Assembly (NCBI GenBank): GCA_965116925.1
Contig: OZ220744.1
Span: 416,001 to 480,000, forward strand
Source of the DNA: Candidatus Poribacteria bacterium
GTDB taxonomy: Bacteria; Poribacteria; WGA-4E; PCPOR2b
DNA: 64,000 nt
Direction: 5' to 3'
How positions within the stretch are numbered: position 1 is the first letter of the stretch; every line of letters begins with the position of its first letter. The position numbers and the translations under genes are program-made. A model generated the notes under the pieces. It was not told the origin of the DNA. It saw only the letters and a list, made by a program, of their open reading frames with translations, and ran no database searches. This document shows positions 1 to 64,000 of this stretch, one piece after another.

Positions 1-1401
1 GTTTCTACAATTTTTGTAGTAATTTGCTTGATATTGTGCGCCCTTGGTCCAGCGATTGGGGATATTGAAATTGATATCTTTCTACTGAATACCGAGTTCT
101 TTTTCGATGATAAGGAGCCGCACGGACAGGTTGTCAGTAAATCGGTGCCTGTGCCAACCGCAGAGCAATATGAGGCAAAAGCCAAAACCATCGCCGAACT
201 TATTGATACACACAAAGCGAATATCGTCGGACTCGTTGAGGTGGAGAACCGCGCTGTCCTTGAAAAAGTCAGATATTATCTCGCAAGTCCCGACAACTGG
301 GAAATCGCTTTCGATGAAGGCAGAGATACCTATACCGGTCAAGATGTCGCCATCCTCACGAAATTTCGGATCGTGCCGGGAAGCGCAACGAACTTTCCAG
401 ATGAACGTGAAGTTTACTTTGTCGATGGCCAAGAACGCGATGTGAACCCCGCAAAATTTCTGGGTGTCGAATTGAAGATTGACAATCAACCTTTCTATGT
501 TCTGATCACTCATCTCATTTCTCGTCATAAATCGAACGATGCTAAACGGCTTGCACAAGCCACCGTTGTACGCCGGCAGGCTGTGAAGGGCTTGATCGCG
601 GGTAAAAATGTCATCGTCATGGGAGGCCTGAACGACACACCGGCAACGCCAGTAATTAACCGGCTCCGTGGGTTCGATGATATCTGGGATGATTTCCTGC
701 AAACCGCCAATGCAGTTGAAGCGGATAATCGGTATACATACAGCCACGAAGATCAGAAAAATCTGCTCGATCACATCCTCATTAGTCCAAGCCTACAGGG
801 TGAGTTTCGCAATGTTGAAGAGGGAAAACAGTGTGAAATTATTGATGTCGGTGGACTATCGGATCACCGGGCAATCCTTGCACGGTTGCGAATTGTCCAT
901 CCTGTTGTTGTACTCGAAACAGACAAAGGTGCCATCGAAATGGAGCTTTACCCAGACGTTGCTCCGAAGACTGTTGCCAACTTCGTCAAGTTAGTTGAGA
1001 TGGACTTTTACGACGGCCTCACCTTTCATCGATATGTGGAGAACTTTGTGATTCAGGGCGGGGATCCGGAGGGTAGTGGTAGTGGTGGGCCAGGGTGGAC
1101 AATTCCGGGCGAGTTTCAAAATCCGAAACTTCGCGCAAAGATGCCTCGACACAGAAAAGGGGTGGTGGCTATGGCACGAGCGAACAAACCGGACTCCGCA
1201 GGCAGCCAATTCTACATCTGCTTGGACACAAAGCCTTCTCGCTATTTTAGCCTTAACGGTCAGTATACAACCTTTGGGAAAGTCATTGCGGGCATTGATG
1301 TAGTCGATCAACTTCGCCAAGGCGATGTGATGAACACAGTGCGGTTAAAGGGCAAGAACGAAGAATCAGTCCCACCAACCGAGGAACAGACATCTCAATA
1401 A
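1..1401 (+). CDS. Endonuclease/exonuclease/phosphatase (EEP) domain fused to C-terminal cyclophilin-type PPIase, probably exported; 5' end probably outside window
   Basis: Frame is open from base 1 (VSTIFVVICLILCALG, signal-like). EEP motifs LVEVE, THL, LDHIL, SDH. Cyclophilin motifs FHRYVENFVIQGGDP, AGSQFYI, YTTFG. Confidence 0.8.
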   Translation, partial: VSTIFVVICLILCALGPAIGDIEIDIFLLNTEFFFDDKEPHGQVVSKSVPVPTAEQYEAKAKTIAELIDTHKANIVGLVEVENRAVLEKVRYYLASPDNWEIAFDEGRDTYTGQDVAILTKFRIVPGSATNFPDEREVYFVDGQERDVNPAKFLGVELKIDNQPFYVLITHLISRHKSNDAKRLAQATVVRRQAVKGLIAGKNVIVMGGLNDTPATPVINRLRGFDDIWDDFLQTANAVEADNRYTYSHEDQKNLLDHILISPSLQGEFRNVEEGKQCEIIDVGGLSDHRAILARLRIVHPVVVLETDKGAIEMELYPDVAPKTVANFVKLVEMDFYDGLTFHRYVENFVIQGGDPEGSGSGGPGWTIPGEFQNPKLRAKMPRHRKGVVAMARANKPDSAGSQFYICLDTKPSRYFSLNGQYTTFGKVIAGIDVVDQLRQGDVMNTVRLKGKNEESVPPTEEQTSQ

Positions 1402-1445
1402 AGGACGAAAATAATTTACCAATAACATCAAGGAGGTAGCAAAAC

Positions 1446-2090
1446 ATGTCAGAATCGTTAAAACAACGTCTACACCGGGGCGAGAGCCTTAAAGTCGCAG
1501 GATCCTCTATAGATGCGTCACGGAGTGAACTCGAAGCCCTTCTCAGTCAAGATTCCTACGATGTAGTCTCCATTGACAGTCAGCACGCAGCGTTCAATGA
1601 GGACAGATTGGTCTCATTTTGCGCGATGGCAACGGAGTTGGGCGTACCTACCCAATTTCGTATCAAAAACACGCGGCAAGCGTACCTAATCGGGAACTAC
1701 CTAGACCTAGGTCCATTTTCGATTGTGGTGCCACAGGTTGAGGACGAGGAAACCGTCGATGAGGCGATAAACGCCTTCTACTATCCACCAATCGGCAAAA
1801 GGAGTTGGGGACCCAGTTCGGGGTACGGCTTCAAACCGGAGATGGAACGCTTGGAGTACGCCGAATGGTGGAACAACAACGGCATCCTTGCTATCCAACT
1901 GGAATCGATCGATGCTGTGACCAATGCACGACACCTCGGCAAACCGGGTATTGATATGTTCGTCTTTGGCGCGAATGACATGAACTTTAGTTTGGAACAA
2001 TATCCAGACCATCCCTTCAAGACAGTTGAGGATATGATCCAGCACGTTGTCGAGCAGATGGAGGGCACACACGTCAAGGTCAATGCTTGA
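1446..2090 (+). CDS. HpcH/HpaI aldolase/citrate lyase family protein
   Basis: IDSQH, LDLG..IVVPQV, YPPIGKRSWG, QLES, GIDMFVFGANDM motifs; AAGGAGG RBS. Confidence 0.8.
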   Translation: MSESLKQRLHRGESLKVAGSSIDASRSELEALLSQDSYDVVSIDSQHAAFNEDRLVSFCAMATELGVPTQFRIKNTRQAYLIGNYLDLGPFSIVVPQVEDEETVDEAINAFYYPPIGKRSWGPSSGYGFKPEMERLEYAEWWNNNGILAIQLESIDAVTNARHLGKPGIDMFVFGANDMNFSLEQYPDHPFKTVEDMIQHVVEQMEGTHVKVNA

Positions 2091-2266
2091 GTCTTGGAAA
2101 TCTGTGCATATGTACACGTCAGTACGGATTTACATAGCACCATCTCAATATGCAAATATCTAAAGGGGTCGAGAGGGAGTTCGCTGTGCTTTTTTCGGTT
2201 CAGAGATCAAGGCTATTGTCCGATTTTTGAAGTTTTATTCAGCCTGATAAACATTGTAAAGAAAGG

Positions 2267-2329
2267 TCACGGATATCCGTGATTCCTATTATTTTATGCC
2301 TTGATCTCTGTTTTGCGTCATGCTATAAT
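2267..2329 (+). promoter_or_regulatory. Palindromic operator TCACGGATATCCGTGA plus sigma70-type promoter of the Rieske/cyt b operon
   Basis: Perfect 16-bp palindrome at 2267-2282; TTGATC (2301-2306), 17-bp spacer, TG-n-TATAAT (2324-2329). Same architecture at 14318-14379. Confidence 0.65.
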
Positions 2330-2414
2330 GACTGCCGATTCGACAAACTGCAATCAAAATACTCGGGTCGTGTCCTTTGCTTTTTACACGCCGTTTTACT
2401 AAAATCCACAAACT

Positions 2415-2924
2415 TTGAAATTTGAGGTGAAGTTGGTGCTATCTCGACGTTCATTTTTTAAGTTTCTGGGCTGGGGAAATTTCCTCGCTGCTACCGGGCT
2501 TGCCTTTGGTCCCGGATTGATCCGATTCTTATACCCACGTGTCCTCTTTGAACCATCTTCGGTCTTCAAGGCTGGATTTCCCGGCGAATATCCTCCGGGA
2601 ACGGTTAGCGAGAAGTTCAAAAAAGATCCGTTCGGTGTCTGGATTGTTCGGAAAGAAGATGGCGAGTTTTTCGCACTGTTGGCAATCTGTACGCATCTCG
2701 GTTGTACTCCCCGATGGCTTTCGTCCGAACAGAAGTTTAAGTGCCCTTGTCATGGAAGCGGATTTGACCGTGAGGGAATGCACTTTGAGGGGCCTGCACC
2801 GAGACCCCTTGAGCGCGTCCAAATTACGCTAGCGGAAGATGGACAGCTGCAGATTGATAAGTCCGTAAAGTTTCTGGAAGAGCGAGGCGATTGGGGGAAA
2901 GCGGGATCCTCTTTAAGGGTTTAG
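2415..2924 (+). CDS. qcrA: Rieske iron-sulfur subunit of a bc/b6-type complex (Tat-exported)
   Basis: SRRSFFK twin-arginine motif; CTHLGC and CPCHGS boxes; GPAPRPL. The true start may be a few codons downstream. Confidence 0.92.
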   Translation: MKFEVKLVLSRRSFFKFLGWGNFLAATGLAFGPGLIRFLYPRVLFEPSSVFKAGFPGEYPPGTVSEKFKKDPFGVWIVRKEDGEFFALLAICTHLGCTPRWLSSEQKFKCPCHGSGFDREGMHFEGPAPRPLERVQITLAEDGQLQIDKSVKFLEERGDWGKAGSSLRV

Positions 2925-3087
2925 GGGGGCGGCGATTCATAACCTATGTTCCTCCCCTGACTGCTACTCTTTCCCATGCCATCAGATTATACCCTTTTGG
3001 TGCGGTCGTAACGAGAAAATTAAATTGAGCAAGAAAGGAGCTATACAGCCTTGGTTATGCTAACGCGAAGCGGGCTGAGTTGTAATT

Positions 3088-3861
3088 ATGAATGAGAGAC
3101 GTAATGGATTAAAAGAGAAAATCACAAATAACCAGATTTGGCAGTCGATGTTTCGCCACGGCTACGAGAAAACAGGGAGACGATATACCCTCCAAGTCCT
3201 CCAAAATGTCTGGCTCCATCTGCATCCTCCCCGCGTTACCCGCCACGCGATTAATTTCCGATTCACATGGTGTATGGGCGGGATTACCTTTCTGATGTTT
3301 CTTGTCACCGCCGTTACAGGTGTGTTGTTGATGTTCTACTATCGTCCCACCGCAGAGTACGCGTTCCGTGATATTCAGTATCTTGAATTTGACATCCCGT
3401 TTGGGATGCTCCTGCGCAATATGCACCGTTGGGCAGCCCACGGCATGGTGATCGCAGTGATGCTTCACATGTTTCGTGTTTTCCTGACCGGGTCCTATAA
3501 AAAGCCTCGCGAATTTAACTGGGGTGTCGGCGTTATCCTGTTGCTTGTCACCTTCTTCCTTAGTTTTACCGGCTACCTGCTACCGTGGGATCAGCTCGCA
3601 TTCTGGGCGGTCACCGTCGGAACAAACATGGCGCGAGCGACACCCGTCTTAGGGCATGAAGGCCCATTCCACCCCCAGGATATTGTCACCCAATCGAATG
3701 ATGTGCGCTTTGCCCTCCTTGGCGGAACAATTGTCGGGCCCTCAACCCTCTTGCGGTTTTACATCCTACATTGCGTTGCTGTGCCGCTTTTGGCAAGCGT
3801 GTTGATGGCTCTGCACTTCTGGCGTGTCCGCAAGGACGGTGGTATTTCTGGACCTCTATAA
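3088..3861 (+). CDS. qcrB: Cytochrome b6-like N-terminal subunit of a split cytochrome b
   Basis: HRWAAH and LHC..LHF heme b His pairs; GYLLPWDQ; WCMGG Cys at the heme c_i position; ends GISGPL as in PetB. Confidence 0.92.
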   Translation: MNERRNGLKEKITNNQIWQSMFRHGYEKTGRRYTLQVLQNVWLHLHPPRVTRHAINFRFTWCMGGITFLMFLVTAVTGVLLMFYYRPTAEYAFRDIQYLEFDIPFGMLLRNMHRWAAHGMVIAVMLHMFRVFLTGSYKKPREFNWGVGVILLLVTFFLSFTGYLLPWDQLAFWAVTVGTNMARATPVLGHEGPFHPQDIVTQSNDVRFALLGGTIVGPSTLLRFYILHCVAVPLLASVLMALHFWRVRKDGGISGPL

Positions 3862-3961
3862 GTAATGAATTCATTTTGACTCATGCTAAGAAATGGTGCA
3901 ACAGAAACTTTTTGATTCACTAATCCACTAGGTCGTTTGATGAACCAATGACCAACTTACA

Positions 3962-3992
3962 CATCACGTTTCACGCATCACGTTTCACGCAT
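3962..3992 (+). repeat. Heptamer tandem repeat (CATCACG/TTTCACG) family
   Basis: CATCACGTTTCACGCATCACGTTTCACGCAT. Related copies at 14241-14263 and 15288-15311, and inverted at 34240-34252 and 61013-61039. Confidence 0.8.
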
Positions 3993-4006
3993 TTAATCCC
4001 TATTTA

Positions 4007-4885
4007 TTGAGGTGGTATATGGATCCTTTTCTCCTATTGGTTACGAAGCCTGATAACGTTCCGATTGTTGCAATCGTGTTGTTGTTGCCTTTCTTCACTT
4101 GGCTCGCATTCAGCCAAGGGCGTAGAAATGACTTAGCTGGCACACCCGCCGAAGCAGCACTTAACGATAAAGTCTACTGTTGGCCCTACCTCTGCCGCAA
4201 CGAGTTTCTCTGTGCGATCATTATAATGCTTGTTCTGGGGATATGGTCTATTACCATTGACGCCCCGCTCGAAGAGCCGAGTGATCCAACAGTAACCCCT
4301 AACCCGTCTAAAGCCCCGTGGTACTTCCTTGCACTACAAGAGATGTTGGTCTACTTTGATCCGTGGATTGCAGGTGTGGTTTTGCCGGGGCTGATTATCG
4401 CCGGTCTAATCGCCATCCCCTATATAGATATCAATCCCAAAGGGAAAGGCTACTATACCCTGAAGGAGCGTCCGTTTGCACTTATAACCTTCTGTTTCGG
4501 CTTTTTCGTGTTATGGATCGTGCTGATGGTCGTCGGCACCTTCTTGAGGGGACCCGGTTGGAACTTTTTCGCCCCATGGAAAGAGTGGGATCCGCACAAA
4601 GTTGTGCCCTTAACCAACGTCAACCTATCTTACCTAGTCGGCATCCGAAACGAACAACCCGCTGGTATCTTCGGGATGTGTGTTGTCGTCGGATATTTTG
4701 CCCTGGGACCCATCTACTACTTTTTGAAGAAAGGAACGAGCAAATTTCTTCAAGAGTTGGGTTTGGTCCGCTACATCGTTGTCTCATTCCTGTTTTTAAC
4801 GATGATGGCTTTGCCAATCAAGATGATTCTTCGGTGGACATTAAATATCAAGTACATTTGGGTTACTCCGTGGTTCAATATCTAG
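4007..4885 (+). CDS. Cytochrome b C-terminal / subunit IV (PetD-like), extended
   Basis: PLEEPSDPTVTPNPSKAPWYF (PEWY-equivalent), IPYID, ERP; multiple TM helices; follows the cyt b N-part. Confidence 0.85.
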   Translation: MRWYMDPFLLLVTKPDNVPIVAIVLLLPFFTWLAFSQGRRNDLAGTPAEAALNDKVYCWPYLCRNEFLCAIIIMLVLGIWSITIDAPLEEPSDPTVTPNPSKAPWYFLALQEMLVYFDPWIAGVVLPGLIIAGLIAIPYIDINPKGKGYYTLKERPFALITFCFGFFVLWIVLMVVGTFLRGPGWNFFAPWKEWDPHKVVPLTNVNLSYLVGIRNEQPAGIFGMCVVVGYFALGPIYYFLKKGTSKFLQELGLVRYIVVSFLFLTMMALPIKMILRWTLNIKYIWVTPWFNI

Positions 4886-4942
4886 AACGTATTGGACAGT
4901 GTGTAATTCGTTCATTCAAACAGTAAGGAGTCAATACGAATC

Positions 4943-7900
4943 GTGAGGAGCAATAAAGAAGTTCGGGTTGAGGAAAAATCTTACGCAGCACTATTTTTTA
5001 TCCTTTCCGGGTTGCTAGGATTCGTTACGTTGTGGGGGTTCTATAACGAAACAATTACTAGACGACCATGGAAGGAGATTCAGCGGCAATTCTACGAATA
5101 CGAATATCAGAAAACCAAGATTGAGTTAGAAACAGCGAAACAAGATCTGCCTGAAATTGAAGCACCTCAAGAAATTGACCCTAAACAGGAGAAGACGCTA
5201 AAGGATACGATTGCAGGGTTGCAGATTAAGCTAGACGAAGCCTTACAGGATCGCAAATTTGACCAGAGTGAATCGGATGCAATCAATTATAAATATCAGT
5301 ATGCACTGCACCACGGGGAAACAGAAGAAGCAGAAAAATGGAAAAAGAAATTAGATGAGTTTGAGAGCCGGATTGAAGGAGAGCTGACGGATGCTGTACT
5401 CGCGGCGGAGCAAAACCTTGCCGCTGCTTATAAGGATCTCGCTGAGGTTTATGACACCAATGGATACGTTGAGGCTGCCCTAGCTGAATATCTCCTCGTT
5501 CGGAAGTATAATGCTGCTGACACAATGATTCCGACAAAGATTAGTGAACTTCAGGCGAAAATTGAGGAGGCGAAAGCGGATAAAGAGAAATACACCACCG
5601 TTGACAGACTGGAGGAGAAACTCCATTCCGTTGGCGGTATTAAGCGCACTTTCATCGGTACACTGGCAGAAAGTCCCTTTACAAAGACCCGCACGGTCGT
5701 GCAATACTACATCGAAGATTTTGATTATACAGCAGATCGATGCGCGACCTGCCACTTTGCTTCAGACAAAGCAGGATACGACGGATATGCCAAAGAGCAG
5801 TTTGAGGAAATTGAGGGGGACGGCGAAAGCCTGCTGACACTCCAATTAAAACATCCCTATGTTAAAAAGGGCAGCGAAACGGTGCTGATTGATGAAGAAG
5901 ATGCCGAAGATGGCAGTTACGAACTGAGCGAAGATGGCAAATTGACCTTTACCGATCCAGATGTTTATGCTGACCTTGTCGAAATCGCGTATGAGACTGG
6001 ATATGATCCTGTACTTCAGACGCATCCCCACCGTGATGTGCTACTCGGCAAACATCCCGTCGAAAGATTTGGATGTACGCCCTGCCACGGCGGACAGGGA
6101 CAAGGGCTGACCCAAAAAGCCGCACACGCCCTAGACCATAAGAAAGAGTTTTGGCTGACGCCGGTCTTGGGGTTGGATGAACACACCGGTAAAGCCTCAG
6201 AGGAATTGCACGGCTATATGGAGGCTAACTGTCGTCGCTGCCACGATGGCGTGATGATGCTAGATGCTCCCAATCCAGAGACCGGGCAGCTCCAAGATTA
6301 TGCGCCGGTCCTTTCAAAGGGGATGGCACTGTTTGAGGACGTTGGGTGTCACGGTTGTCATGCTGTTGAGGGCTATTCCGTGTTAGCAGACCTCGACAAA
6401 GTGGGTCCATCGCTTGCCAAAATCGGTAGTAAAGTGAACAGCGTGGACTGGTTGGAAGGATGGATTAAACAGCCAACTGCCTATCTGCCAGAAACCAAGA
6501 TGCCAAATTTCTTCCCCGTCGAAAAGTTGACCCAAGCGGTTTATCTCAAAAATGGAAATAAGCACTACGGCGTCGTCACCAAAACCGACACCGGCATTAT
6601 CCTCCAAAAGGACGATGGCACAAAATATCCCTATCCTGACACCGCCGTTGAGCGGGTTGTTGATGAAGTGAAATCGATTGCGGCATATTTGGCACAGATG
6701 AAAGATCCTGCTATAGATCAAGGCGATGCCTCATACTCGACAGCACCCCGTGCGATTGCTGCCGGTGAACAGGTTGTTAAATCTGTTGGGTGCCTGTCAT
6801 GCCATGCGGTTGACGGACTCGGAAGCGACTTCGCACCAAAATTGGATAATGTCGGCAGCAAACTCACACCACAATTTCTCCGTCAATGGATTAGCGATCC
6901 AAGATCTTACGACCCCGACACAGTGATGCCCAGTCTGCGTCTGACCGAGAACGAGGTGGACAACTCGGTTGCCTACTTGATGTCGTTGCAAGAGACGGCA
7001 ACCTCTCCTATTGCTGGCAACGAAAATCCCCACGCAGCGATTGATCCGATGGAAGGCGAAAAGCTAGTGCGGACCTACGGTTGCTTCGGTTGCCACAGTA
7101 TCCCCGGCTTCGAGAATGAGTCGAAGGTCGGCGCAGATCTCGGTGAATTTGGTGCCAAGATAGCTGACGAACTAGACTTTGGAGACACAACAGATATCGA
7201 ACACAGTTGGCACGGTTGGACAATCGGAAAAATAACCAATCCAAGACGCTATCAAACGCGTCGTATTGTCTCCCGAATGCCTGTCTTTAGCGAACACACG
7301 ATTGGTGAGGAGGATGCACGCGCCCTTGCTGTTCTGCTCAAGAGTTTCCAACCTGAAAAATACCCGGTGAGTTATCTCCACCACCCAAGCGAAAAGACGC
7401 GGCAGATTGATGATGGGCGCCGGTTGGCGAAAAAATATAACTGCACCGGCTGCCATGACATCGAAGGAAAAGGTGGCGATTTCGTGAATGTGGTCGCCGC
7501 TAATGAAGAACTAGACCTACTAAACGCCAAGCGCTTTGCCCCGCCTACCCTGCAAGCGCAAGGTGCTAAGGTTTATCCGGAGTGGTTGTTTGAGTTCCTG
7601 AAGGCACCGACTCCTATCCGCTACGGGCTTGAAGTTCGGATGCCGACTTTCGGTTTAGAAGACGAGGAAGCGACCGCACTTGTCAAATACTTCTCTACGC
7701 TTGACGATGAGGTTTTCCCATATGAGACCATCGCATTACAACCGGCGTCGCGAAGGGAACTCCGTGTCGGCAAACAGATCTTTGACGCGCTCCAGTGTAT
7801 CTCCTGCCACCCGGAACAAGGCGAAGTTATACCACCGGGCAGCGATAAAACCGGACGTCCTGATCTCGCATTAGCGAAGGGTCGTCTCAAAGCGGACTGG

Positions 7901-8068
7901 GTCATTGAATGGCTCAAAGATCCACAATCCTTCCAACCGGGGACTGCAATGCCGCAAGCTTGGCCCAAAATCGGCGGCGCACATCAACCTGTTGATGGTT
8001 TTGCAGTTGATGATGCCGAAGAGCAGATCCGGCTGGTGAGAGATTACCTCAACTCGTTGGGCGAGTAA
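4943..8068 (+). CDS. Membrane-anchored octaheme cytochrome c subunit of the Rieske/cyt b complex
   Basis: N-terminal TM helix, then a coiled-coil region and eight CxxCH motifs (CATCH, CTPCH, CRRCH, CHGCH, CLSCH, CFGCH, CTGCH, CISCH). Confidence 0.88.
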   Translation: MRSNKEVRVEEKSYAALFFILSGLLGFVTLWGFYNETITRRPWKEIQRQFYEYEYQKTKIELETAKQDLPEIEAPQEIDPKQEKTLKDTIAGLQIKLDEALQDRKFDQSESDAINYKYQYALHHGETEEAEKWKKKLDEFESRIEGELTDAVLAAEQNLAAAYKDLAEVYDTNGYVEAALAEYLLVRKYNAADTMIPTKISELQAKIEEAKADKEKYTTVDRLEEKLHSVGGIKRTFIGTLAESPFTKTRTVVQYYIEDFDYTADRCATCHFASDKAGYDGYAKEQFEEIEGDGESLLTLQLKHPYVKKGSETVLIDEEDAEDGSYELSEDGKLTFTDPDVYADLVEIAYETGYDPVLQTHPHRDVLLGKHPVERFGCTPCHGGQGQGLTQKAAHALDHKKEFWLTPVLGLDEHTGKASEELHGYMEANCRRCHDGVMMLDAPNPETGQLQDYAPVLSKGMALFEDVGCHGCHAVEGYSVLADLDKVGPSLAKIGSKVNSVDWLEGWIKQPTAYLPETKMPNFFPVEKLTQAVYLKNGNKHYGVVTKTDTGIILQKDDGTKYPYPDTAVERVVDEVKSIAAYLAQMKDPAIDQGDASYSTAPRAIAAGEQVVKSVGCLSCHAVDGLGSDFAPKLDNVGSKLTPQFLRQWISDPRSYDPDTVMPSLRLTENEVDNSVAYLMSLQETATSPIAGNENPHAAIDPMEGEKLVRTYGCFGCHSIPGFENESKVGADLGEFGAKIADELDFGDTTDIEHSWHGWTIGKITNPRRYQTRRIVSRMPVFSEHTIGEEDARALAVLLKSFQPEKYPVSYLHHPSEKTRQIDDGRRLAKKYNCTGCHDIEGKGGDFVNVVAANEELDLLNAKRFAPPTLQAQGAKVYPEWLFEFLKAPTPIRYGLEVRMPTFGLEDEEATALVKYFSTLDDEVFPYETIALQPASRRELRVGKQIFDALQCISCHPEQGEVIPPGSDKTGRPDLALAKGRLKADWVIEWLKDPQSFQPGTAMPQAWPKIGGAHQPVDGFAVDDAEEQIRLVRDYLNSLGE

Positions 8069-8110
8069 TGTACTAGTGAGCCAATCCACTAATGAACTAA
8101 ACCATCCCCC

Positions 8111-8133
8111 GTAGGTTGGGCATCTTGCCCGAC
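8111..8133 (+). repeat. GTAG-type REP-like palindrome
   Basis: GTAGGTTGGGCATCTTGCCCGAC; close relative GTAGGCGGGGCATCTTGCCCCGCC at 48411-48434. Confidence 0.6.
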
Positions 8134-8182
8134 TAATAAACCAATGAACTAATGAACCGCGTTACTAAAAGGGGGCTAACAA

Positions 8183-9820
8183 ATGCTTCAAACCAATCCC
8201 TCCGTATCTTCCGAAGCCTCAACGGCAGGAAATGGTGGCCAACGGATCCTCATCGGTATTGTCATTGCCATCATCGTTGGACTTGTCGTCGGTGGTTGGA
8301 TACCAAGCTTCGCTGCAAAGACAACCCTGCTCGGTGACATATTCCTAAATGCGCTAAAAATGATTGTCGTCCCGCTGGTCATGTGTTCAATGATTGTTGG
8401 GATTACCGGCTTAGGGGACATCCGCAACCTCGGTCCAATAGGTGGGCGCACTGTGCTCTACTACATGGCGACCACTGGGATTTCGGTGCTCATCGGCATC
8501 ATCTTGGTCAACATTATCCAACCGGGAAAAGGGATTTCGCGCGGCGCAGATCATCCAGAATATACATATACAGTTGGTGGTGAAAATAATCGCACTGTCA
8601 CTTTAACGAACGGTACTTGGGAACAAACAGGTTACGATGACAGGTATGCGCTGATTCTGCCTGACCAAGGGGTGCAGGGGGCGATTGAGTCAATGACTGA
8701 AAACTCCGCTACCGTAAAGTTGTGGGAATCTCTCCAAGGAGGCGAGGAGGTCTATATCGAAGCGGAGGATGGCACACGCCTGCCTTTTCGGCGTGTTGGG
8801 GGGCAGCTCATTTCCGATGAACCGGAACTTCAACCCGGAGGAAAAGGCGTAAAGATCGATTTGCCCATCGCCGGGGCAGTTCGCGGCAAAGAAGAGAGAA
8901 ACATCGGCAACATCTTGTCGGAAGTCCTGATAGGAAATGAGGAAACCGGAAAAGAAGGCTTGATTCCGCGAAACCTATTCAACGCAATGGTGCGAACGGA
9001 TATCCTCCCGCTAATCTTTTTCTCACTGCTGATTGGCTGTGCATTTTCCATCTTGGGTGAACGTGGGCAGAATGCCATTAATTTTATTTCGGTGCTGAAC
9101 GATGGTGTTATGCGTATTGTTCACTGGATTATGATTTTTGCACCGATTGGCATCTTCGGATTGGTTGCAGGCCGTATTGGGCGCGCCGGTGGGTTTACCA
9201 AATTTTTGCCAGAGCTGCTGGCAGTTGGGAAATATAGTTTCACCGTCATATTTGGACTTGCCATGCATGCCCTTGTTGTATTACCTATAATCCTTTTTCT
9301 AATTGGTAGACGGAACCCACTGACCTATGCAAGAGGGATGGGAGCAGCACTATTAAACGCTTTCTCTACAGCATCAAGTTCAGCGACGCTGCCGCTGACA
9401 ATGGAAGGCACCGAGAAGAAAAATGGCATATCCAATCGGACCTCAAGTTTTGTCTTACCACTCGGTGCAACGATTAACATGGATGGCACGGCACTCTACG
9501 AAGCCGTTGCTGCAATGTTTATCGCACAGGTCTACGGAATAACCTTAGGTCCTGTGGAGCAGGTTGTTATCTTTCTGACCGCGACGATTGCCGCCATCGG
9601 TGCCGCGGGTATCCCTGAAGCAGGTCTTGTGACAATGGTGATTGTCTTAAAAGCTGTTGGGCTACCGATCGAAGGTATTGGGTTAATCCTAACTATTGAT
9701 TGGTTCCTTGACCGATGCCGGACAACCATTAACGTTTGGGGCGATAGTGTCGGCGCAGGTGTTATTGAGACACTTGAATCTAGAGCTGATCCAGAACAAC
9801 GGACAGATTCCTTAAGGTAG
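8183..9820 (+). CDS. Dicarboxylate/amino acid:cation symporter (DAACS, GltP/DctA family) with a large soluble insertion
   Basis: FLNALKMIVVPL, AFSTASSSATLP, LPLGATINMDGTALY and DWFLDRCRT motifs. Confidence 0.92.
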   Translation: MLQTNPSVSSEASTAGNGGQRILIGIVIAIIVGLVVGGWIPSFAAKTTLLGDIFLNALKMIVVPLVMCSMIVGITGLGDIRNLGPIGGRTVLYYMATTGISVLIGIILVNIIQPGKGISRGADHPEYTYTVGGENNRTVTLTNGTWEQTGYDDRYALILPDQGVQGAIESMTENSATVKLWESLQGGEEVYIEAEDGTRLPFRRVGGQLISDEPELQPGGKGVKIDLPIAGAVRGKEERNIGNILSEVLIGNEETGKEGLIPRNLFNAMVRTDILPLIFFSLLIGCAFSILGERGQNAINFISVLNDGVMRIVHWIMIFAPIGIFGLVAGRIGRAGGFTKFLPELLAVGKYSFTVIFGLAMHALVVLPIILFLIGRRNPLTYARGMGAALLNAFSTASSSATLPLTMEGTEKKNGISNRTSSFVLPLGATINMDGTALYEAVAAMFIAQVYGITLGPVEQVVIFLTATIAAIGAAGIPEAGLVTMVIVLKAVGLPIEGIGLILTIDWFLDRCRTTINVWGDSVGAGVIETLESRADPEQRTDSLR

Positions 9821-9929
9821 TAGGCATACTCCGTATGCCGTAGTCGTGTTGCTCCAGAACAACGGACAGATTCCTCCGCCCTGTCGAGTTAAGTGGAATC
9901 ATGCGAATAGCAAAGGTGGTACCGTTCAA

Positions 9930-10304
9930 ATGATTCGACATCTTCTCATCATTGTTGGGATATTTGCCGCTAGCATGAGTTGGTTGATTTGGCTCTGTCG
10001 AGCGGTCGATCCCAGTACGCGATACGGCTCCGAAGTCGAGTACAATTATGCTAGATATTGTGCCGGTTGTCACGGTGCGAACGGTGAAGGCAATGGACGG
10101 ATCGGACGGTTCAAAAAGCTAGAACCTGCAAATCTGACGACAACCGAATTTTGGGAGGGTCGTACCGACGAACAACTTATTCACAGTATTGATGCCGGCA
10201 AGGATAGTATGCCGGCATTTTTTTACTACCTAACCGATGAAGAACAGCGAGAACTGTTCACATTTATCAAAGAGAATTTTCGACCAACGCCAACGCATGA
10301 TTGA
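9930..10304 (+). CDS. Small exported monoheme cytochrome c
   Basis: Hydrophobic N-terminus, CAGCH, distal SMPAF; ATG at 9930 preferred as start. Confidence 0.85.
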   Translation: MIRHLLIIVGIFAASMSWLIWLCRAVDPSTRYGSEVEYNYARYCAGCHGANGEGNGRIGRFKKLEPANLTTTEFWEGRTDEQLIHSIDAGKDSMPAFFYYLTDEEQRELFTFIKENFRPTPTHD

Positions 10305-10468
10305 GCCCATCGTTCCTCCCATCGTGCGTCGTCAAACAGAGTAAAACAGCCCCAACCAATTCATTGCTAAACTAGCTGTGAGTCTAGTTATGGGAAATAG
10401 ATACGAAAATGTGCGTATCCGTTTTGCCCATCCTAACCTTTCTAGTTTCAAAATTAAGGAGATCTAAA

Positions 10469-11647
10469 ATGAATATCGGAAGGTTCACCCAATTTGCGTT
10501 TGTACTGGCGATCGTTGCCCTAATTGTGGGGTTTTCTGCTTGTGACCAAGTTCAACAAGTGCTGTTTCCTCCACAGCCTGAAAAGCCACCTGAGATGGAA
10601 GCTCCCGAGATTCCCATCGGTGTTGTTGTTGCACAAACAGGACCATTCGCTGCCGCGTATGGTTTACCAATGCTAGATGGCTTTAGGCTCGCTAGCGAAC
10701 ATATTAACAACTCAGGGCTGCTCGGCGACGCAAAAATTAAACTCGTCGAAAAAGATGACCAAAGCGTGAGTGCCGTTGGTCCTGTTGATGAACTGATTGC
10801 AGGGGGTGTGCCTGCGATTGTCGGGTTCGCTATCTCTACTCAGCTGGAAGGGGTAACTCAAACTGCCCAAGACAACGAGGTTGTCCTTTTTAGCTCAGTT
10901 TCATCTGCCCCGATCCTGGAGGGACGCGGTAACTTTACCTTCCGCTCAGGACTGACCTCGGCCATACTTAACCCGCCTCTCGTCATGGCGACTCAAGCGA
11001 AACTTGGCTACCAGACGGCAGCTACAATATACCATCACGGCGATACCTACTCTACACTGAGTGACAAAGCGTTCAGGGACGCGCTCGCAGAGAATGGTGT
11101 CGACGTTGTGGCCATGGAGACCTACCAAGGTGATGCTACCAATTATACGGAGGAATTAACTCGGATAATGGAAGCAAATCCTGATGCGCTCTTTATCTCC
11201 GCGTTAGGGTCTCATATACCTCAGATTATGATCGAAGCGCGCCAGCTTATGCCTTCTGTACACATTTTTGTTCCCGAGATGACTGACATTGAGGTCACAG
11301 GCGCGGGTGATGCGGCTGAGGGAGTCGTTACTTCTATCGGTTGGTTCAGCATGAATGACAACCCAATGAATCAAGCGTTCATCCAAAGCTATACAGCGAC
11401 ATACGGAGAGGCACCGGTCGCTTGGGCAGCACAATCGTATGCCACGCTCAATATTCTCGCTGCGGCAATTGTCCAGGCGTATGCGACGACGCACTCCATC
11501 GATGCAACGGCGATTCGGGACGCGCTGGCGCATACCATGGATGTTCCTACCGTCTTAGGAAATTTCTCTTTTGGTGCTGATGGGGACGGAGTTTATGCCC
11601 CGAATATACTGGTTGTCGAAAACGGCGAATTTGTAGCCTTTGAATAA
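10469..11647 (+). CDS. LivJ/LivK-type ABC substrate-binding lipoprotein
   Basis: Lipobox FSAC; type I periplasmic binding protein motifs; AAGGAG RBS before ATG 10469. Confidence 0.85.
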   Translation: MNIGRFTQFAFVLAIVALIVGFSACDQVQQVLFPPQPEKPPEMEAPEIPIGVVVAQTGPFAAAYGLPMLDGFRLASEHINNSGLLGDAKIKLVEKDDQSVSAVGPVDELIAGGVPAIVGFAISTQLEGVTQTAQDNEVVLFSSVSSAPILEGRGNFTFRSGLTSAILNPPLVMATQAKLGYQTAATIYHHGDTYSTLSDKAFRDALAENGVDVVAMETYQGDATNYTEELTRIMEANPDALFISALGSHIPQIMIEARQLMPSVHIFVPEMTDIEVTGAGDAAEGVVTSIGWFSMNDNPMNQAFIQSYTATYGEAPVAWAAQSYATLNILAAAIVQAYATTHSIDATAIRDALAHTMDVPTVLGNFSFGADGDGVYAPNILVVENGEFVAFE

Positions 11648-11819
11648 TCCTCAACGACAGTAGGGGACAACATCGTTGGTCCCTACAACTTGGGTTTTAT
11701 GCCTAAAGGCATTTTTCAATAACCTGTTCCAAATATCAATCAATAGCGAATCAGGCTGGGGTAGATTTTCTGAATCTGCCCCGCCTTAATTTTTGCGTTT
11801 GAAACCAAGGAGGTTCAAA

Positions 11820-12998
11820 ATGAATATCAGCAGATTCACCAAATTCGCGCTTGTATTGGCAATTGCTGCCCTGATTGTCGGGCTTTCCGCCTGTGACCAG
11901 ATTGGGCAACTTCTCGTCCCCGCCCCCCCCGAAATGCCACCTGATACGGAACTTCCCGGAGAAATTATTATCGGTGTCTCCCTGCCACTGGACGACGAAA
12001 ACGGTCCCCTGTATGGCTTACCGATGAAACGTGGCTTTGAGCTCGCTCAAGCAGAGATTAACCACTATGGTGGTCCCCAAATCACCTTCATCATTGAGGA
12101 TGATCAGAGCACCATTGAAGGCGCGAAGGCAGCCTTGAATAAACTGATTCATCAAGATGGTGTGTCCATTATCACCGGTATCACTTTCTCAAGTCAGCTC
12201 AGAGAGTTAGCGCCAATAGTAGAAGAGAACGGAGTTGTATGTTTTAGCTCGCTCTCTTCCGCTGCCGGTCTGAGCGCACTTAGCGATTTTATTTTCCGTA
12301 CAGGGCTCCCCACAAATGTCCTAAATCCGGCGGGTATCCGGGTAAGTCAGGAAAAACTCGGCTATCAACGGGCGGCACTGATATATGATGAGGCCGATGT
12401 CTATTCCACGAGTAGCAACGAGGAGGTAACTAAAGTGCTTGCGGCTAGTGGTGTCGATATTGTGATTACAGAGACCATCCAAACCGACGGTACTGATTTT
12501 AGGCAACAATTAACTCAGATAATGGAGACAAATCCTGACGTTGTCTTTATCTCCGCTTTATCCGCCCAGATGACCGATATTATGATTCAAGGGCGTGAGG
12601 TTGGTATCCCTGCCTCTGTTACGTACATTGTTCCCGATCTGACCGGCAACGAAGTGCAAATCGCAGCGGAGGCCGCCGAGGGCGCGATTACTTTTACCAA
12701 TTGGAGTGCTATGGCTGACACACCGGGCAATCAAGCCTTCGTCGAGAAGTACCGGGTGAAGTATCCTGGTATCGAACCGGATCCTTGGGCGGCACAATCG
12801 TATGCTACCCTTTATATCCTAGCAGAAGCGATTTCAAATGCACAATCGACCGAGGCAACGGCAGTTCGAGACGCGTTGGCGAAGACCATGGATTTCCCTA
12901 CCGTTATGGGGAATTTCTCTTTTGATGAAGTCGGGGACGCGGTTTACGACCCAATTATACTGACTGTCGAAAATGGCGAACTTGTTGCATTTGAGTAA
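11820..12998 (+). CDS. LivJ/LivK-type ABC substrate-binding lipoprotein (tandem paralog)
   Basis: Lipobox LSAC; similar to the upstream gene at both termini (MNI.RFT.FA..., WAAQSYATL, VENGE.VAFE); AGGAGG RBS. Confidence 0.85.
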   Translation: MNISRFTKFALVLAIAALIVGLSACDQIGQLLVPAPPEMPPDTELPGEIIIGVSLPLDDENGPLYGLPMKRGFELAQAEINHYGGPQITFIIEDDQSTIEGAKAALNKLIHQDGVSIITGITFSSQLRELAPIVEENGVVCFSSLSSAAGLSALSDFIFRTGLPTNVLNPAGIRVSQEKLGYQRAALIYDEADVYSTSSNEEVTKVLAASGVDIVITETIQTDGTDFRQQLTQIMETNPDVVFISALSAQMTDIMIQGREVGIPASVTYIVPDLTGNEVQIAAEAAEGAITFTNWSAMADTPGNQAFVEKYRVKYPGIEPDPWAAQSYATLYILAEAISNAQSTEATAVRDALAKTMDFPTVMGNFSFDEVGDAVYDPIILTVENGELVAFE

Positions 12999-13171
12999 TC
13001 CTCAGTGTTAGATGTGCACAACCGGCCCCTGTCACCAGCCACTCGTTGAGGGCAGGGGCTTCGGTTTTAATAACGTTTTGGGGGTTGTGGCAGATTTTGG
13101 TTGCCGGGCGTTTTTCGGCAAATCCCCGTCATAACTGATTTTTTTTCGTTCGACAGAATGGAGATGTAACA

Positions 13172-13378
13172 ATGAGACAAGTGGTTATTTACCCGGGCGA
13201 AGATAATTATTGGGTTGCTGAATGCCCTAGCTTGCTCGGTTGCATCAGTCAAGGAAAAACGAAGCAAGAAGCTATCGCCAATATCAAAGAGGCAATTGAA
13301 GGATACATTGTTTCTCTAGAGGAAGATGGGCTGCCAGTCCCCGAAGAACACTTTGAGGCATTGGTGGTAGCTGTATGA
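13172..13378 (+). CDS. hicB: HicB family antitoxin (short form)
   Basis: WVAECPSL.GCISQGKT..EA..NI.EAI signature. Confidence 0.88.
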   Translation: MRQVVIYPGEDNYWVAECPSLLGCISQGKTKQEAIANIKEAIEGYIVSLEEDGLPVPEEHFEALVVAV

Positions 13379-13596
13379 GCAGATTACCGAGGATTTCAGG
13401 AAGAGACTGCGTCAAAGCACTTGACAAGGTTGGATTTTACCTGAAGCGACAGCATGGAAGTCATCTGATTTTGCGTCGAGATAATCCTTTCGCTCAAGTC
13501 GTTGTTCCTAACCATAAAGAGTTGGATAGAGGTACCTTGCGTAGCATCATCAGACAAGCAGAGCTCAGTGTAGACGAGTTTGTGAGGTTATTGTGA
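13375..13596 (+). CDS. hicA: HicA family mRNA interferase toxin
   Basis: GF...RQHGSH, VVVPNH.EL.RGTLRSI; ATGA overlap with hicB. Confidence 0.9.
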   Translation: MSRLPRISGRDCVKALDKVGFYLKRQHGSHLILRRDNPFAQVVVPNHKELDRGTLRSIIRQAELSVDEFVRLL

Positions 13597-13606
13597 GGCT
13601 GCATTC

Positions 13607-13759
13607 ACTTAACAAGTCATTGTAGTCTTCTTAGTCCCAATCTACCAAAGTGACAGCGAAGATCTACGGTTTCATGATGTTTCGTAGTTTGCGGTAAGCT
13701 TTGGTTTCGCGGGTATATTTCGGCAAACCCCTCCTATAACTGAAATTTCTTCGTTAGGA
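13607..13759 (+). mobile_element. Degenerate integron attC-like site
   Basis: ACTTAAC-AAGTC-ATTGTAGT ... ACTGAAAT-TTCTTC-GTTAGGA box layout. Its 3' ~55 bp resemble 13096-13150. Confidence 0.4.
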
Positions 13760-13771
13760 GGTTACCCTGAA

Positions 13772-14155
13772 ATGAGATTCACATTGAAGAGGGTTACCAG
13801 CCAGATCTGGTATACCACTGTTCTCGGAGTAACTGTATACGTTGCTTTGTTCTTAATTGCGTATATATGGATTGACCACGCTTCTAACCGCGAGGAATTC
13901 CCTATCCATATACTCGGTCCAATGTATATCGGACTTTCGTTCTACCAGATCTTGTCCATCATCAACGTTGCATGGTTGTTCTTTCTAGTTGCAGATCTGT
14001 TCTCCGCGCTGCGCTTACTAGCCCCTCCACGAAAAGGGAAACTTCGAGGTATAGTGCTACGATTGGGTAGCATTCTGCTATCAATTGCAGCGGTTGTTAT
14101 CGTTCAGTGGGCTGCCGCGTCGCTCAAACGTGTGGCTGACGCTTATACGATCTAA
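13772..14155 (+). CDS. Hypothetical membrane protein (3 TM), cassette-like
   Basis: AGGAGG RBS; three hydrophobic segments; stop codon lies inside ATCTAAC. Confidence 0.6.
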   Translation: MRFTLKRVTSQIWYTTVLGVTVYVALFLIAYIWIDHASNREEFPIHILGPMYIGLSFYQILSIINVAWLFFLVADLFSALRLLAPPRKGKLRGIVLRLGSILLSIAAVVIVQWAAASLKRVADAYTI

Positions 14156-14317
14156 CTATAAACTTTTGGGGTGAGTTTTTGAGGATATTGAGCTCAAAAA
14201 CTCATTAATGCACCGGTGAACCCATGAACAAATTGTTTTTACGTTTCACGCATCACGTTTCACTTTGAGTCTGTCAACTCTTATAAACCAGCACCATTGG
14301 TTAGAAGAAAACGGAGT

Positions 14318-14379
14318 TCACGGATATCCGTGACATCTTCTTTTTAACGCTTGATCTCCTATCCGTATGCTGCTATCAT
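14318..14379 (+). promoter_or_regulatory. Palindromic operator TCACGGATATCCGTGA plus promoter of the cupredoxin/bd-like operon
   Basis: Identical 16-bp palindrome at 14318-14333; TTGATC (14351-14356), 17-bp spacer, TG-n-TATCAT (14374-14379). Confidence 0.65.
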
Positions 14380-14443
14380 AAATGCCATCAACATACAATC
14401 GTTTCAAGATCGGAATTTAATAAAGAAAGGATCTGTTCAAATC

Positions 14444-15193
14444 ATGAAAACTGCAATAACTCTGACCGCACTCAGTTTTATGCTCATCGCAAGCCTGACG
14501 TATGCTGGCACAATCTCCGGAACCGTGATGTATGATGGGGATGCCCCAGCGCGACCAGCGTTGCAAGCGACCAAAGACCAGCACTGTGTCGATTCCCTGA
14601 AAAGTGGTAAATCTGAAGCACTTGTGGTTTCCAAAGGCAAAGGAATTAAAAACGTTGTCGTCTACTTGCGGGCACGAGGCGCGAAGCCAACAATCCCCAC
14701 CAAAAATCCAGTTATGGATCAGGTTGACTGCATGTATTATCCACATGTTCTCGTTGTGACCGCAGGGACCACAGTAGATGTGACCTCCAGCGACCCGGTT
14801 GCACATAACGTCCATTCTCATGCCACGAAGAACGAGGCACCGAATTGGCAAATACCCGGACCCGGTAAAATGCTACCTCTAAAATTAGAAAAACGTGAAG
14901 CGATTAAGTTCACCTGCGATATCCACAACTGGATGACCGGATATATCTTTGTTACAGACAATGATTATTACGCCGTAACAGGATATAAAGACAAAGAGGG
15001 CAAATGGGTCAGCTCCGATGCCTACGAAGGTTCAAACGATACAGGGGCCTATATGATTAAAGATGTCCCCGCCGGCAAATATCGTGTGCAAGCGTGGCAC
15101 GAGGAACTTGGAACGACAAAAGCACAAGTTGTTGAAGTTGCAGACGGAGATGTCCAGATCGACTTTACCAGTGCCGATTTTAAGAAGAAGTAA
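14444..15193 (+). CDS. Exported cupredoxin-like protein with carboxypeptidase-regulatory-like beta-sandwich
   Basis: Signal peptide; HNVH and C-D-I-H-N-W-M type 1 Cu ligand pattern; G.Y.I.DVPAGKY.V.AWHE. Confidence 0.75.
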   Translation: MKTAITLTALSFMLIASLTYAGTISGTVMYDGDAPARPALQATKDQHCVDSLKSGKSEALVVSKGKGIKNVVVYLRARGAKPTIPTKNPVMDQVDCMYYPHVLVVTAGTTVDVTSSDPVAHNVHSHATKNEAPNWQIPGPGKMLPLKLEKREAIKFTCDIHNWMTGYIFVTDNDYYAVTGYKDKEGKWVSSDAYEGSNDTGAYMIKDVPAGKYRVQAWHEELGTTKAQVVEVADGDVQIDFTSADFKKK

Positions 15194-15217
15194 GGCGCGA
15201 AATAACATCACCGACGT

Positions 15218-15251
15218 AGAAACCGAGTTTTTTCTTGAAAACTCGGTTTCT
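15218..15251. repeat. AGAAACCGAGTTTT...AAAACTCGGTTTCT hairpin repeat family
   Basis: Inverted repeat; copies at 22916-22961, 39793-39826, 57995-58027 and 58467-58504, with a half copy near 48445-48485. Confidence 0.8.
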
Positions 15252-15383
15252 GTTGCACCATTTTTGAACATGATCCCCCAAAATAGCTTTCACGTTTCAC
15301 GCATCACGTTTTAAGTCCTTAGTGTTTGACACTTGCTTTTGACACGAGTCCCGATATTAAGTCTGGAGTAACAGAGAAAAACA

Positions 15384-17207
15384 ATGTATCTCACCAAACA
15401 TTCCAGTATGAACCAGTCCAAAAACAGGCTATATCTTTTGTTCGGTCTGCTTGTCATCTATCTGTTGTTGACGGCTGTGACTGTCTTCGCCCAAGATGCG
15501 ACTGACACAGAGTACCGCCCCTTCCCGGGGATCGGCAGCCGTAACGCCGCTTGGATTGCTGCACAGCTGCATCTGTTATTCGGTTCCTTCATCTTGGGTG
15601 TTCCAATGTTCGCGGTTGTCATTGAGTTTGTCGGAATGAAAACAAAGGACAAGCGGTATGATAAGATGGCGCAGGAGTTCATCAAACTTTGCATGGGAGC
15701 GTTCTCAACGACAGCTCTGATGGGGGGTGTACTCGTTTTTATCCTCATCTGGTGCTACCCGAAAGTGATGAACAAACTGTCAGGAATCTTCGGTCCGACA
15801 ATGATTTTCTACGTCATCCTGTTCTTTGGGGAGACCTTTACGCTGTATCTCTACTCTTACGGGTGGGATCGGATGCAGGGCAAGGTGTCGAAAATGTGGC
15901 ACCTCTTTCTCGGTGTGCTCCTGAACGTATTTGGTACAGCGATTATGTTTGTCTCTAACTCTTGGCTGACGTATCAAACTAGCCCAGCGATTATGGGACC
16001 CAAACCCGCCCACGAGGCAATTCCACTCCACGATGAGTCGGGCGCATTTATCGGGACGCTGTGGCAGGCAGTCAATAATTACACGTGGATGCCTGTCAAT
16101 ATCCACCGCCTCATTGGAAATATTGCTTTCGGCGGTGCTATCGTCGGTGCTTATGCCGCCTTTCGTTTCTTGGCTGCCAAAACGCAGGAAGACAGGGCGC
16201 ATTACGACTGGATGGGATATACGGGCAATTTTATCGCGCTGTGTGGGTTGATTCCACTGCCATTTGCCGGCTATTGGCTAGGACGAGAAATCTATATGTT
16301 TAACCAGACGATGGGCATCAACATGATGGGAAGCCTCTTCTCGTGGCTGTTTATTATTCAGGCAGTCATGATTGGGGTACTGTTCATCGGAGCGAATTAC
16401 TATCTCTGGTCTGGCATGACCCGCATCGCAGGCGGGGAGGTATACGCCCGTTTTCGTCCTTACATGATCGCTATCATCGTTCTATCTGTCGCCATCTGGA
16501 TGACACCGCGCACACTCATTGTGACGCCTACGGAGTTGGCTGCAATGGGGGGACCCAATCACCCGCTCGTTGGACTTTTCGGCTTGATGACAGCGAAGAA
16601 CACGGTTGTTAATCTCATTATCTTGACCACCTTTCTCAGCTTTCTGTTTTACCGTCGATCCGGTAAAACACCGACAGTGAGTTGGCGCAAAGCGGGCAAT
16701 ATAACCATCGCAGTTACTTTTGGGCTAGCTGTCGCAGCGATTGTTATAATTGGAATCGTAGGGTTCAGGGTGAACACTGACTTCCGTGTCAATGTCCTAA
16801 CGCCAATACAAGTGCTGGTCGCATTAGCAGTAATGATTGTGGTGACAGTGATTGACTTGATTATGTATCGAAAGGCGATGCGTTCAAGCGAAATCAACTG
16901 GGGGCAAATGACAGAGCGGTCTCAATATGTGCTGATTCTGCTCGCCATTACCTTTACCTCACTGATGGGGTTGATGGGCTACGCACGGTCGGGGCTCCGG
17001 GAGGCGTGGCATATTTTCGGTGTAATGCCTGACACCTCGCCCGATGCACACACCCCTCTGCTCGCGGATGCCGTTAACATGATTGCCGTTATTATAGTGA
17101 TTTTCTTCGCTTTGGTAGGTTTTATTTTCTGGCTCGGTTTGTGGGGCGATAAGAAAAAAGAGGGACAGCCACCCGTTGAAGCAGAAGCCACTACAGGAGA
17201 TGATTAA
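15384..17207 (+). CDS. Cytochrome bd-like oxidase subunit I homolog (CydA-like), no cydB nearby
   Basis: Helix I His (QLHLLF), FF.ET, NSWL..P, NIHRL His, LMTAKN Met and MGYARS in place of GWxxxExGRQPW; no recognisable Q-loop; N-terminal signal-like segment. Confidence 0.8.
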   Translation: MYLTKHSSMNQSKNRLYLLFGLLVIYLLLTAVTVFAQDATDTEYRPFPGIGSRNAAWIAAQLHLLFGSFILGVPMFAVVIEFVGMKTKDKRYDKMAQEFIKLCMGAFSTTALMGGVLVFILIWCYPKVMNKLSGIFGPTMIFYVILFFGETFTLYLYSYGWDRMQGKVSKMWHLFLGVLLNVFGTAIMFVSNSWLTYQTSPAIMGPKPAHEAIPLHDESGAFIGTLWQAVNNYTWMPVNIHRLIGNIAFGGAIVGAYAAFRFLAAKTQEDRAHYDWMGYTGNFIALCGLIPLPFAGYWLGREIYMFNQTMGINMMGSLFSWLFIIQAVMIGVLFIGANYYLWSGMTRIAGGEVYARFRPYMIAIIVLSVAIWMTPRTLIVTPTELAAMGGPNHPLVGLFGLMTAKNTVVNLIILTTFLSFLFYRRSGKTPTVSWRKAGNITIAVTFGLAVAAIVIIGIVGFRVNTDFRVNVLTPIQVLVALAVMIVVTVIDLIMYRKAMRSSEINWGQMTERSQYVLILLAITFTSLMGLMGYARSGLREAWHIFGVMPDTSPDAHTPLLADAVNMIAVIIVIFFALVGFIFWLGLWGDKKKEGQPPVEAEATTGDD

Positions 17208-17225
17208 CAATCAAACACAATTGGA

Positions 17226-18737
17226 ATGAGAGCGATGCAAAGAAAACTAATTAGAATTATCTGCCTAATTTTAATGGTTGTGAGTTTTTTCGCCTATATC
17301 GCGAAAGCCCCGGCTTTCCCGATCGCTTCGGAAAACCTGCTGCCATGGTCAGCGTGGTTTTTCATCTTTGCGTTGGCGAGTATCATACTCTGGCAGAGCG
17401 TGGTCAAACTCCTGTCATTTGCGTTGATGGTGATCTGGTTCTATGCGTTCGCTGCCAGCATTGTGCCAGAGACATCAACTGCAACGTTTGACCCTAACGC
17501 CGTAGACCGGACGCCGGATGCGTTTATTGAGGTTGGAGAGATAATCTTTAACGGAAAAGGAAAGTGCAACACCTGTCATACACTTGATCCGTCTGCGCCA
17601 AAAAGTCGCTGTCCCGATTTAACCGATATTGGCACTCACGCTGCGACACGCCAACCGGGGAAAACCGCAAAAGAGTATCTCATCGAATCCACCTATGAAC
17701 CCCACAAATTCCTCGTCCCCGGCTACAGTAACATTATGCCACCGGTCTGGAAACCACCAATCAGTCTAACCGAGTTGGAAATCGAAACCGTTATTGCGTT
17801 CTTGCAGAGTCAGGGCGGTGAAGTGGATGTGACAGAGTTTGAGCCGCCCGTTGATATCGGAAGCGCAGCGGCTGTAGTGGAGGAATTGCCGCCCCTCCTC
17901 ACCGGCGACGTTGAACGCGGTAAAAAGGTTTTTGTAGAGGGAGCGAAGTGTATAGCGTGTCACGCCGTTGCTGGTGTAGAGCAACCCGCCGGTCAAACAC
18001 TTGATGAGGGAGTCGAAGTTGTCGCTGCACCCGACTTGACGGATATCGCTGGGTTAAACAGCCTCCGGTATATTGAGGAATCCGTCCTATTGCCAAATGC
18101 CCAAATTGTGAGCGGATACGGTTCCATTACGGTGAAAACCGGCGGTGCCACAATTCAGGGAACGCTTGTTACGCAAGATAATGAGAAGATCAGCGTGCGT
18201 GTTAAGGACGCAGCTGGCAACGAGGAAGAACGCACCATTCTATTGAACGACCTTGATCCAGAACCGATTGAAGAATTGACAGATCTGACAGGAAAAGGAT
18301 ACTTCTGGATTCAAGTAACGCTTGCCGACACGGGAGCCACCGTAAGTGGTGATCTCGTAGACGAGACCGACGAAAGCATTACGCTTCAGGTGGGTGGAGA
18401 ACCCCAGACAATTTCCAAGTCGAATGTGAAGGTTCAAGCGACGTTGATTGACTTTGATGAGAATGTTATCGTTGGGGAGTTGGTATCAGAAAATGAGGAC
18501 GAAGTCACCTTAATCGTTGATGGTGAGGAGCAGATCATTGATACATTCGATATCGACGAAGGACCGACCTACAGCCGTGCTTTCGGTAAGCGACTAGTTG
18601 TAACTTCCCCGATGCCGAATAACTTTCCGCTGTTACTGTCGGTTTCGGATATGAGCGATCTACTTGCATATCTAGCAAGCTTAACGGGTGCGATAGAAAC
18701 AACGGCGGCTGAAGAAGCAGAAGCAACCGCCGAATAA
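17226..18737 (+). CDS. Membrane-anchored diheme cytochrome c with triplicated acidic beta-domain
   Basis: Three N-terminal TM segments; CNTCH and CIACH; the second domain follows a PDL...ES.L.P.A.IV.GY...SPMP pattern. Confidence 0.8.
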   Translation: MRAMQRKLIRIICLILMVVSFFAYIAKAPAFPIASENLLPWSAWFFIFALASIILWQSVVKLLSFALMVIWFYAFAASIVPETSTATFDPNAVDRTPDAFIEVGEIIFNGKGKCNTCHTLDPSAPKSRCPDLTDIGTHAATRQPGKTAKEYLIESTYEPHKFLVPGYSNIMPPVWKPPISLTELEIETVIAFLQSQGGEVDVTEFEPPVDIGSAAAVVEELPPLLTGDVERGKKVFVEGAKCIACHAVAGVEQPAGQTLDEGVEVVAAPDLTDIAGLNSLRYIEESVLLPNAQIVSGYGSITVKTGGATIQGTLVTQDNEKISVRVKDAAGNEEERTILLNDLDPEPIEELTDLTGKGYFWIQVTLADTGATVSGDLVDETDESITLQVGGEPQTISKSNVKVQATLIDFDENVIVGELVSENEDEVTLIVDGEEQIIDTFDIDEGPTYSRAFGKRLVVTSPMPNNFPLLLSVSDMSDLLAYLASLTGAIETTAAEEAEATAE

Positions 18738-18753
18738 GGAATATTAAACCGCC

Positions 18754-19533
18754 ATGCAAAGATTATCCCTTTTCACAAAATGCCTAGTCATATTTGTTGT
18801 GCTTTGGCTCTTTTTGAAATTTTTCATCGGTGGCGTGTGGTCTGTTCCGTTACCTGCCAGTGTGATCTCAATGTATCTGGGACTTATTCTATTGGCGATT
18901 CTGGTTCACGTATCTGTCGAAGATGATAGGTTTCGAGAATTTCTGCGCCCTATCAAAGAGACTCTAGCTGATGATACTAGAAGGACAAGATGCACTGTGC
19001 TGTTCGTCCTTATCCCTTTGGTTATGCTCGGTTTAACCTTTTCCGAAATGTCGACAAAAGCAGATCCACCCGCTGCGCTGCGCACTGCCCATCCAGCTCC
19101 GCCTGATGAACTGACGTACCGCGAGAAGGTTATCGGCCCCACGCAAGAAGTAGAGAATCCTTTCCGATATCTTGAGAAAGATGACAAGGAGGCATTTAAG
19201 GCTCATGTAGAGAACGGACGCCGGGTCTATTATCAAAACTGCTTCTACTGCCACGGCGATGATCTTGATGGAGAGGGACATTTCGCTCACGGCTTCAACC
19301 CACCGCCTGCAAACTTTCAGGACCCTGGGATTATTCCGAACTTCCAAGAATCTTTCTTCTTCTGGCGTATCAGTAAAGGAGGTCCCGGTCTGCCGCCGGC
19401 TGCGACTCCTTGGGATTCTGCCATGCCGGTCTGGGAAGACCATTTGACAGAGGAGGAGATTTGGGACGTAATCCTCTTCCTCTCTGAGTACACAGGCTAT
19501 CGACCGAGAACATTCGGTGAAGCGGCGCATTAA
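18754..19533 (+). CDS. Membrane-anchored monoheme cytochrome c
   Basis: Three N-terminal TM segments; CFYCH; PPPANF; SAMPVW distal Met. Confidence 0.85.
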   Translation: MQRLSLFTKCLVIFVVLWLFLKFFIGGVWSVPLPASVISMYLGLILLAILVHVSVEDDRFREFLRPIKETLADDTRRTRCTVLFVLIPLVMLGLTFSEMSTKADPPAALRTAHPAPPDELTYREKVIGPTQEVENPFRYLEKDDKEAFKAHVENGRRVYYQNCFYCHGDDLDGEGHFAHGFNPPPANFQDPGIIPNFQESFFFWRISKGGPGLPPAATPWDSAMPVWEDHLTEEEIWDVILFLSEYTGYRPRTFGEAAH

Positions 19534-19603
19534 AAAGTATAAAACGACCCCAAATCCCGAAAAAGATTAACTGAGATGTGGAATTGGGAGCGAGAAAAAA
19601 ATA

Positions 19604-21340
19604 ATGAAAAAGCAATCCTATAAAACTTCATTCCTAATTACGGTAGCTAGTCTTATTCTATTATTAGCAGTTTTTTCGATTACAGTTTTTGCCCAAGGCA
19701 AACAGGCACCCGCAGCCTCCGAAGAAGGAAAGGCACTATATGAAGATAAGTGTGCACACTGTCACGGTATAGAAGGTGCTGGCGATGGATCTGCAGCAGA
19801 AAACCTGTTGCCAAGACCGAGAGATTTCACGCGGGGGCTCTACAAAATCCGTTCAACAGAAAGTGCTCAACTGCCGACCGATCAAGACCTCTTCGACATC
19901 ATCTCCAACGGTATGCCAGGCTCCTCTATGCCCGCTTGGGGCGAAATCCTGACGGAGGATGAACAGTGGCAGCTCGTCGCCCATATCAAAACCTTCTACG
20001 ACGGCTTTGAGGGGGCTTCTCCGCGGTTAATTGATGTGTCGGGCAAAGTTCCATATTCTGAAGAGAGCGTCGCCAAAGGAAAAGAATTTTACACCAATCT
20101 TGGGTGTGTCGATTGCCACGGCGTAGTCGGCAGAGGTGATGGTACATCTGCCCCAGATCTTACGGATGAATGGGGGTTTCGCACATGGCCCGCCAATCTT
20201 TGGGAACAGTGGAATTATCGGGGTGGGGCAACAACTGAGGATATCTTCAAGCGATTTATCGGTGGCATCGCTGGCTCACCGATGCCCTCGTTCATCTCAA
20301 GTTTCCGGCTCGGTCTGACAGATGAGGAATCGGCGCGTATGAATGAGCTAGAACTCAAAATGGATGACGACGGTCTTTCAGAGGCGGAGGAGGAAGAATA
20401 CGCAGTGCTTGAAGAAAAGCTGTTTATGTTTGAGGACATCATGCTCAACGTTGAAGAAGGTGTGGAGCTCACTCCGGACGAACAGACTAAACTCGATACA
20501 GCCCTAAAGCCGATTTTTGAAAAAAGTTGGCACCTCGCAAATTATGTGAAATCCTTAGGACCCGAAGAGCGACCGCCAGCGGCGGTTGGTGACAAAGTGC
20601 TACGCTCACAATATCGCGCAGGGGCGTTGCCGAGCATGAACGATGAAGCTTGGAATGAAATTCAAGAAGCCAGTTATTTTCCACTGGTCGGTCAAATTGT
20701 TATTGACCCGCGACAATTTAACCCCTCGATCGATTCAGTAATGGCAAAGTCGTTCTATAACGATAATGAAATCGCTTTTCTCTTCACATGGGATGATCGC
20801 ACTAAAACCCTGCCCCAGACAGATGACGAGACCGGGGAAACGGTTGAAGATGCCTTAGCAATTCAGTTTCCGGTGAAAATTTCTGAAGGTCCGACGGATC
20901 CGAAACCCTACTTTATCTATGGCGACCGCCGTCCCGTCTATCTCTGGAGTTGGAAGGTTGCCGAACCGTCAACGGTCACAGAGATGACTGCGAAGGGGAT
21001 CGATAAAGCAACAGTCCAATCTGACCAAAGCCCAATACAAGCTGAGGGTGTTTACAAAGATGGGCAATATCAATTATGGGTAAAGAGATCGCTCACAACC
21101 GATGATACAAGAAATGACGTGCAGTTTACACCGGGCGTATTTATACCCATCGCTTTTTCCGCGTGGGATGGCGCAAATGGCGATGTAAAAACGAAGCGAG
21201 CAATTTCAACGTGGTATACATTCGTCCTTGATCCTGTTCCATCAAATAAGCGATTTGTCTATCCGCCACTGATTGCCCTTATTTCTGTCGGTCTCCTTTT
21301 CGGTTTGAGAAATAGCGTCCGGAGACGACAGAATACATAG
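19604..21340 (+). CDS. Diheme cytochrome c fused to a DMSO-reductase type II / ethylbenzene dehydrogenase gamma-like heme b domain (NxrC-like), C-terminal TM anchor
   Basis: Signal peptide; CAHCH and CVDCH; FTWDD.T, DALAIQFP, KRSL.T, IAFSAWDG.N and K..ISTW motifs; C-terminal hydrophobic helix. Confidence 0.8.
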   Translation: MKKQSYKTSFLITVASLILLLAVFSITVFAQGKQAPAASEEGKALYEDKCAHCHGIEGAGDGSAAENLLPRPRDFTRGLYKIRSTESAQLPTDQDLFDIISNGMPGSSMPAWGEILTEDEQWQLVAHIKTFYDGFEGASPRLIDVSGKVPYSEESVAKGKEFYTNLGCVDCHGVVGRGDGTSAPDLTDEWGFRTWPANLWEQWNYRGGATTEDIFKRFIGGIAGSPMPSFISSFRLGLTDEESARMNELELKMDDDGLSEAEEEEYAVLEEKLFMFEDIMLNVEEGVELTPDEQTKLDTALKPIFEKSWHLANYVKSLGPEERPPAAVGDKVLRSQYRAGALPSMNDEAWNEIQEASYFPLVGQIVIDPRQFNPSIDSVMAKSFYNDNEIAFLFTWDDRTKTLPQTDDETGETVEDALAIQFPVKISEGPTDPKPYFIYGDRRPVYLWSWKVAEPSTVTEMTAKGIDKATVQSDQSPIQAEGVYKDGQYQLWVKRSLTTDDTRNDVQFTPGVFIPIAFSAWDGANGDVKTKRAISTWYTFVLDPVPSNKRFVYPPLIALISVGLLFGLRNSVRRRQNT

Positions 21341-21401
21341 GAATTAGACTGTTGGCTTGAGACTTAGGAGACTATCATAACCTCGACAAAAGGTCAAGTA
21401 A

Positions 21402-21692
21402 ATGGATTACCAAGATGTCATCACAATTGAACCCGACAAGCGCGGTGGTAAACCATGTATCCGTGGGATGAGGATCACAGTTTATGATGTACTCGATTAT
21501 CTGGCCTCGGGCATGACCATTGAAGAAATTATTAATGATTTTCCATACTTAAACGAGGCGGACATTCGGGCATGTCTCGCGTATGCCGCTGACAGGGAAA
21601 AAGCGCAGATGCTTATTCGCGTTAATGAAACTTCTATTGGATCAGAACCTATCACCCAAGCTGGTGGAGCGGCTAGCGGATCTGTTTCCTAA
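21402..21692 (+). CDS. DUF433 family antitoxin
   Basis: P.KRGGKPCIRGMRITV.DVL..LASG and FP.L...DIRACLAYAA signature. Confidence 0.88.
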   Translation: MDYQDVITIEPDKRGGKPCIRGMRITVYDVLDYLASGMTIEEIINDFPYLNEADIRACLAYAADREKAQMLIRVNETSIGSEPITQAGGAASGSVS

Positions 21693-21957
21693 TTCCACTC
21701 ATGTTCAAATAGTTGGGCTAGACACGGCAAATGACTCCGAGTTGTGGAATTATGCCCTTGAAAACGACTATTTCATTGTGTCAAAGGATGTAGACTTCAG
21801 TGATAGAAGTGTGATTCATGGGGTGCCTCCAAAGGTGATTTGGCTTAGACGGGGAAATTGCTCAACGCCTACTATCGAACGTATACTGAGAAACCATTAC
21901 TCGGATATTGCATCGTTTGCAGATGATCCCAATCGAGGAGTACTTGTACTGCTGTAG
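21625..21957 (+). CDS. DUF5615 / VapC45-like PIN toxin
   Basis: MKLLLDQNLS, D..LW.YA, IVSKD.DF, PPKVIWLR.GN. Confidence 0.88.
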   Translation: MKLLLDQNLSPKLVERLADLFPNSTHVQIVGLDTANDSELWNYALENDYFIVSKDVDFSDRSVIHGVPPKVIWLRRGNCSTPTIERILRNHYSDIASFADDPNRGVLVLL

Positions 21958-22117
21958 TTTACTATACCTCTACAATAGATGAGAGGTAGACCATAAACGG
22001 AGAGAACTTCTCTTATGACAGAGAAGTTCAATTTTCTGGGCTGTATTTGAAACAGCCAAACATAATTACCTCTCACTGATAACCTGTGTCAACCCTAATT
22101 CCAAAAGGAGTTCAACA

Positions 22118-22900
22118 ATGAAAACTATACTTGCTACAACCCTAACCCTGCTCATCGCGTGTGTTTACGTTGCCACCGCCACCGCTGCCGGTGGAGACGA
22201 AGAAGTCGAATCGCTGGTCTTCCCGACTTCCTATAAAGCGATGAGTGTCTCTAACGGCGGTACTATTAGCGGCATGGTAAAATTTGATGGGGCCGCGCCT
22301 GAGATGAAAAAACTGGAAATTACCAAAGACGCACAAGTGTGTGGTAAAACCGACAAGCATGATGAGTCGATTGTTCTTGGCGAAGGAAATGCTCTGAAAA
22401 ACACAATCGTTTACCTGATGGATATCTCATCAGGAGCGGATTTTCCAAGCGGCACCAAATACGAGATGGATCAGAAAGGTTGTCAGTTTGACCCACATGT
22501 GCGTCTCCTTCCGATTGGAACACGCTTGACCATGATCAATCCCGACAGAATCAACCATAACGTCCACATCTTCAGCTCGGCAAATCCTGCTTTTAATAAA
22601 TCGCAGCCGGGAACCAGACGCAAGATGAATATTAAAGCGGTAAAGAAAGCGGAAGGACCCGTAAACGTCAAATGTGACGTCCACGGTTGGATGCAGGCAT
22701 GGATTGCGTATATCCCCCATCCATATTTTGCGGTCACCGACGAGAACGGGCAATATACGCTTGAGAATGTTCCGCCGGGCACCTACAAGTTAGGATATTG
22801 GCAAGAAGCCTGTGGTTCAAATAAAGACGCACCCGTTTCGGTTACTGTTGAAGCCGGGGGAACGGTTACACAAGACTTTACTCTCGCACTCAAAAAGTAA
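22118..22900 (+). CDS. Exported cupredoxin-like protein (paralog of 14444-15193)
   Basis: Signal peptide; MDQ.GC.F.PHV; HNVH; C-D-V-H-G-W-M; AVTDENGQY.LENVPPG.Y. Confidence 0.78.
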   Translation: MKTILATTLTLLIACVYVATATAAGGDEEVESLVFPTSYKAMSVSNGGTISGMVKFDGAAPEMKKLEITKDAQVCGKTDKHDESIVLGEGNALKNTIVYLMDISSGADFPSGTKYEMDQKGCQFDPHVRLLPIGTRLTMINPDRINHNVHIFSSANPAFNKSQPGTRRKMNIKAVKKAEGPVNVKCDVHGWMQAWIAYIPHPYFAVTDENGQYTLENVPPGTYKLGYWQEACGSNKDAPVSVTVEAGGTVTQDFTLALKK

Positions 22901-23054
22901 ATGCTGAAAATCCCTACGCTAAGACACCGAGTTTGTTCCGAAAAACTCGGTGTCTTAGCGTTTAAGTATAGATCGTTGAAGTGTGTAGTTAATCAGTACT
23001 ATGATGCCTTTGCATTAGACTATTAAGTATCCGATTATCCATAAGATTGTTGAG

Positions 23055-23079
23055 TATGATAGCACATTTTGCTATCATA
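23055..23079. promoter_or_regulatory. Inverted-repeat operator upstream of hicAB (likely HicB autoregulation site)
   Basis: TATGATAGCA-N5-TGCTATCATA perfect 10-bp inverted repeat immediately before the hicA ATG. Confidence 0.6.
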
Positions 23080-23085
23080 AAGTTA

Positions 23086-23340
23086 ATGAACAAACGGCAT
23101 CAAAATACTCTGAGCAATATTTTCAGCACGCCAGTACCGACCACACTGGAATGGAGGCGTATTGAAGCCCTTTTCACAGCACTTGGTGCCAAATCAATTG
23201 AAGGAAGAGGTTCACGAGTACGGTTTGAACTGAATAATGTTGTTGCTACTTTTCACCGACCCCATTCCCAGAAAGAAGCAAAACCATACCAAGTGCGTGA
23301 CGCCCGACGTTTTCTACGACAAGCAGGAATAACGCCATGA
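23086..23340 (+). CDS. hicA: HicA family toxin
   Basis: MNKRHQ.TL..IF, W..IE.LF.ALGA, EG.GSRVRF, FHRPH..KEAKPYQV. Confidence 0.88.
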   Translation: MNKRHQNTLSNIFSTPVPTTLEWRRIEALFTALGAKSIEGRGSRVRFELNNVVATFHRPHSQKEAKPYQVRDARRFLRQAGITP

Positions 23341-23678
23341 ATACAATGAGCTATAGCGGATATGTCGCTCGAATTGACTATAGTCATGAAGATGGCTGCT
23401 TTACTGGTCATATTGCAGGTATCAGTGATGTCGTTGGCTTTCACGGCGAATCCGTTACAGAATTGCGGGCTGCTTTTGAAGAAGCAGTTGATGACTATCT
23501 CCAAGCTTGTGAAAAACTAAATCGCCCGCCTCAAAAGCCTTATTCTGGTAACCTAATGTTACACATTCCACCGGAAATTCATGCAGCGATTGTCATGGCA
23601 GCAGAAGTTAGTGGAAAAAGTATTAATCAATGGGCAGCGGATACATTCGTTGATGCGCTACAGACAGATCTACAATAA
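23337..23678 (+). CDS. hicB: HicB family antitoxin with C-terminal RHH domain
   Basis: Y.GY.ARI.Y, FHGESV.EL..AF.EAVDDYL, KPYSG.LML.IPPE.H, SINQW. Confidence 0.88.
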   Translation: MNTMSYSGYVARIDYSHEDGCFTGHIAGISDVVGFHGESVTELRAAFEEAVDDYLQACEKLNRPPQKPYSGNLMLHIPPEIHAAIVMAAEVSGKSINQWAADTFVDALQTDLQ

Positions 23679-23750
23679 TCCAACGATCGAAACGAAATAC
23701 ACTGAAAATCAAGGCCTCGACAAGGAGGGATTACAATCAAATTCTCTCCA

Positions 23751-24662
23751 ATGAAAATGTTCCCGGTTGAAGTGGGGAACCTTTCTTACGCTTACGGGCC
23801 CCGACGGGCACTTGTAGATGTAACCTTTAGCGTCTCACAAGGGGAAGTCTTTGGGTTTCTTGGCCCAAATGGCAGCGGTAAAACCACACTCTTTAAGATA
23901 CTCTCTACCCTGATTCCGGTGAATCAAGCTGCTGTCAATATTCTTGGTCATGAGCTTGCCAGTGAATCGAAAAGTGTCAGGCAGTATCTGGGTGTGGTTT
24001 TTCAGCATCCAAGTTTAGATGAAAAACTTACCGTCACCGAAAATCTTCGACACCACGCCCATCTTTACGGGCTACACGGTAAGACGCTGAAGCAGCGGAT
24101 CCAAGACGCTCTCGACCAATTTGAATTGACCGATCGCGCTCATGAGGATGTGGAAACACTATCGGGTGGACTGCGAAGGCGTGCGGAGTTGGCAAAGGCG
24201 ACCCTCCACCAGCCGAAACTTTTGCTGTTGGATGAACCGAGCACTGGACTCGATCCCGGGGCACGCCGAAGTTTCAGAGCATATTTGGCGAACTTGCAAG
24301 AAACAACGGTTATCCTGACAACCCACATTTTAGATGATGCGGAAGCGTGTGACCGCGTGGGAATTCTCAACGCAGGAGAGTTGGTTGCCATCGGGACACC
24401 GGATGAACTGAAAAGGCGGGTCAGTGGAGATATTGTCATCGTTGATTCTCCTGTACCTGAACAGCTTGCACCAAAAATAAACCAAAGGTTTGGGAATACG
24501 GCAGCCTCGATTGAGGGGGCGTTACACATTGAGTGCCGCAACGGGCATGAATTTGTTCGAGATGTAGTCGCTGCCTTTCCGAACGAAATTCGATCTGTGC
24601 GCTTTGGAAAGCCGACGTTGGAAGACGTTTTCATCAAACTTACGGGACGGCACTTTAATTAA
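23751..24662 (+). CDS. ABC exporter ATP-binding subunit (DrrA/NodI-like)
   Basis: GPNGSGKT, LSGG, LLLLDEP, TTH; C-terminal PTLEDVFIKLTG. Confidence 0.9.
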   Translation: MKMFPVEVGNLSYAYGPRRALVDVTFSVSQGEVFGFLGPNGSGKTTLFKILSTLIPVNQAAVNILGHELASESKSVRQYLGVVFQHPSLDEKLTVTENLRHHAHLYGLHGKTLKQRIQDALDQFELTDRAHEDVETLSGGLRRRAELAKATLHQPKLLLLDEPSTGLDPGARRSFRAYLANLQETTVILTTHILDDAEACDRVGILNAGELVAIGTPDELKRRVSGDIVIVDSPVPEQLAPKINQRFGNTAASIEGALHIECRNGHEFVRDVVAAFPNEIRSVRFGKPTLEDVFIKLTGRHFN

Positions 24663-24714
24663 CCTTTGTTTGATGGGCTTGCAAAATACAGCTATATTAC
24701 ATAGGAGGGTCCGT

Positions 24715-24943
24715 GTGGAACGCTATAGGAATCTTAGCGGAGGGTCAGGAATCGTGGCGTATGAAAACGGTCCAGATTTCATTAGGGTCCAGTTTTCTAG
24801 TGGCTCAGTTTACCTAATACACGTATGAAAGTGCAGGCTCTGAAAACATTGAAGAGATGAAGGAATTAGCCAGCAAGGGCGAAGGACTAAACTCATTCAT
24901 CAATACAACCGTTCGCCACTATTGTGCTCGGAGAGAGCGTTAG
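24715..24943 (+). pseudogene. Frameshifted small conserved hypothetical (KTSC-like) gene
   Basis: AGGAGG RBS and GTG at 24715. Removing one A at 24816/24817 gives MERYRNLSGGSGIVAYENGPDFIRVQFSSGSVYLYTYESAGSENIEEMKELASKGEGLNSFINTTVRHYCARRER*. Confidence 0.6.
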
Positions 24944-24969
24944 TTTGCTATTGCAATAACCGAACGCCC

Positions 24970-25896
24970 ATGAAAACATTGAGTAACATTTCGATTCCAC
25001 ATCCATTTCCATATCAGGGGAGTAAGCGAGGGATTGCTCAATATATTCTTCCATATTTCCCAAGTTCTGTGCGTTGTCTTATAGAGCCATTCTGTGGTTC
25101 TAGTGCGGTTTCTATTGCTGCTGCTGCACACGGACTCACAAGACAATTTTGGTTCAATGACTTAAATCAACCCTTGATGGAACTGTGGAAAGAAATATTG
25201 GAAAGACCTAACGAGTTGGCAGGCGGTTATGAAAAACTTTGGAATGAACAACATTCAAATAAAAAACAATTCTTCTTCCGAATCCGTGACGAGTTCAACG
25301 CAACGCATCAACCGCATCACCTGCTTTATCTTCTGGCACGAATCGTAAAAGGTTCTGTAAGGTACAGTGCTGAAGGCAAATTTAATCAGAGTGCTGATAA
25401 TCGGCGTTGGGGTATGCGTCCCAAAACCATGCGGCAACAAATTTTTGGTGTTTATGCTCTACTCGCTGGAAAAACAAGGCTTTCGGCTGTTGATTTTCGC
25501 ATGGTTGCGGTGGAAGCTGACAAAGACGATTTAGTTTATATGGATCCACCTTACCAAGGCATATCCTTTACGAGAGACCATAGGTACTACAATGGGCTTT
25601 CCTATGATGAATTTGTAGATGCCCTTCAAATAATGAATGAAAAAGATGTTTCATATATTATTAGCTATGACGGACAAACCGGCGAAAAAACTCATGGGAA
25701 GCTGCTTCCTCGTAGGCTGTCTCTAAAACACTTGAATATACATACTGGTAGATCAAGTCAAGCTACTCTCTTAGGCTATAACCATGAAACTGTTGAATCT
25801 TTATATTTGTCGCCTGCGTTGGTAGAGCGTTTGAACGGTGAAGAGCGTAATCTTGAAAAAGAATCACAAATTCAGCTAGAGTTTGCCCGTCTATGA
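24970..25896 (+). CDS. Dam/D12-class N6-adenine DNA methyltransferase
   Basis: PFPYQGSKR, IEPFCGS (motif I), YMDPPY (motif IV). Confidence 0.9.
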   Translation: MKTLSNISIPHPFPYQGSKRGIAQYILPYFPSSVRCLIEPFCGSSAVSIAAAAHGLTRQFWFNDLNQPLMELWKEILERPNELAGGYEKLWNEQHSNKKQFFFRIRDEFNATHQPHHLLYLLARIVKGSVRYSAEGKFNQSADNRRWGMRPKTMRQQIFGVYALLAGKTRLSAVDFRMVAVEADKDDLVYMDPPYQGISFTRDHRYYNGLSYDEFVDALQIMNEKDVSYIISYDGQTGEKTHGKLLPRRLSLKHLNIHTGRSSQATLLGYNHETVESLYLSPALVERLNGEERNLEKESQIQLEFARL

Positions 25897-26624
25897 CTAG
25901 GCCAAAACTTCCTCCAGAATTTCTAGGGTTACTAAAGAAGGTTACAGCGAAAAGACCCCGAACGGTAATTGACCACATTCTTAAATACGGTCAAATTACA
26001 ACGGAAGAACTGAGAGAAATATACGGTTATAACCATCCACCACGAGCGATAAGAGATGTTCGTGAGCACGGTATTCCAGTGGAGACCTTCCGTGTAACTG
26101 GATCTGACGGCAGAAAAATCGCCGCATATAAGTTCGGTGATCCTTCAGAAGTCCGAACAACTCAGTTGTATGGTAGGACAGCCTTCTCCTCCCAATTAAA
26201 GGAGGCACTAATTAAAAAGTATGGTGCCCGTTGCAACATATATCTTGAGCCATTTCCAGAACGGGAATTGCAAATCGATCACAGAGTTCCATTTGAGATT
26301 GCTGGTGAGAATGTTGACCTTGACGATGTGAATGAATATATGCTCCTCTGTGCTTCTGCAAATAGAGCAAAATCATGGAGTTGCGAAAATTGTGAAAATT
26401 GGAGGAAAAGAGAAGTCAGTATTTGCGAGTCATGCTATTGGGCATATCCAGAATCATACAGCCATATCGCGACACGAGATATTCGAAGGTTAGATATTCT
26501 ATGGGTTGATGAAGATATCGCTGAGTATGATAGGCTACGAGGAGAAGCAGCAAAAGCTCAAGAAGAAGTTCCTCAGTATGTTAAGAATGTGCTACGCAAT
26601 CACTTTGAGCGTAAAGATAGCTAA
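25893..26624 (+). CDS. HNH type II restriction endonuclease, SphI-like
   Basis: YNHPPRA.RD, ELQIDHRVPF, LC.S.NRAKSWSCENC..W and C..CYWA.PE.Y resemble the R.SphI family as recalled; ATGA-coupled to the MTase. Confidence 0.7.
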   Translation: MTRPKLPPEFLGLLKKVTAKRPRTVIDHILKYGQITTEELREIYGYNHPPRAIRDVREHGIPVETFRVTGSDGRKIAAYKFGDPSEVRTTQLYGRTAFSSQLKEALIKKYGARCNIYLEPFPERELQIDHRVPFEIAGENVDLDDVNEYMLLCASANRAKSWSCENCENWRKREVSICESCYWAYPESYSHIATRDIRRLDILWVDEDIAEYDRLRGEAAKAQEEVPQYVKNVLRNHFERKDS

Positions 26625-26661
26625 CGATTTACTTCATCAACACAACGCACTCAACTAAACT

Positions 26662-27453
26662 TTGTTAATATCAAGATTTTTACTTCCTGTGGCGACGATT
26701 TGGTGGCGTGAAATCATTCGATTTCTACGCCAACGGAGCCGTCTATTGAGCGCGATTGTGCAACCGTTAATCTTTTGGCTGCTTTTGGGCGGTGGGCTAA
26801 ACGCCTCATTTAACCCGCCCGGCGTTCCTGAAACAAGCTACATCGAATATTTCTACCCCGGTATCATCACGCTTACACTGTTATTTACGACAATTTTCGC
26901 AACAATCTCGATTGTCCAAGACCGTCGAGAGGGTTTTCTTCAAGGTGTGCTTGTTGCGCCGGTGCCAAGATGGGTTATCGTGTTGGGACAAGCACTTGGC
27001 GGTACGACGTTAGCACTCTTTCAGGGTGCACTTTTTCTGTTTCTCGCACCGATAGTTGGAGTGCTGTTAAGCCCCTTTTCTTTACTCTCAGCACTCGGTG
27101 TGATGTTGACTTTGTCCTTTGGTCTGACAAACTTAGGATTAACGATCGCATGGCGAATGGATTCAACGCAAGGCTTTCATGCGATTATGAATCTTATTCT
27201 TATCCCGGTTTGGCTGCTCTCCGGTGCTTTCTTCCCCGTATCTGGTGTGCCGACATTCCTTGAGTGGGCGATGAAGTTGAATCCGCTCACCTATGGGGTT
27301 GCAGCCTTGCGTCGTTGTCTATACTTCAACGCATCTATAGTCTCTGAGGAGATTCCTCAACTGACGTTATCGCTAATTGTTACTGGCGCATTCTGTGTTA
27401 TTACGTATTTTGGTGCTGCTCGAACGGCATACCGTCGTCCGAACGTAGCATAA
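26662..27453 (+). CDS. ABC-2 type exporter permease
   Basis: W.RE..RF.RQ.SR, DRREGFLQGVLVAPV, LSGAFFP, NPLTYGV. Confidence 0.9.
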   Translation: MLISRFLLPVATIWWREIIRFLRQRSRLLSAIVQPLIFWLLLGGGLNASFNPPGVPETSYIEYFYPGIITLTLLFTTIFATISIVQDRREGFLQGVLVAPVPRWVIVLGQALGGTTLALFQGALFLFLAPIVGVLLSPFSLLSALGVMLTLSFGLTNLGLTIAWRMDSTQGFHAIMNLILIPVWLLSGAFFPVSGVPTFLEWAMKLNPLTYGVAALRRCLYFNASIVSEEIPQLTLSLIVTGAFCVITYFGAARTAYRRPNVA

Positions 27454-27497
27454 AAGAGATCGACTTACAAATTCAGCAGCCTCGAAAGGAGCTTTTA

Positions 27498-28178
27498 ATG
27501 AATTGGCTGAATTTTCCGGCATGGCTTCCAGAGAATGTCTCAACTTTTGGACAAGGGGTGGATAACCTCTTTATCCTAATCTACTGGATCACCTCAATTG
27601 TATTTTTGGCTGTTATGGCGGTACTCATTGTCTTCATTATTAAGTATCGCTTCCAAGAAGGTCGCAAAGCGGAGTATATTGAAGGTAGCACAACCCTTGA
27701 AATCGTATGGACTGCTGCTACCACCGTCATTGTCTTTGGACTCGCAATGTTGAGTCTGCCACAATGGAACAAGATTAAATTCCCTTCCCAATTTCCCGGT
27801 AACCCCGGTGCCGTCGTTCAAGTGAGTGGGAAACAATTTAACTGGGACATGACTTACCCGGGACCCGATGGCGAATGGGGCACTGACGATGACTTGGAAC
27901 TTGAGAATCAACTGCATGTTCCCGTTAACGAAGTGGTGCATATCAGACTCACTGCCGAGGATGTTATTCACAGCTTCTTTGTTCCTCAACTCCGGCTCAA
28001 GCAGGATGCCCTTCCCGGCAGGTTTATAAACATGTGGTTTGAAGCAACGAAACCGGGCACCTATGAAATCCCCTGCGCTGAACTCTGTGGTTTTGGACAC
28101 TCCGGGATGCTCGGATACCTTACCGTCCACACGGAAGAAGATTATGCAGCGTGGGTAAATGAACGGTGGGGAGAATAA
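27498..28178 (+). CDS. coxB: Cytochrome c oxidase subunit II
   Basis: Two TM helices; LEIVWT; CuA ligands DVIHSF and CAELCGFGHSGM. Confidence 0.95.
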   Translation: MNWLNFPAWLPENVSTFGQGVDNLFILIYWITSIVFLAVMAVLIVFIIKYRFQEGRKAEYIEGSTTLEIVWTAATTVIVFGLAMLSLPQWNKIKFPSQFPGNPGAVVQVSGKQFNWDMTYPGPDGEWGTDDDLELENQLHVPVNEVVHIRLTAEDVIHSFFVPQLRLKQDALPGRFINMWFEATKPGTYEIPCAELCGFGHSGMLGYLTVHTEEDYAAWVNERWGE

Positions 28179-28202
28179 TGAAAAGAAAGGAGTCAATATA
28201 GA

Positions 28203-30047
28203 ATGAATGATCACGCACATGAATCTCATGATCATCATGAAGAGAGTTTTGTTCGTAAATATCTCTTTTCACTTGATCATAAAATGATTGGTAAGCAATT
28301 CCTGATCTTTGGTCTGATTATGTTCATGGTCGGGGGCGGACTAGCGCTGCTTTTCCGTTGGCAACTCGCTTGGCCCGACAAACCGCTTCCTGTCATCGGG
28401 GTTTCCAAGGCATATATGGAGGAGGGTGAAGTCACAACCGCTGCTGACCGTAAATGGGAGGAACGGTTCGACGACGATAAAGAGACATGGTTAGAGACCA
28501 ACATACCCAGCGGCGTGATAGACCCAGCATTTTATAATTCGCTGTTTACAATGCACGCCACCATCATGGTTTTCTTTGTCGTTGTGCCGTTGCTTGTTGG
28601 GGCGTTTGGTAATTTCCTCATCCCACTGATGATCGGGACCAGAGATATGGCTTTTCCTGTTCTGAATATGCTATCCTTCTGGTCCAACCTGCTGGGAGCG
28701 GTCATCATGATGGCCGGCTTCTTTGTCCCCGGCGGACACGCTGCTGCAGGCTGGACTGGATACGCGCCCCTCTCTTCAGTTGTTGATCTTAGCGGTGTAA
28801 ATTGGGGACAGAATCTCTGGTGTATCAGCCTCATCGTTATGGGCATCTCCTCGCTAATGGGCTCTATCAACTATATCACCACCATTATCAATATGCGAGC
28901 ACCGGGGATGACTTGGTTCCGTCTCCCACTTGCGATTTGGGCACTCTTTATCGTCGCAATTTTGCTACTGCTTGCATTCCCTGTTGTCGCTTCTGCGCTC
29001 GCACTGATCCTCTTTGACCGGATGGCGGGGACGTCCTTCTTCTTGGCGGAAGGTGGCGGTGATCCATTGCTGTGGCAACACCTCTTCTGGTTCTTCGCGC
29101 ATCCAGAGGTGTATATCCTCATTCTGCCCGGCATGGGTATGGCGTCCGAAATGCTTCCGGTCTTTGCCAGAAAGCCCATCTTCGGCTATAAATCAATGGT
29201 TTTTGCTATGATAGCGATCGCTTTTCTCAGTTGGATTGTGTGGGGACACCACATGTTCCAGAGCGGGATGAACCCGGCATTGGGAGCGAGTTTTATGACT
29301 ACCACGATGTTAATCGCTGTCCCTTCGGCAATCAAAACTTTTAACTGGCTTGGCACCCTTCACCGTGCATCAATCCGATTCACAGTGCCGATGTTAAACA
29401 CGTTGGCTTTTGTGTCGATGTTCGTTATCGGCGGTCTTAGCGGCATCTATATGGCAAACTCGCCAGTGGATATCTACATACACGATACATACTACATCGT
29501 GGCACATATCCATTATGTTGTCTTCGGTGGAAGTGTCTTCGCTATCTTTGGCGGCATCTTTTACTGGTTCCCCAAGATGTTTGGGCGACACATGAATGCG
29601 ACCCTCGGTAAGATTCACTTCTGGATTTCATTCCTCGCCTTTAACGGTGTCTTTTTCCCGATGCACATCCTCGGCGTTGGGGGACACATGCGACGCATCG
29701 CCAACCCGATGCAGTATGAATTCTTACAACATATGCAAGGAATAAATGTATTTATTACGATTTGTGCATTTATTTTGGGTGTGGCTCAATTCCTGCTGCT
29801 ATTCAATGTGTTCTGGAGTATATTCCGCGGCAAAGTGGCTGAACAAAATCCGTGGCAAGCAACCACTTTGGAATGGTACGCGCCAACACCTGTTCCTCAT
29901 GGTAACTTTGGAGCAATTCCGCAGGTGTATCACGGACCCTATGAGTACAGCGTTCCCGGTGCTGAAACGGACTGGACGCCACAAACAGAGCCGAACGGCG
30001 AATCACCGCACGGCGAACCGGTCCCTGCCGGCGCAACTGCCGATTAA
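28203..30047 (+). CDS. coxA: Cytochrome c oxidase subunit I (A1-type)
   Basis: DHK.IG, TMHAT, WFFAHPEVY, WGHH, HDTYY.VAH.HY, MRR. Confidence 0.96.
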   Translation: MNDHAHESHDHHEESFVRKYLFSLDHKMIGKQFLIFGLIMFMVGGGLALLFRWQLAWPDKPLPVIGVSKAYMEEGEVTTAADRKWEERFDDDKETWLETNIPSGVIDPAFYNSLFTMHATIMVFFVVVPLLVGAFGNFLIPLMIGTRDMAFPVLNMLSFWSNLLGAVIMMAGFFVPGGHAAAGWTGYAPLSSVVDLSGVNWGQNLWCISLIVMGISSLMGSINYITTIINMRAPGMTWFRLPLAIWALFIVAILLLLAFPVVASALALILFDRMAGTSFFLAEGGGDPLLWQHLFWFFAHPEVYILILPGMGMASEMLPVFARKPIFGYKSMVFAMIAIAFLSWIVWGHHMFQSGMNPALGASFMTTTMLIAVPSAIKTFNWLGTLHRASIRFTVPMLNTLAFVSMFVIGGLSGIYMANSPVDIYIHDTYYIVAHIHYVVFGGSVFAIFGGIFYWFPKMFGRHMNATLGKIHFWISFLAFNGVFFPMHILGVGGHMRRIANPMQYEFLQHMQGINVFITICAFILGVAQFLLLFNVFWSIFRGKVAEQNPWQATTLEWYAPTPVPHGNFGAIPQVYHGPYEYSVPGAETDWTPQTEPNGESPHGEPVPAGATAD

Positions 30048-30057
30048 GCCTAATATG

Positions 30058-30090
30058 GGACGCAGATGAACGCAGCGTTCATCTGCGTCC
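30058..30090. repeat. Perfect 16-bp inverted repeat between coxA and ctaA
   Basis: GGACGCAGATGAACGC-A-GCGTTCATCTGCGTCC. Confidence 0.8.
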
Positions 30091-30132
30091 TAATCTAAAT
30101 CACTAAACTGTGGAGAGGAAAAGATTGATTCG

Positions 30133-31275
30133 ATGTACCGTCCATGGCTGCATAGACTTGCTGTGCTCACCGCTGTAACAACTTTCATTCTGATCTGCAT
30201 GGGGGGGCTTGTTACTAGCACAGATTCGGGGATGGCTGTTCCTGATTGGCCCACGACCTTCGGATACAATATGTTTCTCTATCCGCTCTCGAAAACAGTA
30301 AGTGGATTCCTGTTCAGCGTTGACCCGAATCTTCAAGCCGATCTGGATAAGGGCAGCCTGTCCGTAAAGCTACGAAAGGCACTTGAAAAAAACGAGATTT
30401 CCGTATCAGAAAATGTTATAATTTCAACCGAAGCACAAGGCAGCAGATGGAAACTCGCAGATAAAGCGAATGAACGCACCTATACGCTGATTAAATCGGG
30501 CGAGCGGCTTGATGTATACGTCCACGGTGTGCTATACGAACATAGCCATCGACTGATCGGGTCTATTGTCGGTTTTCTGACGATTGCGTTGATGGTATCA
30601 ATTTGGGCAAGAGATGCACGGAAATGGATGAAATGGCTTGGCGTTATCGCCCTCGTTGCAGTCATCGCACAAGGGGTAATGGGTGGTCTCCGCGTTACGA
30701 ATCTCAGCAGGGTCTTGGCTATCATACACGCCTGTTTTGCCCAAGCGTTTTTTGCGTTGACAGCAAGTCTTGCGTTGTTTACATCGCGCAGTTGGTTACA
30801 AACATCGGTAAAGATTGAGACCACAGACGCTGCACGCCTGAGAAATTTGAGTTTCATCACTTTAGGGCTTATCTACGTCCAATTCATCTTTGGTGCTGTG
30901 TTAAGGCATACAGGAGATCGACTAGATGCCCACCTGCTCTTTGCAGGGGTAGTAACAATTCACATATTTCTGCTTTTGAGGCGAATCCTGAAGAATTATC
31001 CGGAAAGTCCAGACCTAGTTCGTCCTGTTTTACTGTTGAGCGGTTTGCTTGCCGTACAATTGACTTTGGGCTTCGGGGCATACCTCGCCGAGTTCACCGC
31101 TTTTGGCAAGGGCGTGCCTCCTGTTGCTGGTGTCATAATCACAACCGCCCATGTTGCGATTGGTGCTTTAATGCTGATTGCTTCCGTTGTACTAACCCTG
31201 AACATTTGTCGCTTCACCAGTAGATCTGAACCTGCTGTAAGTCGAAGGCTTGTTTCCGATGAGGTGTCCGTATGA
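30133..31275 (+). CDS. ctaA: Heme A synthase (CtaA/COX15) with soluble insertion
   Basis: GG.VTS.DSGMAVPDWP, YEHSHRL, QG.MGG.RV, HACFAQ, additional conserved His residues. Confidence 0.88.
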   Translation: MYRPWLHRLAVLTAVTTFILICMGGLVTSTDSGMAVPDWPTTFGYNMFLYPLSKTVSGFLFSVDPNLQADLDKGSLSVKLRKALEKNEISVSENVIISTEAQGSRWKLADKANERTYTLIKSGERLDVYVHGVLYEHSHRLIGSIVGFLTIALMVSIWARDARKWMKWLGVIALVAVIAQGVMGGLRVTNLSRVLAIIHACFAQAFFALTASLALFTSRSWLQTSVKIETTDAARLRNLSFITLGLIYVQFIFGAVLRHTGDRLDAHLLFAGVVTIHIFLLLRRILKNYPESPDLVRPVLLLSGLLAVQLTLGFGAYLAEFTAFGKGVPPVAGVIITTAHVAIGALMLIASVVLTLNICRFTSRSEPAVSRRLVSDEVSV

Positions 31276-32174
31276 TTTCAATAACAGAGACGCTAGGGAG
31301 TGATGTATCCCAAATGAGCCGCCGAGTATCGACGCTGGTTGAACTGACAAAGCCGCGGCTCGTTTCCATGATACTGATTACAACGTCAGCCGGTTTTTAT
31401 ATTGCTTCCTCGCAACCACTTAATTGGTTGCAACTGATTCACACTATCATCGGCACGGGGTTATCCGCAGCAGGCGTATTAGCTCTAAATCAGTACCTTG
31501 AACGTGATCTGGACGCTCAAATGGTGAGAACGTGCCATCGACCGCTGCCGGATCAACGGCTTCAACCGACGACAGCCCTATTTTTTGGGGTTTTACTGAC
31601 TGTCAGCGGTTTGCTCTATATGACATTTTCCGTAAATGCCCTAGGCGCATTGGTCATCTCAGCCATCGTTGTGACGTATCTGTTCGTCTATACCCCACTG
31701 AAACAGAAAACATCGCTCTGTACCGTTGCAGGAGCGTTTCCGGGGGCATTGCCCCCTGTTATCGGTTGGGTTGCAGCGCGAGGAACACTCAATATTGAGG
31801 CGTGGGTGCTTTTTGCAATTCTGTTCCTTTGGCAGCTGCCGCACTCACTGTCAATCGCGTTTATCTATCGCGACGAATACGCACAGGCTGGATTCCGCTT
31901 GCTGCCGGTTATTCATCCAGATGGCAAGAGCACGAACAGACAGATTGTCATCAACTGTCTTGGGCTGCTCGTTGTGGCATTGCTGCCCACGTTAATAGGC
32001 ATCGCTGGTATCGTTTATTTTTTCTCCGCACTTACATTGAGTATCATCTTTCTTGGGTTCGGCGTTAACCTATCAATTTCTCGATCGACCATAGCAGCAA
32101 AACGGTTGCTGTACGCCTCACTGATATACCTGCCGCTGGTGTTTCTGGCAATGGCACTCGACAGGTTGGCATAA
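31272..32174 (+). CDS. ctaB: Heme O synthase (protoheme IX farnesyltransferase)
   Basis: LTKPRL, NQYLERD.D..M.RT..RPLP, YTPLK, GALPP.IGW, WQLPH. Confidence 0.95.
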   Translation: MISITETLGSDVSQMSRRVSTLVELTKPRLVSMILITTSAGFYIASSQPLNWLQLIHTIIGTGLSAAGVLALNQYLERDLDAQMVRTCHRPLPDQRLQPTTALFFGVLLTVSGLLYMTFSVNALGALVISAIVVTYLFVYTPLKQKTSLCTVAGAFPGALPPVIGWVAARGTLNIEAWVLFAILFLWQLPHSLSIAFIYRDEYAQAGFRLLPVIHPDGKSTNRQIVINCLGLLVVALLPTLIGIAGIVYFFSALTLSIIFLGFGVNLSISRSTIAAKRLLYASLIYLPLVFLAMALDRLA

Positions 32175-32197
32175 TGGCATGGAGGCATTAAATCTAT

Positions 32198-32308
32198 ATG
32201 AGTGATAATGAAAAACGGAGTCACAACCGACGCATCGGTTGGTTCTTATTCGCGGTATTTATCGTCCTATTTATTTTTGCAACGATTCTCGCAATCGTCA
32301 AAAACTAA
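32198..32308 (+). CDS. Unannotated 36-aa single-TM protein in the cox operon
   Basis: GGAGG RBS; MSDNEKRSHNRRIGWFLFAVFIVLFIFATILAIVKN*; below the ORF-track length cutoff. Confidence 0.65.
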   Translation: MSDNEKRSHNRRIGWFLFAVFIVLFIFATILAIVKN

Positions 32309-32337
32309 CGTATTGTAATCAAGGGGTTTCACCGCCG

Positions 32338-32943
32338 ATGAATGAAGTAGACCACACATCATACGAACATGCCGAAGGGGAAGATCGACCAATCAGCAAT
32401 GCACGTTTAGCTGTGTTGGTACTCCTCGGTGCCGAAATCATGTTTTTCGCGGGGTTGATTGGCACATTCCTTGTATTCCGCTTGGGGAGTGTCACTTGGC
32501 CGCCACCCTCACAGGCTGATGTCCGCTTGCCCATTGGTGTGACTGGACTGAACACAATCGTCCTGCTCTTGAGCGGCTATACGATGTTTCAAGGGCTGCG
32601 AGCCATTCGGCAAGACCGTCAGAAAGAACTCAGAAACTGGCTTTTCGCCACGGGACTTCTTGGGGTAATTTTCCTTGTTGTGCAAGGTTCCGAATGGGTA
32701 CGATTAGTGCAGCATGGATTTACGCTTTCGTCGGGAGTGTACGGCTCAGTTTTCTACGTCCTCATCGGTTGTCACGCCCTGCATGTTCTGATCGCAGTCC
32801 TCTGGCTGTTAGCTGTTTTCGCTAGAGCAATGGCCGGTCGGTTTTCAGTGAACCACTACCTTGGGGTTGAAGTTTGTGCAATTTATTGGGCGTTTGTTGT
32901 CGTGTTATGGCCCCTTCTTTATGTGCTTGTCTACTTAATCTAA
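32338..32943 (+). CDS. Cytochrome c oxidase subunit III-like (short form, copy 1)
   Basis: E.MFF.GL, NT.VLL.S, Q..EW, FY.L.G.HA.HV, YW.FV. Confidence 0.88.
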   Translation: MNEVDHTSYEHAEGEDRPISNARLAVLVLLGAEIMFFAGLIGTFLVFRLGSVTWPPPSQADVRLPIGVTGLNTIVLLLSGYTMFQGLRAIRQDRQKELRNWLFATGLLGVIFLVVQGSEWVRLVQHGFTLSSGVYGSVFYVLIGCHALHVLIAVLWLLAVFARAMAGRFSVNHYLGVEVCAIYWAFVVVLWPLLYVLVYLI

Positions 32944-32974
32944 ATGGAGAAGAAAAACGCCGAGGAGATTTTTT

Positions 32975-33229
32975 ATGATTTGTCGATATTTTTCACTTAT
33001 AGTAGGGATTTTGGTTCTCGCATTACTCGTACCGGTAGTTGTGGAAGCCTGTCCCTCATGTAAAACGATTGATGACCCAATTGTTCAGGGCTTCAAGTGG
33101 AGTATTCTATTCCTTATGGCGATGCCCTATATTGTTTCCGGTCTAATTGGCGGTGGCGTGTTCTATGTATACTACCGCACACATCGGGCCGATAATCGTA
33201 AACCACCTTCTAATGTGAAAGGAGTGTGA
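32975..33229 (+). CDS. Small membrane protein with CxxC, cox-associated
   Basis: Signal-like N-terminus, ACPSC, SILFLMAMPY TM segment; GAGGAG RBS. Confidence 0.65.
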   Translation: MICRYFSLIVGILVLALLVPVVVEACPSCKTIDDPIVQGFKWSILFLMAMPYIVSGLIGGGVFYVYYRTHRADNRKPPSNVKGV

Positions 33230-33232
33230 AAA

Positions 33233-33877
33233 TTGGAAGAAACTACAACACTCGATCATTCCGCAGATGTCTACGAACCATCCCTCACGCCCGACAGTCT
33301 GGGCAAGTTGGGGATGTGGCTCTTTCTTATTAGCGATGCGATGTCGTTTGGCGCATTGCTCGCTGCCTATGGTGCTATACGCGCTGGCGCAGCGGAGTGG
33401 GTGCCGCCACCCGAAATACTCGGTATTAACCTCACAGCGGGTATGACCTTTCTGTTAATCTGTAGTAGTGTTACGATGGTCAAAGCCCTCGAAGCTATCC
33501 AGAACGGGAATCAACAGAGGATGTGTACCTTCCTCGGCTTGACCATTCTGGGTGGACTAATTTTCTTGGGACTCCAAGCATATGAATGGACTGCCCTGAT
33601 CAAGCACGGTCTCACCCTCACCACGATCCCTCATCACGGATTGTCTGGTGCTGAGATTTCCGGCTCGGTGCTCTTTGGTCCCACCTTCTACACCATTACA
33701 GGTTTCCACGGTGCCCACGTCACCGGTGGGGTCATCTACCTCATCGTTATCTTGATTAAGGGGCTGCGAGGAACGTACACAGCCGAGTATAACCACAAAG
33801 TCGAGATTTTGGGGCTATATTGGCACTTCGTTGACCTAATTTGGATCATGGTCTTTACTTTTGTTTATCTACTGTAA
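33233..33877 (+). CDS. coxC: Cytochrome c oxidase subunit III (short form, copy 2)
   Basis: GKLGMWLFL.SDAMSF, TFLLICSSVTM, FY.ITGFHG.HV, GLYWHFVDL.W. Confidence 0.9.
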   Translation: MEETTTLDHSADVYEPSLTPDSLGKLGMWLFLISDAMSFGALLAAYGAIRAGAAEWVPPPEILGINLTAGMTFLLICSSVTMVKALEAIQNGNQQRMCTFLGLTILGGLIFLGLQAYEWTALIKHGLTLTTIPHHGLSGAEISGSVLFGPTFYTITGFHGAHVTGGVIYLIVILIKGLRGTYTAEYNHKVEILGLYWHFVDLIWIMVFTFVYLL

Positions 33878-33897
33878 TCACCGAATGGAGAATCAAG

Positions 33898-34227
33898 ATG
33901 GAACACGCTCATAAAGAACATCCGAAATACATGAGAATATTTTGGATACTGCTTGCACTCACGGTCGCTGAAGTTGCTGTCGTCTACATGCCGCTTCCAA
34001 AAATTGTGATAGCACTTCTGCTGATTGGTATGGCATGTTCTAAGGCGCTTTATGTCGCGCTCTATTTCATGCACCTGAAATTTGAGCAGAAGACCTTGAT
34101 GGTCATTGCGTTGACACCTTTTATTATCTGTGTTTTTCTCGTGTTTATGCTGCTGCCAGATCTGATGGACGATGCTCGCCATGAGGGAGCTAAGGCGGAA
34201 TCGCAGGTCGTTGATACATCTCACTAA
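33898..34227 (+). CDS. Cytochrome c oxidase subunit IV (CtaF/CyoD-like)
   Basis: Y..IF..L..LT..EV and KA..VA.YFMHLKFE signature. Confidence 0.88.
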   Translation: MEHAHKEHPKYMRIFWILLALTVAEVAVVYMPLPKIVIALLLIGMACSKALYVALYFMHLKFEQKTLMVIALTPFIICVFLVFMLLPDLMDDARHEGAKAESQVVDTSH

Positions 34228-34289
34228 TCTAAAAAGTAATGCGTGAAACGTGGTAAATTTTACGTTCCACGTCTTAGGGTTCATGCTGC

Positions 34290-34961
34290 ATGTCTATGGA
34301 AGCCGAAGTGAAATCTTCAGAACAGGACGCTAGACCCAGTGATCGCACGCTGCGCGGAATTCTCTGGGGTGTGTTAGCCCTCGTGATTGTTGGCATCTTA
34401 GGTGCCAATCTCTGGTCATTTGTTCACCAAAAGTCCGGCGCGACCACAGAGTCGACAAGTGCATTGTCGGAATTCGCAGTTCATCAACAACTGCCGGACT
34501 TTTCCTTGACAGATCAGTTTGGCACCTCCTTTGCTTCGTCCGATCTCCACGACAAAGTCTGGGTTGCAGATTTCATCTTTACCAGTTGTGCAACAATCTG
34601 TCCACCAATGACAGTTCAGATGGCAAGTCTGCAAGACGAGTTTGCGGGGGAGGCTGTCCATTTTGTCTCTTTTTCCGTTGATCCCGAACGAGATACGCCT
34701 ACAGTTCTCCGTCGTTATGCGGATAACTATGGGGCGGATGGTGGTCGTTGGGCATTCTTGACAGGGCAGAAAACGGCTATCTATCAGCTAGCTCACGAAG
34801 GTTTTAACTTAGCAACCGGTCACCGAGGAAGTGAAATTCTTCACAGCACTCGGTTTGTGCTCGTTGATCGAAATCAGCAGTTGCGAGGCTACTATGAAAG
34901 CCGAAGCCCGGGGTCGCTGCAGCAGTTGCGTAAAGATATAAGAACGTTGCTTGAAAAATAA
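34290..34961 (+). CDS. SCO1/SenC copper chaperone
   Basis: FIFTSCATICP, VDPERDTP, ILHS.RFVLVD. Confidence 0.92.
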   Translation: MSMEAEVKSSEQDARPSDRTLRGILWGVLALVIVGILGANLWSFVHQKSGATTESTSALSEFAVHQQLPDFSLTDQFGTSFASSDLHDKVWVADFIFTSCATICPPMTVQMASLQDEFAGEAVHFVSFSVDPERDTPTVLRRYADNYGADGGRWAFLTGQKTAIYQLAHEGFNLATGHRGSEILHSTRFVLVDRNQQLRGYYESRSPGSLQQLRKDIRTLLEK

Positions 34962-34972
34962 GGAGTCTGTTC

Positions 34973-35779
34973 ATGAATCATCCAGAATTAACTTTAACCG
35001 ATCGCCGATTCGGTCAAACTAGACGCCACGATGCTTGGTGGGTGCAACCGCTAGTGGTCTTTCTAGGATTATCTATTTTCGGTCTCTATGCAACATGGGC
35101 GGTCTTTCAGGGGGATCATTATCATCACGAGTCATATCTGTCTCCCTTCTATTCGCCGCTGCTATTTGATACCGCAGGACATGATTCAGGACATAGTTGG
35201 TTTGATGGTAAGCCCGACTGGTTGCCTCTCTGGTTTTCACCGGCAATTCTCATTCTTTGGGCACCGCTCGGTTTTCGTTTCACCTGTTACTACTATCGCG
35301 GAGCCTATTACAAAGCTTTTTGGGCGGATCCACCCTCATGTACTGTTAGTGAACCGCGCAAGGGATACCGGGGCGAAGGCTCATTTCCGCTCATTATTCA
35401 AAATGTGCATCGCTACTTCCTGTATCTTGCGCTCGTTTTCATAGTGATTCTTGCCTACGATGCTTGGACAGCATTATGGTTTGACGATGGGAGCGGTGGA
35501 AAATCGTTTGGTATCGGTATTGGTACACTAATATTGACAGGCAATGTTATATTTCTGGGTGGCTACACGCTCGGTTGCCACTCATTGCGCCATCTTGTCG
35601 GGGGCATCCGCGATAGGCTTTCAGGCGCACCCATTCGTCGAACTGCTTACAATTGCGTCAGTTGTTTGAATCGTCGCCACATGCTCTGGGCGTGGATGAG
35701 CCTATGCTGGGTAGGGCTTTCGGACGTTTATGTTCGGTTGTGTTCGATGGGAATCTTGTCGGACTGGAGGATTTTGTAG
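34973..35779 (+). CDS. Succinate dehydrogenase membrane anchor (actinobacterial Sdh1-type, non-SdhC/D)
   Basis: FR.TCYYYR.AYY, QN.HRYF, GCHS.RH and H..WAW motifs; directly upstream of sdhA. Confidence 0.8.
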   Translation: MNHPELTLTDRRFGQTRRHDAWWVQPLVVFLGLSIFGLYATWAVFQGDHYHHESYLSPFYSPLLFDTAGHDSGHSWFDGKPDWLPLWFSPAILILWAPLGFRFTCYYYRGAYYKAFWADPPSCTVSEPRKGYRGEGSFPLIIQNVHRYFLYLALVFIVILAYDAWTALWFDDGSGGKSFGIGIGTLILTGNVIFLGGYTLGCHSLRHLVGGIRDRLSGAPIRRTAYNCVSCLNRRHMLWAWMSLCWVGLSDVYVRLCSMGILSDWRIL

Positions 35780-37593
35780 TGGCACAATACGAAACGCATG
35801 AATATGATGTGTTAGTCATCGGGGCAGGCGGTGCAGGTCTGAGAGCTGCTATCGAAGCCTCGGCTGCCGGTGTGTCTGTAGGACTGATCTGTAAATCTTT
35901 GCTCGGCAAAGCGCATACGGTTATGGCGGAAGGTGGTGTTGCTGCAGCACTAGCAAATGTTGACGAGCGAGATGGATGGCGCGTTCACTTTGCTGACACC
36001 ATGCGAGGCGGTCAATATCTGAACAACTGGCGCATGGCAGAACTTCACGCCAAAGAAGCCCCGGACCGAGTCCACGAATTAGAAGCGTGGGGCGCACTGT
36101 TTGACCGGACGCAGGACGGACGCATCTTGCAACGAAATTTCGGTGGTCATCAATACCCTCGACTTGCTCATGTTGGGGATCGCACCGGGTTGGAAATGAT
36201 TCGTGTCCTGCAAGACCACGGTATCCATCAAGGTGTTGATGTCCACATGGAATGCACAGTCATATCGCTGCTGAAAAACGACGGTCGCGTTGTTGGAGCC
36301 TTCGGTTACGAGCGCGAGAAAGGGCGGTTCAAGGTGTTCTCCGCCAAAGCGGTTGTGCTTGCCACCGGTGGTGTGGGCAAGGCTTATAAAATTACGAGCA
36401 ACAGCTGGGAATATACCGGCGATGGACACTCGCTCGCCTACCATGCAGGTGCCGAATTAATTGACATGGAGTTTGTACAGTTTCATCCAACCGGCATGGT
36501 TTGGCCCCCCAGTGTGCGGGGTATACTAGTCACGGAGGGTGTCCGCGGTGAGGGCGGAATTCTGACGAATAGCGAGGGGCAGCGATTTATGTTTGACCAT
36601 ATACCGGAGCTTTATCAGAATCAAACCTCTGACGACCCAGAAGAAGGCTGGCGATATACACAGGGCGATCGAGATGCTCGCAGGCCTCCAGAACTCCTCA
36701 CACGTGACCATGTGGCTCGGTGTATTGTTCGCGAGGTACAAGAAGGGCGCGGAAGTCCGCACGGCGGTGTCTTTCTCGATATTTCATGGATCTCGGAAAA
36801 GATTTCCAACGCCGAAGAGCACATCAAACGGAAGCTACCCAGCATGTATCACCAATTTTCGCAGTTAGCGGATATTGATATCACCAAAGAACCGATGGAG
36901 GTGGGACCAACGACCCATTACATCATGGGCGGTATTCGGGTAGATGCCGACTCACAGATGACCTCGGTGCCGGGGCTTTTCGCGGGGGGTGAATGTGGTG
37001 CAGGATTGCACGGTGCGAATCGATTAGGCGGCAACTCGCTCTCTGACCTGCTGGTTTTTGGTAAGCGTGCAGGTGAGTACGCCGCACAATTTGCCAAAGA
37101 AAATGGTGCAGGTGAAGTAGACGCAGCGGAGATCGAGGAAGTTGCAAGTTGGGCGTTAAAGCCTTTCGACAACGCAGCGGGTGAGAATCCATTCCAAATT
37201 CAGTACGATTTGCAAGATATGATGCAAGATCTCGTTGGCATCGCTCGGAGCGACGAAGGGCTAAACAACGCCCGCGAAGAACTCCAGAAACTCACAGAAC
37301 GCTCCGACCAAGCGGGGGTCGTTGGGAATCGTGAGTATAATCCGGGTTGGCACACAGCACTGGATCTGCATTGCATGCTCACAATATCTGAAGCTATTGC
37401 GCTTGCAGCGTTGGAACGAAGGGCAAGCATCGGTGCCCATTCTCGTGACGATTATCCTGAGAAAGAGGAACCGGGGGCAGGTAGGTATAACACCGTCGTC
37501 CGCAAGAATGCAGATGGTGAAATGGAGGTCACTCGGGAGCCGATACCCGAAATTCGCGAAGACCTCCAAGCAGTGATAGAGGAGATGGGCTAA
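35779..37593 (+). CDS. sdhA: Succinate dehydrogenase/fumarate reductase flavoprotein
   Basis: GAGGAG, AHTVMAEGG, QFHPTG, TEGVRGEGG, HY.MGG, HGANRLGGNSL; GTG start overlapping the upstream TAG. Confidence 0.93.
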   Translation: MAQYETHEYDVLVIGAGGAGLRAAIEASAAGVSVGLICKSLLGKAHTVMAEGGVAAALANVDERDGWRVHFADTMRGGQYLNNWRMAELHAKEAPDRVHELEAWGALFDRTQDGRILQRNFGGHQYPRLAHVGDRTGLEMIRVLQDHGIHQGVDVHMECTVISLLKNDGRVVGAFGYEREKGRFKVFSAKAVVLATGGVGKAYKITSNSWEYTGDGHSLAYHAGAELIDMEFVQFHPTGMVWPPSVRGILVTEGVRGEGGILTNSEGQRFMFDHIPELYQNQTSDDPEEGWRYTQGDRDARRPPELLTRDHVARCIVREVQEGRGSPHGGVFLDISWISEKISNAEEHIKRKLPSMYHQFSQLADIDITKEPMEVGPTTHYIMGGIRVDADSQMTSVPGLFAGGECGAGLHGANRLGGNSLSDLLVFGKRAGEYAAQFAKENGAGEVDAAEIEEVASWALKPFDNAAGENPFQIQYDLQDMMQDLVGIARSDEGLNNAREELQKLTERSDQAGVVGNREYNPGWHTALDLHCMLTISEAIALAALERRASIGAHSRDDYPEKEEPGAGRYNTVVRKNADGEMEVTREPIPEIREDLQAVIEEMG

Positions 37594-38339
37594 TGGCAAC
37601 AGCAACGTTCAGAATATGGCGAGGCGACGCTAATGAAGGGAAATTCGTCGACTATGAAACAGAGGTCTCTGAAGGGATGGTGGTTCTCGATGTCGTTCAT
37701 AAGATTCAGGCGGAACAGGCGAACGATCTCGCAGTACGCTGGAACTGCAAAGCCGGGAAGTGCGGATCCTGTTCGGCAGAGGTCAACGGAAATCCCAAGT
37801 TGATGTGTATGACCCGGCTTAACGACATCCCGCTTGATGCGCCGGTGACGGTTGAGCCGATGCACGCATTTCCGCTCATCAAGGATTTGGTCACCGATGT
37901 TTCGTGGAACTTTGAAGTCAAGAAAAAAATTAAACCGTTCAATCCAAGACCACCTGACGCTGAAGACGGTACTTGGCGAATGGCACAAGAGGACATTGAT
38001 CGCGTACAAGAATTTCGCAAATGTATCGAATGTTACCTATGTCAGGATGTGTGCCATGTGCTGCGCGAGCATGATCTGCACGACAAGTTCATCGGTCCCC
38101 GATTTTTCGTTTACGCCGCGGCTCTGGAGATGCATCCTCTTGACAATGAGAATCGGCTGGAGGAATTGAAAGACACGGATGGCATCGGCTATTGCAACAT
38201 CACTAAATGCTGCACGAAGGTCTGTCCGGAACATATCACGATTACCGATAATGCCATTATTCCACTTAAAGAACGGGTTGTAGACCAATTCTATGATCCG
38301 ATCAAAAAGCTTTTCCGGATTTTTCGACCGCAGAAATGA
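37593..38339 (+). CDS. sdhB: Succinate dehydrogenase iron-sulfur subunit
   Basis: CKAGKCGSC...C, CIECYLCQDVC, CNITKCCTKVCP. Confidence 0.93.
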   Translation: MATATFRIWRGDANEGKFVDYETEVSEGMVVLDVVHKIQAEQANDLAVRWNCKAGKCGSCSAEVNGNPKLMCMTRLNDIPLDAPVTVEPMHAFPLIKDLVTDVSWNFEVKKKIKPFNPRPPDAEDGTWRMAQEDIDRVQEFRKCIECYLCQDVCHVLREHDLHDKFIGPRFFVYAAALEMHPLDNENRLEELKDTDGIGYCNITKCCTKVCPEHITITDNAIIPLKERVVDQFYDPIKKLFRIFRPQK

Positions 38340-38358
38340 TGTAGGTGTGGAGAGGTAA

Positions 38359-39747
38359 ATGCAAACAAGAACTGAATCAGACAGCATGGGGAAGATTGAG
38401 GTCCCAACAGATCGGTATTGGGGAGCACAGACCCAGCGTTCATTGCAAAATTTCAAGATTGGCGGGGAACGCTTCCCGCGTGAGATGATCTGGGCACTCG
38501 GCATCGTCAAGCAATCTGTCGCTGAGGTAAACGCAGGGTTGGGAACGCTAGACGCGGATCTGGCTGAAATTATCATCAAAGCCGCACAAGAAGTGATTGA
38601 GGGCGATCTGGATGATCACTTTCCGCTGGTCGTTTGGCAGACCGGCAGCGGCACCCAAACCAACATGAACGCCAACGAAGTGATATCGAACCGTGCCATT
38701 GAGATGCTTGGTGGCGTCCTCGGCAGCAAAGAGCCCATCCACCCTAACGATCACGTCAACAAATCTCAATCTACCAACGATGCCTTTCCAACAGCTATCC
38801 ATGTCGCTGTTGTTGACCGCATTCACAATCATCTCATTCCTTCGGTGACTGCTCTGCGCGATGCGCTTTCAGCGAAAGCCGAAGCCTTTAAGGATATCGT
38901 TAAAACCGGACGCACTCATCTCCAAGATGCCACCCCGTTGACATTGGGACAGGCGTTTTCTGGATATGTCACGCAATTAAATAATTCGCTCCGCGCAATC
39001 GATCATACGCTGCCACACCTGTATGAACTACCAATTGGTGGGACAGCAGTCGGCACCGGACTAAACGCCCATCCCGAATACGCGACAAAAGCTGCCGCCG
39101 CAATCTCGAAGCGTACCGGATTTTCCTTTGTAACTGCGCCCAACAAGTTTGAAGCTCTCGGTGCTAGAGATGCTATTGTCGAGGCAAGCGGTGCTATCAA
39201 AACCCTAGCATGTGCACTGAACAAAATAGCAAACGACCTCCGCTGGCTTGGCAGCGGTCCTCGCTGCGGCATTGGCGAACTTCTGTTGCCGGAGAACGAG
39301 CCGGGAAGTTCGATTATGCCGGGGAAAGTGAACCCGACACAATGCGAAGCCATGACAATGGTTTGCGCCCAAGTTATCGGCAGCGATACGACGGTTGCTA
39401 TTGCAGGTGCATCCGGCAATTTTGAACTGAATGTGTTTATGCCCGTCATCGCTTTTAACGCTCTCCAATCCATCCGGCTGCTTGCGGATGCCTGTGATTC
39501 GTTCAATGAAAATTGTGTCGTTGGTATTGAGCCGAATCAGGAGAAAATTCAGGAATACCTGAACGATTCACTGATGCTTGTCACCGCGCTGAATCCTTAT
39601 ATCGGCTACGACAACGCAGCGTTGGTCGCCAAAACTGCACATCAGGAAGGCAAAACGCTACGGCAGACTGTGGTCGAACTGAATCTGTTGAGTGAGGAAG
39701 AGTTTGACCGAGTTGTCGTTCCCAGCCAGATGATTGGCCCGAAGTAA
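38359..39747 (+). CDS. fumC: Class II fumarate hydratase
   Basis: [31 protein letters not shown]. Confidence 0.96.
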
Positions 39748-39896
39748 AGTTGACAATTAACACGGATAAAAGACATTATATTTGAAACGAAGAGAAACCG
39801 AGTTTTTTCTTGAAAACTCGGTTTCTGTTGCGCGCTTTCTCAACATGAGCCAAAAATATAATACGTTAATGGAAAATCGACATTGGAGGGAGAAGG

Positions 39897-41840
39897 ATGT
39901 ATAAAAAAATCTATGTACCGGTTGACAACTCGGACCATTCCGATGCAAGCGTCAATTTCGCTGTAGAGTTCGCCAAAAAATTTCAATCGCAACTCGTTGG
40001 CTCTCATGTCTATGCCGCGAAGATGCACGATGTTCGCTTCAAACAGATGGAGTACACGCTGCCCGAAGAATATCAAGACGAAGCTGAACTTGAGAAGCAG
40101 CGCCGAATCCATGACACATTGATTACGATGGGACTTCAGTTAATCTCTGATTCCTACCTAGAAGTCATGAAGAATAAATGCGCCGAAAATGACATCCCCT
40201 TTGAAGCCAAAATGCCTGAAGGCAAACACTTCATCAAGTTGGCGGAAGACATCCAGGCGAGCGATTACGACCTCGTGATCATGGGTGCTCTCGGTATGGG
40301 AGCCGTTAAGGATAGTCTACTCGGCGGCGTTGTTGAACGGGTTGTGCGGCGTATTGAGACTGATACCCTTGTAGTCCGAAATATAGAAGCTATGCACGAG
40401 CAGAAGGGGCATATTCTCGTTGGGATCGATGGCAGCCCTGAGTCCTTTGGTGGATTGAAAACAGCAATCCGGCTCGGCAAGGCGTTCGGTAGACAGGTTG
40501 AGGCAGTTGGTGTCTACGACCCGTATCTCCACTACGTGGTTTTCAATTCGGTCGTCAGCGTCCTGACAGAGCGAGCCTCCAAAACCTTCCGATTCAAAGA
40601 GCAGGAACAATTGCACGAAGAAGTAATTGACACCGGGCTTGCCAAGATCTATCAATCCCATCTAGAGATTGCCCGGACCATCGCCAAGGAAGACCACAAC
40701 TACGACCTCAAAATCACCTTGCTGGATGGCAAAGCGTTTGAGAAGATCCTGCAATACGCCCGAAAGACTGAACCGTGGATGTTGATGCTGGGCAGAATCG
40801 GTGTCCACAGCGATCCCGATATGGACATCGGCAGCAATACCGAAAACTTACTGCGCCTTGCCCCGTGTAATGTATTCCTGTCGAGCCAGCGGTACGTTCC
40901 CAAAGTTGATGTCAGAGCGGAGGAGACGGTGGTCTGGACACAGGAAGCCTTAGATCGGATGTCAAAAGCACCACCGCAGGTGCAGGGTATCGCACGCACC
41001 GCTGTTCACCGTTTTGCCATTGAACGCGGACACTCCGTGATTACCGAGAGCGTCATTGAGCAGGCGATGGAGACCTTTATGCCGGGACGCTCAGCGGAAC
41101 GGATGACCAAGGTTGCCAAAGAGATTGCAACGCAAACGGTTTTGGATTCCAATGCGATTAAGACCTACATCTGTGGCGATTGTGGTTATGCCGCCCGCGA
41201 CCAAGAGCCCGTGAAATGTCCCGTCTGCGGCGTGGACGGTGACCGATTCCAGATGGTCGATAAAGATTCGCTCCAGAGGGTTGCGGATCAGGAGGGCGGC
41301 GTGAGTGAAGAGCAAACCTTCGACGGTGTGCGCCTCCAGTGGTCAGATCAGGCGAAAAAGGCTTTACGGAATGTCCCACGAGGATATATGCGTCGCAACG
41401 TCAAAGCGCGAATCGAAAAATCGGCGCGTGTCCAGAAAATCGGTACAATCACCAACGATTTTGCGATGCAGATCATCAACGAGAGCATGGATCAGGCGTC
41501 CGCTGTCCGCGAAGACGCGCCCGAACTGAAAGCTGTCGCACAGTCCCGTGAGTCCGCTGATACCTCCCAAGAAGAAACATTTGAGAGTTCACTTGAATGG
41601 ATGCCAGATGCCCGTGCACGGTTGGATCTCGTGCCCGCTGGGTTTATGCGAAATATCACGCAATCCCGTGTCGAGCAGCGAGCGCAGGAAGCGAACCTCA
41701 CGACAATCAACCTAGATTTTGCAGCGCAGGTGATTGAGGAAGGACGGAGTCTGGACAATGAGGTGCTTGGGACATATTACCAACAGGCCGAACACCCTGC
41801 TGAAGCGGAGAGTGATGAAGAGGAGCCGACGCAAGCGTAA
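39897..41840 (+). CDS. Tandem Usp domains + rubredoxin-like CxxC/CxxC + three PCP_red-like domains
   Basis: YKKIYVPVD.S and ILVGIDGS Usp starts; G..G...G motifs; CGDCGY...CPVCG; three W(T/S/M)..A.....P...R repeats. Confidence 0.8.
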   Translation: MYKKIYVPVDNSDHSDASVNFAVEFAKKFQSQLVGSHVYAAKMHDVRFKQMEYTLPEEYQDEAELEKQRRIHDTLITMGLQLISDSYLEVMKNKCAENDIPFEAKMPEGKHFIKLAEDIQASDYDLVIMGALGMGAVKDSLLGGVVERVVRRIETDTLVVRNIEAMHEQKGHILVGIDGSPESFGGLKTAIRLGKAFGRQVEAVGVYDPYLHYVVFNSVVSVLTERASKTFRFKEQEQLHEEVIDTGLAKIYQSHLEIARTIAKEDHNYDLKITLLDGKAFEKILQYARKTEPWMLMLGRIGVHSDPDMDIGSNTENLLRLAPCNVFLSSQRYVPKVDVRAEETVVWTQEALDRMSKAPPQVQGIARTAVHRFAIERGHSVITESVIEQAMETFMPGRSAERMTKVAKEIATQTVLDSNAIKTYICGDCGYAARDQEPVKCPVCGVDGDRFQMVDKDSLQRVADQEGGVSEEQTFDGVRLQWSDQAKKALRNVPRGYMRRNVKARIEKSARVQKIGTITNDFAMQIINESMDQASAVREDAPELKAVAQSRESADTSQEETFESSLEWMPDARARLDLVPAGFMRNITQSRVEQRAQEANLTTINLDFAAQVIEEGRSLDNEVLGTYYQQAEHPAEAESDEEEPTQA

Positions 41841-41849
41841 AATCATGTC

Positions 41850-42731
41850 TTGAATATCAATTTAGATCGGAGTTTGCCAATGCACCCCAGAGATCCGTTA
41901 CATTTTGGGGAAATTCTTGTGTGTCTCGACGGCTCAAGCTATTCGCAGGCGGCGGTCGAATATGCCACGCAAATCGCTCTTGAACATAACGCCTCACTAA
42001 CCGGCATCGGGGTGATCGACCTACCGGGCCTTCAACGTGCAAGTGGGCCCGCACCGATTGGAGCGATGCACTACGATCAACTTGCTGACCAGCAGCACTT
42101 CCAAGAGACGCGAAAGATAGTGGCTAGTATCCTTAAAGACTTTGGGAACACCTGTCAGGAAAAGGGAATCCACCACTCCATCCATTCAGAGATGGGCAGC
42201 CCATTTCGGGAAATTATCGAAGAATCGAAATTCCACGATTTTATTATGATCGGGCAGAAGACCTTTTTTCGGTATAACGTCAGACACGAACCGGGGAACA
42301 CCTTAGACCGAATTCTTCATAACGGGCTGACCGCGGTCCTTGCAGTACCCGATTCTGTCAGACCGATTAAAAAAGTGCTCGTCGCTTATGATGGCAGCGT
42401 CCAAGTTACCAAAGCAATCCAGATGTTTCTCCTACTTCATATCTGGAATCAGTGCGACATCACCCTCCTGAATGTCAACAATAATGCCAGTCGTGGAATA
42501 CAGTTGCTCGGCAGGCTTGGTGATTACTTCCGTAGGTATGGGGTGCAGACCGAGAAGGTCCAATTGAAAGGGAGGACAGATGAAGCCATCCTGTCCTACA
42601 TCCAAGAACATGAAATTGATCTGCTCGTCATGGGAGCGTATGGGAAGCGAAGCGTATCCGAGTTCGTCTTCGGCAGCGTAACCAAATCCTTAGTAGCGCA
42701 GGCGGGTATTCCGTTGTTTATCTATCATTAA
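41850..42731 (+). CDS. Tandem universal stress protein
   Basis: ILVCLDGS, VLVAYDGS, DLLVMGAYG...GSVT; the start may be ATG 41880. Confidence 0.88.
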   Translation: MNINLDRSLPMHPRDPLHFGEILVCLDGSSYSQAAVEYATQIALEHNASLTGIGVIDLPGLQRASGPAPIGAMHYDQLADQQHFQETRKIVASILKDFGNTCQEKGIHHSIHSEMGSPFREIIEESKFHDFIMIGQKTFFRYNVRHEPGNTLDRILHNGLTAVLAVPDSVRPIKKVLVAYDGSVQVTKAIQMFLLLHIWNQCDITLLNVNNNASRGIQLLGRLGDYFRRYGVQTEKVQLKGRTDEAILSYIQEHEIDLLVMGAYGKRSVSEFVFGSVTKSLVAQAGIPLFIYH

Positions 42732-42740
42732 CCGAGATTT

Positions 42741-43625
42741 ATGAAAACCTATAAAGACCTCCCCGCCGATGGCGGCTCTAACATCGTTGAACAAGTAACA
42801 CAGCAAGTCAATCGTTTGCAAAAGCGACTTGCGTCAGTTGGTAATACTGTTGCTATCATGAGTGGAAAGGGTGGCGTGGGCAAGAGTTCAGTCACTGCAA
42901 ACCTCGCGTCGGCACTTAGGTTGCGCGGGCACACTGTTGGTGTGATTGATGCTGACATCAACGGTCCCTCGATTGCTAAAATGATGGGCGTCAGAGGACA
43001 GCAAATTGATTATGGAACTGACGGTGTTAAACCCGCTCTCAGTCCACTTGGGGTCAAGGTAATGTCGATGGATTTATTCCTCAAGGACGACGAAACGCCA
43101 GTTCTCTGGGAAGCCCAAACACAGAAGGATGCCTTCACTTGGCGGGGGACAATGGAAATGAGTGCCCTCCGCGAATTTCTCTCCGATACTGAGTGGGGAA
43201 CCCTTGACTATTTGTTGATCGATCTTCCCCCCGGTACTGACCGTTTGCCCAATCTCGTCGATCTCCTACCGAATCTTGGTGGTACAGTTGTTATTACAAT
43301 CCCTTCTGGGGTGTCGCAGCTTGTCGTAAAAAAGTCGCTGACAATGGCAAAAAAACTGCTCAACGCACCGGTGATCGGCGTCGTCGAAAATATGGCCGCT
43401 TATGTCTGCGCTGATTGTGGTAAAACCGAAGATCTGTTCCCATCGGGGCACACAGAGGAGATGGCACGTCAATTTGACGTTTCCCTACTCGGCAAAATCC
43501 CTTTCGATCCACGAATCTCTATTGCAGCGGATGAAGGCACTGTATTCGTCGATCAATACGGGGATACTCCCGCAGGACAAACATTTTTCGGCATCACAGA
43601 TAAAATTCGGATGTTCTTTAAATAG
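42741..43625 (+). CDS. Mrp/NBP35/ApbC family Fe-S carrier ATPase
   Basis: SGKGGVGKS, DADI.GPS, W..LDYL.IDLPPGT, ENM...CADCG. Confidence 0.9.
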   Translation: MKTYKDLPADGGSNIVEQVTQQVNRLQKRLASVGNTVAIMSGKGGVGKSSVTANLASALRLRGHTVGVIDADINGPSIAKMMGVRGQQIDYGTDGVKPALSPLGVKVMSMDLFLKDDETPVLWEAQTQKDAFTWRGTMEMSALREFLSDTEWGTLDYLLIDLPPGTDRLPNLVDLLPNLGGTVVITIPSGVSQLVVKKSLTMAKKLLNAPVIGVVENMAAYVCADCGKTEDLFPSGHTEEMARQFDVSLLGKIPFDPRISIAADEGTVFVDQYGDTPAGQTFFGITDKIRMFFK

Positions 43626-43628
43626 AAA

Positions 43629-43773
43629 TAGGAGTTACGCACTTCAGTTTGTAGTAGCGCAATTCATTGCGCGTTCTTCCCTCCCCCCGCTTGCGGGGGA
43701 TAGAGGGGGGGTGGGGATTTAGGGGGTTAAAAATAAAAAACTCGCCCCGCGTGCTAAATTTGCGTAAATCCTG
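43629..43773. mobile_element. MITE-like element with TAGGA(C/G)TTACGCA termini carrying a GTAG REP
   Basis: TAGGAGTTACGCA ... TGCGTAAATCCTG; the first ~80 bp are an inverted near-copy of 58366-58446. Confidence 0.65.
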
Positions 43774-43792
43774 ATATAAACGGAGTCAACCA

Positions 43793-44296
43793 ATGAAATT
43801 CTTATGTCTTGAATGCAACACAGCGATGGAATTTAAGGAAACAGCGACGCCGGATCAAGGTTCGTTGACGGCGATCTTCGAGTGCCCAGATTGCTTTGCC
43901 GAGTTCGCAATGCACATGAACCCGTGGGAAACCCAGATGCTAAAGTCCCTCGATGTTCAACTCGGTAGCAAGAGCGAAGCAGCACAGCCAATGCAAGTTG
44001 TACGTTCCTTCTTGAGTGAAAAGAACCCCGAAAATCTGACTGCCGATGCCCCAACAGTATCCGCCGAAGGCGGCGGGAAATGCCCGTTCACATCGGTTGT
44101 AGCGGAAGCATTTCAAGAGCCAGCGGAGGCGACCGGACCGGTATGGACACCGGAGGCGTTAGCGCGTTTGGAACGCGTGCCTAGTTTCGTCCGCTCGATG
44201 GCAAAGACCGGCATCGAAGAGTTTGCCCGCGAAAATGGGCACACCGAAATCACCGTCGAAGTAATGGATAGTGCCCGTGGTAACTTTGGAATGTAG
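43793..44296 (+). CDS. Zinc-ribbon (CxxC..CxxC) + PCP_red domain protein
   Basis: CLEC...CPDC; KCPF; C-terminal WTPEALARLERVPSFVRSMAK..IE.FA...G...IT. Confidence 0.78.
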   Translation: MKFLCLECNTAMEFKETATPDQGSLTAIFECPDCFAEFAMHMNPWETQMLKSLDVQLGSKSEAAQPMQVVRSFLSEKNPENLTADAPTVSAEGGGKCPFTSVVAEAFQEPAEATGPVWTPEALARLERVPSFVRSMAKTGIEEFARENGHTEITVEVMDSARGNFGM

Positions 44297-44308
44297 GAGC
44301 TTATCACA

Positions 44309-45739
44309 GTGGAAACAGAAGACATTCGTCTCACACAAGCCTCAATAGATCTACCATGGTATCCAATTTCACTGCCAGCCATATCAGCGAAGGTTGCCAA
44401 AAAAAATGGTAGGCGGAAACGCCCTGAGTATGATACACATCAACCGATGGAGGTTGTTCGGAGAATTGTGAATCCATTCGGCGAGGAAATTGTACAGGTC
44501 GATGGGGAAATTCCTGTGGAGCTGCCTGTTAATGATGGCGATAGATTTCTGTTTATTAGCTACGATCAGAGCCATCTCACTCACGGATTGCATAAGTATC
44601 CCGCCAAGTTTTTTCCCGAATTACCGCGATGGCTAATCAAACGGTATTCTCAAGAAAACGATATAATTCTTGACCCGTTTTCGGGGAGCGGGACCACAAA
44701 TGTTGAGGCACTCTTGCTAAAACGGCACTCTGTTGGTATTGATGTCGATCCATTTTCTCGTTTCATCTCAACAGTCAAGGTAAGGCCCTTAGCTGAAAAG
44801 GAACTCGTAGAAGCTCAAGAATCTCTGTTTAACGCTGTAGAAGCCTATCAACCCGCTTTGGTATTAGAATCGGATATACCGTCCTTCCCTTACAGGGATA
44901 ATTGGTTCAACAGAGAAATAACTCTAGAATTGGCTTACTTAAAAAAGGTTATTGAGTCCCTTGATAAGAGCGAGCGCGTTAAAGATTTCTTCAAAGTCTG
45001 TTTCTCCTCGATTATCCGTTCCGTGTCCAATGCTGATGATAATTGCACAAGGACTGTCATTCGCAAGGTACTGAAAAAGCAGGTCAATCCTTCCGATGCC
45101 CTGAGAAAATTTGTGGAAACGGTGCTAGTTAAAGTTCCCAAGATGATAGAATTTTCTCAAAACGTACCACAAGACATAACCGTAAGTTTTCCAGAAAACA
45201 TGGACGCACGGAATATCAGGTACGATGGAGGAACTTTTGACTTGGTTCTAACTTCACCGCCGTATGCAAATGCAGTTGATTATCCGAGAACCCATCAACT
45301 GGAGCTCTATTGGTTGGGATTTGCCGATGGTACTTTAACGCCATTAAAGAAACAGCATGTTGGAACAGAAAGTGTTTCATCACAGGATTATCGGACCCGA
45401 CATCAGATCGGTGTGAAGGAGGCGGATAGTGTCATTGAGAAGATTTTTGAACAGGATCCAAGACGGGCGTATATCGCTTTCAAATACTTAGACGATATGC
45501 GGAAAAATCTGTCCGAAGTTTATTCGGTGTTACGCGATGGAGGGCGATACATCATTGTCGTTGGCAATAATCGTATGCGTGGCCAGCTATTTGAAAGTTG
45601 GAAGTATCTGATGACGTTGGCAGAAAACATCGGATTTGAGATTGAAAACTATTTCGGTTCAGAAATTATCAAGCATTTTATTAAAGTCCCCAGAGCGGAA
45701 CGGATCAACACAGACTGGATTCTGGTACTCAGAAAATGA
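44309..45739 (+). CDS. Amino (probably N4-cytosine) DNA methyltransferase
   Basis: H.YPAKF, LDPFSGSGTT (motif I) before TSPPY (motif IV). Confidence 0.88.
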   Translation: METEDIRLTQASIDLPWYPISLPAISAKVAKKNGRRKRPEYDTHQPMEVVRRIVNPFGEEIVQVDGEIPVELPVNDGDRFLFISYDQSHLTHGLHKYPAKFFPELPRWLIKRYSQENDIILDPFSGSGTTNVEALLLKRHSVGIDVDPFSRFISTVKVRPLAEKELVEAQESLFNAVEAYQPALVLESDIPSFPYRDNWFNREITLELAYLKKVIESLDKSERVKDFFKVCFSSIIRSVSNADDNCTRTVIRKVLKKQVNPSDALRKFVETVLVKVPKMIEFSQNVPQDITVSFPENMDARNIRYDGGTFDLVLTSPPYANAVDYPRTHQLELYWLGFADGTLTPLKKQHVGTESVSSQDYRTRHQIGVKEADSVIEKIFEQDPRRAYIAFKYLDDMRKNLSEVYSVLRDGGRYIIVVGNNRMRGQLFESWKYLMTLAENIGFEIENYFGSEIIKHFIKVPRAERINTDWILVLRK

Positions 45740-45748
45740 GATAGAAAC

Positions 45749-46270
45749 ATGAAGATAGCTGAAGAGAGAGGCCGACAAGCATCGATAGATGGCTTTGCAC
45801 ATGAGCACATTGTTGTTGGGCTTTTGATGAAAAGATACCAGAACGTTTCGTTAGTTGATTTGCCTCTATCAACCTATGATATAATCATCGTCCAAAAAGA
45901 TGAAGATGGAAATGATGATATTATTCGAGCTCAAGTCAAGACTGCGACTAGCAGTATTAGCTTTACTGGAGGTTCCAGAGGAGGCGTGGATAGGGAGTAT
46001 AAATCAGGAGTTAAAGAGTATATACAATCGCCAGAAACCGCAGATGTTGTAATTGGTGTTCATCCTATGAGCAACAATTCGTTTGGACTCTATTTTGTTC
46101 CAACTGTTCTTATTAAATCTCTGGATCAGAAAAGTATTTCCATTAACAAGATCAGTGATTTGAAGGAGAATTATTTTATTCTGGAGAACTGTAAAAATTC
46201 AGAGTTGATAATCAGGAAATGCGAAGAATACGGAATCCTCCAGAGGCGTGAACAATATACTCTCTATTAA
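45749..46270 (+). CDS. PD-(D/E)xK family endonuclease, probable cognate restriction enzyme
   Basis: G.AHE, P.S.YDII...RAQVKT; adjacent to the MTase; visibly AT-richer. Confidence 0.7.
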   Translation: MKIAEERGRQASIDGFAHEHIVVGLLMKRYQNVSLVDLPLSTYDIIIVQKDEDGNDDIIRAQVKTATSSISFTGGSRGGVDREYKSGVKEYIQSPETADVVIGVHPMSNNSFGLYFVPTVLIKSLDQKSISINKISDLKENYFILENCKNSELIIRKCEEYGILQRREQYTLY

Positions 46271-46386
46271 TATCCAATCCTATCTATCTTTGTGGGAGAT
46301 ACATTTTCTGTTCACAGTCGCTCACTAGCTATGATGTGAAATGAGGTGTAAAAATAAAACCTCCCATTTGTAAAATCGTATAAAAC

Positions 46387-46932
46387 GTGATAAGCGGTTT
46401 TGCCCTTACATTTCAATCACTTATGGCTCTAATTGTCGAACTCTTCATCCGTTGGATACATCTTACTGCCGCAATCGTTTGGTTGGGCGGAATCTTTTTT
46501 TCTATCAGCGTTGCAACACCGATTTTGAGGAAGCGTTTTCAAATCCTTGAAAGCGTCCAACATGGGGCCGCGATCCGGAATCGTTTAAGGCATATTATCC
46601 GTTTCACAATCCACATACTCCTAATCACCGGCGCGATGAACCTGTTCATCGTCGGATTGAACACGCAGATGCGCTTTTCTCACGACCGTAGCTATTTTGT
46701 CGTTTTTATCATGAAACTTGCTTTTGTAGGATTGATGACGCTGTTTCATAGCCTGCATATCGCAGTCTTCAATCGAAGGTTAGAATCGGCGGTGGCAAAC
46801 CCGAACTTTGATGCCTCAGAGGTTGCCAAGTTACAAAGGAAAGTAGACCTATTCGGAATTTTTACTATCCTTGCTGGACTTGTTGTCTTTGCATGCGCCC
46901 TGTATCTCCGCCAGATAATAGGGGATCAATAA
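46387..46932 (+). CDS. CopD-like/DUF4149-like 4-TM membrane protein
   Basis: RWIHL.AA.VWLGG.FF; LLITG; KL..V; His residues in TM segments; the start may be ATG 46423. Confidence 0.6.
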   Translation: MISGFALTFQSLMALIVELFIRWIHLTAAIVWLGGIFFSISVATPILRKRFQILESVQHGAAIRNRLRHIIRFTIHILLITGAMNLFIVGLNTQMRFSHDRSYFVVFIMKLAFVGLMTLFHSLHIAVFNRRLESAVANPNFDASEVAKLQRKVDLFGIFTILAGLVVFACALYLRQIIGDQ

Positions 46933-47042
46933 GAATACAAATCACCTCGAAGCATGTGGGCTAGTGTAATCAAAAAAACTCTGCGCTCTCTGCGCCTCTG
47001 CGGTAAAATACATGACAGCATATCAAGCTTTAAGGAACGACC

Positions 47043-48344
47043 ATGGAAACAAAAGTCCAAGCCGTTTCATGGAATATCACACGGCTATGCAATCTCAAAT
47101 GTACACACTGCTATCTCCCCGCTGGGTTTGTGGATACCAACGAGTTTCCGAGTGGATATTATCGAGATACAGAGTTGACCCAATCCCAGTGTTTCCGCGT
47201 GATTGATGAGATTGCCGAAATCAATCCCAACATCCTCCTAATTCTCACAGGTGGCGAACCGCTGCTGCGGCCTGATATTTTGAAAATATCGGATTACGCA
47301 GCTCGAACCGGATTCTTGGTGGTGATGGGCACAAACGGCGTCCTGCTGAACGATGAAACGGTTCAGCGGATGAGCGACCACGGTGTCGCTGGCGCAGGCA
47401 TCAGTCTAGATGCTGTGGATCCGGTCAATCACGACAAATTCCGAGGTATGGACGGGGCTTGGGAAGGCACGATGAACGGCGTCGAAGCCCTCAAGCGGGC
47501 GAACCTCGATTTCCTCGTGCAGACCTCTGTGACCCAATGGAATTACGATGAAATTCCACAAATCGTTGATTTTGCCTATGAACTCGGTGCGAAGGTATTC
47601 AACCTCTATTTCCTTGTCAGAACCGGCAGAGGCAAAACGGTGATGGATATCACGCCAGCTCAATATGAACGTATGCTCTCAACGCTCTTTGAATTGCAAG
47701 CGAAATATCGAGGCAAAATGCTTGTTGCGGCGAAATGTGCGCCACACTACAAACGGGTCATCTATGAGCAACAATCGGATTCGCCTTTCTTGCAAGCCTA
47801 TCCGAGCGGTACATGCCCCTGTGGTATCTACTACTGCCGGATCACACCTGAAGGCGATTTGACACCGTGCCCATATATGCCGGTAAGCGTCGGCAATCTG
47901 AAGACTGAAAGTTTTGCGACCCTCTGGAATCAATCGAAGGTTTTTCATGAACTACGAGATCGGAAATTGTTGGAAGGTAAGTGTGGAGCCTGTGAATTTC
48001 GAGACGTTTGCGGCGGTTGTCGCGCCCGTGCTTATGCCCTCACCGACAACTATCTCGCTGAAGATCCATCCTGCGAATACCAACCGGGACAGGCAGGAAA
48101 TCAAAACATCCGTTTTGAAAAAACGACGCCCTTTGCAGCTGAAACCGACTACGAGTTACAATGGACAGATGCTGCACAACAAAGATTACAGCGTGTCCCC
48201 TCCTTTGCACGGGGGATGGTCACCAAAAGCGTCGAAAAATATGCCCGTGAGCACGGCTACAATGAAATCACGCCGGAAATCATGAAAGCTGTCAAGGATC
48301 GGTTTGATAAAACGGGCATTCCGTCCTTCAGACCCCGGCGGTAA
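47043..48344 (+). CDS. Radical SAM/SPASM protein (AhbD/NirJ-like) with C-terminal PCP_red domain
   Basis: WNITRLCNLKCTHCY, LTGGEPLLR; SPASM Cys set ending CGAC....CGGCRARA...DPSC; WTDAAQQRLQRVPSFAR. Confidence 0.85.
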   Translation: METKVQAVSWNITRLCNLKCTHCYLPAGFVDTNEFPSGYYRDTELTQSQCFRVIDEIAEINPNILLILTGGEPLLRPDILKISDYAARTGFLVVMGTNGVLLNDETVQRMSDHGVAGAGISLDAVDPVNHDKFRGMDGAWEGTMNGVEALKRANLDFLVQTSVTQWNYDEIPQIVDFAYELGAKVFNLYFLVRTGRGKTVMDITPAQYERMLSTLFELQAKYRGKMLVAAKCAPHYKRVIYEQQSDSPFLQAYPSGTCPCGIYYCRITPEGDLTPCPYMPVSVGNLKTESFATLWNQSKVFHELRDRKLLEGKCGACEFRDVCGGCRARAYALTDNYLAEDPSCEYQPGQAGNQNIRFEKTTPFAAETDYELQWTDAAQQRLQRVPSFARGMVTKSVEKYAREHGYNEITPEIMKAVKDRFDKTGIPSFRPRR

Positions 48345-48508
48345 ACTATACCTGACAGACATATTTCCAAGACTCATATAAAAAGAAAGTGCAAAATACC
48401 GAAGGAAGCCGTAGGCGGGGCATCTTGCCCCGCCCGTCCGTGCCAAAAACTTAGTTTCTGTTGCACGCTTTCTTAACATGAGCCATTTTCAATTGAGGAG
48501 AGAAAATA

Positions 48509-48922
48509 ATGAGCAGTGAAAACAGAGTTGAAGAACGATTATCCGCGGTCGAAGACCGGTTGAATCGCTTAGAAGATCTACTAGTTGGTATCAGTCAGAA
48601 ACTGGATCAGAAACCTCAACCGACGGCAATTGATGAGGAGAAAGGGGAAGCACTCAAAGGTTGGGTGACCGATTACGTGTCCATGCGCTTGCAGCAACTC
48701 GTACCAGAGACGTGCGACCATCCCGCCGAAGCGAAAGCGGGAGAAGGTCCCTTTTTGGGTAACACCTCAATCCGTTGCACGGAGGAAGTCGTTCACCGTG
48801 TCAAGCGAATCCCCATCCCATTTGTTCGAGAGATGGTTATTCAGCGCGTTGCTGACAATGCCCGGCGTACGAATGTAGATGTGGTCGAAATTGATTTCTT
48901 TGAAAAAGCAGCAACCTTTTGA
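48509..48922 (+). CDS. Coiled-coil + PCP_red-like domain protein
   Basis: N-terminal heptad RL..VE.RL..LE; C-terminal TEEVVHRVKRIPIPFVREMV..RV...AR; GAGGAG RBS. Confidence 0.65.
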   Translation: MSSENRVEERLSAVEDRLNRLEDLLVGISQKLDQKPQPTAIDEEKGEALKGWVTDYVSMRLQQLVPETCDHPAEAKAGEGPFLGNTSIRCTEEVVHRVKRIPIPFVREMVIQRVADNARRTNVDVVEIDFFEKAATF

Positions 48923-49009
48923 CAATGCGAAGCAACGGAGGAGTTTCCTCTGCCACACTTCCACTGGGAGGATTTTTTAACATCCCCTCTTTGAGATGAT
49001 GCCGATCTT

Positions 49010-49504
49010 ATGTCAACATATCCACTCGATGAAAATCAACGGGAAGCCTATCAAGCCTTAGCCGCTCACATTGATTACGGAACTGAGCACGGGACAATCT
49101 GCCTCGTCGGGGAGTTTCAGTCCGGCAAAACAAACTTGGTTAAGCATTTACTCAATGAAAAATTTGGCAGCTCTACAGGTTATTACGTAAACCTGAATCT
49201 GTATCTGCTCGATGAATTAGACAAGCAGCGGGCATCAATCGCTTACACCGGCGCGAAAGCAAAGATACACCTCCTGATACAGATTGCTATTGAAGACCTA
49301 CTAGACAGGCATTTCCAAATACACAAATTCCTCGTCCTTGATGCTATCGAAATGATATACTCCTACGAACTCAATCTTGTTGCCATTACCGATCGCTTTG
49401 CCCGCGATGGCAAGTGCTGCATCATCTGCGTCCCTGAAAGCAAAAAGCATAATTACTACTTCGACTTTAGCTGGGAACTTGCAGAGGCGATCCGAATCAA
49501 CTGA
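49010..49504 (+). CDS. Small P-loop protein, BrxF-like
   Basis: LVGEFQSGKT, YVNLNL.L, LVLD.IE..Y; 164 aa, consistent with the BREX-3 BrxF family as recalled. Confidence 0.5.
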   Translation: MSTYPLDENQREAYQALAAHIDYGTEHGTICLVGEFQSGKTNLVKHLLNEKFGSSTGYYVNLNLYLLDELDKQRASIAYTGAKAKIHLLIQIAIEDLLDRHFQIHKFLVLDAIEMIYSYELNLVAITDRFARDGKCCIICVPESKKHNYYFDFSWELAEAIRIN

Positions 49505-49602
49505 AAATGGAATTGGGACTGTTTATGATGCTGCTGTGAGGCACCGGTAGAACCGCTCCTGTCCATCGCCCCAGTCTTTTTGCCTATTTGTAGGTTTATT
49601 TG

Positions 49603-49806
49603 TAGGGTTATTTAGTTTTCCATTTTTTGACCGTTCGGGCTGACCCAAACCCGTAGGCGAGGCATCTGGTCTCCCCACCGTTTGTAGTAGCGCAATTCAT
49701 TGCGCGTTCTTACGCCAACTGTCGATAGCATCTTTTATCTTTGTAATCGGTTAATCCGCGTCTATCCATAATTCAGACAATAATAGGGGAGAATTAAATG
49801 ACCCTA
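49603..49806 (+). mobile_element. ~205-bp MITE, copy 1
   Basis: Termini TAGGGTTATTTAG / TTAAATGACCCTA; end-to-end near-copy of 55797-56002. Confidence 0.8.
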
Positions 49807-50033
49807 TTTATTTGACTTTGGTGTTGACTGAAATTGCGAAATGTGATATAGTTATTTAGCAATGTTATAATTGATAACCTTCCTTGATATTGAGGTGGCT
49901 TGATACAGAGAGCAACGCGAGGACGACCTAAGTAAACTCCAAGAATTGGAGATAAGCTGTAAGCGATCGGATGCTCGTGAATGCTAACATCAAGCCTACA
50001 TAGCCCACCTATACCACCAGATTGGAAAGATTC

Positions 50034-50546
50034 ATGAGTAAGCAAGCTGAAATCGCCAACGACCGAGCCATTGAATATTGGAAACAGAATCGCTTTGACG
50101 AGGCAATTGCTCAATGGGAAGAAATCGTTCGTAAAGATTTGAATCTTGCGGAGATACACTATAACCTTGGAAATGCTTACATGCACCAAGGCAAAATTGA
50201 GAGTGCGATCGACGCATTTAAGCGAGCGCTATCTATCGATCCTACCCTGCCTGAAGCGTACAACAAGTTAGGGATTATCTGTTACAAGCAGGGCAATGCA
50301 GGACTGGCCTTCGCCTGTTGGAAGCAGGCATTAATGATTAATCCGGACTTTGAAGAAGCACGTCGTAATATTGGATTAATCCAGAACGCTTCCCAGTTTG
50401 ATGTAGAAGACGAAATACCTACTTACCAACATGTAGCAGAGGGTGATGCAGCAGGTGATGCAAACGCTGGCATTAAGGATAGCGACGACCTACCCACATG
50501 GAAAAATAAAATCCGTCAGGGGTGGGGCGCATTCCGAAAAAAATGA
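50034..50546 (+). CDS. TPR repeat protein
   Basis: A..HYNLG.AY...G....AI..F.RAL.IDP..PEAY..LG repeats. Confidence 0.88.
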   Translation: MSKQAEIANDRAIEYWKQNRFDEAIAQWEEIVRKDLNLAEIHYNLGNAYMHQGKIESAIDAFKRALSIDPTLPEAYNKLGIICYKQGNAGLAFACWKQALMINPDFEEARRNIGLIQNASQFDVEDEIPTYQHVAEGDAAGDANAGIKDSDDLPTWKNKIRQGWGAFRKK

Positions 50547-50671
50547 AGCAGCTTCCATGATAAGAGAATAATCGAAACAAAATCTGCTGATTTGGATCGA
50601 TTGTTTAAGAGCAGCAGGAGCTTCTCAGCTAGTTTTCTGCTTTACCCTGCATTGATTTTGTCTAGCCCAAT

Positions 50672-50706
50672 AAAAAAAGCCCTCAATTACTTGAGAGCCT
50701 TTTTTT
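50672..50706 (-). terminator. Rho-independent terminator of the csp gene (possibly bidirectional)
   Basis: Minus strand reads GGCTCTCAA-GTAA-TTGAGGGC followed by a T7 tract; lies between convergent genes. Confidence 0.7.
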
Positions 50707-50738
50707 CCCCGGTTTTATTTTTGTGAACTTTATCTAAT

Positions 50739-50939
50739 TTAGATTTTTCTAACTTCTTCGGCTTGAAGTCCCTTCTCCCCTTCCACAACGTTGAACTCGA
50801 CCTCTTGTCCCTCATCAAGGGTTTTAAAGCCGGTTCCTTCAACGTTGGAATAATGGACGAAGACATCTTGTCCTTCATCAGTTACAATGAATCCGTAACC
50901 TTTCTGATCACTGAACCATTTCACGCGACCTGTTGCCAT
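50739..50939 (-). CDS. Cold-shock protein (CspA family)
   Basis: G.VKWF...KGYGFI, DVFVHYS, GFKTL.EGQ; AGGAGG RBS. Confidence 0.96.
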
Positions 50940-51089
50940 CGGTGTGTACCTCCTTTCCTAAAGATTCAGAACTGCAAATGAAAATCAAGTTTTAGCGCTA
51001 AGAGGTACAAAATATAGCATAGGGCCGGGGAAATGCTTCCATTTGAACCTAACACCACTTCTTTAATCCATTGTACAGTTACGCCTAAA

Positions 51090-51118
51090 ATTATACTTTA
51101 TCTAAAAAAAGAATGCAA
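51090..51118 (-). promoter_or_regulatory. sigma70 promoter of the csp gene
   Basis: TTGCAT-17 bp-TATAAT on the minus strand, implying a ~145-nt 5' UTR. Confidence 0.65.
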
Positions 51119-51230
51119 GGAAGAATTCTAGTGAAAAATTGTCTGACAGTGAATTTCATCCTGAATTTACATGACACGAATAGTTTCTGCTTCTTTTTTC
51201 GTTGAAGCCCCCTATCAGATTTAGTCGTCC

Positions 51231-51992
51231 CTAATGTTGTAGTGTTTGGGAGATAAAAAGCTGGGTACGTTCATTCTGTGGATTATCGAAGAAAATCGCC
51301 GGTGCCGCTTCTTCCACAATTGCTCCTTCATCAATAAAAATTATCCGATCTGCCACCTCACGCGCAAACCCCATTTCATGTGTGACAACCAACATTGTCA
51401 TACCAGACGCAGCTAACTCGCGCATTACATCCAATACTTCGTTTATCATTTCAGGGTCAAGAGCACTTGTCGGTTCGTCGAATAGCATAATTTTAGGCTG
51501 CATCGCCAGAGCCCGTGCAATTGCCACACGCTGCTGTTGCCCGCCTGAAATCTGTGCCGGAAATTTGTGAGCATGTTCTTCGATACCTACCCGCTCTAAT
51601 AACGCTAAAGCCGCCGACTCCGCCTCGCTTTTTGCTGTCTTCTTCACCCAAATGGGGCTTAACGTTACATTCTGCAAGACGGTCAGGTGGGGAAACAGGT
51701 TAAACTGTTGGAAAACCATGCCGACTTCTTGGCGGATGCGGTCTATATTACGAAGGTCGTCGCTGAGCTCAATACCATCAACGATGATGCGACCCCTTTG
51801 GTGCACCTCCAAACGGTTTATAGTACGGATGAATGTAGACTTACCCGACCCTGAAGGCCCGCATATCACAACCTTCTCCCCTTTTTGGAACGTGGTGGTG
51901 ATCCCCTTCAGTACGTGGAAATCGTCGAACCATTTATGGACATCCTCACAGATAATAATCGAATCATCTGCGGTATTTTCAAGATCAGCCAC
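51231..51992 (-). CDS. aapP: Polar amino acid ABC transporter ATPase (AapP/BztD)
   Basis: [46 protein letters not shown]. Confidence 0.9.
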
Positions 51993-52036
51993 TTCTTTAT
52001 ATCTCCCTTCCTAGTATGTGCAAGGCAATTTCATTT

Positions 52037-53227
52037 CTACCCGAATCCGAGTTCCTCCTCAATTTCCTGGCTGACATAAGACATCAAGTAACTAAAAACA
52101 AAATAGACAACTGCTGCGAACAAATATACCTCCGCTTGCAGTCCCAACCAATCAGGGTTTGCAATGACCGCTTTGGCGATGCCCAGTAGATCTAGCAGCC
52201 CAATTACAGTAACCAGCGATGTATCCTTAAAGAGGCTGATGAACTGTCCAACAATTGCTGGAATAACCGAGCGAAGTGCCTGTGGTAAAATGATAAGTAA
52301 CGTCGTAAGCGGATAATTGAGCCCTAGCGCATGGGCAGCTTCATACTGTCCTTTTGGGATCGCTTGCAGCCCGCCCCGGACGTTTTCTGCCATGTAAGCC
52401 GCAGAAAAAAGTGTGATACCGACCATCGCCCGTAGGATTTTGTCAATGCGAAAATCAGGCAAGAAAATCGGGACCATAATCTGTGCCATGAACAGAATTG
52501 TTACCAAAGGCACACCGCGTACTGTCTCAATGTACGCTGTCGAAACCCATTTAATCGCAGGGAGACTGCTCCGCCGTCCGAGAGCTAAAAGAACGCCTAG
52601 CGGAAATGAGACAACGATGCCCACCGCTGCTAGAATCAGCGTTAGGAGAAGCCCACCCCAATTGCTTGTAAAAACAGTGGGCAAGCCTGCGAATCCGTGG
52701 AGCCATACCATCGTCCAAGGAAACGATAGCAACCAACCACCTATAACCCATCGACGTAACCCCTTTCTACCACGTCCCAAAAAAAGAGATGCTGCCAGCA
52801 ACGCCACCCCGCCTAACAAACCGAACCTATTCGAGAGGGTAGCGGGGAAAAGGGCTATAATAATCCCGATTCCTCCTCCTACACCTCCGATGACAAGGGT
52901 AAGCCGGAGGGCTAAACCGCCCCAAATTCCAGCACTCAACCCCAATAGGAGCCCCAAAGTATAAATCACAACCCATACACGCCATACCTCTGCTCTTGGA
53001 TAAGCACCAACTAGAAAAATTTGCAGATTAGCGGGGATAACCGCCCAATTTGCCTCAGTGAACGCCCAAGCTAAAATTCCCTTAAAGACAACGCATAAAA
53101 AAACAAAGGCTATAAGGGTGAAGAGTGCGTTATACCAAGTATTAAAAAGATTCTCCTTCAGCCACAGCAATATATTCTTCGATTCAGTCGGTGGTTTAAT
53201 TACTGGGATCGGTGCTTGCTCTTCCAC
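52037..53227 (-). CDS. aapM: Amino acid ABC transporter permease (AapM/BztC)
   Basis: WGGL.LT, LALGRRS, RGVPL, AENVRGGLQA, FKDTSLV. Confidence 0.9.
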   Translation of the reverse strand: MEEQAPIPVIKPPTESKNILLWLKENLFNTWYNALFTLIAFVFLCVVFKGILAWAFTEANWAVIPANLQIFLVGAYPRAEVWRVWVVIYTLGLLLGLSAGIWGGLALRLTLVIGGVGGGIGIIIALFPATLSNRFGLLGGVALLAASLFLGRGRKGLRRWVIGGWLLSFPWTMVWLHGFAGLPTVFTSNWGGLLLTLILAAVGIVVSFPLGVLLALGRRSSLPAIKWVSTAYIETVRGVPLVTILFMAQIMVPIFLPDFRIDKILRAMVGITLFSAAYMAENVRGGLQAIPKGQYEAAHALGLNYPLTTLLIILPQALRSVIPAIVGQFISLFKDTSLVTVIGLLDLLGIAKAVIANPDWLGLQAEVYLFAAVVYFVFSYLMSYVSQEIEEELGFG

Positions 53228-53242
53228 GCGATTTTTTTCCTC

Positions 53243-54427
53243 TCATCGTCCGATGCGGTTAATCCTGCGGTTGTACCAATTCATGTACGCCGATGTGGTC
53301 AAACTGATAATCAGATAACTCACCATAATCATCCCAAAAATCGGGATGGATTGTCCGGTTTGATTCATCATTGTATTACCGACGTTAAATAGATCTGGAA
53401 AGCCTATTGCAACAGCGAGACTGGAATTTTTAGTGAGGTTCAAATACTGACTAGTAAGTGGGGGCGCGATCACGCGCAAAGCTTGGGGCAGGATAACCAA
53501 CCTCAAGGACTGAAATTCACTGAGGCCTATCGCTTTAGCAGCCTCCCGTTGGCCCTGCGCCACGGACTGTATCCCACTTCTTACTACTTCAGCGATGAAA
53601 GCCCCAGTATAAATAACAAGTCCAATTAAAAGTGCCGAAAATTCAGGCGAAAGGTATATTCCACCAGCGAAGTTAAATCCCTTCAAAGCCGGTAGTTCCC
53701 AAGTAAATGGTCTACCCGGCGTCAGAAACCATCCCACAAAAGCGACCAACAGGAACGCCGGCAGTGCCCACTTGGCAGCAAAGCCGGGCTGTTCCATCTG
53801 TCGAAGCTTCCTCAACCGCACGAGATAGAGAACCAGTGCCAAAATAAGTCCCCCAGCGAGGTAGCCGAGCCAAGTATTTAAACTCGATGTGGGTTGAGGT
53901 TCAGGAAGATATACCCCCCGTTGGTTGATGAATACGCTTCCAAAGAATGCGAAGCTCCTCCGGACCGAAGGGAGTTGGAGGATTACCGCGGTATACCAAA
54001 ATAGAATCTGCAGCAGGAGGGGGATATTGCGAAAACATTCGACGTAAATCGCTGCTATATTTCTGACCAACCAATTACTTGAGAGCCGAGCGATACCGAC
54101 GACAAGCCCCAAGATTGTCGCGCACACAATTCCGATAATGCTGACCCTAATCGTGTTTACCACGCCTACCCAAAACGCTCTTAGATAGGTATCCGAAGGT
54201 TCATAAGCAATCCCTTCAGCGATCCCAAACCCTGCTTCATCATTAAGGAAATCGAGGTTCAAGGTCAAGCCAAGACCGCGGAGGCCCCTCAACATATTGC
54301 TGTAGAGAATGCCAGCTAACAGGAGGACTCCGACAAGGAAGATGACCTGAAACAGCACGCGCAGGACCCGAACATCCCGCCAGAAAGGGATGTTCTCTGA
54401 TACACTTTTAGGTGAGTTGTTTTCCAT
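53243..54427 (-). CDS. aapQ: Amino acid ABC transporter permease (AapQ/BztB)
   Basis: RLS.NW, FRNIPLLLQ, AEVVRSGI, YLNLTKNSSLA. Confidence 0.9.
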   Translation of the reverse strand: MENNSPKSVSENIPFWRDVRVLRVLFQVIFLVGVLLLAGILYSNMLRGLRGLGLTLNLDFLNDEAGFGIAEGIAYEPSDTYLRAFWVGVVNTIRVSIIGIVCATILGLVVGIARLSSNWLVRNIAAIYVECFRNIPLLLQILFWYTAVILQLPSVRRSFAFFGSVFINQRGVYLPEPQPTSSLNTWLGYLAGGLILALVLYLVRLRKLRQMEQPGFAAKWALPAFLLVAFVGWFLTPGRPFTWELPALKGFNFAGGIYLSPEFSALLIGLVIYTGAFIAEVVRSGIQSVAQGQREAAKAIGLSEFQSLRLVILPQALRVIAPPLTSQYLNLTKNSSLAVAIGFPDLFNVGNTMMNQTGQSIPIFGMIMVSYLIISLTTSAYMNWYNRRINRIGR

Positions 54428-54643
54428 GTTGTTGTGCGGTTTGAATGGTTGCACTAGTACTCTGTCAAATAAATAGTGATAAGCCACTCACCGCTCGGCT
54501 TGGCTATGGCTATCCAAGCCGCTTTGTGGGGGAAGTATCTAAAGAAGGCTTTTGTACCACAATCTGTTAGATTGTGATCCGAGCCCGCAAACTAACAGTT
54601 TGCGCTACATTTATCTGACAATGCACTAAGTTTATGAGACTCT

Positions 54644-55660
54644 TTAACGGAACGGCATCGCGTACAACAGCCCCCCTTGCGTCCAAGGCTTGTTGACGCC
54701 GCGTGGCAGACCAATAGGCGTGAGGTTGCGTTCAAAAATCTCACCATAATTGCCAACGGCAGCGATAACCTGACGCGCCCAATCTTGCGACAGACCAAGT
54801 TTACCTCCCATATCGCCTGTCTCGCCCAAGAAACGTCCAATCTCTGGGTTTTTGGATTCATAAGTGCTGACATTCGATTGAGTGATCCCATGCTCCTCGG
54901 CGAAGAACGTGGCATAAACAACCCAGCTTACGACATCGTTCCATCTGTTGTCTCCGTGGATAGTAACGGGTCCCAACGGTTCCTTCGAGATAGTCACATC
55001 AAGGATAGTGTGCTCCTCTGGATCCTTCAATACGTTACGACGGGCGGCTAGCTGCGATTTATCACTGGTAACGACATCACAACGTTCCTGCTCATAGCTG
55101 TTGTAAAGAGTATCAATCTCCTCAAAAACCACCGGCTTAAAATCTACTCCTAAAGCCCGCATTGTATCCGCGAGGTTTAGCTCAGTTGTGCTGCCAGCGG
55201 TGACGCAAATACTCGCCCCAGCCAAATCCTCTAAAGAGGTGATGCCGTGTTTTTTACGCAGCATGAATCCTTGCCCGTCGTAAAAGGTAGGCGGAGCGAA
55301 GTCTGCCCCTACTTGGGTGTCGCGGGTAAGCGTCCAAGTAGTGTTTCGGATCAAGACATCTATCTCCCCTGTCTGAAGGGCTGGAAAACGTTCCGGTGCC
55401 TTTAACGGCACGAATTCAACCTTATCTGGATCGCCGAGAATAGCTGCAGCAATTGCCCGACAATAATCCACATCGAAGCCACCCCATGTGCCATCTTGGC
55501 TGAGAAAACTAAAACCGGGCAACCCACCGTACACCCCACACACGAGCCTCCCTCTATTCTTTACTTTGTCTAAGACACTTTCCTGTCCGCTCGCTACTGG
55601 CGGGCCTACTAGTGAAATGGCTAGAACAAATACGAAAATGCTAATCCAAAACCTACACAT
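54644..55660 (-). CDS. aapJ: Amino acid ABC transporter substrate-binding protein (AapJ/BztA)
   Basis: L.CGV, G.DVD.CRA.AAA, RNTTWT..RD, ISKEPLGP, VGNYGEIFERN. Confidence 0.92.
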   Translation of the reverse strand: MCRFWISIFVFVLAISLVGPPVASGQESVLDKVKNRGRLVCGVYGGLPGFSFLSQDGTWGGFDVDYCRAIAAAILGDPDKVEFVPLKAPERFPALQTGEIDVLIRNTTWTLTRDTQVGADFAPPTFYDGQGFMLRKKHGITSLEDLAGASICVTAGSTTELNLADTMRALGVDFKPVVFEEIDTLYNSYEQERCDVVTSDKSQLAARRNVLKDPEEHTILDVTISKEPLGPVTIHGDNRWNDVVSWVVYATFFAEEHGITQSNVSTYESKNPEIGRFLGETGDMGGKLGLSQDWARQVIAAVGNYGEIFERNLTPIGLPRGVNKPWTQGGLLYAMPFR

Positions 55661-55796
55661 AAAATTCTCCTTTTTATTTTGGAATGAGGACCTGAAAATC
55701 CTTACCATCAGAAACTTGGAAAGCCTGAAATCGCTTATCTTCAACAAAAATTGTAGCACAATTGCAAATTGCTGTCAATCAATCTGCTACCAAAGG

Positions 55797-56002
55797 TAGG
55801 GTCATTTAGTTTTCCATTTTTTGACCGATTTCGGGGTGACACGAATCCGCAGGCGGCGCAGCCGGTCTCCCCACCGTTTGTAGTAGCGCAATTCATTGCG
55901 CGTTCTTGTGCCAACTGTCGATAGCATCTTTTATCCGTGTAATCTGTTAATCCGCGTCTATCCGTGATTCAGACAATAATATGGCAGAATTAAATGACCC
56001 TA
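55797..56002 (+). mobile_element. ~205-bp MITE, copy 2
   Basis: Perfect 12-bp terminal inverted repeat TAGGGTCATTTA / TAAATGACCCTA; near-copy of 49603-49806. Confidence 0.8.
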
Positions 56003-56019
56003 ATGCGATTGCCCTATAA

Positions 56020-56048
56020 TTGACACTACATCAAATTTTTGGTAAAAT
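56020..56048 (+). promoter_or_regulatory. sigma70 promoter of the VOC-aminotransferase pair
   Basis: TTGACA-17 bp-TAAAAT with extended TG. Confidence 0.6.
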
Positions 56049-56105
56049 GTTCGGAGGTAGTGAATATATCAGTTACGCAATGACGTGTAACCTTGAGGAG
56101 GAAGC

Positions 56106-56567
56106 ATGAAAGTCACCGGCGCACATCACACTAGTTACACCGTTTCTAATCTTGAACGCTCGCTTGAATTCTATGTCGGATTGTTGGGCTGCGAGGTGAT
56201 TTGGCAGCGCGAAAACCGCGACCAATACTTCCGCGATATTGTAGGCTATCCTGATAGCGTCGCGAAGATGGCAATGTTGAGTATTCCCGGTTCAACTCAT
56301 GCCATCGAGCTAATTGAGTACGTCGTCCCGCGCGGTGTTTCTGCCGATGTTCGCACCAAAAATGTGGGCAGTTCACACATCGCATTTCTGGTTGATGACT
56401 TGCGGGCAGCGTATGAAGAATTGTGCGCTGCAGATGTAAAGTTTCGTTCACCACCTGTTGCGATTACAGCGGGTGCGAATAAAGGTGCTTGGGCAATTTA
56501 TATGACAGATCCGGATGGAATCACAATGGAGTTTTTCCAGCCACCAAAAACAGAAGCGAAGTTATAA
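56106..56567 (+). CDS. VOC (glyoxalase/methylmalonyl-CoA epimerase-like) family protein
   Basis: HHTS.TV.NLERSL.FY..LLG, IELIEY, HIAF.V.D, Y..DPDG..ME. Confidence 0.88.
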   Translation: MKVTGAHHTSYTVSNLERSLEFYVGLLGCEVIWQRENRDQYFRDIVGYPDSVAKMAMLSIPGSTHAIELIEYVVPRGVSADVRTKNVGSSHIAFLVDDLRAAYEELCAADVKFRSPPVAITAGANKGAWAIYMTDPDGITMEFFQPPKTEAKL

Positions 56568-56596
56568 TAAAAGTCAGCAGCAAATAAGGGGGTAGT

Positions 56597-57937
56597 ATGG
56601 ACAAGCAAGCATTACAAAATTCGTTGGAGGGCTTAATCACGGAATATGTGGCTAACAATCCTCGGTCAGGGGAGATGTTTGAACGGGCAAAGGAATCGTT
56701 GCCGGGGGGTAACACCCGCACCGGGGCGTATATGTCTCCCTTTCCGATATATATAGAGCGTGGTGAAGGTGTCTATTTCTACGACTTAGATGGTCACCGC
56801 TTGTTGGATTTTGTCAACAACAACACAGCTTTGATTCTGGGGCACGCTCACCCTGCGATTATCGAAGCACTTCAGGACCGGGTGGCAAAAGGAACGGCGT
56901 TTTCTCGACCGACAGCCCTTGAGGTCGAAATGGCGGAACTGTTGCGGGAGCGTGTGCCCTCCTTGGAACGAATTCGCTTCTGTAGCTCTGGAACGGAGGC
57001 GGTGTTGAACGCATTGAGAGTCGCTAGGGCTTTCACTGGTAAACGCAAAATTGCCAGATTTGAAGGGGCATATCACGGTGTGGGTGAATACGCGCTCGTT
57101 AGTTACGTTCCGCCATTGGGACCAGAGTTGGGACCTGCCGATCGCCCACGATCAGTTTCTTCGACAGCAGGCCTCTCACCAGCAGTTCTTGAAGAGGTGC
57201 TGGTATTGCCGTTCAACGACGCAGATGCTTGTGCAGAAATCATTAACGAAAATGCTGATGATCTGGCAGCGGTAATTGTAGACCCGTTGGCAACAGGAGC
57301 GGGCACCTGTGTCCCGGTAGACGGTTTTCTGACTCGTCTGAGAGAGCTGACAACGCAGATAAATGCGCTGCTAGTTTTTGATGAAATTATCAGCTTCAGG
57401 GCTTCCCCCGGTGGGGCACAGGAGCTTTACGGCGTGAGACCTGATTTGACGTGCATGGCAAAAGTCATTGCAGGCGGCACGGCGGGGGCTGCCTTCGGCG
57501 GACGCGCCGATGTGATGGAACTGTACAGTCCTATATCGGGAGCGAAGATTCCGCAGTCGGGAACCTACAACGCAAATCCTATCGCTACGGTCGCTGGACT
57601 TGTCACACTCCAAACGATGACGGCGGAGGCATACGACAAAATCGGTGCGTTGACGCAACAGTTGGGAGCAGAATTAGAAAGTGTGTTTGCTGAGGTAGAG
57701 GTCGAAGCCCAAGTCACCGCAGTTGGCTCGCTTTTCCGTGTCCACTTTCTACCTCGCCCCCCACGGAACTATCGAGAAGCTGCACAAGACGACAAGCTAT
57801 TACAGGATTATCTCTTTTTCTGGCTCTTGAACCACGGGATTCATTGGACAAGCGGTGGAAATGTGTCGCTTCCGATGACGGGGGAACATATTGACAGATT
57901 GGTATCCGAAGTTCGGGCTGCGTTTCAACAGTTCTAA
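56597..57937 (+). CDS. Class III PLP aminotransferase, glutamate-1-semialdehyde aminomutase-like
   Basis: LPGGNTR, SGTEA, FEGAYHG, FDE, PDL...AKVI.GG, SGTYN.NP. Confidence 0.85.
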   Translation: MDKQALQNSLEGLITEYVANNPRSGEMFERAKESLPGGNTRTGAYMSPFPIYIERGEGVYFYDLDGHRLLDFVNNNTALILGHAHPAIIEALQDRVAKGTAFSRPTALEVEMAELLRERVPSLERIRFCSSGTEAVLNALRVARAFTGKRKIARFEGAYHGVGEYALVSYVPPLGPELGPADRPRSVSSTAGLSPAVLEEVLVLPFNDADACAEIINENADDLAAVIVDPLATGAGTCVPVDGFLTRLRELTTQINALLVFDEIISFRASPGGAQELYGVRPDLTCMAKVIAGGTAGAAFGGRADVMELYSPISGAKIPQSGTYNANPIATVAGLVTLQTMTAEAYDKIGALTQQLGAELESVFAEVEVEAQVTAVGSLFRVHFLPRPPRNYREAAQDDKLLQDYLFFWLLNHGIHWTSGGNVSLPMTGEHIDRLVSEVRAAFQQF

Positions 57938-58043
57938 GCCACAGTAAAGGATTAGATAAATTTTTAATAGTTGAGCGGATCGATATCGTGTAACAGAAAC
58001 CGAGTTTTTGTCAAAAGCTCGGTTTCTCTCTGCGCCTCAATGA

Positions 58044-58208
58044 CTATTGATGCCAATTCGGTCCAAAGACTTTATCCAAGAATTCATTCCAATTTTTTAA
58101 GTTCGGATCTGCTTTGATTAATACCTTAATCCGTTTGACTTCGGCAGTCACTTGGGGATGATTTTTTGGAATCTCTTTTGAGAGAGCAGCTTCGATTTCA
58201 GCGGCCAT
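58044..58208 (-). pseudogene. Probable 3' gene remnant / small ORF abutting a MITE
   Basis: Open frame MAAEIEAALSKEIPKNHPQVTAEVKRIKVLIKADPNLKNWNEFLDKVFGPNWHQ*, staying open upstream until the MITE terminus. Confidence 0.35.
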
Positions 58209-58229
58209 TTCTATGTCTTGAGAAAGCTT

Positions 58230-58446
58230 TAGGACTTACGCAGTTGAATACTCAAAGCCTCGTAGTTTGGTGATTTATTACCGAATAACACGACTCGTGA
58301 CACCCAATCAATTGTACAGCTACAGTAAATCCGTAGGTTTGTAGCAGGGCGATTTATCGCCCGGCTCCCCTCTATCCCCCACAAGCAGGGGGAGGAAAGA
58401 ACGCGCAATGAATTGTGCTACTGCAAACTGAAGTGCGTAACTCCTA
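58230..58446. mobile_element. MITE-like element with TAGGACTTACGCA termini
   Basis: TAGGACTTACGCA ... TGCGTAACTCCTA; internal GTAG REP hairpins. Confidence 0.7.
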
Positions 58447-58593
58447 AAGAAAATACAAAAGGCAAAAAGAAACCGAGTTTTCAAGAAAAAAAACTCGGTT
58501 TCTTCGCACTAAATCTTAACATGAACGGGATTATTATCAGCATGATCTGCTGTTACCAACTTGTGATAAGCCGGTAACAGCAGATTCCAATGT

Positions 58594-58887
58594 TCATTTC
58601 TGTACGGTGACGGTTCGGGAATGAACGGAGATGACACCGGTGAAGAGACTGATGATGATATCGATCGCTTTTGCTTCGGTTCGGATTTCATAGTCGGTTG
58701 CTTCGCCCGCTATCGCGTTTGTATCCACTGCGTTGAGAGGCATATATCCAAACAGGATATACCATTGCCGTGCTTCGGTGACGGTATTGCCTTGTGGACC
58801 GTTCCCCACAGTGTGGACATGGGCAGAACAACCGATGATGAGCAGAACCCCAAGGATTAGCAGTACAGCAGAACATCGCTTTAACAT
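58594..58887 (-). CDS. Small lipoprotein, Bor/Iss-like
   Basis: Lipobox IIGC; WY.LFG..P; SRTVTV C-terminus; GGAGG RBS. Confidence 0.6.
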   Translation of the reverse strand: MLKRCSAVLLILGVLLIIGCSAHVHTVGNGPQGNTVTEARQWYILFGYMPLNAVDTNAIAGEATDYEIRTEAKAIDIIISLFTGVISVHSRTVTVQK

Positions 58888-58901
58888 AATTTCCTCCTAA
58901 T

Positions 58902-59522
58902 TTAAGGTGAATGATTGATTAAACTAAGAGAGCCAATTGATGATTCGATGGCTCGAAGCTCCTGTTTGTACACATCCCTCGGCACGACATAATCCACCTC
59001 GAACACGGGGGATTTGGGGGCATCGCAGATAAGTTTGATGAGTACAAAGTCGGTAGCAACAACGATTAATTGATGCACACGAAATGCATCTTTACGAAAG
59101 GTTGCACGCTGGACCTTCGCCATTGGGAACTGGCTACGGTAGGCACTCTCCAGCGTTTGTAATAAGGTTCCGTCGGGCGTGGCTTTCACAGCTTCTAACC
59201 TTGACACTACACACATCGCGCGCGTCGCTTCATTCAAGAAGACCCATTGAGGGGTCATCTGAAGCCCCTGCGTGAGGGTATCATCCAATTGGTCAATCAC
59301 TTGCGCGAGGGTTCCATCGTCGAGGACTGTCCACCCTTTTGGCGCGGCAATCTCTATCTTGAGCGTTGGATCCGTGATTGCGGGTTCGAGGCGTGTCTGA
59401 TCGACCTGAAAAACGAGCGATTCGTCGGGGGGCTTGGTGTTTTCACATCCGATCAGTCCGGACAGAATAATACCATACCAGAGAAAGATTTCTATATAGC
59501 TTTTTGAAGTATATAGAGTCAC
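58902..59522 (-). CDS. Hypothetical lipoprotein
   Basis: Lipobox LIGC after a hydrophobic stretch; P.GW motif. Confidence 0.6.
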   Translation of the reverse strand: MTLYTSKSYIEIFLWYGIILSGLIGCENTKPPDESLVFQVDQTRLEPAITDPTLKIEIAAPKGWTVLDDGTLAQVIDQLDDTLTQGLQMTPQWVFLNEATRAMCVVSRLEAVKATPDGTLLQTLESAYRSQFPMAKVQRATFRKDAFRVHQLIVVATDFVLIKLICDAPKSPVFEVDYVVPRDVYKQELRAIESSIGSLSLINHSP

Positions 59523-59631
59523 TCGTGTTATGTTCTCCTACACTGCCTGTGGGAAACACCAATTCCGAACTTGATTTTACCAACCGATTCTGTGGCTGTT
59601 CCCTTGAGGGTTGTGACGATTTTATTGATAA

Positions 59632-59673
59632 TACGACTTACGCATTTCAGCACAGTTGGCTGCGTAAGTCCTA
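59632..59673. repeat. Minimal TAGGACTTACGCA-family element
   Basis: TACGACTTACGCA-N16-TGCGTAAGTCCTA. Confidence 0.65.
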
Positions 59674-59689
59674 GATATCAACTCATGTC

Positions 59690-60931
59690 TCACGCCACAT
59701 ACTTTCGGACAGCAATGGATGTGTTATGTCCACCAAAACCGAAGGCGTTGGACAGTGCGACTTGAATATTTGCAGACCGTCCCTGATTTGGCACACAGTC
59801 TAAATCACACTCCGGATCGGGGTTTTCGTAGTTGATGGTCGGTGGGATATAGTCGTTTTCCATTGCACACAAGGTGGCAATCAACTCAACTGCCCCGGCA
59901 GCACCAAGCAGGTGACCTATCATAGATTTTGTTGCACTCATGGCAACACGATTGGCGTGGTCCCCGAAAAGCGACTTAACAGCCAGTGTTTCTGCAATAT
60001 CACCCGATGGCGTTGAAGTGCCGTGGGCATTGATATAATCTACGTCCTCCGGTGCGATTTGACCATCTTTGAGTGCTAACTCCATTGACTTGGCAGCACC
60101 CTCTCCATTTTCACTTGGGTGCACCATATCATACGCATCCGCACTCATCCCATAGCCAACAATCTCGCCATAGATAGGCGCATTGCGTTTCAAGGCGTGT
60201 GAGAGAGATTCCAAAACTAAGACACCTGCCCCCTCGCCCATCACAAACCCGTCGCGCTCTCTATCAAATGGACGGCTTGCCTGCTGCGGTTCGTTATTGC
60301 GCGTAGACATTGCACGCATGGCGCAGAAGCCGGCAAAACTTAGTGGGGTGATTGCGTCTTCTGAACCCCCGGCAAACATCACATCGGCATCGCCGCGCTG
60401 GATGATCTTGAACGATTCGCCAATCGCGTTGTTGGCGGTTGCACAGGCGGTAACAGATGCGAAATTGGGTCCCTTGAGTTTCAAATGAATCGAGATTTGC
60501 CCAGATGCCATATTGATAATCTCGTGAGGCACAAAAAACGGGCTGACTCTTCTCGGTCCTTTTTCAAGCAAGATCCGGTGATTTTCCTCTAGGACACTGA
60601 TGCCACCGATTCCGGATCCGACACCGACGCCAACGCGGTAAGGATCTACCGCAGAGAGATCGAGATCCGCATCCTGTTGGGCTTGGATTGCAGATACCAG
60701 TGCGTATTGGATAAACAGTGGCAAGCGCGCTACAGCCTTCCGTGGAAGATACGCTTCCGGCGCAAACCCTTTAATTTCGCCCCCAATTTGCGTACGAAAA
60801 TCCTCCGGATCAAAATGCGTAACCCGATCGATCCCGCTTTTGCCTACCGCAATTGATTCCCAAAATTCATCTTTAGTGTTGCCTACAGAACAGACAACTC
60901 CCATTCCAGTAATAACAACTCGATTCCCCAC
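59690..60931 (-). CDS. fabF: 3-oxoacyl-ACP synthase II
   Basis: [35 protein letters not shown]. Confidence 0.96.
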
Positions 60932-61166
60932 GAATATACCTCTTTCGTTTTAGAAATATAGCCAATGGTGATAGTTTCAGTTGTTGATACGTTCTCCGGT
61001 TAAAGACCAACAGTGAAACGTGATGCGTGAAACGTGAAAACAATTCGTTCATTGGTTCAAAGGTCAAGGACTCTCGGAAGAAGATGGCAGGGAGGAAGGT
61101 TGGAGGGCGAATCTTCCACCCTCCCAATCTTCCAACTTTCCAATCTTTATTGAGCCAACACACCCC

Positions 61167-61400
61167 TTAGGCATTCTCATCTAGGTAATCAAGTGCCTGT
61201 TGCACAGTGCGAATTTTTTCAGCTTCACTGTCTGGAATTTCAATATCAAATTCCTCTTCGAGTGCCATGATTAGTTCCACTGTATCCAACGAATCAGCAC
61301 CTAAATCGTCCATAAACGAGGCATCAGGTTTAACCTGCTCTTCGTCAATCTGTAACTGATCTGCAATCATTTTGATAATTTGATTTTGATCTATTGCCAT
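61167..61400 (-). CDS. acpP: Acyl carrier protein
   Basis: [20 protein letters not shown]. Confidence 0.97.
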
Positions 61401-61446
61401 TGATTTATTAACCTCCTAAGTTATTGAAAATTGTACATGGATTCAC

Positions 61447-62187
61447 TTACATAAACATACCACCGTCAACTTGGATAGCTTGTCCTGTGATGTATCGGGC
61501 GGCATCTGACGCCAAAAACAGAGCAGCTTCTGCGACATCTTCTGGTGTACCGAAACTGCCCGCTGGAATCATCTCTAACATTTTCTGTTGATCTGCTTCC
61601 GATATTTTTTCTGTCATATCAGTTGTGATAAAACCGGGGGTAATTGCATTCACCGTGATGCCGCGACTACCAACCTCTTTTGCTACAGACTTTGTCAAGC
61701 CAATGATTCCGGCTTTGGAAGCGGCATAGTTCGCTTGTCCGGCATTTCCTGCAACTCCCACCACTGATGAGATATTAATGATTCGTCCACTTCTTTGGCG
61801 CATCATCGATCGGATAACGGTCCGCATACAATACGCCGTTCCGGTGAGATTGGTCTGTAAAACCGCATCCCAGTCCTCATCCTTCATCCGCATAAACAAT
61901 GTATCACGGGTAATTCCGGCATTATTTACAAGGATGTCGACACGGTCAAATTCTTCCAACGTTAGATCCACAAGTGCCTCTACATCGGCTTTGTTGGAAA
62001 TATCAGCTTGTGTTGATTTTGCCTTTCCAACTTCATCTGAAAGGGATTCAACGATGGTAGCAACCGACTCAGCAGAACGTGAACAGAGCATCACAGATGC
62101 CCCTTCCTGACAGAATTTTCGAGCAATCGCTTCCCCGATTCCACGTGATGCCCCAGTAACAATTGCTACCTTGTCCTTAAGTATCAT
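61447..62187 (-). CDS. fabG: 3-oxoacyl-ACP reductase
   Basis: TGASRGIG, NNAGITRD, NYAASK. Confidence 0.96.
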   Translation of the reverse strand: MILKDKVAIVTGASRGIGEAIARKFCQEGASVMLCSRSAESVATIVESLSDEVGKAKSTQADISNKADVEALVDLTLEEFDRVDILVNNAGITRDTLFMRMKDEDWDAVLQTNLTGTAYCMRTVIRSMMRQRSGRIINISSVVGVAGNAGQANYAASKAGIIGLTKSVAKEVGSRGITVNAITPGFITTDMTEKISEADQQKMLEMIPAGSFGTPEDVAEAALFLASDAARYITGQAIQVDGGMFM

Positions 62188-62191
62188 TTAA

Positions 62192-63169
62192 TCAACCTTT
62201 ATTGGCTAGTTCTATCACTTTATTGAGGCTCTTAGTATCCTCAACATTTAGGCAAATCGCGTCTGGAAGGGTACGACGGACCATCCCAGAAAGCACTGTT
62301 CCAGGTCCCACCTCTACAAAGTGTGGGATACCGGCAGCCCCAATAGTCCGTGTTGACTTTTCCCACTGAACGGCTGAGGTTACCTGCGCTATCAACAAAC
62401 GGCGAACTTCGTCCGCAGTTTGAACAAAGCTGCCCGTTACGTTAGCAGCCACCTGAATACTTGGATTGTTGAACTGGAAATCGTTGATTACAGTCTGAAG
62501 CTGCTCTTGTGCCGGTGCCATTAAGGAAGAATGAAACGCACCACTCACTTCAAGTTTGAGGGCACGTCTAGCATCTGCCTCCTTTGCGCTATCCATGACG
62601 CGCTCAACAGCAGCGGTATCGCCGGAAACAATTAGTTGCCCAGGACAATTGTAATTTGCGATTTGAACCACACCGTTCCTTGCATCCTGATCCTCATCAG
62701 ACGACGCAGCTTCGCAAAGCTCCTGTAACGTTGCTTCCTCCAAGCCCAAAATTGCAGCCATTGTGCAATCTTGTCGCTGGGAAGCCTCTGCCATGACTTG
62801 CGCCCGATATTCGACCAACTTCAGCGCATCCGCGAAGGTAAGCACATGCGCCGCAACGAGGGCGGAATACTCTCCGAGACTATGACCGGCAACCGCTTTC
62901 GGCGCAATCCCGTGTTCGTTCAAGACTCGCAACGCCGCAACGCTACATGTTAGAATCGCCAGTTGTGTATTTTCGGTCTGTTTCAGTGCTTCCGCGGGTC
63001 CTTCAAAGCAGAGCTGGCTTAACTTCCGGTTCAGGGTCGCGTCCGCCTCGTCAAAGACAGCACGAGCTGTGTCGTATTCTTGGGAAAGTTCCAAACCCAT
63101 TCCCACTTTTTGGGAACCTTGACCGGGGAAGAGGAAAGCAAATGCGTCTTTTGGCGATGATTCGATCAT
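62192..63169 (-). CDS. fabD: Malonyl-CoA:ACP transacylase
   Basis: FPGQGSQ, GHSLGEY, VSGAFHS, EVGPG. Confidence 0.96.
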   Translation of the reverse strand: MIESSPKDAFAFLFPGQGSQKVGMGLELSQEYDTARAVFDEADATLNRKLSQLCFEGPAEALKQTENTQLAILTCSVAALRVLNEHGIAPKAVAGHSLGEYSALVAAHVLTFADALKLVEYRAQVMAEASQRQDCTMAAILGLEEATLQELCEAASSDEDQDARNGVVQIANYNCPGQLIVSGDTAAVERVMDSAKEADARRALKLEVSGAFHSSLMAPAQEQLQTVINDFQFNNPSIQVAANVTGSFVQTADEVRRLLIAQVTSAVQWEKSTRTIGAAGIPHFVEVGPGTVLSGMVRRTLPDAICLNVEDTKSLNKVIELANKG

Positions 63170-63200
63170 ATCAGATATACAACATAGATCTCTAGTTCGT

Positions 63201-64000
63201 TTAGAGCTTGATCAGGGTACTGCCCCATGTCAGACCGGCACCGAATGTAACTAGTAATACTAAGTCACCCGGTTTAACCCGTCCGGACTGAAGGGCTTCG
63301 TCAAGTGCAACAATCGTGGTAGCAGCAGAGGTATTTCCGTATTTATCAACATTGATATACACTTTTTCTGGATCGATCCCAATCCGCTCTCCGACGGCTT
63401 CGATGATGCGGATATTCGCCTGATGCGGGATAAGCAGATCGATGTCATCAACCGTTAGTCCTACCATGTCTAATGCGCGTTGTGCAGCTTCTGGCATAAT
63501 ACGGGTGCCGAGTTTGAACACCTCTCGTCCACGCATTTTAATCGAATGCATTCTGTTCTCAATGGTCTCATGACTTGCCGGAAGGCGTGTACCACCGGCG
63601 GGCATCCCAAGCAGATCTGTATCGGCATAATCACCATCGGATCCAATATAGGACGCTAGAATCCCCTTTGCTTCATCTGTTCCCTGCACGATTGCAGCAC
63701 CAGCCGCATCTCCGAACAAAACACATGTATTCCGGTCTTCCCAATCGAGAATTTTATTAAAAACTTCTCCACCGACGACTAGAATCGTTTGATAACGTCC
63801 GGACTGAATCATACCGTCGGCAAGGTCAAGTCCATAGATGAACCCTGCACAAGCGGCTGATAGGTCAAATGCACAGGCATTTTTTGCCCCAATGCCTTGC
63901 TGCACATAACATGCAGTTGAAGGAAAAAATGTATCAGGAGTTGCCGTACCAACAATGACCATTTCAACGTCGAGCGGATCGATATCAGCGGCTTTAATGG
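63201..64000 (-). CDS. fabH: 3-oxoacyl-ACP synthase III (5' end outside window)
   Basis: AACAGF, PHQAN, YGNTSAA, FGAGLTWG; frame open to the window end. Confidence 0.95.
   Translation of the reverse strand, partial: IKAADIDPLDVEMVIVGTATPDTFFPSTACYVQQGIGAKNACAFDLSAACAGFIYGLDLADGMIQSGRYQTILVVGGEVFNKILDWEDRNTCVLFGDAAGAAIVQGTDEAKGILASYIGSDGDYADTDLLGMPAGGTRLPASHETIENRMHSIKMRGREVFKLGTRIMPEAAQRALDMVGLTVDDIDLLIPHQANIRIIEAVGERIGIDPEKVYINVDKYGNTSAATTIVALDEALQSGRVKPGDLVLLVTFGAGLTWGSTLIKL

Follow-up and report, generated by a model that had tools for sequence, protein, structure and literature searches.

A tandem Usp protein with histidine-bearing inserts and a possible helper system for OR-N cytochrome bd-like oxidases

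The genes ctaAB/sco and cydDC are dedicated to oxidase assembly, and the cluster described here would follow the same logic, that of a complex-specific maturation cassette. Its inferred clients belong to a family of poorly understood cytochrome bd-like oxidases, suspected to be the terminal oxidase of Nitrospira. These OR-N enzymes are presented as subfamilies of the cytochrome bd superfamily in the accessible part of a preprint by Murali, Gennis and Hemp (bioRxiv 10.1101/2021.01.16.426971); in the accessible text of PMC10839748 they are put forward as the terminal oxidases of Nitrospira, Nitrospinota and manganese oxidisers, with function and subunit make-up unconfirmed. The accessible text of that preprint, like that of the one describing the Manganitrophaceae 'TO_1' complex (bioRxiv 10.1101/2021.11.15.468770), mentions no accessory or maturation genes. 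In a literature search no paper describing the cassette was found, although operon figures in the bioRxiv supplements could mention its genes.

The window, a stretch of 64,000 nucleotides, comes from a Candidatus Poribacteria genome of 6.47 Mb (99% complete), and all named open reading frames were located on its + strand. The oxidase module begins with a CydA-like subunit of 607 residues (15384..17207, + strand), in which the PF01654 match (65.9 bits) spans residues 53–305, a partial CydA homology. A crude hydropathy scan gives 13 helices (about 13–14), and cydB is not beside the gene. Two membrane cytochromes c and an NxrC-like heme b/c protein (17226..21340, + strand) complete the module. 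The arrangement agrees with those of OR-N and 'TO_1' as far as the two preprints could be consulted, and the subunit has the OR-N features given there (about 14 helices, no cydB, cytochrome c neighbours); the accessible part of PMC6606698 reports the same arrangement in Nitrospira, Nitrospina and anammox bacteria.

The constant member of the cluster downstream (39897..48922) is a tandem Usp core, and not PCP_red, Mrp or radical SAM. When its distribution is compared with that of the OR-N CydA subunit in 533 genomes from three phylum samples, 79 have both, 2 the Usp only and none the oxidase only. For Nitrospirota (n = 151) the counts are 54 with both, 2 with Usp and without an oxidase match (G062 and G195), none with the oxidase only and 95 with neither. 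The phylum of a Rhodothermales genome has Usp and oxidase in the same 2 of 131 genomes, and in that of a Dormibacterota genome (n = 251) the 23 Usp-positive genomes are ranks 1–23 by OR-N profile score, the next four ranked loci being canonical cydAB; the cut-off in this third phylum was chosen after the scores were seen, in a gap from E 8.5e-42 to 8.7e-33. These counts overstate independence, because genomes inside a phylum are kin. Among 40 Poribacteria genomes, PF08369 and the CydA-like gene share the same 34. The tie persists without linkage: in genome G129 the Usp gene maps to 0.86 Mb, the oxidase genes to 0.58 and 0.65 Mb. The aa3 cox genes lie nearer to the cassette than the CydA-like gene does in Poribacteria and Rokubacteria. 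A main tie to an aa3 oxidase was discarded, since CoxI, the control, is present in 46 of the 151 Nitrospirota genomes and just 13 of these are Usp-positive. The Usp gene is a clean marker separating OR-N enzymes from canonical cytochrome bd, and its co-occurrence with the oxidase in 79 of 79 genomes makes it the obvious missing factor for heterologous expression. The make-up and requirements of the Nitrospira terminal oxidase become a testable question.

The Usp gene is almost limited to OR-N-bearing bacteria, and the system therefore probably assembles or cofactor-loads those oxidases. With slightly better than even confidence, we take the cluster to be a dedicated, tiered assembly and maturation (cofactor-loading) system for OR-N oxidases, a helper system that has gone unstudied and has an unusual 'stress' protein, rich in histidine, at its centre. 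Domain content, conservation, phylogenetic profile and the separation from AhbD are observed; ligand binding, use of ATP, contacts between the proteins and each chemical step are predictions. The first-pass annotation of this DNA had proposed service to the upstream respiratory complexes generally; co-occurrence bears this out and narrows it to the CydA-like oxidase. Its expectation that the genes would lie together in other genomes was likewise borne out by a gene-neighbourhood survey of 80 loci (35 from Poribacteria and 45 others). Tier 1, always present, would be the tandem Usp, in which two nucleotide-binding sites would be coupled to two histidine-bearing helical hairpins; its most likely function is that of a carrier, binding haem (or a metal) and, gated by ATP, delivering it to the CydA-like subunit. 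This would be a specific job for a Usp. Sequence-based pointers to haem are the haem b synthase family of the radical SAM enzyme, fusions of Usp to a split barrel, chdC in 3 of 80 loci and a CP[FY] motif present in 55 of 55 rows of the zinc-ribbon protein. Copper would fit as well as haem, given the CopD-like, SCO and cupredoxin-like neighbours, and a helical hairpin with histidines paired at a spacing of 28 residues could hold metal instead of haem. The presence of hemE, hemH and chdC in the genome also speaks against the haem role, since haem b can be supplied without the radical SAM enzyme. A bolder form of the assembly reading, which we hold only tentatively, would turn the Usp into an insertase for haem or metal, ATP-gated and obligate for the entire OR-N family, with the long Trp-His subunits, lacking the canonical haem-ligand glutamate, carrying a new haem derivative or covalent cofactor from the AhbD-like enzyme, and with PCP_red as a general adaptor of tetrapyrrole enzymes outside photosynthesis.

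The Usp core gene (39897..41840, + strand, 647 residues) encodes, in order, the Usp part with its inserts (residues 1–335), a first PCP_red module, a rubredoxin-like knuckle and two further PCP_red modules. Both Usp domains are matched by PF00582, have the Usp fold and contain the nucleotide-binding motif G-2x-G-9x-G-(S/T). Its glycines are retained in 209 of 209 orthologs at positions 130, 133, 143, 302 and 312 and in 202 at position 299, while position 144, a glycine in the window protein, is serine in 151 of the 209. The structure model (pLDDT 89) can be superposed on Rv2623 (PDB entry 3CIS) with a Z-score of 28.1 and an r.m.s.d. of 3.1 over 280 aligned residues; fold searches returned Usp-type folds alone, TeaD and the KdpD Usp domain among them, and were uninformative on the two helical inserts. 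The common fold and the two nucleotide-binding motifs are shared with the tandem Usps Rv2623, TTHA0350 and UspE and with TeaD. Unlike ordinary tandem Usps, the cluster protein has two conserved histidine-bearing helical inserts and a strict tie to one enzyme family. His44, 72, 212, 240 and 304 are retained in 207–208 of 209 distinct orthologs, and outside Poribacteria identity is mostly 59–71%, compared with 43–55% for the adjoining enzyme; the near-invariant histidines and a conservation above that of the neighbouring enzyme suggest a ligand site. Five proteins carry the Usp and a PNPOx-like split barrel in one fused chain. A supposed Usp–PCP_red–CydA fusion in genome G540 (a 1309-residue frame) was rejected: the junction is out of frame and the displaced module lies in a shadow reading frame, which makes a frameshift likely.

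The co-occurrence profile fits an assembly factor, a regulator or a soluble subunit alike. TeaD regulates its transporter, and the Usp domain of KdpD acts similarly. By analogy, the Usp could be a nucleotide- or redox-sensing regulatory subunit on the cytoplasmic face of OR-N oxidases, tuning them, with radical SAM, Mrp and zinc ribbon as separate helpers. We consider this unlikely, although it accounts for the same profile, for the intact nucleotide-binding motifs, for the fold matches to TeaD and KdpD and for the rubredoxin-like knuckle (C426, C429, C441 and C444; 26.0 bits, just below the cut-off of 26.5). Abundance in Nitrospira marina also favours it: the probable ortholog there, a 699-residue Usp adjoining a 460-residue SPASM enzyme and assigned by length and adjacency alone, gives 97–132 spectra, compared with 18–44 for the radical SAM enzyme. 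The suggested ligand site and the split-barrel fusions speak against regulation, as does the constancy of this probable ortholog at low oxygen (log2 −0.01, a single stress), where ordinary Usps of the same organism rise up to 263-fold; the initial proposal of a redox or energy sensor is weakened by the same constancy. A complex prediction for Usp residues 1–400 with the radical SAM enzyme scored 0.00 twice and its controls did not fold, so that it speaks neither for nor against a complex.

A six-frame search of the whole genome gives exactly six PF08369 matches, all inside the cluster, and five of the modules each exceed the cut-off of 32.5 bits. Three are in the Usp protein (95.9 bits over three stretches), at 40935..41066 (44.1 bits), 41340..41459 (34.3 bits) and 41598..41720 (35.2 bits), one is in the zinc-ribbon protein (44144–44278; 70.6 bits) and one at the carboxy-terminus of the radical SAM enzyme (48162–48296; 62.1 bits). 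The sixth (48782–48910), in a coiled-coil protein (48509..48922, + strand), is below the cut-off at 20.5 bits (E 5e-4) and was picked up by a profile made from these loci. The earlier identification of six PCP_red modules in four proteins is thereby confirmed. Pairwise identity among them is 14–45%, and the consensus then given, starting W(T/S)xx, describes real modules that in part fit it loosely: in module 1 the sequence runs W-T-x-E-A...A-P-P-Q-V, and the sixth has cysteine in place of the initial tryptophan. By HMM and by direct alignment to solved chains, the domain is the same as that at the carboxy-terminus of DPOR BchB/ChlB and in the stand-alone Asr4154 (PDB entries 2XDQ, 2YNM, 2KRU and 2L09), whereas here 0–6 copies of it are joined to proteins of the Usp, radical SAM, zinc-ribbon and coiled-coil kinds. 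The DPOR N/B nitrogenase-like subunits (PF00148) have no match in the 99% complete genome, with Synechococcus as a matching positive control, in line with the absence of chlorophyll genes remarked at first; the cluster would give PCP_red a first setting other than chlorophyll synthesis. An ESM Atlas search returned generic Usp and PCP_red clusters only.

The dedicated ATPase (42741..43625, + strand) matches PF10609 (Mrp/NUBPL) with 257 bits and contains a deviant Walker A motif (GKGGVGKS) and a carboxy-terminal C223xxC226; Pfam equally upholds the Usp and radical SAM/SPASM identities assigned originally. The ATPase misses the equivalog cut-offs of ApbC (181 bits, cut-off 348) and MrpORP (259 bits, cut-off 450) and, in contrast to the L-type ATPase of DPOR, has only 22.7 bits to Fer4_NifH (cut-off 25). 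With Mrp/ApbC/NUBPL Fe-S carriers it shares a P-loop ATPase with CxxC; it differs in being a second paralog (38% identity to the Mrp elsewhere in the genome) with an amino-terminal extension, tied to the zinc-ribbon–PCP_red protein, and in having lost the CxxC in some lineages (kept in 34 of 34 Poribacteria rows and 22 of 31 others). The zinc-ribbon protein (43793..44296, + strand) has its cysteines at positions 5, 8, 31 and 34 and the Cys-Pro-Phe/Tyr motif at C97. In the assembly reading these two form an optional third tier, as the probable source of [4Fe-4S] clusters for the radical SAM enzyme, together with lineage-dependent helpers of the CopD-like, split-barrel and ABC-transporter types. 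PCP_red itself would be a small reused module of variable copy number, probably for protein-protein contacts, with a Usp core that works without a PCP_red of its own.

The original annotation had instead made PCP_red an organising tag, docking all four proteins on the Mrp dimer in the manner of the DPOR B-subunit tail and L protein, so that one ATP- and Fe-S-dependent tetrapyrrole-modifying machine would result. The gathering of all six modules in one cluster fits this analogy, and a PCP_red protein is the neighbour of Mrp in 34 of the 35 Poribacteria loci, as is the zinc-ribbon–PCP_red gene in 3 Nitrospirota genomes. Nitrospira-type genomes with a dedicated Mrp have 10–12 modules and two Mrp-less genomes, those whose Usp lost its PCP_red copies, have 1–2, a further point in favour of the analogy. 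Mrp is found in 27 of 31 long non-Poribacteria loci, in 28 of 56 Usp-positive Nitrospirota genomes and in 3 of 5 genomes tested for it, being absent altogether from the other 2. Six Nitrospirota loci have a Usp without any PCP_red, other loci have Usps with up to five modules and neither Mrp nor radical SAM nearby, and the radical SAM enzyme still carries PCP_red in Mrp-less genomes. Docking on Mrp is weakened because Mrp is optional and some Usps are without PCP_red; the loss of CxxC from Mrp in 9 of 31 non-Poribacteria rows and a DPOR cryo-EM paper that does not name the PCP_red domain also count against it, and we judge it improbable. A single Mrp-based machine is not borne out by the radical SAM enzyme either, which is present in just 1 of 23 OR-N5-type Usp-positive genomes of another phylum (missing from 22).

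The radical SAM/SPASM enzyme (47043..48344, + strand) has TIGR04545 (haem b synthase) as its best family, with 324.3 bits against an equivalog cut-off of 500. CX3CX2C and the full eight-cysteine SPASM motif, shared with AhbD and NirJ-type tetrapyrrole enzymes, are carried by 70 of the 71 rows of the family and by all 30 AhbD rows; the motif was taken from PMC10452713, where it is known from methanogen and sulfate-reducer AhbD, with one spacing loosened from 36–37 to 34–37. A quick tree (midpoint root, long outgroup branch) places 40 rows of the family apart from 4 Nitrospirota AhbD rows and 1 outgroup row with an SH-aLRT of 100; it is without archaeal AhbD, AhbC or NirJ rows, and 57 of 102 rows were taken out for exceeding 88% identity and 3 for being too short. 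Five genomes hold both the cluster enzyme and an AhbD over the cut-off, and no AhbD-family structure turned up among solved structures. By sequence the enzyme is therefore AhbD-like and not AhbD (below cut-off, probably in a separate clade, coexisting with true AhbD), as first suspected, and differs further in its carboxy-terminal PCP_red. It accompanies the Usp in 54 of 56 positive Nitrospirota genomes and none of the 95 negative ones, excluding partial TIGR04545 matches in G163 and G106 (280–284 bits, half length). In the assembly reading it is the second tier, found with long CydA-like subunits that have a Trp-His motif near the carboxy-terminus, and would act on a tetrapyrrole side chain, making or tailoring their haem, which makes it a candidate for new radical SAM chemistry on tetrapyrroles.

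Every one of the 21 CydA-like rows that carry the Trp-His motif belongs to a genome or locus having the radical SAM enzyme, and the 17 rows without the motif belong to 10 genomes lacking the enzyme. Modification of the oxidase protein itself, by a side-chain cross-link or covalent haem attachment at Trp-His instead of work on a free tetrapyrrole, would explain this pattern, SPASM enzymes often modify proteins (family list), and serine or alanine replaces the glutamate of the canonical T-E-x-G-R-Q-P-W in all 20 of the long subunits; tetrapyrrole enzymes, however, score far higher (324 and 304 bits) than peptide maturases (≤130, save GeoRSP at 162), leaving this reading a still fainter prospect than Mrp docking. 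Least probable is that the enzyme simply decarboxylates coprohaem without oxygen, as AhbD/ChdH, and stands in for ChdC at low oxygen amid the haem and Fe-S housekeeping of a respiratory island: the best family, the full SPASM motif and the available Fe-coproporphyrin (hemE, hemH and chdC are present and ahbAB, PF17805, has no match in the host genome) favour it, yet the low score, probably separate clade, coexisting AhbD, absence from Usp-negative Nitrospirota and N. marina response (log2 −0.66 at low oxygen, not significant) oppose it, and such an activity could exist and leave the profile unexplained.

The remaining genes of the run are less constant. The co-orientation recorded at first is correct, with a type II DNA methyltransferase (44309..45739; PADLOC MTase_II, E 1e-71) and a probable partner restriction endonuclease (45749..46270; matched by neither Pfam nor PADLOC) omitted from that list. 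Both are inserted on the + strand, occur in 3 and 2 of 35 Poribacteria loci and have a GC3 of 0.42 and 0.35, compared with 0.48–0.59 in adjoining genes. RNA runs X1 and X3 give flat, DNA-like coverage of the region on 10-kb contigs; in run X5 the helper genes are covered in short contigs and the methyltransferase is uncovered, which may just reflect strains without it. The second, ordinary tandem Usp (41850..42731, + strand), previously counted as a member, is a passenger outside the conserved unit, with copies in 6 of the 35 Poribacteria loci and in none of the 45 others. It was rejected in the locus survey along with the methyltransferase/nuclease pair, sdh/fumC and a 164-residue ATPase. The coiled-coil protein is almost limited to Poribacteria (14 of 35 loci, 1 of 45 others) and shows no relation to a small two-module Nitrospira protein outside the PCP_red module. 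Of the rubredoxin and CopD assignments made earlier, both matches are seen and both are below cut-off: the optional CopD-like membrane protein (46387..46932, + strand, about 4–5 helices) has 26.9 bits (cut-off 32.1). Its His25 and Trp32 are conserved, and its gene adjoins that of the radical SAM enzyme in 5 of 12 Nitrospirota loci.

The open reading frames of the cluster were found where the first-pass annotation had placed them. It had also attributed PCP_red modules (PF08369) to four of their products: the 647-residue Usp protein (39897–41840), with three such stretches, the 167-residue zinc-ribbon protein (43793–44296) and the 433-residue radical SAM enzyme (47043–48344) all score over the cut-off, while the 137-residue coiled-coil protein (48509–48922) falls under it. 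A profile search of the whole genome returned the six matches of the cluster and no others. Close homologs carry the name Candidatus Poribacteria. The genome encodes hemE, hemH and chdC; neither a nitrogenase-like subunit nor ahbAB was found in it. The number of PCP_red copies in the Usp protein ranges from zero in six of the twelve Nitrospirota loci to five or six elsewhere, and the modules are located at the amino- or the carboxy-terminal end, depending on the ortholog. Nitrospira-type genomes contain 10–12 modules, spread over four or five genes, and in two of them a PCP_red gene lies directly upstream of a CydA-like gene. Nitrospirota and Rokubacteria also encode a protein of about 330 residues in which three or four PCP_red modules are combined with a conserved helical tail (positions 685–1668, 1177–2247, 679–1674 and 14866–15897 of the Usp-homolog loci L155, L156, L157 and L056, respectively). 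The accessible parts of PMC12022308 and PMC13474568 do not mention the PCP_red domain.

Structurally, the Usp core resembles Rv2623 (Z 28.1): it is built as a tandem Usp and retains two intact nucleotide motifs. In predicted models, it contains two helical inserts related by pseudo-symmetry, His44-x27-His72 and His212-x27-His240, and the second phosphate loop carries His304. All five histidines are conserved, each in 207 or 208 of 209 distinct orthologs, and the core is better conserved than the adjoining radical SAM enzyme. A PNPOx-like split barrel, not found in the genome of the window, is fused to Usp in five cases or encoded beside it, in several phyla (for example L065:7889–8689, L107:11560–12291 and L215:8195–8932).

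The cluster forms the end of a 45-kb co-oriented respiratory island, which contains Rieske/cytochrome b, a multihaem cytochrome, an ABC pair, sdh and fumC, as well as two oxidases: a CydA-like subunit of the OR-N type (15384–17207) with two cytochromes c and an NxrC-like protein, and an aa3 oxidase with ctaAB and sco. Two genes break the run of the cluster, one for a type II methyltransferase and the other, of low GC, for a probable nuclease; its second Usp is local. A second restriction-modification pair (24922–26624, a Dam-like methyltransferase and a type II nuclease) separates the ATPase of an ABC-2 type pair (23751–24662) from its permease (26662–27453). This ABC-2 pair, possibly a haem or cofactor exporter, is again found beside Usp and CydA-like genes in OR-N5-type loci (L086, L209–L219) and in the Poribacteria island. 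The oxidase module is flanked by two carboxypeptidase-regulatory-like-domain proteins (14351–15193 and 22118–22900), one with a weak cupredoxin match, which recur at many loci; their genes are probably the cupredoxin-like genes of PMC3578206. A 164-residue P-loop protein (49010–49504) with a weak BrxF match is encoded at only 5 of the 35 Poribacteria loci. Short palindromic intergenic repeats (39790–39860, 43629–43774, 48373–48484 and 49600–49810) have about 80–280 related copies across the genome; those at 43629, 48360 and 49593 are missing from a related strain (RNA runs X1 and X3) and are therefore recent insertions. A block of chdC, DUF420, HEAT-repeat and 124-residue protein genes, far from the cluster in this genome (G000 C1 4397122–4399225), is located directly behind it in two relatives (L015 and L016); 18 of the 80 best of 570 confirmed loci have the 124-residue gene close to the cluster.

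These 80 best of the 570 confirmed Usp-protein loci comprise 35 Poribacteria-like and 45 others, from Calditrichia, Rhodothermales, Latescibacterota, Rokubacteria/Methylomirabilota, Binatia, Entotheonella, Dormibacterota, Nitrospirota and more; tallies of the 45 include a locus of the unpublished genome G044, but no headline count depends on it. Among the 31 non-Poribacteria loci of at least 20 kb in this best-80 set, Mrp and a CydA-like or NxrC-like gene each occur in 27, the radical SAM enzyme in 23, CoxI in 20 and the zinc ribbon in 17. Further homologs come from Nitrospinota and SAR324.

Usp and the OR-N oxidase were found to co-occur across phyla. In Poribacteria, PF08369 and the CydA-like gene are present, and linked, in the identical 34 of 40 genomes. 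In the 151 Nitrospirota genomes, Usp was detected in 56 and the CydA-like gene in 54 (both in 54, Usp alone in two, the oxidase alone in none), and in Nitrospira-type genomes the two genes are separated by hundreds of kb. As a control, aa3 CoxI is present in 46 of the 151 genomes, 13 of these being Usp-positive. Both genes occur in the identical two of 131 genomes from the phylum of a Rhodothermales genome. In a third phylum, that of a Dormibacterota genome, the 23 Usp-positive genomes out of 251 are the top 23 by the OR-N profile, 66 weaker-scoring genomes being without Usp; the four loci ranked next below the top 23 are canonical cydAB. Summed over the three sets searched with the Usp profile (533 genomes, in which relatives are not independent and the third-phylum cut-off was taken from a score gap), both genes are present in 79, Usp alone in two, the oxidase alone in none and neither in 452. 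We are highly confident that the association is strong.

The radical SAM enzyme has a narrower distribution. The full eight-cysteine SPASM motif reported for AhbD (PMC10452713) is complete in 70 of 71 rows, but the enzyme scores 324 against the AhbD cut-off of 500; five Nitrospirota genomes encode it together with a separate AhbD above that cut-off, and the two fall apart in a quick tree. In Nitrospirota, it is present in 54 of 56 Usp-positive and none of 95 Usp-negative genomes; in the third phylum it is present in only one of the 23 Usp-positive genomes. In that phylum, Usp mostly adjoins two short CydA-like genes that form a pair, together with Rieske, cytochrome b and ABC transporter genes. 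An alignment of 42 CydA rows (4 canonical, 38 OR-N) shows the motif T-E-x-G-R-Q-P-W in all four canonical rows. In canonical CydA this glutamate serves as a haem ligand. The threonine is replaced in all 38 OR-N rows, in 35 of them by arginine. In the 20 long subunits the glutamate is changed to serine or alanine and a Trp-His is added; one more Trp-His row belongs to the sole third-phylum genome with the radical SAM enzyme, and the 17 rows lacking Trp-His all come from genomes lacking that enzyme.

The Mrp of the cluster (42741–43625) is a second paralog in this genome. Mrp of this type is present in 28 Nitrospirota genomes, all Usp-positive, three weaker matches in Usp-negative genomes (E 1e-57 to 1e-61) being counted as ordinary Mrp; in three Nitrospirota genomes it was seen to adjoin the zinc-ribbon-PCP_red gene. 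No Mrp was found in two of five genomes examined, and its CxxC is missing in 9 of 31 non-Poribacteria rows. The CxxC loop is cleanly deleted in L051, L052, L057, L060, L062, L064, L079, L080 and L081; these loci belong to Rokubacteria, Methylomirabilota and Binatia and have no neighbouring zinc-ribbon gene.

We lean towards reading the cluster as a system that matures OR-N oxidases in tiers, with a chemistry that we infer as follows. Usp would be an ATP-gated carrier of haem or metal for all OR-N oxidases, the radical SAM enzyme may tailor a tetrapyrrole for subunits of the Trp-His type, Mrp and the zinc ribbon would load the Fe-S clusters of the radical SAM enzyme, and PCP_red would serve as a reusable contact module. 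The main rival is that Usp regulates the OR-N oxidase rather than acting as a carrier. Both the OR-N families and the gene block of the oxidase have been published (bioRxiv 10.1101/2021.01.16.426971), and also appear in PMC10839748, bioRxiv 10.1101/2021.11.15.468770, PMC12342949, PMC6606698 and PMC3578206. Our literature searches, with preprint supplements outside their scope, returned no account of the helper cassette, and the accessible parts of the OR-N publications do not name these genes. The cluster is real, widely conserved and undescribed within the literature searched. As a complex-specific maturation cassette it is of a known kind and shares the logic of known examples, but its combination of parts is unprecedented.

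A role in low-oxygen backup or general stress is disfavoured by the published N. marina proteome (PMC8115632), in which a 699-residue Usp adjoins a 460-residue SPASM enzyme, a pair that matches the Nitrospira loci by lengths and adjacency alone. This Usp is constant at low oxygen (97–132 spectra, log2 change −0.01), as are PCP_red proteins of 159, 257 and 328 residues, whereas four ordinary Usps show increases of 1.8- to 263-fold (PMC8115632). Provided that the 328-residue entry is the same protein, the multi-PCP_red protein of about 330 residues is thereby detected. The gene for the 159-residue protein is located two genes from bd-like_2 (PMC8115632).
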